64,000 nucleotides of DNA from positions 27,840,001 to 27,904,000 of the forward strand of contig NC_087250.1 in assembly GCF_037042905.1 (NCBI RefSeq). The letters are read 5' to 3'. This document shows positions 1-64,000 of the stretch, piece after piece. How positions within the stretch are numbered: the stretch's first letter is position 1; each line of letters opens with the position of its first letter. Source of the DNA: Lytechinus pictus. Lineage: Eukaryota. The position numbers were made by a program, and so were the translations under genes. The notes below the pieces were generated by a model. It saw nothing but the letters and a program-made list of their open reading frames with translations. It did no database searches and was not told the origin of the DNA.

Positions 1-752
1 CACTCTAGTGTACCCTATAACATGTAGTATAAATACCTAATTTGATCTTAGAATGCTATGTTTAAGAACATATTTCTGATATAACCATTGGCCATATCTT
101 ATTTATTGTAAAAGTGTAACAAATAAATTCTGATTCAATTCAATACAACCTGTAGTATTTCTTCCGTTCAGTTATTACTAAACCAACCATTACTGTATGT
201 CATTACTATACTGTAAGCCACATTAAACTTGTAGTTGTATAAAATTGGATCGTACTGATATCTAACATTGGGTATTTTATTTGATTTGTGCACTGACCCA
301 GAGAGTTGAAAATCCCCAATATGTTTTGATACACATTGCAGGTCCACTCAGTTGCACACTAAACTCGTATTCATTCACACAGTGTGCAGAGATTGTTTAT
401 AGCTGAAAGAGTATACTTGAACTTATCGGTGAGTATGTAGCTTTGGAAATATATTGTTTGTGAAAATAGTAAAGGACATGACTGATAACTTACATTAAAT
501 ACAGTTGATCTACTTTACTATATCTTGGCTATTGTTTTGGACATGACTGTGCTTAAAAACAAATGTTATACCAAGTCTTTCTGATAAAATCCCTTTTAAT
601 GACGTCATCCCTACAACACATGTAGCTCGTCTAATTTCCTATTAGCACTGACAAGGACAAAGGTTGCAAAAAAAGCAAAGATCCCATGATTGGGGGATAT
701 TTTTTTTACTGATAATGAATGAAATCTCATATCACACTGTACTTTTTTTCCT

Positions 753-1665
753 TAACCCCGGGAAATCGGTGGGGCTAAGGGGGCGGGGGGGGGGGGGGAG
801 GTCTTAGCCCCACCAATTTCCCGGAGTTAAGCTTAGCCCGCTTAGCCCGCTTCGTTTTCACACTACGTTTTAGCAAAGTTGGCTGGCACGGTAAATAATA
901 CGGTACTATCTGGCCCTGCCAAAAAATCAGGGTTAGCCGGTGCTAATTGCGATGCTAAGAGATGCAGTGTGAAACGAAAGTGGGCTAAGGAGGAAAAGTG
1001 GGGCTAAGCATTAACCAATCACCAAAATCGAAAATTGCACGTTAATCGCGTTCTTTATGATAAAATCATCAATATTCATGAGCTGTGTGATAGTTCGGGG
1101 TTAAAGGAAACCAAAACCCAAGAAGAGAAATAATCTTATTGGAAAGAGTAAAATAAGAGGATGGCTGATTTTGTGGACAACTCTCCATTTTTTTTGTACA
1201 CAAGTTTTCAGATTTTCCACATTATCTTTCAAATTGCATCTTGCCTCCTTCTGAGCACAACATATGTCATGGGAAAATATAATCCACACCATATATGTCA
1301 AGGTCAGGAGGAGATAATGTGAAATGTAAAATAAAGGGGGAAATCTGAAAATATGTGTACAAAACAAATGGAGAGTTGTCCACAAAATCAGCCATTTTGA
1401 AGCACGTTTGCCAATTTGAGGATCCACATTGTAAGTACAACAAGACTTTTTAATCGTCCATAACTTGCTTATTTCATAACCGATTTTGATGAAACTTTTT
1501 TTTTTATTGTTCCTCTCATTTTACTCTTTCCAATAAGATTGCTTCTCTTCATGGGTTTTGGTTTCCTTTAAGGTGATAACACTGGCTAAGCAAATAGTAT
1601 GGGGTTAAGAAAGACAGTGTGAATAATAAAAAAAAATATGGGGTTAAGGATAGTACGGGGTTAAA
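753..1665. mobile_element. MITE-like repeat built of inverted GGGGCTAAG/CTTAGCCCC and GGGGTTAA motifs, interrupted by the 1105-1567 insertion
   Basis: Inverted motifs cttagcccgcttcgttttcacact and agtgtgaaacgaaagtgggctaag; the same motifs resume after 1571. Confidence 0.5.
1105..1567. mobile_element. Non-autonomous DNA transposon, Kolobok-like (TTAA TSD, AG...CT ends)
   Basis: TIR aggaaaccaaaaccca / tgggttttggtttcct flanked by TTAA at 1101-1104 and 1568-1571. Confidence 0.75.
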
Positions 1666-1666
1666 G

Positions 1667-1974
1667 GAAATGGTTACACTTCGTAATTCCGAAGGTTCGT
1701 AATTCCGAAACACGTAAATTGTTCGATGTTCGTTAATCCGAAAAATTAAAAGGGTTCGTTAATCCGAACATTTGTGGCGTTATTCCGAAGGTTCGTTATT
1801 CCGACGGTTCGATAATCCGAAAACGAAATAAGGTTCGATGTTATGAAGGTTCGTTAATCCGAAAACGAAATAAGGTTCGTTGTTCCGAAGGTTCGTTAAT
1901 CCGAAAACGAAATAAGGTTCGTTGTTCCGAAGCTTCGTTAGTCCGAAAACGAAATAAGGTTCGTTAACCATTTC
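1667..1974. repeat. Minisatellite-containing MITE-like element (14-bp subunits, 42-bp period)
   Basis: Repeats of aatccgaaaacgaaataaggttcg/ttccgaaggttcg bounded by inverted gaaatggtta / taaccatttc. Confidence 0.7.
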
Positions 1975-1984
1975 ATTTTCGGAC

Positions 1985-2697
1985 TGGAAAGCCAATAAAG
2001 TCAACCGTCAAATGACACCAAAAAGCTGGAAAACTATTCATGCTTGAGCGAGCACTACCCACTGAAACACCGGGGGGGGGGGGGCACTCGACCAAAAAAG
2101 TGGTGGGGGTGTGCCGCGGGCGAGACAAAAAAATGGGGGCCTTGGAGCGGGCTTATTGTAAAAAGGAGGGTCCTCGGAACGGGCTTCGGAACTACAAATG
2201 TTTGTGAAAACGGGGGTCCTTGGAACGGGTCGCCTGCGTGCGAGTGCGTATGCATCCCTTTGGAACGTGCATGCAGCTGGGCTGCGGCACGACTGCCGGG
2301 CGCGCTATCGCAGAGGCGATCATGGTCAGACAGCGAGCTGCGGCCGCTTTTCACCAAAATTGCGACCGGAACGGCGTAACGGAAAATATGCGAAGCCCTG
2401 GAGCGGATTTTTTCTTTCTTCTTTTTTCTCGAGAAGAAGAAAATGCTATGCTTTGGAGCGGCTTTCTTTGTTCTTTTTCTCAATAAGACAAAAATGCTAT
2501 GCCTCGGAACGGAAATTTGAGTGTAAAAATGGGGTCCCCTCCGCGGCACATACCCACTATGCATTATATACTGAGTGCCCCCCCCCCCCCCCGGGCAAAG
2601 GGTATGAAAATTGTGTAAGATTTTCCCCCCAAAGTGCTACACTTCTTTTTTATTTGGCAGCCATTTCAAAAGTGAATAGTTTTTTTGGGACGCACTG
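1985..2697. mobile_element. Tc1/mariner-like MITE fragment (right end GGGACGCACTG-TA) hosting the 2070-2595 insertion
   Basis: Colinear with the element starting at 55295 (ggaaagccaataaagtca...gagcact); ends tttgggacgcactg-ta. Confidence 0.6.
2070..2595. mobile_element. GC-rich non-autonomous DNA transposon with poly-G/poly-C TIRs, copy 1
   Basis: TIR ccgggg...gcactc / gagtgc...ccccggg; host sequence restored on removal with CA duplicated; second copy at 5551-6051. Confidence 0.75.
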
Positions 2698-2701
2698 TAG
2701 A

Positions 2702-2998
2702 TCCCAACGCCCCTACGCTTTGTGCATAACCAGGGAATGCCAGCACGATTACAAGCTCGTTGGACGACATGAAATTATGTCATTTCTCTACAAAGGTCAA
2801 TATTGGGGAAACCCCTTTATTATGCTTATCCATTCTACATCAAAAGATGGCGCTCTTCCAAACCTTGATTGAACTTTCATTGAATCACTTGATGAAGATG
2901 TGGTTCCGGACATTAAATCATTTGAAATCAGAAACAATGGGAAGTATACATTACCTTCATTTAATAACTTCAATAAGCTAAATACAGACTCCCTCTAA
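2702..2998 (+). pseudogene. Decayed coding segment of an unidentified gene, copy 1 (internal TGA at 2870)
   Basis: Reads SQRPYALCITRECQHDYKLVGRHEIMSFLYKGQYWGNPFIMLIHSTSKDGALPNLD*TFIESLDEDVVPDIKSFEIR...; several differences from copy 2 are synonymous in this frame. Confidence 0.45.
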
Positions 2999-3074
2999 AC
3001 AAAACACTAGAATCACATTATATTCGGATTCATGATATAATACTGAAATTGAGCATTCTTGCATAGAACAAACA

Positions 3075-3718
3075 TGAATCCGGATGTTTCTTAGGCAAAT
3101 TTCATGAGTTACTAAATTTCAGTATAATGCACGAGTGAACAGGAATTGTAATATTAGTGTAGCATATTCATCTTGTGGATCTCAGAAGTGTGTTCGTAAG
3201 AGTCAGAGTTATGTGATGGTACCTGTTACAAGCAAGAGGGCGAGATATTCTAAGACTTGGTTAAAAGTGCATTCCTCTTCTTTTTGTCCTTTTTACAAAT
3301 TAAAATTCATAACCCTCCCCTCTCCACCTCCATTTCCCAGCCCCCCCTCTCTCTCTGTCTCACTTCATGGATTGTAGCCTATTCAAAACTTAACTGCCAA
3401 GTAACCGGTGGCTGATGCCTAATGGTCAGTTTTTTCATTGAATGATTACCAATAAATTGAATGATTATGATGATTGATGAAGTAATTTATTGAAAAGAAA
3501 ACTGAATGTTTGATTGATCACATTGCACATTGAATGAGTTTATTTACTGATAAATTGTTGATTACATGATTGATAGGAAAAAAGTTGATGCCCCAATTCA
3601 GAATTAATCATTAAATCAACATTCTGCTATGGACTTCACGCGTTCATGACGATAGCCATCAGTCTCTCAACAGGAGGGGAGGGCGGGAAAAGGGAATAGT
3701 TTTTTTGGGGACGCACTG
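3075..3718 (-). mobile_element. Fragment of the same Tc1-like family (internal part plus GGGACGCACTG-TA end)
   Basis: Reverse complement matches ~55860-56400; ends gggacgcactg-ta. Confidence 0.55.
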
Positions 3719-3722
3719 TAGA

Positions 3723-4019
3723 TCCCAACGCCCCTATGCTTTGTGCATAACCAGGGAATGCCAGCACGATTACAAGCTCGTTGGACGACATGAAATTATG
3801 TAATTTCTTTACAAAGGTCAATACTGGGGAAACCCCTTTATTATGCTTATCCATTCTACATCAAAAGATGGCGCTCTTCCAATCATTGATTACACTCTCA
3901 TTGAAGCACTTGATGAAGATGTGGTTCCGGACATTAAATCATTTGAAAATAGAAACCATGGGAAGTCTACATTACCTTTATTTGATAACTTCAGTAGGCT
4001 AACTACAGACTCCCTTTAA
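3723..4019 (+). pseudogene. Decayed coding segment, copy 2 (TAA at 3801)
   Basis: Offset 1021 bp from copy 1, same frame, different nonsense codon. Confidence 0.45.
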
Positions 4020-4547
4020 ACAAAGCACTAAACTCACATTATATTCGGATTCATGATTAGTATGATATTAAAATTGTGCATCCTTGCATAAAAAAGACAT
4101 ATCTGCCATATGCATGCTACTAACTCTCACGTGCATAATGTGTCAAAACATTGTAAAAGAAGATCAAATGAAATATTTCCAAAAATAATTTCGTCTATCA
4201 CTATTTTTCAATCGATCATGGCGATTGTGTCCCTGTGTAAATCATTATTTCATTATGGAAATTGGGAAGATATACATCATTTCTACTCTGCACTTTGAAT
4301 GATGAAAGTATTTTAGTTAGCTATAGACTTTTTTTTTAAATATTTCTAAGCAGTATTTACCCTGTATCAATAAATCTACCGTAGATGGTTGTTATATGTT
4401 TTGTATAATGCGGTATATACGTATTGCAATGATGTTAAAACCTCTCTGTAGAAAGTTTAATGTGGTATATATATATATATATCGCCTGATTTGCTAGGAT
4501 ACCCTGTATTGATTTAGATAATCATTGATGTATGATTACTTAACAGC

Positions 4548-5400
4548 TCTAATGTACATCAATTTACATCTTTAATGTACATTATTTTACATATTTAATG
4601 TACATTATGTTACATTTTAATGTACATTATGTTACATATTTGATGTACATTATGTTACATCTTTAATGTACATAAATTTACATATTTAATGCACATTATG
4701 TTACATCTTTAATGTACATCAATTTACATTTTTAAAGTACATTAATTTACATATTTAATGTGCATCAATTTGCATGTTTAATGTACATCAATTTACAGAA
4801 TTAATGTACATTATTTACATCTTCAATGTACATTAATTTACATCTTTAATATAAATCAATTAACATATTCGTGTGGAGGAGCCGTGGTGTAGTGGTTCTG
4901 ACTCTCGCCTTGTAAACAGAGGGTCGAGTGTTCGAATCCCACCGCGGTCTAGCGTCCTTTGGCAAGGCGTTAATCCACACTTTGCCACTCTCGACCCAGG
5001 TGCTAAATGGGTACCCGGTAGGATGTGAAAGTCATTGTAGCTTGTCGAGTACTGTGTGCGCCTCACAGGCGACTGACTTGAATACTCCCCAGGGAGTGGA
5101 GGATGTGCATACATTGCGGGATTGACTGATTGAATCCGACGACCGGGGTAATAATATATCTGTAAAGCGCTTAGACACGTCGTTCCGATGGATTAAGCGC
5201 TATATAAAAAGCGGTTATTATTATTATTATATTCAATGCATATCAATATACACATCAGTTAAGATCTTTAATGCACATCAATTTACATATTTAATGTGCA
5301 TCAATTTACATTTTTAATTTACATCAAATTACATCTTTAATGTACATCAATTTACATACTGGATGAACATTATTTTACATCTTTAATGTACATCATTTCA
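4548..5400. repeat. AT-rich ~23-bp minisatellite (tttaatgtacatcaatttacatc), split by a SINE
   Basis: Direct tandem units on both sides of 4878-5231. Confidence 0.85.
4878..5231 (+). mobile_element. tRNA-derived SINE
   Basis: Pol III A box TGGTGTAGTGG, B box GTTCGAATCC, (TTA)n tail; related copies at 9400 and 26378. Confidence 0.9.
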
Positions 5401-5550
5401 AACTAGATTGCCTACCTTATTTATTTCACCATCTCCTTTTATTTTCCATTAGTCATCACTAAACATCCCCAAACTAAAGTGTTTTAACCAGAATATTTGA
5501 ATTTATGAGTCAATAATAAACTTCGTTCTATTGACCTGTAATATGTATGC

Positions 5551-6051
5551 CCCGGGGGGGGGGGGGGGGAGGCACTCGACCAAAAAAGTGGTAGGGGTGT
5601 GCCGCGGGCGAGACAAAAAAACGGGGGCCTTGGAGCGGGCTTATCGTAAAAAGGAGGGTCCTCGGAACGGGCTTCGGAACGACAAATGTTTGGAACGGGC
5701 ATGCGTGCATGATGCAGCTAGCCCTGCGGCACGGCCGCCGAGTTCACTCGCGCAGAGATGATGGTCGGACAGCCTCTCGGCCGTTTTTCACCAAAATTGC
5801 AGCTTATTGTAGCAGATCAATGTGACCGGAATGGCGAAACGAAAAATATGCGAAGCTTTGGAGCGGATTTTTTTCTTTCTTTTTCCTCGATAAGAAGAAA
5901 ATGCTATGCCTTGGAGCGGCTTTCTTTGTTCTTTTTCTCAATAAGACAAAAATGCTATGCCTTGGAACGGAAATTTGAGTGTAAAAATGAGGGTCCCCTC
6001 CGCGGCACATACCCACTATGCATTATATACTGAGTGCCCCCCCCCCCCCGG
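5551..6051. mobile_element. GC-rich non-autonomous DNA transposon, copy 2
   Basis: Homologous to 2070-2595; flanked by direct repeat atgtatgc. Confidence 0.75.
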
Positions 6052-9000
6052 ATGTATGCACTGGGTGAGCGTTTCTTTTATTTATTTATTTTTTATTTAT
6101 TTATTTCATTTCCAGGCAAGAAAACATGACAGCAATAGAAACATTACAAAAGAAATGTAAAATTGAGCACCAGCCAATGCCTGGGGATCACCTAAAAGAA
6201 TTGAATTCTGTCGAGAGGTTCTCCACATTGGCTGGTGTCTACATGGAATAACACAAAATAGCAATAAATTCAAACATGTAATTACAATACTTCTATAAAT
6301 TAACCTTCATCGTAACATGAATACAAAAAAACAAGGTTATCAAATTAATACTTTAAGAAAAAATGCAGATTGGGTCAAATCAGGAATTAGTAATTTATCA
6401 AATTAGAGACAGAGATGGTAGGTCAATTGGTTGAATTTTGGGAGTCTGAAATGAATTGTTGTATATGACATTTGTCACGGTTATGTGCGGGTTTAAACCT
6501 CCCCCCCAAAAAAAAAAAACAACAAAACAAAACAAAACCCAGCAAAGTAAGTATATAACAAAAAAAAATCAAGATTCATACCGAAAGTATATTCAAGGAA
6601 ACGACTTCTTAGATATCAAATCAATTTAAGCTGCCATGTAAAGAAAAAAAATAATAAATTTATGTGTAACAGAAAAAATTATAAAATATGAAGAATGGGA
6701 AAGTATGGCAAAGCATTAGAAAATCAAATAATCAATCATAAACGAAACACACATTCAAAGCATTGGTCTGATGTGACGTGAACTAAGCTGTGAGCTTTAC
6801 ACGAAAAGGGGAATGGTAATTAATTAATTATATGAAGGTGTAATAGAATTTCAGTTGATTGAAAAACACGTATGGCAAATTATTAGAAAACCAAATAATT
6901 AATCAAAGTACAAACAAGAGTGTGATATATTCTAAGACATGCTAGGAAGCCTTTAGAAGGGATCACAATTTTGATACTGCGTACGTGAGACTTTAAAAAT
7001 TAAAAATGGTTCTAGCGTTATTAGGGTATGGGTGCATACAAATTAATATGCTTCTACGAGGGGAGGTAATTCAAAGAGGAAATTTTGTAACACAAGACAT
7101 TCAGTTAATTTATCGGAACCATTTTCATTCATCTTTACTGCACAATGATAGCAAACGAACTTTATGTAAAGATCTCCAAACTCTGTCTTCTTTTTGTTGG
7201 AATAATCTGAGTATTACTTTAGTTTTCACTTTAAGACATCCAAACTTGCCTTTCACCCCCCCCCCCCCTTTACTCATCAATGCAAACCAAGAACAGTCAC
7301 TAAACTTTATTTTAATAACCCTATTGGTAAGTAAAATTAGTTGTTGTTTGAGTTTCTCTTTTAAATTACATTATCTTTCCCTTCCATTTACCACATTTTT
7401 TAATTGTCCCTCTATTTTCTATTTCATCGGAGTTTTATTTAACCTTGACTACCTATTATTAAACTTTTACCCATTTTTTTTTTTAACAAGTATATTGTTA
7501 TCAGCTTCTTCATTGTTTTGTAATCTTATGCCTCTTTATTCTTGTTTAACTACTTGTAATTTATTTAGTTATTTCAGTTGTTTTTCGTTATTTCACTGAT
7601 TTAGTTCAATATAAATGCAACATGTTTTTCTTTTTAATGTCAGCTACTGATGGTCTGAAATATAAAGGTCGAAAATTTGAACCTCACGAATCATGATAAT
7701 GTTTCGATAAATCTATAAAGAATTTACCCCTGTTGAATAGTAAAAATGCCATAATTCGCCTGTTATATTGAAAATATGTCATTGCGTGTCAAGCCACACT
7801 GTTCTATTATGTTGATAATATTTCATTGCGTGTCAACACAGACTGTTCTAATATGTTGATAATAATGTACCGGCACCCACTGGAACGGTAACTAATAAGG
7901 GGAAAAATAATAGTAAATAGGACAAACTTGATTTGGCAGTTTTTTCATAAAGTTGTCCCCAAGTTACGAATGGCTTTACTCAAGACTGGTACATGTTCTA
8001 ATCTGATAAAGTCAGCTGCAAAGGGATCCGTTAACCAAAGAAAGGTTCACCAGTCTGTGTAAAGGCATTTGTCATAACTCACGAACAGCTTTATGATACA
8101 CACAATAGATAGATTTTCACATTCACATTGACTGATAACAAAAGATTACCAAAACCTTTGACTTCCATTTTTGAAAGCAGCAGCTTGGTTTATAGTTCGT
8201 GTATGTATTGTTTGAAGGTATTACGGAATGATTGTTAACATGAAAAACGGAGATAATATTCTGACCTCCGTGGATGAGACCCGCTATATAGAAAATTGAG
8301 TATCTGAATATAAAAACGGTTAAGTCCAATTGAGTTAGATATGGGAAATTGTTCCTTTTACAATGACTCATCTTATGTATAAATTATAGATCTGAAATCA
8401 TCTCAGAAATGCCTTAAATAAAGGAGGGGGGGGGGAAGGCTGGTATGAATGTAAGAAAAGCCCTAGTCTATAGGACTTGGACTTTTCTTACATTCACATC
8501 ATAGCGACCTCTCTCATTACTTTCAAGTCTGTACATACACTAACTGCATTATATGAGTTTTTTATTTGACAGAGATGTGGTTCAAACGTTGTGGCTGGTT
8601 AAAAGTATTCACCCGAATCTTTAACTTTATTCAATATTAGATTATTATTATTAGTTTTTTTTTTTTACATGAGGAAAGAGGTATTTTCAATATTGATCAC
8701 ATGTAAAGTGGAATCTTGTATTTTTTTTGGGACCTGGTCTAAAATGTGAAAAAGAAAACAGTAATGAGTTGAAGATCACTTGCAGATGTCTGTGATTCTG
8801 TGTTATTTGGATATAATAATACCCTGTGTGTGTGGGAGGGTGTGTGGGGGGTTTTGGCTGGGTGTAAGTAAAAAAGAAAAGTAGCTCCTCAAAAAAGAAA
8901 AAAAAATAGGAATTCCTATGCAAATGTCCTTGTGTGGCTGTGGGGCATGCAGGGACGGATTAAGTATTGATGTTTTCTTACAAAACTTACTCACCACACA

Positions 9001-9288
9001 AACACAGTTTTATTTTTTGGAAAATCCCCCAACCCCTCCCCATTCAATGGCAAGCACTAGGATGGAAAATTCTGTCCATTTACAAAATAATTATACAATA
9101 AAATGTCTGGCAAGAATGAAATAAAGGTCCTTGCCAAGGAAAAGTTCTCACTACATTTACACCCCCAACCTGAACTTAAGTGAGGACGCCCTCTGTATTG
9201 TTTATTTTTCTATTTAATAAAAAAATAAAAGGGAAGGGCCATACCCACCTCCCCCCTTCATTATATAACTGTTGTTTGTGTGATTAAT

Positions 9289-9876
9289 GGGGTGTTGCAA
9301 GAAACTTGCGATCAATCGCAAGTCTATTTTTGGTCCCTAAATCAATCGTATGTCTTGCAGTTAATTGCAAATTAGTGATTGATTGCTAAGAGCCGTGGGA
9401 GAGCCGTGGTATAGTGGTTCTGACTCTCGCCTTGTAAACAGAGGGTCGTGTGTTCGAATCCAACCGCGGCCTAGCATCCTTTGGCAAGGCGTTGATCCAC
9501 ACTTTGCCACTCTCGACTCAGGTGCTTAATGGGTGCCCGGTAGGATGCGAAAGATATCGTATGTTTGATTTTGCCAGCGCCATAATGAGGCTGCGATAAA
9601 TGCAAGGAATGCTCCCAAGGGAGTGGAAATTGTGCACTTTTCGTGCGGGATTGAAATTAATCCAATGACAGGGGTGATAATATGCTGTAACGCGCTTTGA
9701 GCCTTTCTGGGAAAAGTGCTTTATAAAAACTGGCTATTATTATTATTATTATTATTAATCTGCTCCTTGAAACAAGAAGTTTGATCTGATTTGCTACAAC
9801 TAACGCTGATCTATCAGTTGTAAAATTGCAACAAAATATTTGCAATTGATCGCAAATATTTTCTTGCAACACCCCC
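9289..9876. mobile_element. MITE (TIR ggggtgttgcaagaaa) with nested SINE
   Basis: Inverted termini ggggtgttgcaagaaa...ttgcgatcaat / attgatcgcaa...tttcttgcaacacccc; degenerate copy at ~25738-25950. Confidence 0.75.
9400..9756 (+). mobile_element. tRNA-derived SINE
   Basis: A box, B box GTTCGAATCC, same 5' half as the 4878 copy, (TTA)n tail. Confidence 0.9.
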
Positions 9877-11324
9877 TAAGACTTCTTGGTGTCATGGATG
9901 GAGGAAGAAGGAACTGTAAAACATGAATGACACGTCATTTTTCAAACTCTTTAATTTTTTAAAAGTATTTTGCAACACATACACATGTCTTCACATTCAA
10001 CACTCACACCCACACACCTAAACCCACTCACTCATTCCAAAACACATCGGCTATGAAAAAATACATTAATTGCCGAAAAAAAAAAATATCCAGTCTTGTT
10101 TGATTTTCTCGAAATGACCTCTTATGGACTTGTTTTTTTTTAATATTCATATACTGAATTATATCACGGCAATTACATGTATAAACCATAGTAGAAATGA
10201 AGATGAATGTTCAAATAATAGTGACATTGATTATGCCCCTTGACCATTTTACAGAGTGGACTTGGAGCTTCATAAGTCACATTAGATATTATTATCATTA
10301 TCATTATTATTGTTATTATCATTATTATTGTTATTATCATTATTATTGTTATTATTATTATTATCATCTTCATGTAGATATACATGTACGTTGGGGGAAA
10401 ATGTCAGTTTTCAAATATGTGTATGATAAAATACATCTTAAGATGTTTTTGATGTGAGAGATAATGGGAAGTTTATTTATTACAAAAACGTATTAAGACT
10501 AGATTTACTTTACATTTATTTAAGCGACTCAGTAAGGTATTATCAGTCATTTTCAAGCAAACCATTATTTATTCATAGTTGTTATTAAGGGGATTGGAAT
10601 TCTCTGCTGCCATGGTCAAATTAATTATTTTTGGAAGAAAAGGCAATTCACTTTAAACAACAGTTGTAAAGAAAGAGACAGGGTGTTTGACGTCGGTTAA
10701 TAATCAAATTTAGCCACGTGGACAGGTGTACTTCAAATAAATGTTAGATTCTTAACACAACTTGTGATGTGTTTCAGGTTACTAAAGAAAACTAATTTTA
10801 TCTGCTCATTTTTATTTTTGAATGTATTTATGCATAATAAAGAGACTTAGTACTGAATTTTCTCTTGGAAAACAGAGTTAAATACCTTGACCGGACCCCG
10901 AAATGGAAACATATCATAACATTTCCTTAAAACATGACTTGATGAAATCTTCAGCTTTTGACTAGTTTTCTTTTTGCGATATCTAATTACGCCTATTTGG
11001 CGCAGCTTTCGAATGCTGCATTAAGATCATGTGTGTCAACTTCTCCTTACAAAACAATTTAGGTCCAATAAGAGACAAATACATGAAATAAGACATCACC
11101 AAATTTATCGTTTCACTATTAGTTCCTGTCTGGGTCTTTGAACTTAAATTTGAATATGAATAACGCCTCGAGCATGGGTGCTGATCAGTGTATATGTTTG
11201 ATGAGTGTTGATAAGTGTTGATAAGGGTAAGTGTGTGTGTGTAAGAGATGGAAATGGTGTGTGGGGGGCGACGGAAAATTTAAAAGATGTCAGATATTTC
11301 GTTTTTCCGCAAGGGGACAGAGTT

Positions 11325-11612
11325 TCAGTTGCTAAGAGTTACTACGTTTTTACTTCGCAAACCATTGGCACATTTGCTGTACTGGAAGCCACATTAGACC
11401 TGTAGTTGTATAGTTGTAGAGAGATGTGAAATGTAATATATAATATCCAACATTGAGCATTTTATTTGATTTGTGCACTAATCCATGATGTTGAAAATCC
11501 CAAATGTTTCACAATACACACTGTATGTCTACTCAGTTGTACATTGTAAACATTCATTCACACAGTGTATATATATTGTAAGCTGATAGAGGGTGTGTAC
11601 TTGAACTTATAG
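11325..11612 (+). promoter_or_regulatory. Candidate non-coding first exon (Inr-like TCAGTT to donor AG|GTAAGT); paralog at 168-428
   Basis: Paralogous segments both keep a consensus donor (G|GTGAGT at 429, G|GTAAGT at 11613). Confidence 0.35.
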
Positions 11613-12689
11613 GTAAGTACGTAGCTTAAGAATTATATTTTATTTGTGGGAATAGGAAAAAACATGAACTTATTCTATGAATATATTTGAACCATAAACT
11701 TGGCTGTTGTTAAGAACATGAGCTTTGAAAATAATGCCCGAATGAATCTTTCTGATAAATTCCTTAACACTATCCCTACAACGCATGAAATATAGCTCGT
11801 CTCATTTTCTTGTTTTTGTCTCAAACATTTTTTTTAATACTTTATTAGTTTGCCTCTGCATTTTACCCCATCAAGTTGTGCGTTAACATTGTGTCTATGT
11901 TTTACACTAGCTGTTATCATTAAACTGTCAGCTGGTTATATGTCAGTTAGGCAAAATTAGGTTTCATGCATCCCATGATTTTAAAAAATAGTACCATTAC
12001 ACAAAAATATAGTCATTTCCTTTTTCAAATTAAGATGATATGTACATCATATACTTGATACGTAGTTCTCCAGACAATTAGTCAGACCTTACGACTTTTA
12101 TTGATTTTGATTTGCTGAGAGGCGTTGTTACTATGTTAACTATTCGTCGAAACACCTGAAAATCCAAGCTTTGTTTGATTTGCTCAGTATTATTGCTCTT
12201 ATACAGCTGATTATAATTCGCTTAATAAACTAGGAAAATTAATGTACATAATACACATCTATATCATGATATAATGTGATGATTTATAATGATCATGATA
12301 TATTATTTCTAAATGTATATTGGCATATGAGTGAGGAGTATACGTTTAGTTTTTATTATAAAATATATTCATTATACTTTGTTGTGAATTACTGGCACTG
12401 TTGAATAGTTAAAAAGGCCAATGTTTTGGGATGTGTAGACTTTAATCAAGACGAAATTATTATCATCTACTTGAGAACTATAATAGTCGTGTAGAAATAA
12501 GAAAATAAATATATTTACTATGGGCTGCGGTATTTACATGTAGTACATTTCGAGAAAGGTTTGTTAATCCACAACCAGTTGTATACACATGACTGATCTC
12601 AACAACTATTATAAACCGTTCTGAATTTTTTAATCTACATAATTATGTAGGGCAAATAGTAATAGTTGGAAATGATATAGAATTATGTT

Positions 12690-12724
12690 GACAGAAGAAG
12701 GGGGAGGGGGTGGGGAAAGTAGTG

Positions 12725-12764
<40 letters not shown>

Positions 12765-13025
12765 AGTAAAATAAAGACGGAGAAAGAGAGAGAGAGAGAA
12801 ATAAAGAAAGATGAACATTGTATATGGATAAAGAGAGGGATAGAAAAGATGATAGAGAGAGAGAGGGGTGGGGGAAGAAGGGAGAGAAGGGGGTAGACAA
12901 ACATGGGGAGACAATTCAAATAAATACTGGGAAAGAGAAGGAGAGAGAAAGAAGAGGAGTGAAAGAAATATCGATAGAAAAGGGCGATAAAAGACAATAA
13001 AGGTAGAGAGAGAGAGATGGAGTTG
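12690..13025. repeat. GA-rich low-complexity tract with (GA)n microsatellite
   Basis: Direct inspection; paralogous tract at 29040-29430. Confidence 0.85.
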
Positions 13026-13109
13026 GGATTGAATTGTATTTGTATTGAAAGTTCAAGTCCTCCACAGGAAAATGATTCTCTGAATAAATAGAGAGAAATC
13101 ACACTAACA

Positions 13110-13545
13110 TAACGCTGAAAATTTCATCCAAATCGGATGTTAAATAAGTTTCGCTTATTTTTCAAAAAAAAAAAGAGTGATATGCACAACATTTTTAAAC
13201 TGCAAATGAGACAGTCGATGATTGTCCCTCACTCACTATTTATTTTGATTTTTATTCATTGAATTATACAATATTTCATTATTTACCAATTTGACAATCT
13301 GGACCAACTTGACTGAACCATACAATGATAATGCTAAAACTGTATGTTCAGGGAGAAAGTATTGTAGTTTCAGTTAACGATGAGGGAAAAATTAGAATAT
13401 TTCATATTTCACATAATGAAATTCAAAGGAAATAGTGAGTGGGTGATGTCGTCAGTCTCCTCATTTGCATAGCGACCAGGATGTTAATTGTAAAACCAAG
13501 CGAAACTTTAAAATGTCATAACTTTCTTATTTTACATCCGATTTT
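13110..13545 (+). mobile_element. Internal fragment of the Kolobok-like family seen at 22382-23795
   Basis: Shares atatgcac...gagacagtcgatg...ataactttcttattttacatccgatttt; another fragment at ~39640-40125. Confidence 0.65.
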
Positions 13546-16500
13546 GAAAAAGTGGGAGAAGAGAGAAGGATAGTGAAGAGGAGGAAGCGAAAGCAATCAA
13601 GAGGGAGGGGGAGAGAGAGGAGGGAAGTAAATTGGCTTTAGGTGTTCCCAGGGATTGTTAACACTATGGCATGTTATATTTCTGATTGGTAAAAAAGATG
13701 TTAGGCATGGAATGACGCCTTTTCTCTTTACTAAAATGATGTGGTAAATATTTGGGAAAACCCTTTACGTTCAGTCATTCTACGTCGACAGATGGCACTC
13801 TCTAAATCCTCCCTTACACGCACATTGAAGCGCTTGATGAAGATGTGGCTTAGGATATTAATTCAATTAAAGTCAGATGCCATTGGCAGTCTTCATTGAA
13901 CTAAAAGGAAAAGTTAACCTTATCCTTAATTTCAAATAATCTAAAAATTTACATACTTTTTTATCTTTATTATAATTCTATAGGAGAAAGCGAAGTGTTA
14001 GACACAATTTGATCATGAAAGCTGAAAAAAAGATTCATTAAGGTTAATGCCAATTACCAATCAAATGAATCTCTTTACGGTTATCCGATAACATTATGAT
14101 GAATATTCTAAAAGATTGAAAAAAAACAAATCGGGAATTTCATTCAAACAAGCTTCAAGGATTAGCAGATGATTAGAGCATAATGATAAAAAAAGAAAAC
14201 AAAATAACCGCCAAAATTATTTCATTTATACTCTCAATAGCCCACTTGCGCCCGCTCTCTCTTATTCCCACAAAGGAAGTGGGGGGGGGGGGGAGTGGCT
14301 GGGGAGTCAAATGTATGACTTGCGTGACAAAATTATTTTCAAACGCTCCCTAAAAGAGTTTTATCTGTGCGCAAAATAAAACCTCAAAAAGTTTTTTTTT
14401 CGCGGGCTTCATTTACACGCCCCTAAACAAGTTGTCGCCAGAAGAAGCCTCGGGGAAACGCTTGAGAAAAAAAAACGACTTAAATATATATACGTTTGAC
14501 CCCGCAATTAACCACTGACCGTCTTTCAAAACTACCCTTTTTCTGAAATCGGCGTTTGGATACCCTAAATAAGTACAAACGCGGACCGCGTCCAAAACTG
14601 GAAAAACACCCCTTTTACCGCGTTTTTTTTTTTTTTTTTTTTTTTTTTTGGGGGGGGATGGTTACGCATGTGTACAGCAATATACATTAATCGACTCCCC
14701 TTGGGTTCATTCTCTTTCCCTTTTAGTATCGTATATCTAAAGGTTTATTTCTACAATTTCACTACCTGACCTGTTTAAAATCTTACTCCCCGCCACAAGC
14801 GCCCAATCTATCGCCAGGGGGGGGGGGCACTGCCCCCTCCCAAATAAAAATAACCAAACCAAAAAGGTAATTAATGGGGAAAAGAAAAAGAAGAAAGGAA
14901 TATAAAATAAATGGGGAAAAGTGGGACATAATATTTCTCAGAATCATGTCAAAGATCTATCGCTGAATTAGAGTTCCATTTAATAAGCTATATATTTTCG
15001 CTAGTTCGTTTTGTTCGCACACGATATATTAAGGACTTCCCTATCCGTTGTGATATGCAAATCCGCTAATGATTTTTTTTTCTCACAACGCCACTGCTCA
15101 CCATCTAAAATTAATTTTCTTTTAACATCTCCCTCTCTTTCGTTTGTTGTGGAAAGATGCACGTACATATTAAATCAATCTAAATAGATATTATATTTAC
15201 TATCTTGTTGAATCTTCATAAATGAGTCCAACGTTTCACTATGAACAAACAAACCATGCACAACAGTCATTATGGTGATAAAACTGATCTTGTAAATATT
15301 AAGTTACTTTACCGTATACTCGCACGTAACAACATTTCCCAGTCACCCAGTCAATGTTCAGAAATAATAAAACACCACATAAATATATCCCTTGCTCAAT
15401 GATGATCGTTTTAATTGTTCCTCGTTGGTGCGCGACTAGTCATGATAGTCTACTGCTGATACCTCTGGAGCAGACTTCTTCATTTTTATTAAATTAATAC
15501 GAACAAGGGAACTAAGCAATGAACATAAGTAAAGCAGAAAATAATATGCCTAAAAAAGAACACAATTATAAAACAATAACAACAACAACAAAGTGCCGCT
15601 CTTGGAATTAACGCGAACTTGCAAATATTATTTTCTAAAGATAAGCAAATGATCATTCCTAGCACAACATGCACAATGTGCCATTTTATTCATCTTTCTA
15701 TCCTCTTCTATTTTCTTTTTATTTCAATTTCTCATTCTCTCTTCGCAATCTACCTTATCCCAATCGCTCTATCTTTGTCTGCAATCCAATCGCGTCTCAG
15801 TGAGATTTAATTGTATATATTGTGTAATTTTGCATATTTGTTTGTATAAAGCTGAACAGGCTACTCTGCATAAAGATTTGAAATAAATAAAATCTCTTTC
15901 TATTATTTCATTTTTCTTTTTACTCTAGATTAACTTTCTCTACTCTCTCTGGAGTACCATCTTACAACATTGAAATCAACCTTTAAAACTACTTATCCAG
16001 TACAGCTTATCATATATTTGGATGATATCGTCGCCAATTGAATTCAAAGTGCCACTATTATCGAAATCGTCATAGAATAGATAACACTATAACGATATTG
16101 CATAGTCAATAATTTACCATGAATGATAATGCAAACATACATAATCATATTACCTTGTCAGTGCATATACCGTGATTGTATATACCCGTTTGAGTAGTTA
16201 TACAAAATCACAGATCGTTCAGCTTCATTCGCCTTCAGAGAACAAGAATTTGCAAGTGAGTTCTTTTTCGGTTTATTGAATCTGCTAATGCATGAGACTG
16301 AGGGTGGGTGGGTGTCAAGTCAGGAGAGATGCCCCTTATACATGTATCTTTCGGCTCTTCTTTTAAGATCTAGGAACAATTGAAACATTACAATGCACAT
16401 GATGCAGGCCTACATAGTTTGGATGGCAACCAGGGAGGGAACGGGTGAGCTCCGAGGAATGCCATTGGTTGCCTCTCTTATTACGGGTCTATAGGCCTAT

Positions 16501-18189
16501 ATTCAATTCAATAATTGAGCCAGAATGTCAACTATTTTACTCAATATATTACTGAAATGCAACTCTTAATCGTCTTTGCAACTCATTTTTTTTTGACAAA
16601 TATGCAAAGTTGTCATGGCAGTATGCTAACATCTGGGCTACAGTAAATCCCTGTATACAGACCTTGCTTGGGCGCGTTTTTATAAACTGGTTTAGACTTA
16701 AATCATGACATCATAATTCAGGTGCGGATCAAGCTTTTGCTCATAGTGGGGCCCAATTTTTTTGTCAACAATATTTTAATGATCAGCTGCACAATATCGA
16801 TAGTTGTTTGTTTCGTTGAAGGGGTAGTCCTAACAGTCACTACTGCTTGTTCATTTTAAAACAACATACATAATGACCCCATTTACATGATATAAGCCCT
16901 ATCTATCTAATAGTGCGGGCGCGAAGCTCGAGCTGCATTTTTTTATTTCATGTAATTTGTCCTAAACATAGTGGGCAATGTTTTCTTATCTTAATTAAAA
17001 TGCGTATGTAACTAAATAATTTTTGCGAGCGCGAAATCTGGGCAATTGGGTATCTTCCTACACATATAATGCAAGCACGAAGAAAATTTCTGATATTCTG
17101 ATCTGAAACTTGATATTTTAAGCACGTTTTGAAGATCAAAAAAACAAGCTGCGTATCTCAGTATACATGCTTGCGCGTGCTCTAGCTTTAGACTTAGAAT
17201 ATTGGCATTTTATCTACATTTTCTATCATAAGTATGAATGCGAGCGCGAAGCGCAAGCTGAAAATATATGATATTCCGATCTGTCAGAGAACAAGAGTTG
17301 AAAGTGAGAAAGTGAGTTGAAAGTGAGTTGAAAGTGAGTTTTTCTTTAATGTGCTAATGTGTATGTAATAAGAATACTGGGGGAGGGGGGGGGGGGTGTC
17401 AACTAGATCTAGGACCTTAGAATATTGAAAAATTACAAAGTATCTTTTTGCTATTGGCAAACGGGGGGGGGGGGGGTGCCCCCTCTTATTTCGTTTCGAC
17501 TCTAGACCGGCAATCAACTCACTACAGATACATGCTTTCATTTTTCTTTTACTCAGTACTCAGTGATGAAGTAAAATCAAAGGTTAAATCATATGGTGTT
17601 TTCTGGCCAAGAATGCATGCACAAATCTAAGTAAGGCAATACCTGGCTTGCTTGTAGTGTACAAGACGCATATAAACTAAAAACTTGATAGCGTGGATCG
17701 AAGAGACCGATTCTCTCGTGTAACCCTTCTGCATATTTTAGGGAGAGATTGAGGATTTCGGGCAAATTCTCCGACATTTTTAAATATTTTATTTTCAGTA
17801 CCTGGGTCGTTAATTTCTTGCTGAAGAATTTATAGGGGGCATCAGGGGGTCGCGTACCCCCCCCCCCCCCCATCCCCCAAACTATACTTTGTAATGCTTG
17901 TAATGCTTCAACAATCTAAGCCATGTACGGCCATGCTTAACTCAGGTTGATCTCGCTTGGTTTTCACTGGTTAGTTTTGATTTTTTTTCTTCCCCATGTT
18001 TTCCAGATTGAGCTGAAGACATGGAGGATTTCGATGAACTCTAGATCAAAGTTGCTAAGAGTCATACACAGTTTGGGAAAAAAGCTTGGATGTTCAAAGT
18101 TACACATCAACTAAATCACAAAACACAAAACATTAATTGGTATGGAACACTTCAAATGCTCCGGGCTCGGCGTAAAATTTAAGAAATTG

Positions 18190-18472
18190 CTAATAATAAT
18201 AATAATAATACAGGATATTTATATTGCGCACATATCCACCTTGTTAGGTGCTCAAGGTGTTCCTATATTACCCGGCTAAGCTAGGCGTTCATAGTGCACA
18301 CAGCTTTTTAAGGAATTACTTCCTACCGGTACCCATTTACCTCACCTGGGTTGAGTGCAGCACATTGTGGATCAGTTTCTTGCTGAAGGAAATTATGCCA
18401 TGGCTGGGATTCGAACCCACGACCCTCTGTTTCAAAGTCCGAAGACTAATCCACTGGGCCACAACGCTCCAC
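18190..18472 (-). mobile_element. tRNA-derived SINE (second family)
   Basis: Minus strand: ggagcgttgtggcccagtgg (A box), ggttcgaatccc (B box), (TTA)n tail at ~18190-18210; partial copy at ~23800-23890. Confidence 0.85.
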
Positions 18473-19702
18473 ATAGAGAGGAAATTTGAAGACTGCTCTG
18501 AAGAAAGCAGGTCAAGTTAATTTTGCTGATGAACTTTTTCCTTCAAGTAAGAAAATAAAGTGGAGAGTCTCATTTTAGTCTAGGGAAAAGCTTCAAAACG
18601 ATTTTGTATCGCCTGCATAGCAGAGTGAGACTATAAGACGCCGCTTTTCCGGAGGCGGCTGGGGAGTCGCTAACATTTAAAATTTGAAATGTCATCATAA
18701 TCGACCTACAGTAGTTCATGAAAATGGGACATAAGGGAAATCAAATATCCCTAATCATCCCCTGCGAGTTTCAGGCTACATGAGAGGGGTCCAAGGTCTT
18801 TTAGGGTCAATGAACTTTGACCATGTTTTTTTTTTTTTTTTGGGGGGGGGGTTAATTGTTTAATTGCCATCATAATTTTGAAAGTGTCTAGTTCCTGACA
18901 TGTGGACAAATTGGTAATAATGACAATAATGATGATAATAATAATAATAATGATAATAACAATGGCGATAAATAGATATTCTAATGATGATTATTAAAAA
19001 CGGGATAGTCTACATACGCAATTAATATAATTTAATTTCAAGCACATTTTGCAAGCATAAATATGACAGCAATATTTCTTACAACATACAACGTGAACGC
19101 AAAACGTGAGCTTAAATCTGTTTACCACTAACCTAATAAAATACAGCTTTTAAATTGTATAGTAAGAATGAACATAATATTTATTTATTCATTTCAAACT
19201 TCGATATATTGACAAGAAAGAGTTCCGGTATGCCAGGTTTTCTCTTTCCTTGTTTATTTCTTTTTTTCTTCTTTAATTTATTTTCTTTTCTTCGTTATCT
19301 TCTTCTTTATTTCAATATTTCTTTCTATTCATGTTGTTTTCTTCTTATTATTATTCTCCTCCCTCTCTTTTTTCTCCTCCTCCTCCTTATTCTTCTTCTC
19401 CTCCTCCTTTTTTCCTTTTTCTTCTTCTTCTTCCTCTTCTTATTTTTGCTGTCTTCTTTTTTTCATCCACTCTCTCTCTCCATTCCCTCTTTCACTGCTC
19501 AGCCCAAAATAGGTTCTCGTCCAAAGTCAAGTTTATTTTATACGTATTTGAATATACAGTTGATATTGATGTAATATATAGTGTTGGATGATTAGATATT
19601 AATAAAACTTTTATTGAAGACGAAAATATGATGATTACCTTATTATAGGCATATATGAAACTGCATGGCATAATTTTGACGTATTGTTGTACTTCAGACA
19701 CC

Positions 19703-20222
19703 ATGGACCATTCTGGAGTGAGCAGGAAAACGAGCGATGCTGACCCTTCAACGAACACCGCCCTCTCTCGACATGGATTCTACGACATTTATCTCTGGGC
19801 ATCGTCTAAAAACACAGATCATTTTCGTAAAATGAAAGATTGTATTCATTCAAATGGATGGAAAATGACATCTTGTTTTGATCAGAAACTTGGTGAACTA
19901 GAAACACAAAGCATCGAAAATGATCTTTTAAAATGCTCCCACATGGTATGTTTGATCACGAAAGATGACTGTAAAACAAACAACATTAAACAGCTTATGA
20001 CGATAGAGATGGCGATTCAGTCGCTTCCTAGTACGACAGGAAAAGGACTAGCAGGCCGGGTTATTCCTATTCGATGTGACGTTCCAGAATCTTCTCTTCC
20101 TTCTCAACTGAAAGCCTTGACAGGAGCGAGTATTGATGATCGTGATCTTGAAGAAAGACTACGGAAAAGTATTAATACCAACATCCGGAGGGAGAGAGAA
20201 GAAAAAGTTAAGAATGTCTCAG
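19703..20222 (+). CDS. Coding exon 1 of a TIR - coiled-coil - beta-propeller protein: TIR-like domain
   Basis: Acceptor ttcag| at 19697, strong Kozak acaccATGg, donor CAG|GTAATT (phase 1). Peptide follows the TIR/TIR_2 pattern: YDIYL..., G...SIE..L..., VCLIT, RVIPI..DV...LP..L. Confidence 0.8.
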
Positions 20223-22381
20223 GTAATTTGATAGATTTATTTTCCCTATAAAAGGTATATTATGTGGCAGATTGTGGTAACATGAGGGGTGTTACTCTAA
20301 ATAGTCTACATGTATGCACTGCACTTAACCATCCGTAGCAAAATATACAGCGATGTAAGATAATTCGACCCCGCCCTCCTCAAATCATCACCACCATGAT
20401 GATAATAAATAAATAGGATTTAGGATATAGGAATTATAAAGTGCATGCCAGAAAAAAAAGAAACCGTTAACTCAGTAGTATATTATCATGATCATCAATT
20501 TACTTCATAAAATGTACATGAATGGAAAACATATACTTCATTTTGTTAATTTTGTTTTCATTTGAGACCCATCTCAATACTCATAATACTGAGTTAAAAC
20601 AATGAAAAGTGGTGGTACCAAATTTTCATTAGCACGTGCAAATTGTGATTTTGGGTGAGTTGTTACTGCTATCTATTCGGAAGACAAATTTTATAACTTG
20701 AATATTCATTTTCTCCTTTCTTTCATAATTATGAGACCGTATGCGTAACATATAAATGACGCATAGTCAAGAAATAGTTGCGTTAAAACATGCTTGATTT
20801 CTTCCTATTCAATGGATTGTTGAAAAAACCAAGCACTTTCCTTTCCCCAAAGAAAGCAGCAGACACCGATTATCATTATTATTATTTTATTCGGCATTTC
20901 AACAAACACAGTTTACAATCAACCTGCAAGAGAATATACAATTACAAAGTGAAAAGGGATGTTTACAGAACAAGTCCAGGTTGCCTGGAAAAGGAAAAAG
21001 TTAAATAAATTACTGTATCCCGCAGACTTTCCTCCCCGACATTGACTTGTGTGTTAACACCCCAAGAATAAAAACATATATATAGATTATCATATTAATA
21101 CAAACAATAATTCATACAGAAAAAGCATATTGAAATCGATATGTATAAGAACGATAAAATATAGTGTGATTAGAAACGTAATCGCAGGACAACTTAAAGA
21201 AGGTGTGGTAAATTGGTATTTAGATAAACATTTAAATTGGCCAGGTAAATATAAACTTTAAATGAAGTACATTATATGGAGAAAAGATGTATAAGCAGTA
21301 AAAAAAGGGAAACCTAATAAGATTTGGAATTAATAACAAATGAAAATATGAATGTGAGAATCCTATATTCTTGCCAGAAATCATAAAGTATACATGGGCG
21401 GGTGTAAAAAACAGGCAAAGTATTTTATTCTTTTTGCATTTTTTGGTATTCTATTTTTTTGACACAAAATTTTTGCTCTTCTCCTCGGAGCGAGGAGACT
21501 TTTCCGTCACTACCCGTGTCCCCAAATGCTATTTCTTCAATTTTCAGCAAGTAATTTTTGGCAAAGTATCTGCTCAAAGTGGGAGGCCGTGGTATATGCA
21601 AAAATATGTACGATGTTAAATTTTATTCTGTATCGATGTAAATCCATTTCCTGTCTTGTTTTGCGCCATTGATTTGAAATTTGGAATATCACAGAAGTTT
21701 TTTGATCAAACAAAAGGAAGCGCCGAATATGAGCAAAATTATACAATGCTTTTTCTTCCAGAATAATTCCATGCTTCATCGCTTTCAAATTTTGAACACG
21801 TTTTTTCTTAATCGAGTTTTATATAATCTAAGAAATATCAAAAATTCGAACAGATTAATGATTAATTTCTATAATTCAGAGCTTCAACACCATTCGCCAT
21901 TGTGTTTTGCGAGTTAATTTGATGTAGATAAAGTTTTTACAATCAAAATTGAAGTGACCAAGGTAGGTATAATAATAACATCTCTCTTTTATAGTTTATG
22001 AAATGTTTTAAGCTTCCGCCCTTCGCGCGATGACAGGAATTATTCACATTCTTCAATCTTTTCCCATTTTGTTGTGCTCATAATTTCTCTTTCGAAAAGA
22101 TTTTTTTTTACCACATTAGGTCAATTGAATTCGAGTTAATAAATGTTCTATAGACGCAAGAGACGCCTACTTATGATTTGAATTTGAACGTTGAAATAAG
22201 CTTCAAATAAAAAGGGGAAGTGTATCTTTTCAATGATGTTCATCGCAAGAAGAAAAAATACAATGATGATGGCAAAATTACATTGAATTCCGGCTTCCCT
22301 TTTTTCTAGGACGCACTGTATATTGCACATAATTATCCTCATTGTAAGGTGCTCAAGGAGCTTCTGTAGTCGGCTAATTAA

Positions 22382-23795
22382 AGAACAAGTGCACCCCAAC
22401 AAAAAGTTGATTTGAATAAAAAGAGAAAAATCAAACAAGCATAATATCGAAAATTTAATCAGAATCGGACGTAAAATAAGAAAGTTATGACATTTGAAAA
22501 TTTGGCTTAATTAAAAAAAAACAGTTATACAGTGCGTCCCACAAAAAACGAAACCGAGGTTTAGCGATGATTTATCATAACTTAATCATAAAAACAATAG
22601 ACAAATGACCTACCAACGTAAAGCTTAGAATCTCCTCTTTCATCTGATACTACTTAGATTATTCCTCATTCATGCATGAGTGAGCAAAAACAATTTGAAG
22701 AAAGGATGTCAAAAACTCATTTGGCGGGGGGAATCTGAATTTTAAAAAAGAAAGTCACATGACTAAAAAGTTCAATATTTGCTCTTTGATTTGATACCTT
22801 AATCACAGAAAATGGTCAAGAAATAAAAAAGTTATGATCCCTCGAAACAATGCTTGTATTTCCATAATTTCATTAAATAAACGTGTTTTCACCGGTTTCC
22901 CACAGAAGCTATCGCACGGTAACAAAAGACTTATTGCATGGCTGGTCGTCAACAAAACGGAGTGTCGAGTGAGTTTAGACGCTAGCCTGAAAAACCTCTT
23001 CATTTCATGAAATTATTGAAAATCAAGCCTTGTTTCAAATAACCAGAACTTTCTTATTTCTTGACCATTTTCTTTAATTGAGGTATCAAATAAAACAGCA
23101 GATATTGAACTTTTTAGGAATGTGATTTTCTTTTTTAAATTCAGATAGGCCCCGCCAAATGACTTTTTTGTATCCCCTCTTCAAATTGTTTTTGCTCACT
23201 CATGCGTGACAGAAAAATAATCTAAGTAATTTTAGATGAAAGAGGAGATTCTAAGCTTTACAATGGTAGGTCATTTGTCTATTGTATTTGTGATTAAGTT
23301 ATGACAAATCATCGATAAATCTCGGTTTCGTTTTTTCTGGGACGCACTGTATGCACATTCTGGTCGGTATGTCAATGAGGAGTCTGATGTCATCCACTCA
23401 CTGTTTCTTTTGTATTTTATCATATGAAACATGAAATATTTTAATTTTCTCCTCATTGTCCAGTAAAACAACAATTAATTCCTCCATGAACAATTGGAAT
23501 TAGTATTGTTTAATACTATATTGTTCAGTCAAATTGGTCCTTATCGTCAAATCTGTAAAAATGAAATATTTTATAATTCAAACAATAGAAAACAAAAGAA
23601 ATAGTGAGGGATTATCGACTGACTCATTCGCTTATCACTGCGTGGTGCATATCACTGTTTTGTGAAAATTAAGCAAAACTTTAAACTGTCATAACTTTCT
23701 TATTTTACATATGATTTTGATGAAATTTTCAGCATTAGGCTTGTCTGATTTTCTCTATTTATTCAAATTCACATTTTCGGGGGTGGACTTCACCT
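22382..23795. mobile_element. Kolobok-like non-autonomous transposon (TTAA TSD) in the TIR-gene intron
   Basis: ttaa-agaacaagtgcacccc ... ggggtggacttcacct-ttaa. Confidence 0.7.
22530..23349. mobile_element. Tc1/mariner-like foldback MITE (TA TSD) nested in the previous element
   Basis: ta-cagtgcgtccca...aaacgaaaccgag / ctcggtttcgttt...tgggacgcactg-ta; inverted arms of >300 bp. Confidence 0.85.
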
Positions 23796-23998
23796 TTAAG
23801 CTAGACTACCGATTTCGGTGCTCGCACCTTTTTGAAGAATCACTCCCTGCTGATACCCAATTACCTCACCTGGGTTGAGTGCAGCATAGTATGGGTAAAA
23901 GGGTCATCATTATTATTATTAACACACATAATACCAAACATCCTTAAGAGATTAAAGCAGTCACAGTTGAATATTTTAAACTATTATTTACGATATAG

Positions 23999-25578
23999 GT
24001 TGCTCAGTTTCTCAACCTGAAAGAGATGAAACAGGAGAGCGACGCAATGTCAAAATGTCTTCTGGTCGCCCGAGCACTATCAAAGACGACGAACAGAAAC
24101 AGCGTGAGCTTGATGAGATGAGGAAGAAGCTGAAGGAGAAACGGGCCATGTTAGAGGAAACAAAACAAAGACACAAGACAGTTGGATCGAAACTAAATGG
24201 CGCTTCAAATTCATCAAATAAACATTTCCAAACGATCAAAGATGATATACAAGATACATTGGAAAATACAAGGCTAAAGTTAAAGGTTAGAGAACGGGAA
24301 ACTGTTGAATCAATTAATAAGATACACAAGGAGGCAGATGAGAAAATAATAGCCATAAATGATATGCGTAAAGAAAATATAGAAGCTTATGAAGTCGAGA
24401 TAGAACTCGAACGAAATATAACCAAAGATAAAGAAGCCAAACTGTCATCACGCTTATCAGACACAGATGAAATCAGCAAAATAGTTTTCGAGAAGATAAT
24501 GGATCTTAATAGTAAGATTCAGAATGCAATAAAGGATATTGAATCAACCATCACACGTATCAAACAACATGATGAAACATTGGTGAATGAAGCTCCTCAA
24601 GTACTTAAATCTATTGATGAAAATGTAAGTTTGAATTTTCATCAAGATGTTAGCGACTGTCTTGATCGAATACAGAATGAAGTTGAGAGAGTGAAGTTTG
24701 TAGAGGGGGAAGTAGGTGGAGAATACTATGGTAGAATTGATGGGTATATCGGTAATTGGGAACTTGTCAAGTCAATCCACATTCCATCGGTTGTTAATTA
24801 CCCGTGGGTGCGTGGTTTAGTCAGTGATGATGAGATATGTGTGCGAGACGTAGGTAACAGTGACATGTATATTACAAACATCAACACTCAACACACAGAG
24901 AAAGTCATTGATGAAGATGTGTGGATTACATCATGTGCGCCCATAGACAGTAACGTAATAGTATGTGGTAAGGAGAGAGATGATTGCACGGGTGACAGGT
25001 TGGATGGATGCATCACTCTCTATGACAGACAATGGAAGGTGATTAGAGACATCAGCATACCAGGGAATGGAGACGATAGTCGTGTGTATGTTGATGTTGA
25101 CGGGGATGGGATGATCATCGCTGCTCAGTTAGATCAGTCTAATATCTACGTCATCAATCCTGCTGATGATAAGATAGTAAACACTATTACGATGCAGGGT
25201 AAGGTGGAGTGGGGTGAGATACAAGCCTTGTCATCAGGTGATATCGTTGTGAGTACAGATGATAATAAATACACTGTCATATCACGATCAGGAGAAGAGA
25301 AGGCTGTCATACACTGTGATGAGTGGAACTGGTGGACAGAGTGTCGCGTTGACAAACTGACAGACACACTCTACATCGCGTACTGGGATAGAGCGCGTAA
25401 TACCATCGCAGTTGATCAGGTGTCACGTGATGGTATCATCCAGGCAAGGAAGATCGTGGAATACGTGAAATCAGATCGCTCTGACTGGGTCAGCCCTTGT
25501 CTTGTTACTCCTTCTGGTAACCTTGTAGGATGTGATGGGGACAAACTTCATCTTTACAAGAAGACATTCATTTTGTAA
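23999..25578 (+). CDS. Coding exon 2: coiled coil plus NHL/TolB-like beta-propeller (TRIM-NHL-like C-terminus)
   Basis: Acceptor tatag| at 23998 is in phase with exon 1 (G|GT = Gly) and runs into the 507-aa ORF. About 200 aa of E/K-rich helical sequence is followed by beta-rich blades (VDVDGDGMII, IYVINP, SSGDIVV, VTPSGNLV). Confidence 0.88.
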
Positions 25579-26377
25579 ATCATCAAGTATTTCAATGAAT
25601 GATTAAAAATTAATATAAACGATATACTTATTTTCAAATTTCACTTTCATTTTAATTCACGTCCCCCAACATGAATACATTCATAATGCGCGTGTTGACG
25701 GTGTGAATGTTGTATCAATATACAGGTGCAACGTATTGGAGTGTTGTAATAAACTTGCCATCGATTGCAGGTCAATTTTTGTTTTCAAAATTAATTGAAA
25801 GTCGTGCATTTCATTGAAAATTTGCAATTGATTGTTGGTCAGCTTATGTTATAAACAAATATGAAATGATTTGCTTTGGTTAAAATTGATCTATCAATTG
25901 CTAAATTTGCATATGAAATTTGCAATTGATCGCAAATATTTTCTTGTGTCTTACACAACGCAGTGATTAATATTTAGCCGTCTAGATTTATATTTTTATT
26001 GAAATGTATAATTGTACTCGTAATTACATTAAAAAAAAATAAATAAAGAAAAAATGGTTAACCAATTGCCTACTTTAATCCAGGTAGAAGGTCTATGGGA
26101 ATGGCTGAACCCAGCACATGACGAGTTCATTACTAACTTGTGTTAGCTGAACCCGATCATTTACCAAACGCTATTTCGTACAATGTTATTCCTTTTTAAT
26201 GCTAACAGTGATCATTTTACCCCGGGATTAAATTTGCTTTTAACTTCATTGGGTCTTTAAATCCAATCTATCCATCAGGTTGATTTCGTTTTATATTCTG
26301 TTGCAAAAAAGGTGAAGTAATATAAGATTGTATTAAAAGGAGAGGGGAAAAGTGCTGTGAAGTACAAGTAAGTGTTT

Positions 26378-26735
26378 GAACCGTGGTATAGTGTTTCTGA
26401 CTATCACCTTGTAAACGGAGGGTCGTGTGATCGAATCCCAACGAGGCCTGGCGTCCTTTGGCAAGGTGTTAATCCACACTTTGCCACTCTCGACCCAGGT
26501 GCTATATGGGTACCCGGTAGGATGTGAAAGTCATTGCAGCTTGTCCAGTACTGTGTGCGCCTCACCGGCAACTGACTGGAATACTCCCCAGGGTGTGGAT
26601 GATGTGCTCACATTGTGTGCGGGAATGACTGATTGAATGCGATGACCGGGGTAGTAGTATATCTGTAAATTGCTCAGACACACCTTTTCGATGAATTAAG
26701 CGTTATATAAAAGCGGATTGTTATCATTATTATAA
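26378..26735 (+). mobile_element. tRNA-derived SINE, with a duplicated 3' part at ~26825-27110 split by a small MITE
   Basis: Near-identical to 4878-5231. Confidence 0.85.
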
Positions 26736-29700
26736 GTATTAAATGAAATATTCAGTTATGAATCATATTTCAGCTGGCGCTGAGCATTCAGATTATCAGG
26801 GAATCGAGGATGCATGAATTTGTGAGCGGGAATGACTGATTAAATCCGGTGACCTGGCGACAGTTTCATGAAACTTGTCAGCATTGACAAGTTGTCTTTT
26901 TCGACAATTACCATAGCAACATTTAGAACATGAGCCTCTGAGCCAATCAAAACCAAGGATCTCACTGAAATTGTCAGTGCTTACAAATTAATCCGTGCTG
27001 AAAACTTTCATGAAACATCCACTGGGGTAATGATATATCTGCAAAGCGCTTTGACACGTCGTTCAGATGTATTAAGAGCTATATAAAAGCGGACTATTAT
27101 TATCATCATTATAGTTTTTTAGTGTACATAATCCCTCTCATGAATGTTAACAGAAAATAAGAGAAAAACTCATTTTGTAATAGAATCCTTGCTCAGTCAA
27201 CATACATATCACAATGGATATGATGAAGATAGACAGAAATGAATATGTTTCCCCCATAATTCTCTTTACACCAATTGAATATTCTCATTCTGTAGAAACA
27301 GGTGACGTCCATCTCAAAATGACTCAGCACACTCCATATTTAATATATTCATAAAAGTATTACATCATATCGCTTATTTCAATCAGTTCATTAACTTTCG
27401 TCTTTACACCTTCTACTTTATCCTCATATATCGGCTTTATATTTTCAACAAAGATTAATTTAGATTTCTTGTACCACATGTTTAATCTATTATATCATAT
27501 TACACTTACTACCTGGCTATGGAATCTCAAGTAGCAAGCCTTTGGATTGTTGAAAAAAATTTTAGTTGTTTTTTTGTTAACGACTGTAATGATGTGTTGA
27601 CGCCCGCTACGTTCAGTAACGTTTATCGACATCGTTAATTGATGTCAAATTAATTTCATCATAAAGATCCCATGGACATATAAACATCTGGTAGTCGAAC
27701 GTGCCATGCTGTAAATAAATAAAAATAGGGATATGCATGTATTTGTTGTGTAACAGACAGAGTTAGATAATATGACAAATAACTGTACATATCATAGCTT
27801 ATGTTCGTGGTTTTATATTAAGGAGGCTGTATTATATTAAATTCATTTATATTCTTTATTTTATTTTCATTTAATACTGCGTTAAGTTTGTTAACAGTTT
27901 GTACTGTATATGGCATATGTTGCTCCAATGCGTTGTATATAAATCGGTATTGTCTAAGGTGTGTTGTGTTAATGTAGAAATGTGTCATTTATACAAAAGA
28001 TTCCTACCAAATTTATACAATAATCAACTTTGTACACTTGAGTTTAGGTATATAGGGTTTATGTTTTATCTAAAGTATCAATGCAATAGCTTGTTATTGT
28101 CTATATCATTGCTTATTTAAAAAATCGCTCCCAAAGAGAGAGCGGGACAGAGTTCTATAAATGAATTTCTCCTGAAAATTAGCCAGATCTTACGACTTTT
28201 ATTGATTTTGATTGGCTGAGAAGCGTTGTTACTATGTTAACTATCCGTCGAAACACCTGAAAATCCCAGCTTTGATTGATTTGCTCAGTATTATTGCTCT
28301 TATACACCTGATTATAATTCGCTTTATAAAACTAGGAAAACTAATGCACATAATACGCATCTATATCATGATATAATGTGATGATATGTTATTTTCAAGT
28401 TTATATTGAAAGATGAGTAGGAAGTTCGTCAGTAGTTTTTAATAATATATATTCATTATACTTTGTTGTGAATTACTGGCACTGTTGAATAGTTTAAAAG
28501 GTTAATGTTTTGGGATGTGTAGACTTTAATCAAGACGAAATTATTTTTACCTACTTCCGAGATGAAAATAGTAATGTAGAAATAGAAAGAAAATATATTT
28601 ACTATGGGTTACGGTATTTAGTGCAGTATATAGTATACAAATTACTGATCAAAACACCAATTACCAACCGATCTGAATATATATATATATCTTCACTATG
28701 GGTTATGATAATTTAGTACATTTCAAGAAAGGTTTACCAACCCACAACCAGTTATATGCACATTAATGATAAAAACCCAACTATCAAAAGATCATAATAA
28801 ATGGTTAATATTTTAAATTGATCGAAATCTGTAAATAGTGTATGTATTTTGAAGTCATCATCATGGTGATGAGGCGGGTGATTTTAATGCACAAACAATC
28901 ATGTAGTGTTACAATCAAATAATTTTGTCAGCATAAACGAAATTAAATGTTAAAAAAAAAAAACCCGACTCTATATGCAGTTCATATTTGTGATTTACAA
29001 ATGATTTTATTGGACGTGTATGACTGATGGTACCAGACGAAGGGGGGGGGGGGATGAGAAGATAAAGGGAAAAGAGAGGGGGTGGCAAAGTGGAGGGGAG
29101 TGAGAGATTGACGAGGAAAGTAAAGATAGAGAAAAAATATATATATATGAAAATAAAAGGATAAAGAGACGGAAAGGAAAGGGATAGAAAAGATGAGAGA
29201 GAGAGAGGGGGGGGGGGGAGAAAGATAGAAGAAGGGGAGAGAAAAGAATGGAGAGACAGTGAGAATAAAGACTGAGAAAGAGCGAGAGAGAGAGAAGTGG
29301 AGGAGTGAGAAGGAGAAATGAAGAGACAAGGTGAATACAGATGGAATAAGAGAGAGAGAAAGAGAGAAGAAGAAGATGAACTACCGAGAGACAAGGAATG
29401 ATAGAGAGAGATGGGGGAAGGGGACGGGGTGAATTTGTAATTAAGTTTGTATTTGTATTTTCTTTTCCTAGGAAACTAAGAAACATTACATTACAAAGTG
29501 AAATACATCACAAACCATGTCAATCATAAAAATTCATAATAAAACTGAAGAAAGGATGAATTTGAACTCCGTATAGAAGATAGATCTGGCTTCGTCGAAA
29601 TTAAGTAAAAGGAAACATAACTGAGGGGCTTGCCAAGAACGAATGAATTTAAGAGATAGAAAAAAAGGTAGGAAGAGAATAAAAGAGAATGAGAGAGAGA

Positions 29701-30507
29701 GAGAGATAGGAAGAGAACAATCCCAATGCTTCTTACTTTTTGTATAACCAGGAAATAAAGTACGATTACATAATATTCAATTATATTAGTGACCATTATG
29801 CTACTTCAATGTATTCAAAGAACTACACCACTGTCATGACTGTCATATTGAATTTATGTTATGTTAATTTATGTTACATGTACATATATAAATCAAACTG
29901 AAATGATAATCAAAAGAGGTCATGATGCACGGTTTATAGGCAAATAAATTATAGAAATGAGGAGAGGGGTTGGAGGGGAAAGTTCCATCCCTCAGTTTTT
30001 CTCAAATTTTGATATGCAAGAATGTTTAACTGCATGTATGTTTTGTGCTCTAGACAAAAACATCAGATTATCATTAGCGAAACTTCATAAATTATCTTCT
30101 TTATTGTTATTTGATAATTTTTTTTAGGAATTCACCCCGAATGAAAAATGAAATTTTAACACAATCCGCCGGTATATTATGTTAATAATATTCCATTGCG
30201 TGTCAACAAACACTATTTTATTACGTTGATAATATTTACTGCGTGTCAACAGAGACGGTACCATTATGTCGATAATAATGTCCCGACATCTACTGGAACG
30301 GTAACGAAAAAAAGCGAAACAATAATACAAGAGAAAAAATTGATTTGATGGGTGTTTTATAAAGCTGTTCGTAATAAACGTACGAATGACTTTACGCAAG
30401 GCTGGTACATGAATTGAATTGAATTGAATTTATTTGAACTTCACTGGCAATTGTCAATATTTTGTTCGAAACAAGAAGTACAAAATGATACAAAACAAAT
30501 ATACATT

Positions 30508-31915
30508 CAGTGGCGTAACTACGGGGGGCATGGGGGGGCACGTGCCCCCCCAATCGGCTGGCAAAAAAAAAAAAAAAAAAAAAAAACGGGGAAAAAGAGG
30601 GAGAAAGGGAGAGATTGAAGCGTAATCGGAAAAGAGAAATCATTGTTCATTTTAATGTTATATTATATTATATTATATTATAATAATGTTATGTATTACA
30701 TAAAAAACATTTGTTCAGAACTTTATGAAACATAATTTGTTTAGAGCCTATGTTTTCATTGTTCCTGGTGCTCGCATTGTCTGTTTAACGAGATATATAA
30801 TCCTGTTGTACTAAAACCTCCGTTTTCAAGTCAATATACACCAAATGTATTTCCTCGCACTTCGAATTATTATTGTTTTATGTATATTGACGTATGCTTC
30901 TTTATCATGACTGTTTAAAGTGATTGCCCCATTTTAAGGTCTTAATATAAAACATTTCCTGACCGTGCTTACGTTCGCATTAGTGAATTGGTGAGATATG
31001 TCTGCTCTTCATGAATTCCTAAAATCAGTCCTTAAAATGTCCCTTTTCTGATCTGAATATCAAAAATTTTCAGCTCGTACTTCGCGCTCGAATCATTTGG
31101 TTAGTGAAATACGTATGGTCTTCATGGATTCCTACAAACAAGCCTTAGAATGTCCCTCTTCGGGTCTGAATTTCCTAAATTTTCAGCTCGCGCTTTGCGC
31201 TCGCAATATTTGATTAGTGAGATGCGTATGATAATCATTATTACAATGACTACAAACAGTGATTCATGTGTTTAGATATAATTCTGACAAAATCAGCATG
31301 CGCTTGGCATTCGCATTAGATGGCTATGGTGAGATATGTATACTCTTAATGGATTCCTTAAAAAATTTCCCTATTTTGGGTCAATATATACAAAAATTTT
31401 AGCTCGCGCTTCGCGCTCGCATCATTTGGTTGGTGAAATACGCATGTTAATCATGATTACAATGACTACAAGTGCTTCATGTGTTTAGATGTAATTCTAA
31501 CAAAATCAGCTATCGCTTAGCACTCGCATAAGATGACTATGGTGAGATATGTGTACTCTTTATGGATTCCTAAAATATAGTCCTTAAAATATCCCTGTTT
31601 GGGGTCAATATATACAAAAATTTAAGCTCGCGCTTCGCGCTTGCATTGTTTGTTTAGCGAGAAAGGTACGTATTATGATTACAAAAAAATGCTTATAATG
31701 TTCCTTTTTAGGTCTGAATATCGAAAAATTTCAGCTCGCGCTTCGCGCTCGCATTATTTGATCAGTAAGATACATATTCGTTTAATGGCACTGTCCTTAA
31801 AATGTCTCTATTCGGTCAGTATACCTGGCAACTGAGTGCGCTTCGCGCGCTCACTAAGTGACTCAATTTTTTTTGCTTGTGCCCCCCCAATGCCATGACT
31901 CACGGTACGCCACTG
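30508..31915 (+). mobile_element. hAT-like non-autonomous transposon with internal GCTCGCGCTTCGCGCTCGC repeats
   Basis: TIR cagtggcgta / tacgccactg; perfect 8-bp TSD TATACATT. Confidence 0.85.
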
Positions 31916-33686
31916 TATACATTGCAATGAATATAAGCAAATAAACAAAAAACAAAATAGTATTTCGTAAAAAAAGAAAAAGGAGAATCAACTTATATAT
32001 AAAAATATACACAACAAACATAAGAATCATTCGGATAGATAATTTGACAATGGATATAGAGACTGATATCCAAGAAAATATAGAAACATAAAGAAAGTGA
32101 GAGTGGAGAGGAAAATAAAGAGGAAAGAAGTTCGAAAATGGAGAAAGCGGGAAAGAGAGGAAGACTGAGAAGAATGGCATTACATGTAAACTCATTGTAT
32201 AAAAACTGTTCTCAGGTGATGAAGTCAGCTACATAGGTATCCGTTAACCAAAGAAAGGTTCAACAGTCATGTTACGTCATTCGTCATAACTCACGGGCAG
32301 CTTTATGAAAAACACAGCCGAGAGATTTTCACATCGACTGCTAAAAAAATATTGGCCAAACATTTGATTTCCATTATTGAAATCAACTCCATTTAAAGTA
32401 TGTACGTTTACATGTACGGTTTGAAGGTATGACGAAATGATTGTTTACGCGAAAAGAAGGAGATAATATTCTAAACTCTGTTAACGAGAGCCGCTGTAGA
32501 AAATCATACCACGGCAATTATAGACGTTAGTAGAAATAAACAAGTGATGACATTGATTATGCGCTTTGAGTTTTAAACATTAATTTTATTAATTTTATCA
32601 TCATATATTTATGTATATGATATACGTTGAGAAAATATTAATTTTCAAATGTTTCTTAATCGTATGATTAACGTTAAATAGATCAGAGAGTGTTTGTATG
32701 TGACAGATAATGGTATTTTATTCATTACAAAACTACACGACTAAGACCAGACTTTCTTTAAATCTTTTTAGCCGAGTCCGTTAGGTATTATTAATCATTT
32801 TCAAGCAAACCATTACTCTTGTATTGGTGTTATTAAAGAGATTTGAATTTTTCGCTTGCATGATCGTGGTAATCATTTTGGAAGAAAAGACACTTCACTT
32901 TAAACAGCATTTGTATAATAAGTGATAGGAATATAGGATTCTTGACCAAACTTGTAAAGTGTTTTAGTTACTTAAAGTTGAATTAAGAAGGGGGTGAGTT
33001 TCCATAAATATAGGTTCTACATACAATATATAGTATATATAAGTTGTTCAAACACATAGCATGTCACAATAATCCTCTGCCTTCTCGATATTTTGCTTTG
33101 AAAGTCTATGAAATTAGCCACCTGTCAGAGCCCGAGAGACGAGTGTACAGAAAAGTCACTCGGAGTGTGACGTCACCGGGGGAATTTAGTATAAGAGGTG
33201 CCTGAATGTCATACAGAAATGCTATGCAGAGAGAGAAAGATATTTTACAATTTTTTTTCAAAGCAACTCAAATCAAACAAATAGGACTGATATGTACAAA
33301 TCTTTACTTTCCCTGTATAAAAAACAGTATGAATAACCACCATGAACTCTTCAATCATGATGTAAGATAGCAAACAGTGAGTTATTGAATGATATTTTCA
33401 CTATTTCTCATTTATTTTATCACGATGTTCAATCAAGTGAGTAGCTGGAAAGTAATTCCGGCGGATAGCTCAGCGCGCGCTGAACGCATAATACTAGTAC
33501 ACACAACACCCAGGCATTGAGTGTACTGTTATGGTCTGGTATGTCGACTTAGTTCATGGCCGTGCAGCGATCCCCTGCCAATCTAGCTCATTCCACAGAA
33601 CAATCTTGAACCAAACGTATAGTATTCTTTCTCGGCCTTCTGAGTTGTTTTCTATATTTAATTACGCTAGGGGTCACCGTCACACA

Positions 33687-36281
33687 CATGGGTGTCGATC
33701 GGTATTCTTGGTTGGGGGGGATGATTGACACAAATATTCTTGTGGATGGGGATCTTTCAATATAACCCCCACTAAAATCACAAAATTCAATTTGTGTTAC
33801 AAGTAAGCCCAGTGGCGTACCGTGGGTCATGGCATAGGGGGGCACCAGCAAAAATTTTGAGTCAATTAGTTTATTAGGTCAGTATACCTGGCAACTGAGC
33901 GCGCTTCGCGCGCTCAGTTGCCAGGTATACTGACCTAATAGACACACTTTAAGGACAGTGCCATATATTAAACAGATATGTATCTCACTGATGAAATAAT
34001 GTGAGCACGAAGCGCGAGCTTAAAATTTGTGATATTCGGACGTAAAAAGGGACATTAATCAACTTTTTGTAATCATGATACTTACCTGTCTCGCTTAACA
34101 ATGCGAGCGCGAAGCGCGAGCTGAAATTTTTGTATATATTGACCCCAAAAAGGGAGATTTTAAGGACTATATTTAAGGAATCCACTACATATCTCACCAC
34201 AGTCATCTATTGCGAGTGCTAAGCGCTTGCTGATTTTGTTAGAATTACACATGAAGCACTTGAAGTCATTGTAATCATGATTATTAACATACGCATCTCA
34301 ATAATCAAATATTGCGAGCGCGAAGCGCGAGCTGAAAATTTAGAAATTCAGACCTGAAAAGGGGCATTCTAAATCTTGTTTGTAGGAATTCACTAAGACC
34401 ATACGTATTTCATTAACCAAATGATGCGAGCGCGAAGCGCGATCTGAAAAGTTTTGATATTGAGATCAGAAAAAGGGACATTTTAAGGACTGATTCTAGG
34501 AATTCATGGAGAGCAGACATATCTCACTAATGCGAACATAAGCACGGACAAGAAATGTTTTATATTAAGACCTTAAACTGTGGCAATCACTTTAAGTAGT
34601 CATTAAAAGAAGCATACTATTGCACATAAAATAGTAATTCGAAGTGCGAGGAAGTATATTGAAAACAGGAGGTTTTAGTCCCACAGGATTATATATCTCG
34701 TTAAAGTTAAACAGACAATGTGAGCACCAGGAACAATGAAGACATGGGCCCTAATCAAATTATGATTCATAAAGTTATGAAAAATGCGTCTTATGTAGTA
34801 TAACAGAATTATAGTATAATCTAACATCATAATGAACAATAATTTCTTCTTTCCCATTACATTCCTTTCCTCTCTCCCTCTTTTTCTCCTTTTCCTCATT
34901 TTTGGATGGGCATGTGCCCCTCATGCCCCCCCCCCCGTAGTTACCCCACTGAGTGAGCCTATTCTAAACTCATACGAAAGAAAAAATGACAAAAATTGTC
35001 TGGACCATGTACAAAGTGATCTGTTTATTGAGCATGATGTAAACAACATCTCTCTTAAATCTAACCCGACTGGCAATATCTTTTTTCTTCTTAATGCGTG
35101 ATGATAAAATGCAGATTCGGACAAATTAAGACTAGCACAAATTACAAACTGTGTGGCTTCTCGTGCGCCATCGGGCTTACCGTCAGACGATTTTTACCCT
35201 GGATTTTAACACGTTTTAAATATTTTATAAGTGCATGAAACAAAACAAACATAAAAACAATCAAAACTCAACTGTCATGTTATGATATTTCTCCAACATC
35301 TTCTTGAATCATCAGTGTGTAATATCAGCTAATATATGTGTTAAAATGAAATTAACATACCGCATGAGTGTGCTCATATAGAATGCAAAACTGTCATCCC
35401 TTTCCAAACTCAAAAAAGATTTTTTTTTTGCCAAAATAAGAAAAAATCAACCAAGTTTAGTTATTCAAGTCCATAACAATTACAAGAATAACATGGGGAA
35501 AAAAACCCTCCGATGTTCATATCCGAAGATACGCTTTAGAGAGAAATGAATGATTATTCTTTCTGAAACCATTAATTGATTTCACTTATTAAAAAAATGT
35601 AAAAATATGATCATATTATATTGAGCTCACTGAACCTCAATATTTTCATGAGAGGTATCTGATGGGGTCACATGATTAAATGTTTAATATTCAAAAGGGT
35701 TGTAGATTAAATGGGACAAACATCATGCACTTGCATGTGGGGAGGGGTAAATCTGAGAAAAGTTGTTTTTGTTGTACTTTTTCAAGATCTACCCCTCTAG
35801 GATTTACGTCCATGGAGGTTTCCCTGTTTATCTTGCCACCCTTTTATTTTTCCACCCTTTTTAATCAATTGATTTCTTAAAATTAATTTATTCACCACTG
35901 GTGGGATGGAACACCCTATCAACAAAAGTTTTTTTTCGGCGGGGTCCTTTTATGTCATGTATTTAAAAAATATCATATACCGGTACATAAACTTTCATTC
36001 ATAATTTCATTCTTTTTCATCTTGAACCTCCACCCATCTGTTTAAAAGCCCTGGAAAAGAATGTTTTTTTATTTAATAACAATATACACAAATTGCGGGG
36101 GAAACAAACTGATTGATGGCATACTATAATCATCACTATATAATCATCATTATCAAACTTTTCATTTTTTCATCATCATTATTACAATTATTGGGGGGGG
36201 GGGTGATAATACAGGCCATCCCCCCCACTTGAAATATTGGGGGGGATATATCCCCCCATCCCCCCGTGATCGACACCCATG
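33687..36281. mobile_element. hAT-like element nested in 32976-36967
   Basis: TIR catgggtgtcgatc / gatcgacacccatg; 8-bp TSD GTCACACA. Confidence 0.85.
33810..34951 (-). mobile_element. Inverted copy of the 30508-31915 hAT-like family, nested in 33687-36281
   Basis: cagtggcgta...ccactg ends; TSD agtaagcc/agtgagcc. Confidence 0.85.
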
Positions 36282-39200
36282 GTCACACATACAAACGCAA
36301 TTCGGAAGTGAGTTGAAGACAGAAAGATATATAGTAATTAGTATACATCTCTATGGTTGAAGACAACAAGAACGGTACGGTAGCTCGACAGCTAGCTGCG
36401 CCGGAGCGGGCGGCCGGTCGGCACGTAAAGCAATTCCGCAACCAACTGTGTTTTTTTGCAAGAGCCGCGTCACACGCGGATAAATATGTCATAATAACAC
36501 GTCTGCTACGGTATCGACTGGTGAGAAGATCTCGATCAAATTTCATATTATTCACCTTGAAATTATTCCTTTAGGGTCTATGGTATCATTCTGAGGGAAT
36601 TCACATATTTGGAATAATAGTACGGCCACAAATATTTTAATCATTTCCTCTTTGCAAGTTCTATGGCTCGCATATACAACTTCAACTGCAGTTATTCCAT
36701 ATGAAGGAGTACGTGCATAGTACACAAAACGGCACTGCCTTGATTACTACACCGGGACCGAATACCCCCCGGTGACGTCACACTCAAAGAACACCCGTCT
36801 CGGTAGGCATTGCAGGAGCGAACTCAGGGAAAATGGGTAGGGATAAATCGTTCAAATTCACTATTTTGAAAAAAAGGAAATGGGGGTCGAATCACCTGTT
36901 TGGGGGGTTGTAAGGTTGCTATTAATGTAAATATCTCAATATTTGGAATCGTCTTCTTAATTCAACTTTAAGAAAACTTATTTTATTTGACAGTTTTTAT
37001 TTATATTTCTTGTGTACTGTAAAAGGCAACTTTAAAAAAATATAGCCGCTATGTTCTATTGGGATTCGAACCTTTGACACAATAAACACCATCACGGAGC
37101 GACTAATAAAGATTTCAACAATTTTGTACTCATTACTAGGAATCAAGAACTATTACTTTACATATATTTGAAAGCCTACAGTAATTGTCTACAGCCTCTG
37201 CTATTACATGTAAGTCAGGTTCCCAACGTTTGTTACACTCTAGTGTACCCTATAACATCAGCTAATTCAAACAACTACACCACTGTCATATTGAATTTAT
37301 GTTCAATACTTCACCAAAATAATATATCAAAATATGATAACACAACACAAGAAATACATTTAATTATTAAATTATAAAGAATAAAGAAGATTATGACAAT
37401 GACAATTAATGAAAGTGAAATGTGAAGGAACCTGCATAAAAAGCAGAGCTTTATAATGTCTGCTTGTTCCTAATATGTTATGGATGCTATTATTATGATG
37501 GTCAAGTTTATCTCACAAAAGATAATGTATGTACCGACATACACCTTTCTTCTTCTTTAGAACCCCCCCCCCCCATCCCCGTGATGGCTACCATAATGTG
37601 ACTGTCACTGCAGCAGTATGCAGTGAAGGTTTATAATTTTATATTTACATGTTTTCGATTAATTCAGTTTTTCATTCTTTAAATAATATTAATTCAGTGG
37701 TTATCTATAATGATATCTTCTAACTTGCTTTCAGTCTACTGATTTTGATCATGTTTAGATATTGAATTTAGTCTTATTGGTATATATCTAGTAGGCATAT
37801 ATAATATTTTCTTGTACATAAAGCTTGTCATTTAGTATTCAATATGCTTGCATGTAGTAGATATATACTTGTACATATTTCAGTGTTATAAGATCGAGAC
37901 ACCCTGATTAAAGAGAACCATGTTCTCTGTGAAGGTTCTATTCATTCCCAGAGGAGCAATTGTCTGGACCTTCAGACCTTTAGTACACAAACTTGGCCAC
38001 AGTAATTGTAGAACAATGACCCCCCATTCAGTTTGTGCAGCCCCCTTTTCTATAGTTTCAACTTGTACTGGTAGAGCTTGGCTTGGGTTTTAGCTTTTTG
38101 AGAAAGCCAAGTCATTACATTTCGGAAAGCCAGCGAGTTAACATCATATTTTAGACACCTCAAGTATTAAGTTCGATCTTTCGATACCTTCGATTCAGTT
38201 TCAACAGTTCAAAGCCTCCAATTGGTAAGAATAGTTTTATACTTCACTATTATAAATATCTCAATATTAATTTCTTTAAAGCAGTAGCAATATAGTAAAT
38301 TTATATGCATTTTTAGAACTCAGTTTAGGATATTTCTTATTGCAAAGTTGTAGCTTTATTTCGGGATCATCTTTATGATTAATAACTACATTACCTATAT
38401 TTATCTTCACTTTAAATGTTTTGATTTGCAAATTGTTAACAGTGAGTTTATTAATGTCTTCATTAATTTCTGTGTTGTTTTAACTAGTTTATGAGACATA
38501 TTTGTTAGTAATACATTCTTGAATATTTTGTAGCATAAATTATATTATATTGAAATTCCATTTAGTTACATTAATTAGTCTGTACCTATGTAATTGATGA
38601 ACTTATTATCAATTTCTCCTTTTAATGCTAGTTTGTCATATAAGCCAGTTGTTTTATATAGTTTGTTTACTTTATTCATATTTGTTTCACTTGTAGCTGT
38701 TAGAATAGTAATTTAGCATACCTTTTCTTGTATATAGTCATAGCATAAAGTCGCATTATTTGTTTCTTTCGTAATATCATTTGTGAATTTGAATACTAAA
38801 TGTTCGTTCTATTTGTTCTCTTTTTCTCGCAGTATTCTATCTACTTACTACTTACTACATCTACTTAACTTGATGTTACACGAGAGTTTTGCAATTAAAA
38901 TCGAATCGTCATCGTTAATTCTCTCTGTTCGGAATAAGTTTCTTTTGGAGTGCATTGTTCTTCGAACCCCCTTCGAACTCGACCGAAACTCCTTACTTAG
39001 CATCTCGTGTTAAGTGAGGCAGCCACAGTGACAGTGATCTGAAGTCGGTTATCATAATCGGGAACCCCCTCCCCCCCCGTCATGTTTATCCATTATACGT
39101 CAAAGGATATCTCTCAAGCCTACATTACACACTCATTGAAGCACTTGATGAACATGTGGTTTCTGACATTAATTAGATCAGTTAAAATCAGAAGTCCCAG

Positions 39201-40642
39201 CAGTATAACATGAAGCTGGAATGAAACAATTGGTTCCATAGTTTCAATAAGCTAAAGACGCACCCCCTCACTGAAATCACATTATATTTGGATTAAAGAA
39301 TAGAAATACACGTAGTATGATTTTTGTTTCCTTGCATAGAACAAGCATGCAACTAATTAGCTCATGAAATAGATTAGATGCCACTTTGTTAATTTATTAT
39401 TAAAAATATGTCATATTCATGTTCTTTTCAAGCGAAACAAGTTTATTTTGTAAGGGAATTTCCGGCATTCCCTTTCCCTTCAATTAACTTCAGGAGATCG
39501 AGGAATGCCCCCCCCCCCCCCATTGCCCAATTGACAAGAATACAGCACTGTGTTTTAGAAACATGCATGTCAGGTCAAAATATTTATGTGAAAAGAAGAT
39601 CAAATGAAATATTTTTAAACTGATAATGTCGTCTTCCATTGCTTATTTTTCACAAAACATTGATATGCACAACTGAGTGACATGCAAATGAGACAGTCGA
39701 TAATGTCCCTCACTCACTAAGGCTTTGTTTTTTTATTGTTTGAATTATACAATATTTCATTTTTTTTCAGATTTGACAATAAGGACCAACTTGACTGAAC
39801 TATATAGTATTAAACAATGCTAATTCCACATGTTTAGGGAGAAATTAATTGTTTGTTCACTTGACAATGAAAGGAAAATGAGAATATTTCATATTTCATA
39901 TAATAAAATACAAAAGAAGTAGTAAGTTGATGACATCATCAGTTTCCTCATTTGCATACCGACCAGTATGTACGTATAACTGTTTTGTGAAATTAAGCAA
40001 AATTTTGAAATGCCATAACTTTCTTATTTTACATCCGATTTTCATGAAATCTTTAGTGTTATGCTTGTTGGATTTTTCTCATTTTATTCAAATCAGCTTT
40101 TTGTTGGGTTGGACTTGTCCTTTTAGTTATTAGATGAAACATATTCCTCTACTATCTGAAGACATGTTTGCATGATAAATATATTACACATTAAATCAGT
40201 AGTCAATTCATGTTTTCCGTTCTTGGTGGACGAAATTTGACGAAATATAATTTTCCATAAAATAAAATAAAAAAGAATAAGTGCGGATTAGACTGCAGAC
40301 ACAGACCCTAATTTGAACTTCGATCAACCAGTGTGCCTCCACGCAAATGTGTATGATATGATTTTATTTACTGAATATATAGCTCAAAAGTAGATTCTCA
40401 TGAAAAGGTGATTTTTTTCTAGCTCGCTCGCTTCGCTCGCTCGGGACTTATATAAAGCAGCTTTTAGAACATGTGCTATACTGCGCCCTTCGTTTTTTTT
40501 ACTCTTCACGCTACTGCCGCAAATAATCCTGTTCACAGTGGCGTACAGACCACAAAAAAGGAATCTGAAGAGAGAAAAGTGAAATATATTGTTCTCTGGA
40601 TATCATGTCAAAATCTATCACAAAATTTGATTTTTGTATTAA

Positions 40643-41488
40643 CTCTTTGCCCGCTACGTACACTATCCACTCTGCGCCACATTAATTTTGGGGTGCCACA
40701 TGGGGTTTGCGTGCACTGTCTTATTCAACTCGCAATAACTTTTTACTGGTTTGTCGTATTGAAAAAAAATGTGTAAAAAAGTTTTAGAGAAATGAATACT
40801 CTTGCCAATGGTATCATTTTTGCTATGTATAAAATCATAGATTTTGAGAATTTCAACTTTACAATCTGTTTCCAATTTTTCGTTTAGGAGGGTATTTTAT
40901 ACCTCTTATATTCAATACTTCCTAATGAAGGTTAAATTTCTAAGTTAGTCCATTGAAAAGATGTGTTCTTTAGCTTTCATTACATACCAAATCCATGTCT
41001 TTATGGTCATTATGAGCTAAGCAGTTTAGGATTGAAATGGGGCATTCAAAAAGAGTAAACTGACAATGAACTAAACTCTTATATTGAAATTGTCCCTGAC
41101 TACTTCTCAATAGACTTCCCGTCCTGGGAGACTTCCCGTCTATTGATACTTTGATCCCGTTATTGTTATAGGGAGGTGGCAATTTGTATCATTCTTTTAA
41201 TACAAGGAAAGCAGTGCAAGCTATTGAAAGCTCATCGAAATATATCCTAAAGCAGTTAAAAAAACTCAATTTTACTCGAAAAATCTCTATGTAAACAACG
41301 TCGGCGAAAGCTACATGTATAACACGAAAGCTAGATTCGTAAACAATGCAATACACGCGTCGCTATTGTATGTGTGTGCACACAATTACAATTAAATGCG
41401 TTCCGTATGCATTGTGTGCGAACTGTGACTTGAGTCGTCGTTGGCAGTTCGCTGTATGTGCCGCGAGTTGTCCGTGGCGGGCAAAGAG
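40643..41488. mobile_element. TTAA-specific (piggyBac-like) non-autonomous element
   Basis: ttaa-ctctttgcccgc / gcgggcaaagag-ttaa; a lone left end recurs at ~42443. Confidence 0.7.
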
Positions 41489-42015
41489 TTAAAAAGGTCA
41501 AAATTTTTGCTCGCTCGCAACTTCTTTTTAAAGATAAATTGTGCCCGATACACAATATCTGGCCTTCTCAAAATAGTCGCCTCATTACACCATTACGCCC
41601 GTTCATACCATGATATGACCGGGAATTTTTTTGCTCTTGCCCCCCCCCCCCCCCTGGCCACCGACCTCTGTTACGCCGATGATCTCTCAAGCCTACATTA
41701 CACACTCATTGAAGCACTTGATGAACATGTGGTTTCTGACATTAATTAGATCAGTTAAAATCAGAAGTCCCAGCAGTATAACATGAAGCTGGAATGAAAC
41801 GATTGGTTCCATAGTTTCAATAAGCTAAAGACGCACCCCTTCACTGAAATCACATTATATTTTGATTAAAGAATAGAAATACACGTAGTATGATTTTTGT
41901 TTCCTTGCATAGAACAAGCATGCAACTAATTAGCTCATGAAATAGATTAGATGCCACTTTGTTAATTTATTATTCAAAATATGTCATATTCATGTTCTTT
42001 TCAAGCGAAACAAGT

Positions 42016-42347
42016 TTATTTTGTGAGGGAATTTCCGACATTCCCTTTCCCTTCAATTAACTTCAGGAGATCTTCAACAGCACGCATTTCCCATTCAGTC
42101 GGCAGAAATGTTGGATGTTTTGGAGAGTGCCATATTAGAAAGGGTGTCAAATTTTCCACCGTGGGGAACTCCCGTGGTGGCCATTCCAGTTTTTCTTGCG
42201 ATAGATTGAACAAGTGCGAGCGCGGCAGCGATATTTCTGGTGGAAATCACTTCCCCCTTATGAGATTGTCTGTCTTGAAAAGAATAAAGATTTACCATCA
42301 TCTTCATTTTACAGTCACCTTGATCTCCAAAAGAGTGGAGGTATCAC
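42016..42347 (-). pseudogene. Decayed terminal exon of an unidentified gene
   Basis: Minus-strand acceptor ctctctttctctcttag| at 42348; protein-like FPPEISLPRSHLFNLSQEKLEWPPREFPTVENLTPFLIWHSPKHPTFLPTEWEMRAVEDLLKLIEG with stops upstream. Confidence 0.35.
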
Positions 42348-43026
42348 CTAAGAGAGAAAGAGAGAGTGATCTCATTGTCAAAAAATTTACAAGCAATTAA
42401 GTGTATCATTATCATGTTCGAGATAGATGACACAATATTATTTTAACTCTTTGCCCACCACGAACACCCTCCTGCGCCGCATTAATTTCAAGTGCAACCT
42501 TTAGAGGGGTTTAGCATGGACTCTGCTAATACAGCTCACTTAAGCTTTTGTTTGGTTTAGTGTAAAGAAAAACTTTGCGATGCACTCATCACTAATTTGT
42601 GTATGAACAATAGACTAATTGCACTTGGTTTGTATTGTAAATTTATTTATTTATTTATTTATTTATTCATTCATGCATGTTCACAATATACAATGTAAAA
42701 GAATACACAGATAATGTATAAATATATATATATATGAAAACACAAGTAAATAATGAACATACAAAGGTGTTACAACATAAGCTAAAAGCTTGATTGGTTG
42801 AAGCACCTTTAAACTGGTTTTGCATCCAAGAAAACAAAATAAAAATGTAAGAATAAGGAAGAGAGGAAATAGAATGTGGCTTGAATCTAACTTGGCTGTC
42901 TGCTCTCTGTGACTAGTTGAACAATGCAGGCAGAGTTAATAATCTTTTTGTTTAATTCTTTCTTCCCACCTTTCCTCAGAAGGATGTGTACCAAAGATTT
43001 ACTCGAAGGAGTATTGTTTGCAGAAG

Positions 43027-43605
43027 ATGAATAGCATGATTCAAAGAACAACAAGACTTGTTTCATCTTGTCGACTTCAACTACAGGTGTTTGCAGCATG
43101 TCACAGTCACTCGCATACAGCAAGGCATAGTGTGTTTCACTTTCCTGACAGTCTAAAAACACATGGAGGAGAGGCTAATGTTTCGTATACTGGCAGAGTT
43201 TTTAAACGGAATCTGTCAGCATTATCACAACATAGATCAGAGTCAGACATTTGTAAACTCCAAAGAGCTCTTTGTAGGAATTTTAAACAAAGCTCGTCAT
43301 TGCTATGTCAGACGAACCAAGTTAATTGCATATGTGTCGGTCCAAGGAGATTCAAGGAAAGTAGACAGATGATGAATAGACCGGTGCACCATCATTTCTC
43401 AACAATAGCTTCATATTCTGTACTGAATGTTTGCCGCAAGAGAAGATATAACCAGTCTGCAGTGCAGAGTTGCAGAGTTCAAAGGTATGGATCCAGTGCT
43501 GTTGGAAATGAGACCGGTGATCCCCTCTCACCTAAGAGCCCACAGTTCAGATGCTACATGGATCATCTGAGAAATGAGCACCAGGCCATCTCAGATAGAC
43601 TTCAG
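43027..43605 (+). CDS. MTRF1L: Mitochondrial peptide chain release factor 1-like, first coding exon (long R/S-rich, acid-poor N-terminus)
   Basis: Acceptor cctcag| at 42979, open frame, donor CAG|GTTAGT (phase 0); start at ATG 43027 or 43036 is uncertain. Confidence 0.7.
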
Positions 43606-44167
43606 GTTAGTTTAAATACCATTCTCTTTCCTGCAGTAGTATTGAGAGGAATCTAACATTTTATTTACCTGTTCAGGGATCTGTTTCATTAAACTTGTTT
43701 TAAACAAATCTGCAAAGCTAATGAAATCCTTCAATGTGATTGGCTGGTAGTAAATTTGTTATTGAAATGTTCATTATAATAAGTCTTAATGAAATGGGAC
43801 AGAGACCCGTTTCCACAAACAGTTGGAAACATTAATGCAACATGCGTACAAACCTTGATTGTGATTGGTTGCTGAGCCATGTTTAAATTCGAATTCAAAT
43901 TTATTCAACACTCATCATAAAAACACATTACAAAATAATACAAGTATTACACAAAGGGAGATAAATATAAGAAATAGAATGACAAACAGAAGGTAGCACA
44001 TAATGAGAGTGTCAGAGGTAGCAGAAAGGAGGAGATTCCTTTTATAATTGCTACCCCAACAAAATCCTAAAGTTGAAAGTTGTAGATGTACATGAAAAAA
44101 TACTACACATGAGATATAAGATATAGCAGTCATATTTTCCCTTTTATTGTTTTGTATGTTTTAAAAG

Positions 44168-44303
44168 GGAGGGGAGCCGTTGTCAGACTCTAAACAGAAG
44201 GAGCTCAGGGGATCCATGATGGAGCTTGGTGAGATCCTTGAGAAATGGAACGAACTGATATCAATGAAAGAAGAGATCGATGAAATTCAGCATCTTATCC
44301 AAG
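44168..44303 (+). CDS. MTRF1L: MTRF1L exon (domain-1 helices GGEPLSDSKQKELRG...EIDEIQHLIQ)
   Basis: aaag| acceptor, AAG|GTAGGT donor, 136 nt open, phase 0 to 1. Confidence 0.75.
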
Positions 44304-45334
44304 GTAGGTAGTGGTCTTGATTTAAATGTGTTTTTAGAAAAATATGAAAAATAAGGATAAATTTGTGATATCAGCTGGCATTCTGATAGCTAAAACTAAC
44401 AGTGATTTTAGTCAATGCTTCTGTGGAATGCAAGTGTTCATGTCCTCCTGCAGTACACGTATCCATGACAGCTTATTTCCAATCGTCAAATTGCAAACTC
44501 GTATACTATCATTTGGTCTACCATCAGTTAGTCCACTCACCAAATGGTCTACTTTCATTTTAATAGTCTAATGCCATTATGTCTAATAACCAGTTGGTCC
44601 AATAGCCATATACCATTTGGTCTAATTGGACTAAGTGTTAAATTGTGCAAAGTGAATGAAAGTAATATGGATACTTGACCAACTGGTTATGAGACAAAAT
44701 GGCCATAGATGAAATGGTGATTAGGTGAAGTGATGATTGGACTATTTTTGTTTAATGGACCAAATGGTTGTTAGACTAAATGTTGATGGATGGAATGGCA
44801 TTAGACTAAATTAAAGACCATGTGGTGAGTGGACGAGTTGGCAAATACCATAATAGTAACTTTTATGCAATGGGGCACTGCTGTTCTTTGCGACCATTTT
44901 CTCCTGACTGATTGGAAGTTTCAATAGGGCCGTCTGCACCAGCCCGAGTTTTCAAATTAGTGCGCGATTTCTGATCCGGTAAATTATCCCGATCTGAAAA
45001 ATCTCGAAATTATTTGTAATGGAGACGCAATTTCGCTGGATTAATCTCGATATTGCTTTGTTTTGAAGTGAAATTATTGACATGAATGTATTTGGGATGG
45101 AAATAGTCCATTAAGATAATTTTTTAGCAATTCGTATGGTCAAATTTACATTTTGCTTCGATATATACAATATGAATTTATTCTGACCTGATTTGGCAGA
45201 TGCTAATTATCATTTAATATTGTCATACAATTTGAATACTGTTTCAAGGGAGAGGGCCTTCAGTACACAAGGTATTGATAGGCTGCACATTCAGACCCTT
45301 ATTTACTGGAGTGAAGTGTTTGCACCACAGATGT

Positions 45335-45490
45335 GGGGCCAGTTTCATAAAGAGTTACAACTGCTGTAACTTTGCCATTATGGCAACTACCATGGTTACC
45401 TTGACTTTGATTGGCTGCTGAGCCATGTTATCATGGTAGTTGCCATTATGGTAAAGTTACTGCAGTTGTAACTCTTTATGAAACAGGCCC
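45335..45490. mobile_element. Short palindromic MITE (gggcc...tttcataaag family)
   Basis: Near-perfect inverted arms; relatives at ~43677, ~45915-46072, ~62377. Confidence 0.75.
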
Positions 45491-46143
45491 TAGCATTTAA
45501 TCTTGTCTGATCCATTAAAAGTGAAAAAAGTGCCCTAGATGCTGTAACGCAAATCTTTCAATTGAACTTGGACCGATTTTCATGCCTTATTGCATATATG
45601 TTGTGATCATTATAACAGCAATCAAGCCAGCAAATATATTGTATACTCTGCGCTATGCCATTTGCTATGATGAAAATTGCTCTGCTCTAAATTCCACATA
45701 CTAATCGATGGACCATCTTCAACCCTGGGTTTAACACTATACCATATCCTAACATACATCCCATTGCAACCATAACCCTATATATGAGATAAAATTAAGC
45801 CCAGAGCAATTGTTGCAGGAGCGAATGCTGTGTCACTGCATAATCAAGCCATAAATATGCTCATGATAAATATGATCATGATCATTTGACCAGCGATCAA
45901 GCTAGCAAATCTGAGCTCCATTGCATCAAAGTTACCATCATGGTAACATTACTTTCCAATGGTAAATTGCATGTAATCCTTGATTCTGATTGATTGTTGG
46001 TCGTTGTTACCATGGTAGTTACCATTGGATGACAAAGAAACGATAATAGTAACTTTTATGCAACGGGGCCCCAGTGTCTGATCACACCATAAGGTTTGTG
46101 TGACAGTCAATTCCATCTCATTTCTTTTGTTTTTCCTCTATAG

Positions 46144-46327
46144 TTGGTTGACCTTCTAATGTCCTCCGAAGAGACTGATGATAATGATGTCATAATGGAG
46201 TTTTCAGCAGGAGTGGGAGGTCAAGAAGCTATGCTGTTTGCCTCTGATATGTTTGACATGTATCAACGATATGCAGATTACAGACGTTGGTCCTTTACAA
46301 TCCTTGAGTACTTTACCTCAGATATAG
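46144..46327 (+). CDS. MTRF1L: MTRF1L exon (PCRF domain start: [15 protein letters not shown]...MY)
   Basis: Strong polypyrimidine acceptor, class-1 RF motif, donor AG|GTTAGT, 184 nt. Confidence 0.95.
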
Positions 46328-47187
46328 GTTAGTAAAAGTCGTATTGTTTGGAACTGGAAAAATGTTGATGAAACGCTCCCCTGTGATAAAGGAGTCTTTG
46401 TTATGTGTGAGTAGCATGATCATCATGGTATGTTATTTTGTTGACTCTGAGACGATATTTTCCTCAGGTATCATATTGCAAAGCATGTTCAGATCTTTTA
46501 AAACCAATTGACTGATTGCAAACAAAATTGCTTAAAATGGACTGACTAATCAAGACCAATGTTACATTTGCATTTTGTTCAAAATACTAACCAGGAACCA
46601 ATCAGAAGTGTTCTTTTATATTTACAGGTACTTCTTTAGCTTTGATCCCCTTTCTCTTTACATATCTCTTTTGATCCTGGCAATATGCAAATACATGCAT
46701 GTTCAAATGTAGTTTTGGAAGTTTTAGTTTTACCTAAGATCACAGGGGCCACGGAATGGTTTTCATAGTGGGGGGCTGACCATGCAAAAAATCACAATCG
46801 TATGGTCATTTTTATGTTTTTGTACATGATTTTGGAAAAAATAACCCCCCCCCCGGCCCCCCCCCCACTTCCGCGGCCCCTGGATCAATGGTATACAGTA
46901 TACAGGATATGTTTAAACAATGTACCGTAAAGTGTAATTAGTGAGATGTATACTTGTTTTTGTACCAGTAATTGTTTAATTGACATTCATTTCAGTTTGT
47001 TAACTGTGTGGAGAATTTAGATTAATACCATTTATCTACATGTAACTATGTATCTATTTATCTACATGTATCTATGCCTGAACTTTTCTAATCAGTTTTA
47101 TCTGGATAAAGCAGTTTTTATGTACCGAAGAGACCACACTGCCTAAAATAAGATGAATAAATCAGTTACTTCAATTTTTTTTCCTAG

Positions 47188-47351
47188 GTGGATTAAGGCA
47201 TGCTACCGTTAGTATCACCGGTGATCAAGCTTATCGTCTTCTAAGACAGGAGGCTGGCGTCCATCGTGTTCAGAGGGTACCAAAGACAGAGAGACAAGGG
47301 CGTATACATACAAGCACCATGTCAATAGCTGTACTACCACAACCTAAAGAG
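47188..47351 (+). CDS. MTRF1L: MTRF1L exon with the RF1 PxT stop-recognition motif ([23 protein letters not shown])
   Basis: Canonical RF1 motif, cctag| acceptor, GAG|GTATAA donor, 164 nt. Confidence 0.97.
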
Positions 47352-50300
47352 GTATAAACCAAGGGCGTATACATACTAGTACCATGTCAATAGCGGTACT
47401 ACCACAACCCAAAGAGGTTAAAACCAAGGGCGTATACATACTAATACCATGTCAATAGCGGTAATACCACAACCCAAAGACGTTAAAACCAAGGGTGTAT
47501 ACATAATAATACCATGTCAATAGCGGTACTACCACAACCCAAAGAGGTATAAACCAAGGGCGTATATATACAAGTACCATGTCAATATCGGTACTACCAC
47601 AACCCATAGAGGTATAAACCAAGGGTGTATACATAATAATACCATGTCGATAGCGGTACTACCACATCCCAAATAGGTATAAACCAAGGGCGTATACATA
47701 CTAGTACCAAGTCTATAGCGGTACTACCACAACCCAAGGAGGTATAAACCAAGGGCGTATACATACTAGTACCAAGTCAATAGCGGTACTACCACAACCT
47801 AAAGAGGTATAAACCAAGGGCGTATACATACAAGCACCATGTCAATAGCGGTACTACCACATCCCAAATAGGTATAAACCAAGGGCGTACACATACTAGT
47901 ACCAAGTCTATAGCGGTACTACCACAACCCAAGGAGGTATAAACCAAGGGCGTATACATACTAGTACCATGTCAATAGCGGTACTACCACAACCTAAAGA
48001 GGTATAAACCAAGGGCGTATACATACTAGTACCAAGTCTATAGCGGTACTACCACAACCCAAGGAGGTATAAACCAAGGGCGTATACATACTAGTACCAA
48101 GTCTATAGCGGTACTACCACAACCCAAAGAGGTATAAACCAAGGGCGTATACATACTAGTACCAAGTCTATAGCGGTACTACCACAACCCAAGGAGGTAT
48201 AAACCAAGGGCGTATACATACTAGTACCAAGTCAATAGCGGTACTACCACAACCTAAAGAGGTATAAACCAAGGGCGTATACATACAAGCACCATGTCAA
48301 TAGCGGTACTACCACAACCCAAGGAGGTATAAACCAAGGGCGTATACATACTAGTACCATGTCAATAGCGGTACTACCACAACCTAAAGAGGTATAAACC
48401 AAGGGCGTATACATACTAGTACCAAGTCTATAGCGGTACTACCACATCCCAAATAGGTATAAACCAAGGGCGTATACATACTAGTACCAAGTCAATAGCG
48501 GTACTACCACATCCCAAATAGGTATAAACCAAGGGCGTATACATACTAGTACCAAGTCTATAGCGGTACTACCACAACACAAGGAGGTATAAACCAAGGG
48601 CGTATACATACTAGTACCATGTCAATAGCGGTACTACCACAACCTAAAGAGGTATAAACCAAGGGCGTATACATACTAGTACCAAGTCTATAGCGGTACT
48701 ACCACATCCCAAATAGGTATAAACCAAGGGCGTATACATACTAGTACCAAGTCTATAGCGGTACTACCACATCCCAAATAGGTATAAACCAAGGGCGTAT
48801 ACATACTAGTACCATGTCTATAGCGGTACTACCACAACCCAAAGAGGTATAAACCAAAGGCGTATACATACTAGTACCATGTCTATAGCGGTACTACCAC
48901 AACCCATAGAGGTATAAACCAAGGGCGTATACATACAAGTACCATGTCAATATCGGTACTACCACAACCTAAAGAGGTATAAACCAAGGGCGTATACATA
49001 CTAGTACCATGTCTGTAGCGGTACTACCACAACCTAAAGAGGTATAAACCAAGGGCGTATACATACTAGTACCAAGTCTATAGCGGTACTACCACAACCC
49101 AAGGAGGTATAAACCAAGGGCGTATACATACTAGTACCAAGTCTATAGCGGTACTACCACAACCCAAGGAGGTATAAACCAAGGGCGTATACATACTAGT
49201 ACCAAGTCTATAGCGGTACTACCACATCCCAAATAGGTATAAACCAAGGGCGTATACATACTAGTACCAAGTCTATAGCGGTACTACCACAACCCAAGGA
49301 GGTATAAACCAAGGGCGTATACATACTAGTACCATGTCAATAGCGGTACTACCACAACCTAAAGAGGTATAAACCAAGGGCGTATACATACTAGTACCAA
49401 GTCTATAGCGGTACTACCACATCCCAAAAAGGTATAAACCAAGGGCGTATACATACTAGTACCAAGTCTATAGCGGTACTACCACATCCCAAATAGGTAT
49501 AAACCAAGGGCGTATACATACTAGTACCATGTCTATAGCGGTACTACCACAACCCATAGAGGTATAAACCAAGGGCGTATACATACAAGTACCATGTCAA
49601 TATCGGTACTACCACATCCCAAATAGGTATAAACCAAGGGCGTATACATACTAGTACCAAGTCTATAGCGGTACTACCACAACCCAAATAGGTATAAACC
49701 AAGGGCGTATACATACTAGTACCAAGTCTATAGCGGTACTACCACATCCCAAATAGGTATAAACCAAGGGCGTATACATACTAGTACCATGTCAATATCG
49801 GTACTACCACATCCCAAATAGGTATAAACCAAGGGCGTATACATACTAGTACCATGTCAATATCGGTACTACCACAACCCAAGGAGGTATAAACCAAGGG
49901 CGTATACATACTAGTACCATGTCAATATCGGTACTACCACATCCCAAATAGGTATAAACCAAGGGCGTATACATACTAGTACCAAGTCTATAGCGGTACT
50001 ACCACAACCCAAATAGGTATAAACCAAGGGCGTATACATACTAGTACCAAGTCTATAGCGGTACTACCACATCCCAAATAGGTATAAACCAAGGGCGTAT
50101 ACATACTAGTACCAAGTCTATAGCGGTACTACCACAACCCAAGGAGGTATAAACCAAGGGCGTATACATACTAGTACCAAGTCTATAGCGGTACTACCAC
50201 AACCCAAATAGGTATAAACCAAGGGCGTATACATACTAGTACCAAGTCTATAGCGGTACTACCACATCCCAAATAGGTATAAACCAAGGGCGTATACATA

Positions 50301-53300
50301 CTAGTACCATGTCAATAGCGGTACTACCACAACCTAAAGAGGTATAAACCAAGGGCGTATACATACTAGTACCAAGTCTATAGCGGTACTACCACATCCC
50401 AAAAAGGTATAAACCAAGGGCGTATACATACTAGTACCAAGTCTATAGCGGTACTACCACATCCCAAATAGGTATAAACCAAGGGCGTATACATACTAGT
50501 ACCATGTCTATAGCGGTACTACCACAACCCATAGAGGTATAAACCAAGGGCGTATACATACAAGTACCATGTCAATATCGGTACTACCACATCCCAAATA
50601 GGTATAAACCAAGGGCGTATACATACTAGTACCAAGTCTATAGCGGTACTACCACAACCCAAATAGGTATAAACCAAGGGCGTATACATACTAGTACCAA
50701 GTCTATAGCGGTACTACCACATCCCAAATAGGTATAAACCAAGGGCGTATACATACTAGTACCATGTCAATATCGGTACTACCACATCCCAAATAGGTAT
50801 AAACCAAGGGCGTATACATACTAGTACCATGTCAATATCGGTACTACCACAACCCAAGGAGGTATAAACCAAGGGCGTATACATACTAGTACCATGTCAA
50901 TATCGGTACTACCACATCCCAAATAGGTATAAACCAAGGGCGTATACATACTAGTACCAAGTCTATAGCGGTACTACCACAACCTAAAGAGGTATAAACC
51001 AAGGGCGTATACATACTAGTACCATGTCTGTAGCGGTACTACCACAACCTAAAGAGGTATAAACCAAGGGCGTATACATACTAGTACCAAGTCTATAGCG
51101 GTACTACCACAACCCAAGGAGGTATAAACCAAGGGCGTATACATACTAGTACCAAGTCTATAGCGGTACTACCACAACCCAAGGAGGTATAAACCAAGGG
51201 CGTATACATACTAGTACCAAGTCTATAGCGGTACTACCACATCCCAAATAGGTATAAACCAAGGGCGTATACATACTAGTACCAAGTCTATAGCGGTACT
51301 ACCACAACCCAAGGAGGTATAAACCAAGGGCGTATACATACTAGTACCATGTCAATAGCGGTACTACCACAACCTAAAGAGGTATAAACCAAGGGCGTAT
51401 ACATACTAGTACCAAGTCTATAGCGGTACTACCACATCCCAAAAAGGTATAAACCAAGGGCGTATACATACTAGTACCAAGTCTATAGCGGTACTACCAC
51501 ATCCCAAATAGGTATAAACCAAGGGCGTATACATACTAGTACCATGTCTATAGCGGTACTACCACAACCCATAGAGGTATAAACCAAGGGCGTATACATA
51601 CAAGTACCATGTCAATATCGGTACTACCACATCCCAAATAGGTATAAACCAAGGGCGTATACATACTAGTACCAAGTCTATAGCGGTACTACCACAACCC
51701 AAATAGGTATAAACCAAGGGCGTATACATACTAGTACCAAGTCTATAGCGGTACTACCACATCCCAAATAGGTATAAACCAAGGGCGTATACATACTAGT
51801 ACCATGTCAATATCGGTACTACCACATCCCAAATAGGTATAAACCAAGGGCGTATACATACTAGTACCATGTCAATATCGGTACTACCACAACCCAAGGA
51901 GGTATAAACCAAGGGCGTATACATACTAGTACCATGTCAATATCGGTACTACCACATCCCAAATAGGTATAAACCAAGGGCGTATACATACTAGTACCAA
52001 GTCTATAGCGGTACTACCACAACCCAAATAGGTATAAACCAAGGGCGTATACATACTAGTACCAAGTCTATAGCGGTACTACCACATCCCAAATAGGTAT
52101 AAACCAAGGGCGTATACATACTAGTACCAAGTCTATAGCGGTACTACCACAACCCAAGGAGGTATAAACCAAGGGCGTATACATACTAGTACCAAGTCTA
52201 TAGCGGTACTACCACAACCCAAATAGGTATAAACCAAGGGCGTATACATACTAGTACCAAGTCTATAGCGGTACTACCACATCCCAAATAGGTATAAACC
52301 AAGGGCGTATACATACTAGTACCATGTCAATAGCGGTACTACCACAACCTAAAGAGGTATAAACCAAGGGCGTATACATACTAGTACCAAGTCTATAGCG
52401 GTACTACCACATCCCAAAAAGGTATAAACCAAGGGCGTATACATACTAGTACCAAGTCTATAGCGGTACTACCACATCCCAAATAGGTATAAACCAAGGG
52501 CGTATACATACTAGTACCATGTCTATAGCGGTACTACCACAACCCATAGAGGTATAAACCAAGGGCGTATACATACAAGTACCATGTCAATATCGGTACT
52601 ACCACATCCCAAATAGGTATAAACCAAGGGCGTATACATACTAGTACCAAGTCTATAGCGGTACTACCACAACCCAAATAGGTATAAACCAAGGGCGTAT
52701 ACATACTAGTACCAAGTCTATAGCGGTACTACCACATCCCAAATAGGTATAAACCAAGGGCGTATACATACTAGTACCATGTCAATATCGGTACTACCAC
52801 ATCCCAAATAGGTATAAACCAAGGGCGTATACATACTAGTACCATGTCAATATCGGTACTACCACAACCCAAGGAGGTATAAACCAAGGGCGTATACATA
52901 CTAGTACCATGTCAATATCGGTACTACCACATCCCAAATAGGTATAAACCAAGGGCGTATACATACTAGTACCAAGTCTATAGCGGTACTACCACAACCC
53001 AAATAGGTATAAACCAAGGGCGTATACATACTAGTACCAAGTCTATAGCGGTACTACCACATCCCAAATAGGTATAAACCAAGGGCGTATACATACTAGT
53101 ACCAAGTCTATAGCGGTACTACCACAACCCAAGGAGGTATAAACCAAGGGCGTATACATACTAGTACCAAGTCTATAGCGGTACTACCACAACCCAAATA
53201 GGTATAAACCAAGGGCGTATACATACTAGTACCAAGTCTATAGCGGTACTACCACATCCCAAATAGGTATAAACCAAGGGCGTATACATACTAGTACCAT

Positions 53301-53770
53301 GTCAATAGCGGTACTACCACAACCCAAGGAGGTATAAACCAAGGGCGTATACATACTAGTACCATGTCTGTAGCGGTACTACCACATCCCAAATAGGTAT
53401 AAACCAAGGGCGTATACATACTAGTACCAAGTCTATAGCGGCACTACCACATCCCAAATAGATATAAACCAAGGGCGTATACATACTAGTACCATGTCAA
53501 TAGCGGTACTACCACAACCTAAAGAGGTATAAACCAAGGGCGTATACATACTAGTACCATGTCAATAGCGGTACTACCACAACCCAAGGAGGTATAAACC
53601 AAGGGCGTATACATACTAGTACCAAGTCTATAGCGGTACTACCACAACCTAAAGAGGTATAAACCAAAGGTGTATACATACAAGTATTTTATCTATAACA
53701 TTACTACCAAAATCTAAAGAGATGCAACCTACCATGTCTATAATGGTACTACCACAGCCTAAAGAGGTAC
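47295..53770 (+). repeat. 65-bp tandem satellite (~99 units) derived from the exon 3' end plus splice donor
   Basis: Unit CAAGGGCGTATACATACTAGTACCATGTCAATAGCGGTACTACCACAACCCAAAGAG-GTATAAAC; unit starts at 47295 and 53665 are exactly 98 x 65 apart. Confidence 0.98.
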
Positions 53771-53859
53771 AACTTTCCTCAAACAAAAAATAGCTTCAAA
53801 ATGTTGTAAAGTTTTGAAAACTTTCTAGAACACTCTGGAATCATTTTGTGTTTGCTTAA

Positions 53860-54553
53860 CCCTATCCAGGCCGATTCACGCGATATTTTCGCCACGCGAA
53901 ATTCTTTGACCGCGCCGCTCGCTGACTTTTTACTTTCAAGTCTTGCGCAACTTTTGAGACCAATTTTGCATCTCCTGGGTACGCGGTTCTGAAATTACGC
54001 AACATAATGTAAGTGCATGTCAGACCAAAAATTGCTCAAAAACGTGATTTTGTGTACAAAGTCAATGCATATTGTGTTTTCAACCTCAAATCATAAATAT
54101 ATGATTATTTTTAGTTTTGCTGGTCAAAATTTATTTTTAATGCTGTTTATGATCTCAGAAGAGTCCCCAACAAACTTCAATGAATAAACAATGAAAAACA
54201 AAAGATCAAAAAAACAAAGAAATACATAAGAAATTGCAAAAAACAATATAATACATAAGAAATTGATCTGTTATTGCAATTTTTTTCATGTACACTTGCT
54301 GAGAACACCACAAAGAGTCTCCAAACCAAAAATTATAACATTTGGAGCTTTATGAAGGGAGCTAGAGGAAAAAGTATGATTTCGCATACTAATTAATGCA
54401 TAAATTAGCATAATCTCTTAATAGCAATTTGCATGAAATAAATTACTATACAATTTTGTAGATCATGTCCCAGACAACCTGCGTGCCAATGTTCGGCGCG
54501 ATCGCGCGGCCAACGGCCGTATGAACTCCCAAAATACCCCGGCCTAGATAGGG
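53860..54553. mobile_element. piggyBac-like MITE
   Basis: ttaa-ccctatccaggccg / cggcctagataggg-ttaa. Confidence 0.85.
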
Positions 54554-54806
54554 TTAATAACCACCTCACTATTGTTTGTCTTATTGGTCAAACATTTTAG
54601 TTATCTTGCATTTGAAGCTGTAGCATTCTCTAATAAAACAAATCTTCATGAAATTCTAGGAAGTATTGTGGCATCACTGTCATAGCATTAGTTTGCCTCT
54701 CCCCTGTTAGCTACAGTATATATCTGTGCAGCTTAGAATAGTTATTGGCTAATTCTATGAAGTAAAAAATACCAGCCATGACTTGAAAATAAAAATAAAA
54801 CTCTAA

Positions 54807-54967
54807 TACCTCGGTCACATTTGCTCTATGGCAGCCATACGGCAAGTAAAGAACAGCCTTTTTAACATTTTTTTGTACCAGCTACATAGGTGGTGTGAAT
54901 AAAAATGAATAAAACGGCTGTTTTTGACTCGCCGTACGGCCGCCGTAGAGCAAATCTGACTGAGGTA
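54807..54967. mobile_element. Short palindromic MITE
   Basis: tacctcggtcacatttgctcta / tagagcaaatctgactgaggta. Confidence 0.75.
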
Positions 54968-55116
54968 CTAGTATTAGTTTCATATTCCTGTTGCATGGCC
55001 CGAATATACATAAAATGGATGTTTGGATTACTATAAATAATAAATTGTTCTAATTTCTGTTTTGGGCATAAAATTTTGTATTCCTTTCATTCTGAATTTT
55101 TACTCTTTTAACTTAG

Positions 55117-55234
55117 ATTGATCTGAAACTGGACCCTAAAGATTTGAGGATAGAAACAAAGAAAGCTAGTGGAGCAGGAGGTCAGCATGTGAATACAACG
55201 GACAGTGCTGTTAGAACCACTCATATACCAACAG
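55117..55234 (+). CDS. MTRF1L: MTRF1L exon with catalytic GGQ ([25 protein letters not shown])
   Basis: cttag| acceptor, GGQ motif, CAG|GTATTA donor, 118 nt. Confidence 0.97.
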
Positions 55235-55294
55235 GTATTATATATCTACTACAGACAGGTATTATACATATGGGGGTTTTCTGCCCTAAGACTA

Positions 55295-56750
55295 CGGTGC
55301 GTCCCAACAAAAACTATACACTTTTGAAATAGCTGCCAAATAAAAAGTATATAACTTTTGGGGAAATACTTATATATATGGAAAGCCAATAAAGTCATCT
55401 TTCAAATGACATCAAAATGTTGGAAAACTATTCATGCTTGAGTGAGCACTAGCCACTTAAACAAAGGGTGGGCAGGAATTAGCCTCTCGGTTTCTTTCAG
55501 TTTTTGAGAGGCGAGTCCCTTGGAACTTGCAAACTTGAGGGTGTTGGGATGAATTAATGGTCATTCATTATCAATTTAAATTGTTAGAGCAAATTTCATG
55601 AATTATCAAATTGAAATTCCATGCATGAGTGAGCGTGAATTGCAAATCTTTAGTGCAGCATTTTAACTTTACAATGTGGGTCTCAGCAGTGTGTTTATTG
55701 GAGTCCGGAGAATGGGGGTAAGAAACGACTTCAATGGGTGAAGTAAGCTGATGCGAAAAGGGTCAACAGAACGTTTAGCCTCCCTCCTACAGGTCCATCC
55801 CACCCCTCCTGTTGAGATGGAAGCTGATTGCTATTACATGTACGCATTAAGTGCAGAGTGGACTGTAAATTTGATAATAAATTCTGAAAATTAGGTCATC
55901 AACTTTTACCTATCAATCATTGAATCAACAATCTGTTAGTAAATCAACTCAGTCAATGTGATCAATCAAATATTCATCTTTTTCAATTAATTATCAATCA
56001 AACATTTAGCTTTTTCAATAAATCTTTTCATAAATCATCATCATTAGTCAAGTTCTTAATAATCATTCAATGGAAAAGAAAGACCCATCAACCATAAGTC
56101 ACTTGGCATTTAAGTTTTAAATACCATCCAGGAGAAAGAAAGGGGGTGGAGGGCGGGCGTGAGTACACGACATGTAATTTGTAAGAGAACACAAAGAAGA
56201 ATGCCCCTTTAACCCAGTCTTACCCTATCTCATCCCCTTGCATGTAACAGGTACCATCACATTACTCTGACTCTCACAACCACACTTGCTAAGATCCACA
56301 TAATAAACTAAAAATGCTACACTAAAATTACAATTCCTGTTTACTCATGCATTACATTTCAATTTAGTAACTCATTAAATTTGCTTAAGAAACCAAAACT
56401 GATCTCAATTCATCAGTAATTTAGCATAACACCCTTAACTTTGCAAGTTTCAAAGAACTCACCTCTAAAAAAAAGTGGAAGGCTAATTCCTGCTCACCCT
56501 AGCAAATGCTAGCCTCTTAGGAGGGGTGAAAGGGGTAGAGAGGGGGGGGGGGGTTAAGTGTTCTGTTGACCCATATCCCGTCAACCTACTTCCCCCACCT
56601 AAGACCCATCCCTATTCTGACTTCCATGAACACATTGCTGAGATCCACTTGAAAAAGTGAAAAATTGTATTTCATGTTCACTCATGCATTAAATTTCAAT
56701 TTAATAATTCTTGAAATTTGCTCTAAAAAGTAAAAACCTAAACTGATAAT
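55295..56750 (+). mobile_element. Tc1-like non-autonomous element remnant
   Basis: Begins ta-cggtgcgtccca; shares sequence with 1985-2697 and 3075-3718. Confidence 0.55.
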
Positions 56751-56759
56751 GCTTGATCA

Positions 56760-57272
56760 TTGATTTATCAAAACACCCTCAACACTGCAGCACGTTTGGT
56801 CACCCTATCCAAAAAACATGTTCATATCACACCCATTCTGAAGTCTCTACATTGGTTAAAGGTCAACGATCGCATCATCTTCAAAATCCTTCTCCTTGTA
56901 TTCCATGCAATTAACAGCTCTGCTCCACAGTACAATATTAATCTAATCAACAAATACACTCCTGTCAGGTCCCTACATTCATCCAACTCTGGTTCCCTAG
57001 TTATTCCCAAATCCGTTAAGACATGGGGGTTCAAGCTTTTGCTCATGCTGGCCCTGTTCTCTGGAATGATCTTCCCCTGGTAATCCGAGAATGCACTTCT
57101 ATCGACACATTTAAACGTTACCTTAAGACTCGTCTATTCAATGATTCTTACTCTTAATTGTTCCTGAATCTATTACTATTATATTTGTACTTTTTTTCTT
57201 TCTTTCACTGCGCCTTGTGCACTCTGCCGAGTGGATTCGGCGCATTACAAATCACATATATTATTATTATTA
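56760..57272 (+). mobile_element. 5'-truncated L2/CR1-group LINE (ORF2 C-terminus plus 3' UTR)
   Basis: NTAARLV...HITPILKSLHWLKV..RIIFKILLLVF...APQY motif typical of L2-group ORF2 ends; frameshifted; (TTA)n tail. Confidence 0.85.
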
Positions 57273-57810
57273 TAAAAGAAAGGTCTGATGAAACACATGA
57301 CCACCATCCCATGTTATCAATATTTTTTTATCGATACAGTCCTTTATATCAAACGTTAGAAGTTATCTTTATGAATCTTGAATATTTGGTGCATTATACA
57401 TTATTTTGTCTGGGGTTTGTCAGGTTTGCTTTTATTTTGTTCAATGCTATGTTAATTAGTGTTTTGCATCTTATGTCTTGTTTTAATTTTCAATCTTACT
57501 TCTTTTTAAGTTATTTTTTTTTAGGATCAAATGGAAGGACAGGTATATTTTGTAAATATCACTGAAATGGGCTACCCTTCATTGAAAAAATTGTTTTGAT
57601 TTTCACTTATTTTATTTGTGATTTTAATATGGAAAGTAAAAAAACCAAACAAACAATCAAAAACTAGGTGAGAGAAGTAGATGTGAACAATTGAGCATAT
57701 AAGCAATCAAATTCAAGTTGCAGCATCTTCAACAAGTCTTTGACAAAAGATATATATTTTACTTCTTTCTTATGCCTATTTAGTTCAATTTTGTTTTGAT
57801 CTTGAATAAG

Positions 57811-58172
57811 GTATCTCGGCTGAAAGTCAACAAGAGCGTTCCCAACACAAGAATCGTTCGATTGCCATGACGATGCTACAGACTCGAATCTACAACCGGA
57901 TCCTTGAAGACCAGACCAACTCTGAAAGATCGATGCGTCGTTCACAGGTGGGCACAAGAGGGCGCTCTGAAAAGATTCGTACTTATAATTACCAGCAAGA
58001 TAGGATCACGGACCATCGGATCAGTCGTAGTATCCATGGAGTAATGGAGTATCTACTAGGATCTGAACACTTAGATGAAATGATGGTTAGTTGTATGGAA
58101 GGCGAGGAGTGTCAGAATATACAAGAAAGAATCCTAGAAGTTTATGATATGAGCAAAGAGAACTCAAGATAG
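57811..58172 (+). CDS. MTRF1L: MTRF1L last coding exon (SQQERSQHKNR...GRSEKIRTYNYQQDRITDHRI)
   Basis: aag| acceptor in phase with the GGQ exon; conserved RF1 C-terminal motifs; TAG at 58170-58172. Confidence 0.95.
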
Positions 58173-58938
58173 GATCACGGACCATCAGATCACTCATAGT
58201 ATCAATGGAGTATCTACTAGGATCTGAATTCTTAGGTGAGATGATGGTTAGTTGTATGGAAGGCGAGGAGTTGGAAGGGGGAGGGGTCACTGTTACTAGC
58301 AGGTAGACCTAATGGTCGTATACAGACTTCCCCAGAATTTCTCTATTGATTTGCCCATCTTACAGTACCCTAAACAAATATATATTTATTCCCTAAACTA
58401 AATGATGTCTCAAATGTTGTATTGTAATGAAAATGTGAAGCTTATACCCTTTCCATGAAATTTTATACCCTTTTTACTGGATGTGCTGATATTGCCTGGC
58501 TGTTGAAAACAAGACATTTTACTTGTTATTTTAAATGTGCATTGTGGGCAACTTACTTTTTGTAGTTGTCCTATATTGAACAAATTTACTTGAAATTAAA
58601 GCATCTTCAAAATGAATATTCTCTGTAGTTTTTCTTTGATTCCTTGTTTTATACATTATTTTCATCTGTTTCGTCTCAAACATTATTATAATCACAAAAT
58701 TATTAGATCGATTTTAGAATCAATTATTCTTTTTATTTGTACATGAAATTTCTAGGAATTTTCTTGCGGTACAAAAGAATTGGTCTCTTATGATTTGAAA
58801 GAAGGAATTAAAAAAAGAAACCAAACAGATTGTGCGCCAAATGAATCCAGTTGAAACCTGTTTATCATCATTAACCTTCTGTCAGGGAAAAAATTTAATA
58901 GATTTAATTCCTTTGATTAGACATATGTTCTGACTTAG

Positions 58939-59643
58939 CCCTAATAAGACTAGGGGGCCCTTCTTGACATTTTTGGGATAAATCTGCCGCACAAATTTTT
59001 TTGACCGCGTCGTTCGCTGAATTTTTTACTTTCAAGTCTCGCGCAACTTTTGACACCAAAATTGCAACCCCCGGGTACGTGGTTCCAAAATTAGGCAACA
59101 TTTTGTAAGTGCATGCAGACACAAAATTTCTCGAAAACATGAATTTGTGTACAAATCCAATGGAAATAGTATTTTGAGCCAAAATTCATGAATGTATCAT
59201 TATTTTTCCTTTTACTGCTTAAAATCAATTAATTTCATCTTGTCTATGGTAACAATAAAAAACTAAAAGTCGAAAAACAAAGAAATACATAAGAAATTTA
59301 GAATACAATAAAATATATACGAAATAAATGTGATGTTGATTTTTTTACAATAAATTTGATCAGATTCCTATAAAGAGTCTGTGAAACAATATTTAGCATT
59401 TTAGGGTCAGTATTTAGTTAATTAGAGCAAACAGTTGATTTTACGCATAAATTAGCCTAATTATTTAGCAATGAGATTTTTCTCAGAATTTGATCTCATA
59501 GTTTTATAGATTATGCCACGGGTAACGCGCGTGCCAATTTTCGTTGCGATAGCGTGATTGACGGCCGAGATCATAAGGGGGGCTGAATCAGCCCCCCCCC
59601 CCTCAGTCTTCTTAGTCGTCGAAATGGCCCAGTCTTTTTAGGG
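58939..59643. mobile_element. piggyBac-like MITE related to 53860-54553
   Basis: ccctaataagact / agtctttttaggg, flanked by TTAG on both sides; internal homology to the 53860 element. Confidence 0.8.
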
Positions 59644-60914
59644 TTAGAGATAGTTCATGTGTTGGAAATATTTCGACCCCGGTTATGGTTTGTACATGTG
59701 TTAGGAATATTAATTAAATCCCAGTCAGGTGGATGCCATATTTTATACAAGTGTTGGAAATATCAGTCTTTAATGCACAAGAAGTTCTCTTTTGTAACAG
59801 GAATATTTTACTTCATATGCTTTATGCACTCATCTATTCTTAACATTTTTATGAGTGCTTTCCTAGTTATGATAGATATGGTATAATGGGCAGTTGATTT
59901 TAGTTTATCAGGGAGAACCACCTAAAGCTAATACAGACCATAGATCTCCGTTTAGGCAGTAAAGGTTATCTGAGGGAGTCCACGTCGGTGACGAGACTAC
60001 GAGCCCAGCTGCCGCCCGGTTCTCCATCGACATGCTATTCATGTCAATATCCGGGGCTCGATCTCATCCGTAATCGTCGAAGTCCAATCTGAGGGGCATC
60101 GGCATCTGCAGAGCCCAGGGGACCGACTACCGGGGGCCAAGTGGAGCAACGTCAGACGGACAATGATTCTTCTTTATTCTGCCTAAGTTAAGTTATATTT
60201 ATTTGTGATCATTTCCATATCCATATATATCATGAATGTTTATTTTCTGAAACAAACCGAAATCAGAGAAATGGTGGATGTATCATCATTAACCTTCAAA
60301 CTATTAAACTTAAACAGTTAAAATGACTTATCTGTTTGGATGGTCTTGAAGACTGCCTAATAAAGGTGGGGGGGGGGGGGTTATGATGCATACACCCCCA
60401 TGGTGGACGTAGCATACCCCCCCCTCCCCCTCGCTACATATCAGCATCAAAATTTGGCACACCTCTTAGTTCACATTTCTCACGTGAAGTAAAAGACTTT
60501 ACATAGGCCTATATTGTAAATAAAAATAAACATCAAAAGTTTGTTTCATCCAAATTGAAATAATTGCACATATTTTTTGTTTGAATATCAGCAACTAATT
60601 CACTTGTTTGACTTGTTCAAATTAATAATTGTCTTCTTTTCAGTGTCACCAAGTCAACATTAATTCTTGATTGAATCGTGTTATGCAGGGGAGACCTGTC
60701 AGGGGGCGTTCCTCTTATTAATTATTTGTACAAAAATGTTTGCTTTTTCAGATCACAGCAGTTCATGCGATGGCAATTTGATTTATCTGTCAGTATTAGC
60801 TTTTGATCTTTTATATGATTCATAGCTAATGTAAACATGGTAAAACAGAGATAAGTCATTTTAAGAGGCCTTCACATAATGCAGAGGTTGGACATACATA
60901 CACTATGGAATATC

Positions 60915-61200
<286 letters not shown>

Positions 61201-61291
61201 GTATTCCATTTCCTTACTCCCCCTTTAATTAATTTATTTCTTTCCCTACCTGAAAATCATAAATATTGAAAAATTACAAGAATAAAATTAT

Positions 61292-61580
61292 ATGCAGTTA
61301 AATGATAAACCTCTTAGACTAACAGAGAGGAGGAGGAGACTTGCAAAACATGTCTCAAGAATTATTATGTTCTTAAAAATGCAATATCCTGGTAACCTAC
61401 CGGTAATGGAAGAAGGAAAAGCTCGAGGCTGTCCCAAGCACCCCTGGCGACGGACTTTCTTCAAAGACTTAGAGTTGACCCATATCTTTATACCAATCTC
61501 TTGGAGGTTAAAGCGGTCACAGATAATGATAGCTTGTTACCTATAAATGCACTACACAGGAGGGACTAAGTGGTAAGTAA
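61292..61580 (+). mobile_element. Degenerate RTE-clade LINE 3' remnant (duplicated at ~63404-63685)
   Basis: RRRRLAKHVSR...EGKARGCPKHPWRRTF.KDL resembles the RTE ORF C-terminal RW.GHV.R...G.R.RGRP..W...DL motif; ends ggagggactaagt. Confidence 0.55.
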
Positions 61581-62561
61581 AAAAAATAGGAGTATTTCTG
61601 CATCTGATATCCCCTCCCTACCTCCTATTGGTGCCTAATGTGGTCCAAAGTATCACTATTCATATTTAGTAGTTTATTTGATATTCTGATATCATAAAAA
61701 CAAATATTAAAATTGCTCTGAAACAGATCAGATAATGACAGTTATAATCGCTGTTAAAATTTTCAGATAGAGTCTGTTGACTACATGCATACATCCCCAC
61801 TGTGGATGTATCATAATTAACCTTCAAACTATTAAATTTAAAACAACTTGGCTGTTTGGATGGTCATGAAGACTGCCCAATGGAAGGGGGGGGGGTTATG
61901 ATACATACACCCCACGGGATACCCCCCCCCCTTTCACCAAAAAAATTGGCACACCTCTCAGTTCACATATCTTACGTGTAGTAAAAGACTGTACATAGGC
62001 CTATATTGTAAATAAAAAATAAAGATCAAAATTGAAATAATTGCACATATTTTTGTCACCAAGTCAACATTAATTCTTGATTGAATCGTGTAATGCAGGG
62101 GAGACCTGTCAGGGGGGCGTTCCTCTTGTTAATAATTTGTCAACTTGAGGTTGTTTGTTTTTTCATATCAGATCACATCAGTTCACGCGATGGCGCTTTC
62201 ATTTATCTGTGAGCATTAGCTTTTGATCTTTAATATGATTCATAGCTTATGTAAACATGGTAAAACAGAGATAACTCATTTCAAGAGGCCTTCACAAAAT
62301 GAAGAGGTTGGACATACATACACTATGGAATAGCTCTTTTGTTGATTCATCGCTATCATAAATTGAATCTACACCAGGGGGCCGTTTCATAAAGCTGTTT
62401 GTAAGTTAAGAGCGACGTTAAGTACAACTGGTGATCCTTTCTTACGCGCTAAACCATCTCCAATGAATATACCATTTACCACAATAAAGGATCACCAGTC
62501 GTAGCAAATAAGATATCTTGAGAGGGGTGGGGCAAAATGAGTGACAATTCTTTCTCTTTAA

Positions 62562-63148
62562 AGGGGAATGAAACCTTTGGAATAAGTAGGCTTGTGTCGA
62601 AACAGAAAAATAAGAGAATAAGAACAAAGAAAGTTTGAGAAAAATCGGACAAATAATGAGAAAGTTATGAGCATTTGAATATTGCAATCAATAATGCTAT
62701 GGAGATCCTCCCATTGGCAATGCGACAAGGATGTGTGATGTCACATGTGAACAACTTTCCCTTTGATGGACTATAAAATACCCTCAAAATGTCTCTTTCT
62801 GCTTTTTCTTGTGATGATACAAACTCTTTATCCATGATGTATTCTTTAAAAATCTGTATTACATGCCCTCCTATATAAAAAGAACACATGATCTACTGAT
62901 AGATGAGATAAAAGAGGCAATTTAAGTGAAATATATACTAAAGTATTGGGGAGAGTTGTTCACAAGTGACATCACACATCTTTGTCGCATTGCCAATTTG
63001 AGGATCTCCATAGCATTAGAGATCGCAATATTCAAATGCTCATAACTTTCTCATTATTTGTCCGATTTTTCTCAAACTTTCGTTGATCTGTTTCTTTGAT
63101 TTGTCTGTTTTCACACAAGCTATCGTGTTCTAAAGATTTCATTCTCCT
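62562..63148. mobile_element. Kolobok-like foldback MITE (TTAA TSD)
   Basis: ttaa-aggggaatgaaacctttgg / aaagatttcattctcct-ttaa; long inverted arms. Confidence 0.85.
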
Positions 63149-64000
63149 TTAATGAATAATATATCTATAGAGTCTAAACCTACCTTCTTGTCCGTTTCTT
63201 TTTTTCTTTCTTTCTTTCTCTCTCTCTTTATTTATTTCTTTTGTTCTTTCTTTCCTTCCTTCCTTCTCCTCCTCCTCCCTCTTCTTTTTCTTCTCCTCCT
63301 CCTTCTCCTTCTGTATTCCATTTCCTTACTCCCCCTTTAATTTCTTTATTTCTTTCCCTACCTGAAAATCATAAATATTGAAAAATTACAAGAATAAAAT
63401 TATATGCAGTTAAATGATAAACCTCTTAGACTAACAGAGAAGAGGAGGAGACTTGCAAAACATGTCTCAAGAATTATTATGTTCTTAAAAATGCAATATC
63501 CTGGTAACCTAATGGAAGAAGGAAAAGCTCGAGGCTGTCCCAAGCATCCGTGGCAACAGACTTTCTTCAAAGACTTAGAGTTGACCCATATCTTTATACC
63601 AATCTCTTGGAGGTTAAAGCGGTCACAGATAATGATAGCTTGTTACCTATAAATGCACTACACAGGAGGGACTAAGTGGTAAGTAAAAAAAACAGGAGTA
63701 ATTCTGCACCTGATATCCCCTCCCTACCTCCTATTGGCGCCTAATGCGGTCCAAAGTATCACTATTCATATTTAGTAGTTTATTTGATATTCTGATACGA
63801 ATGCTATTTTCTCACCAGCATTATATCATAAAAACAAATATTAAAATTTCTCTGATCAGATAAGGAGAGCTATAAGTGTTGTTAAAATTGTCAGATAGAG
63901 TCATATTCTGTTGCTGATAAATTGTGATCTGAATCAAGTCTAGGTTTACACATTCAGATTTTAAATAATTGTGAACAGGTAATGTAACTTCTAAATTTTC

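Follow-up and report, generated by a model that had tools for sequence, protein, structure and literature searches.

In the TRIM-NHL proteins (Mei-P26, Brat, TRIM2/3, NHL-2 and LIN-41/TRIM71) a six-bladed NHL propeller comes after a coiled coil, and a body of the same kind is predicted for a protein encoded in the window (the whole stretch of 64,000 nt of Lytechinus pictus DNA analysed here). There is also a B-box likeness through the paralogs of the window gene, most of which keep one. The window protein differs in its TIR head, in having neither RING nor B-box, and in the acidic, hypervariable top face of its propeller. TRIM-NHL proteins are encoded by 3–5 genes, whereas the coiled-coil/propeller exon (exon 2) has at least 84 matches in this genome.

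Pyrin (TRIM20) and TRIM5alpha are similar in that their TRIM body ends in a ligand domain that varies, and pyrin has a signalling domain where the RING would be. In both, the ligand domain is B30.2/SPRY rather than NHL, and the head is a PYD or RING rather than a TIR. Recognition by TRIM5alpha is described as gaining avidity through higher-order assembly (PMC4936894), but the TRIM5 lattice mechanism cannot hold unchanged here because the window protein lacks a B-box. The nearest TIR folds and profile matches are the adaptors TRAM, MAL, MyD88 and TRIF, which likewise have no glutamate in the catalytic register, and the Death-then-TIR order of MyD88 is that of the ancestor of the window gene. 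In contrast, the window TIR is N-terminal, is fused to a putative sensor, and shares 11–18% identity with the solved adaptors. Direct fusion of a TIR to a cytosolic sensor module is seen in oyster TIR-STING and in an amphioxus TIR-NB-ARC-WD40 protein (described in PMC2575513), but the window protein has no STING or NTPase, and oligomerisation would need the TRIM coiled coil.

An earlier note on this DNA proposed that a TIR exon and a coiled-coil/propeller exon are joined across one intron, and this is confirmed by the open frame and by a contig without mismatch. Joined at phase 1, the exons give 699 codons in which the only stop is the terminal one, and their translation matches RefSeq LOC135154585 of L. 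pictus exactly. The TIR exon donor reads CAG/GTAATT, the intron ends in TAG, and exon 2 (23999–25578) is 1580 nt long; an alternative in-frame acceptor at 24008 would give a protein of 696 aa. The highest 19-residue Kyte-Doolittle mean is only 0.72, so there is no TM segment, as had been claimed.

When the junction was checked against assembled reads, contig X15 record 9 (1127 nt) was found to join both exons, consisting of 19697–20220 followed by 23997–24594 without a single mismatch or gap. Contigs from all four runs break off at the donor (20224) and continue for 76–594 nt outside the intron, and spliced contigs come from two studies. The RNA status of these runs is guessed or unrecorded, but the join is taken as splicing because no intronless copy occurs among the 8 genome matches to the TIR exon. 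Two runs, each read to about 6%, gave a raw RNA depth over the TIR exon of only 1.33 and 0.59, with no joint listed; the read alignments covered positions 14000–26500 and 15000–20400 of the window.

The TIR exon had been regarded as the first exon of the gene. This is incorrect, as it is preceded by a phase-1 acceptor (AG at 19696–19697) and a broken Death-domain exon lies upstream. Sequence features point to a candidate non-coding 5′ exon for the TIR gene (Table 1), with a CAG acceptor, an end reading CG/GTGAGT, no ATG, and a stop in frame with the TIR ATG. It has 19 genome matches, 16 of them on C6 at 26–28 Mb, and its last base agrees with contigs matching from 19697, not 19696. A second copy near 11520–11610, ending AG/GT, is a poorer fit to the contig boundary.

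Table 1. Features of the TIR/coiled-coil/NHL locus (window coordinates).
Feature	Position	Strand	Basis and remarks
Candidate non-coding 5′ exon	342..428	+	Predicted; sequence also upstream of several family members
Broken Death-domain exon	18008..18546	+	tblastn with intact paralog P0003
High-copy, putatively SINE-like repeat inside Death exon	18194..18472	.	Gap versus intact paralog; very high read depth
TIR exon	19698..20222	+	Phase 1-1; ATG at 19703; TIR core ~ residues 26–165
GT-AG phase-1 intron	20223..23998	+	3776 nt, repeat-rich; absent from contig X15 record 9
B-box-less leader and TRIM-type coiled coil	23999..24738	+	~ residues 174–420; heptads and homology
Six-bladed NHL-type beta-propeller	24739..25578	+	Structure model; stop 25576–25578; recombinant, breakpoint ~25064

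The claim that the coiled coil and NHL propeller are of TRIM-NHL ancestry is upheld by the structure model and the B-box paralogs. Hydrophobic residues occupy 30 of 61 a/d positions in the coiled coil, against 35 of 152 elsewhere (best-fit registers), and this region is homologous to the segment behind the B-box in paralogs. Searches of the window protein (P0001) for a B-box or RING gave no match, and an Atlas feature search gave no usable match; the proteins that neighbour it in the Atlas are of the B-box and RING-B-box types. The L. variegatus gene LOC121416471 begins this exon in the same way, with no B-box. By analogy with TRIM25, the coiled coil would form a TRIM-type dimer of antiparallel geometry. 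Prediction of a coiled-coil homodimer scored 0.00 with controls that did not fold, and counts neither for nor against a dimer. For the propeller model (pLDDT 93.7), the top 6 VIA matches are all TRIM-NHL domains, including Mei-P26 (Z 24.1, rmsd 3.4, 258 aligned). Foldseek, when ranked by E-value, places 7-bladed G-beta chains above the TRIM2 NHL domain, and the best TM-score is that of TRIM2 (0.67).

Of the 38 hypervariable sites of the propeller, 35 lie on the DA/BC side, described in PMC4015489 as the ligand face of NHL domains. The pN/pS ratio is 1.27 on the top face and 0.65 on the other, with values of 1.46–2.14 in 10 split-half tests, but this is not a formal test of selection because the pairs are non-independent, the family is recombining, and pS is also raised in variable patches. 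The family comparison shows that the body originates from a large B-box/coiled-coil/NHL family in which the top propeller face is hypervariable, a B-box being found in 24 of 30 loci. Relatives of exon 2 with other heads were looked for, and B-box-, Death- and Death-TIR-headed copies exist; exon shuffling, as proposed earlier, is supported. The B-box-propeller-TIR order of P0002 was left out of the architectures as a probable fused gene model. Searches of the main texts of papers gave no description of such a TIR/coiled-coil/NHL family, the one paper returned naming NHL just in a legend.

Exon 1 had also been assigned a TIR fold, and this is borne out by its structure model and its relatives, not by Pfam, a search of both exons giving nothing at E ≤ 1. 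Fusions of this kind can be missed because the TIR is too divergent for Pfam. The best VIA matches of the TIR model (pLDDT 81) are TRAM (Z 13.8, rmsd 2.7, 139 aligned), MyD88 (13.4) and TRIF (13.3), and a 32-row TIR profile matches TRAM, TIR-STING and MAL. The sole match in a PDB sequence search with an 8-row TIR profile was a designed Rossmann protein. TIR_2 is matched in 5 of 8 aligned copies of the TIR exon; three relatives (P0143, P0144 and P0148) score above the Pfam TIR_2 cutoff and the window copy below it. Phylogenetically, the domain falls in a separate echinoderm clade as sister to the L. pictus Death-Death-TIR protein LOC129263083 (96/89), and it derives from an echinoid Death/TIR family.

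The earlier view of the TIR as a simple substitute for RING/B-box gives way to a different history. The ancestral order is Death-TIR-coiled coil-NHL, as in the intact paralog, and the window copy is a Death-less derivative. The Death remnant is identical to the exon of the intact paralog at 247 of 292 aligned bases and carries a TAG at 18042, a TAA at 18180, deletions of 15 and ~14 nt, a 1-nt insertion and a ~279-nt repeat insertion, the length and copy number of which suggest a SINE-like element. Transcripts appear to skip this exon; the bin at its start (17896–18076) has a depth of 0–0.07 in 4 of 4 runs, missing cover alone not being counted as evidence. A MyD88-like layout (intact N-terminal Death, C-terminal TIR) is absent, the Death exon being broken and the TIR N-terminal.

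Three of the Death-exon lesions are common to the window copy and a sister copy at C6:27.03 Mb, and the two have since diverged by ~8% (227 of 246 identical). Exon 2 of the sister copy is frameshifted in the present assembly, so Death-less copies can decay. Death has been lost in the window copy and one other, and TIR in two further sister copies via one common 589-bp deletion. The loci at C6:26.14 and 26.30 Mb were considered as a state preceding TIR insertion and rejected, as the last bases of the TIR exon (homologous to the end of the L004 TIR exon) and its donor are still there. The head and coiled coil of the window gene most resemble those of the intact Death-TIR paralog; its 3′ propeller came from a B-box neighbour by replacement. 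The reciprocal head losses and the recombinant propeller resemble receptor-family turnover.

The window thus holds an intact, spliced gene that has lost its Death exon; the favoured reading, at about even odds, is that its protein is a cytosolic innate sensor signalling via TIR clustering. Indirect signs of pattern recognition are the family expansion, the variability of the top face and the signalling heads. A foreign ligand, probably protein-like or otherwise non-RNA, would be recognised by the variable face of the propeller, and the TIR, once clustered, would seed a scaffold for signalling together with other TIR proteins. Signalling would have to run in trans, because the protein has no Death domain of its own; the partner may be a Death-bearing TIR adaptor (such as LOC129263083), MyD88, or a Death-headed paralog. 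The sensor role put forward in the earlier note remains plausible as a prediction, given the hypervariable top face, but its suggestion of an RNA ligand is disfavoured. The top side has 12 K/R against 24 D/E (net −12, a residue count on loops rather than an electrostatic map), and the propeller domain has a pI of 4.5; this acidity makes RNA binding unlikely. TRIM-NHL RNA binders are described as having positive top surfaces (PMC4015489).

A rather unlikely alternative is that the protein is a decoy or dampener, occupying ligands, coiled coils or TIR filaments that the intact Death-TIR paralog also binds and so blocking the signal of that paralog. Constraint on the TIR continued while Death was lost, with dN/dS of 0.18–0.32 (against the intact paralog, 0.20 for the core and 0.32 for the whole exon), values that average the time before and after that loss. 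Mixed dimers are plausible because that paralog is the nearest relative of its head and coiled coil, and dominant-negative TIR-only or truncated MyD88 forms do occur. However, the specificity probably differs from that of the intact paralog because of the foreign 3′ propeller, and TRAM and MAL signal positively though they lack Death domains.

It is unlikely to a greater degree that the gene is a decaying duplicate, still transcribed but becoming a pseudogene. The Death exon is dead, the sister copy is frameshifted, raw-read depth is low, and the TIR-headed propeller is found in L. pictus only, the last a weak negative from a search that left relatives' genomes outside its scope. Against this, the 699-codon frame has stayed open despite ~8% divergence from the sister copy and while the ~290-nt Death exon gained 5 disabling lesions; the TIR dN/dS and the spliced contigs from two studies also argue against decay.

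An enzymatic TIR, in which ligand-driven clustering leads to NAD+ cleavage and cell death with the Death domain dispensable, is improbable. The NADase activity raised as a possibility earlier is open to doubt, as the catalytic register holds no glutamate: the catalytic position aligns to L98 in two profile alignments and to T100 in an ungapped reading. E102 in helix C lies one helical turn away from it and is shared by 18 of the 32 family rows, oyster TIR-STING ties with scaffold adaptors among the nearest TIR structures, and SARM1 matches the model at Z 11.7. The three best structural matches are nevertheless scaffold adaptors, and Box 1 is degenerate (YDIYLWAS against the consensus YDVFISY given in PMC7075850). 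The domain is probably of the scaffold (TRAM/MAL-like) type and not an enzyme; a scaffold model for TIR adaptors is set out in PMC8635717. Very improbable is a regulator of RNA in the manner of Brat or LIN-41, to which the TIR head would be incidental. In its favour, the propellers nearest in structure (NHL domains of Mei-P26, Brat, NHL-2 and LIN-41) bind RNA, and 12 aromatic residues lie on the top side. Against it, that side is acidic, its charge spans −16 to +9 among 29 paralogs, and the propeller shares only 11–16% identity with those structures.

The heads seen in the proposed receptor family are B-box, Death, Death-TIR and TIR. A wider and more tentative proposal is that sea urchins hold NLR-like, NTPase-free cytosolic receptors built of recombining, hypervariable NHL propellers, TRIM coiled coils and swappable heads. 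A Death-TIR ancestor in Lytechinus would have split reciprocally into TIR-only and Death-only receptors, possibly complementing each other via common coiled coils, and the window gene would be a working TIR-only form. The locus shows, with breakpoints, how a ligand-binding body that is itself diversifying acquired a signalling head and later lost part of it in either direction. Should the family sense pathogens, it would add a class of cytosolic receptor to the TLRs and NLRs of an urchin that is open to genetic work, and its differently headed paralogs would make the wiring from sensor to signal directly testable.

The gene, on the plus strand, reads from an ATG through a 3776-nt GT-AG intron into a second exon, and gives 699 codons with no hydrophobic segment in the product, as the earlier note had claimed; the two-exon gene is real, and its product is identical to RefSeq LOC135154585 (Lytechinus pictus). 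The exon join proposed there is borne out by the sole contig record with sequence from both exons of this gene (X15 record 9), in which 19697–20220 directly abuts 23997–24594 with no mismatches, and by contigs in 4 of 4 runs (two studies) that end at the donor and extend by a further 76–594 nt of non-intron sequence, the runs yielding contigs being RNA by guess only, or unlabelled. The same join is present in a contig of a paralog, and no intronless copy occurs among the eight genomic matches to the TIR exon. Two true RNA runs list no exon–exon joint and cover the TIR exon at low depth (1.33 and 0.59), with all of the signal in the orientation expected of plus-strand RNA.

Features in the window and on L. 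pictus C6, which carries many paralogs
Feature	Location	Remark
Family-shared upstream element	250-520	
Candidate non-coding 5′ exon, family-shared	342-428	fits contig boundary; candidate only
Second copy of upstream element	11443-11667	diverged (76%); GTAAGT donor
Death remnant	18008-18546	
TIR exon	19703-20222	ATG to donor
Exon 2	23999-25578	coiled coil and propeller
Match to neighbouring B-box gene	24326-28194	95.5%
Release-factor gene exons	42943-58172	peptide-chain release factor
Compositionally skewed stretch	~48000-54000	inside release-factor gene span
Pfam RF-1	57810-58169	E 8.8e-16
Decayed propeller fragment, 26.14 Mb copy	C6:26146360-26146665	between Death exon and TIR deletion
Decayed propeller fragment, 26.30 Mb copy	C6:26310669-26310977	upstream of TIR deletion
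TIR exon, 27.03 Mb copy	C6:27034527-27035033	Death-less
TIR exon, intact paralog	C6:27207484-27207990	
More intact Death exons	C6:27947498 and 27143188	just upstream of exon-2 paralogs, one B-box-bearing

The first exon is, by its modelled fold, a TIR domain, as had been proposed. Pfam gives no match on the window copy, but TIR_2 matches below cutoff are found in five of eight genomic homologues, and three more distant relatives exceed the cutoff. The structure model (pLDDT 81) is nearest to TRAM (Z 13.8, rmsd 2.7, 139 aligned), tied with MyD88 (Z 13.4), TRIF (13.3) and oyster TIR-STING (13.2), while SARM1 scores 11.7 and the first non-TIR row 10.0; every row listed by Foldseek is a TIR protein. 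In a 35-row TIR tree, rooted at the midpoint and containing three long branches, the window TIR and two paralogs group at 100/99, and are sister to a Death-Death-TIR gene of L. pictus (C6:23.84 Mb; 96/89), adjoining S. purpuratus relatives. This nesting suggests that the TIR fusion may have arisen within the Lytechinus line. Another relative (P0131) is a TIR-Death protein, its Death domain 50% identical to the one described below. P0127 carries a TIR of the window-TIR family behind a hydrophobic, membrane-like segment.

The second exon is a TRIM-type body, with the coiled coil and TRIM-NHL-like propeller previously described. The top six matches of the propeller model (pLDDT 93.7) in a VIA search are six TRIM-NHL domains (Z 24.1–21.9); with Foldseek, G-beta chains come first by E-value and the TRIM2 NHL has the best TM-score. 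Its neighbours in the Atlas are clusters of B-box and RING-B-box proteins from echinoderms, plus one B-box/NHL cluster from molluscs. There are at least 84 genome matches to this exon, fragments counted, many of them in tandem on C6. Among 122 retrieved proteins, 104 have a B-box only, one Death, one Death and TIR, two TIR on the window exon type, and one B-box and TIR; 11 lack a recognised head and two are TIR proteins without a propeller. At the best 30 loci, a B-box is found in 24, a window-type start in three and neither in three. P0071 (L. variegatus LOC121416471, head not annotated) starts like the B-box-less, spliced exon type, so this type is older than the divergence of L. pictus and L. 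variegatus.

The earlier note saw a TIR in place of RING and B-box, and neither of these is present, but it missed the Death remnant upstream; the ancestor was Death-TIR. An intact paralog (P0003, 795 aa, C6:27.20 Mb) is a Death-TIR-coiled coil-propeller protein, and its Death exon is identical to the remnant at 247 of 292 bases. In the remnant there are two stops, deletions of 15 and ~14 nt, an insertion of 1 nt and a repeat of 279 nt. The 27.03 Mb copy has the same insertion and both deletions, so Death was lost once, before these copies parted. The TIR exon of the 27.03 Mb copy is almost identical to that of P0003 (dS 0.03), yet its Death lesions are shared with the window copy, which points to a recent gene conversion. 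In two copies with a Death head, at C6:26.14 and 26.30 Mb, precisely window 19624–20212 (589 bp) is missing, and both deletion flanks and the last bases and donor of the TIR exon remain; the Death exon of the 26.14 Mb copy is partial. With these reciprocal losses of Death and TIR, a single Death-TIR ancestor gave rise to TIR-only and Death-only forms. All five contigs that span the TIR exon's 5′ end begin to match at 19697, a G, and have 5–213 extra bases that (in four runs) occur nowhere within 15000–19696. The donor of the Death remnant would leave an A at this position, which suggests that transcripts skip the remnant.

A cytosolic sensor is the most likely reading of the protein, with about an even chance of being correct. 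That it is a decoy is unlikely, and that it is a decaying duplicate somewhat more so: the 699-codon frame is still open and the TIR dN/dS is low against both the intact paralog (0.20 core, 0.32 whole exon) and the 27.03 Mb copy (0.18 and 0.29), while five disabling lesions accrued in the Death exon. A NADase is improbable. E102 is close to the catalytic position and conserved in 18 of 32 rows, so the TIR might still have enzyme activity, but the catalytic-glutamate position falls on L98 in two profile alignments (T100 if a gap is ignored) and Box 1 is YDIYLWAS, the consensus being YDVFISY (PMC7075850).

Among 29 propellers (window and 28 paralogs; L037, a broken locus, left out), 38 of 279 sites are hypervariable, with 35 on the DA/BC side, one on AB, none on CD and two at the C-terminus. 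pN/pS is 1.27 on the DA/BC side against 0.65 on the other face, and 1.46–2.14 against 0.64–0.87 in ten split-half tests, values that are rough because pairs are non-independent and the family is recombining. The window gene is a mosaic: 5′ of a breakpoint at ~25064 (the best of many tried, with an uncorrected p-value), 174 informative sites agree with the Death-TIR paralog against 31, and 3′ of it 86 agree with the neighbouring B-box gene against 3. The top face of NHL domains, where ligands bind, is built from the DA/BC loops; in the TRIM-NHL proteins that bind RNA, this face is positively charged (PMC4015489). On the window propeller, its residues include 12 that are basic, 24 acidic and 12 aromatic, which makes an RNA regulator the least probable reading and disfavours the RNA ligand raised by the earlier note; the note's ligand-binding propeller that clusters TIR is retained in the cytosolic-sensor reading.

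The closest working likeness of the window protein is to pyrin and TRIM5. It differs from a strict TRIM-NHL protein in lacking RING and B-box and in its acidic top face, and, as had been stated, its architecture is not that of MyD88. The TRIM5-type comparison draws on PMC4936894. In searches of open-access papers, no description was found of TIR-NHL proteins or echinoderm B-box/NHL expansions, and the word NHL is absent from the main text of PMC2575513 and PMC2858798.

For the cytosolic sensor, we infer every step beyond the anatomy. The top face of the propeller would be the binding site for a variable ligand, probably other than RNA, and the coiled coil would dimerise in TRIM fashion with the heads kept apart, by analogy with TRIM25 (PMC5076470). 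A multivalent ligand would cluster the dimers until the TIR nucleates an assembly of the scaffold type (as modelled in PMC8635717), and this may recruit either a TIR adaptor that has a Death domain or a paralog with a Death head.
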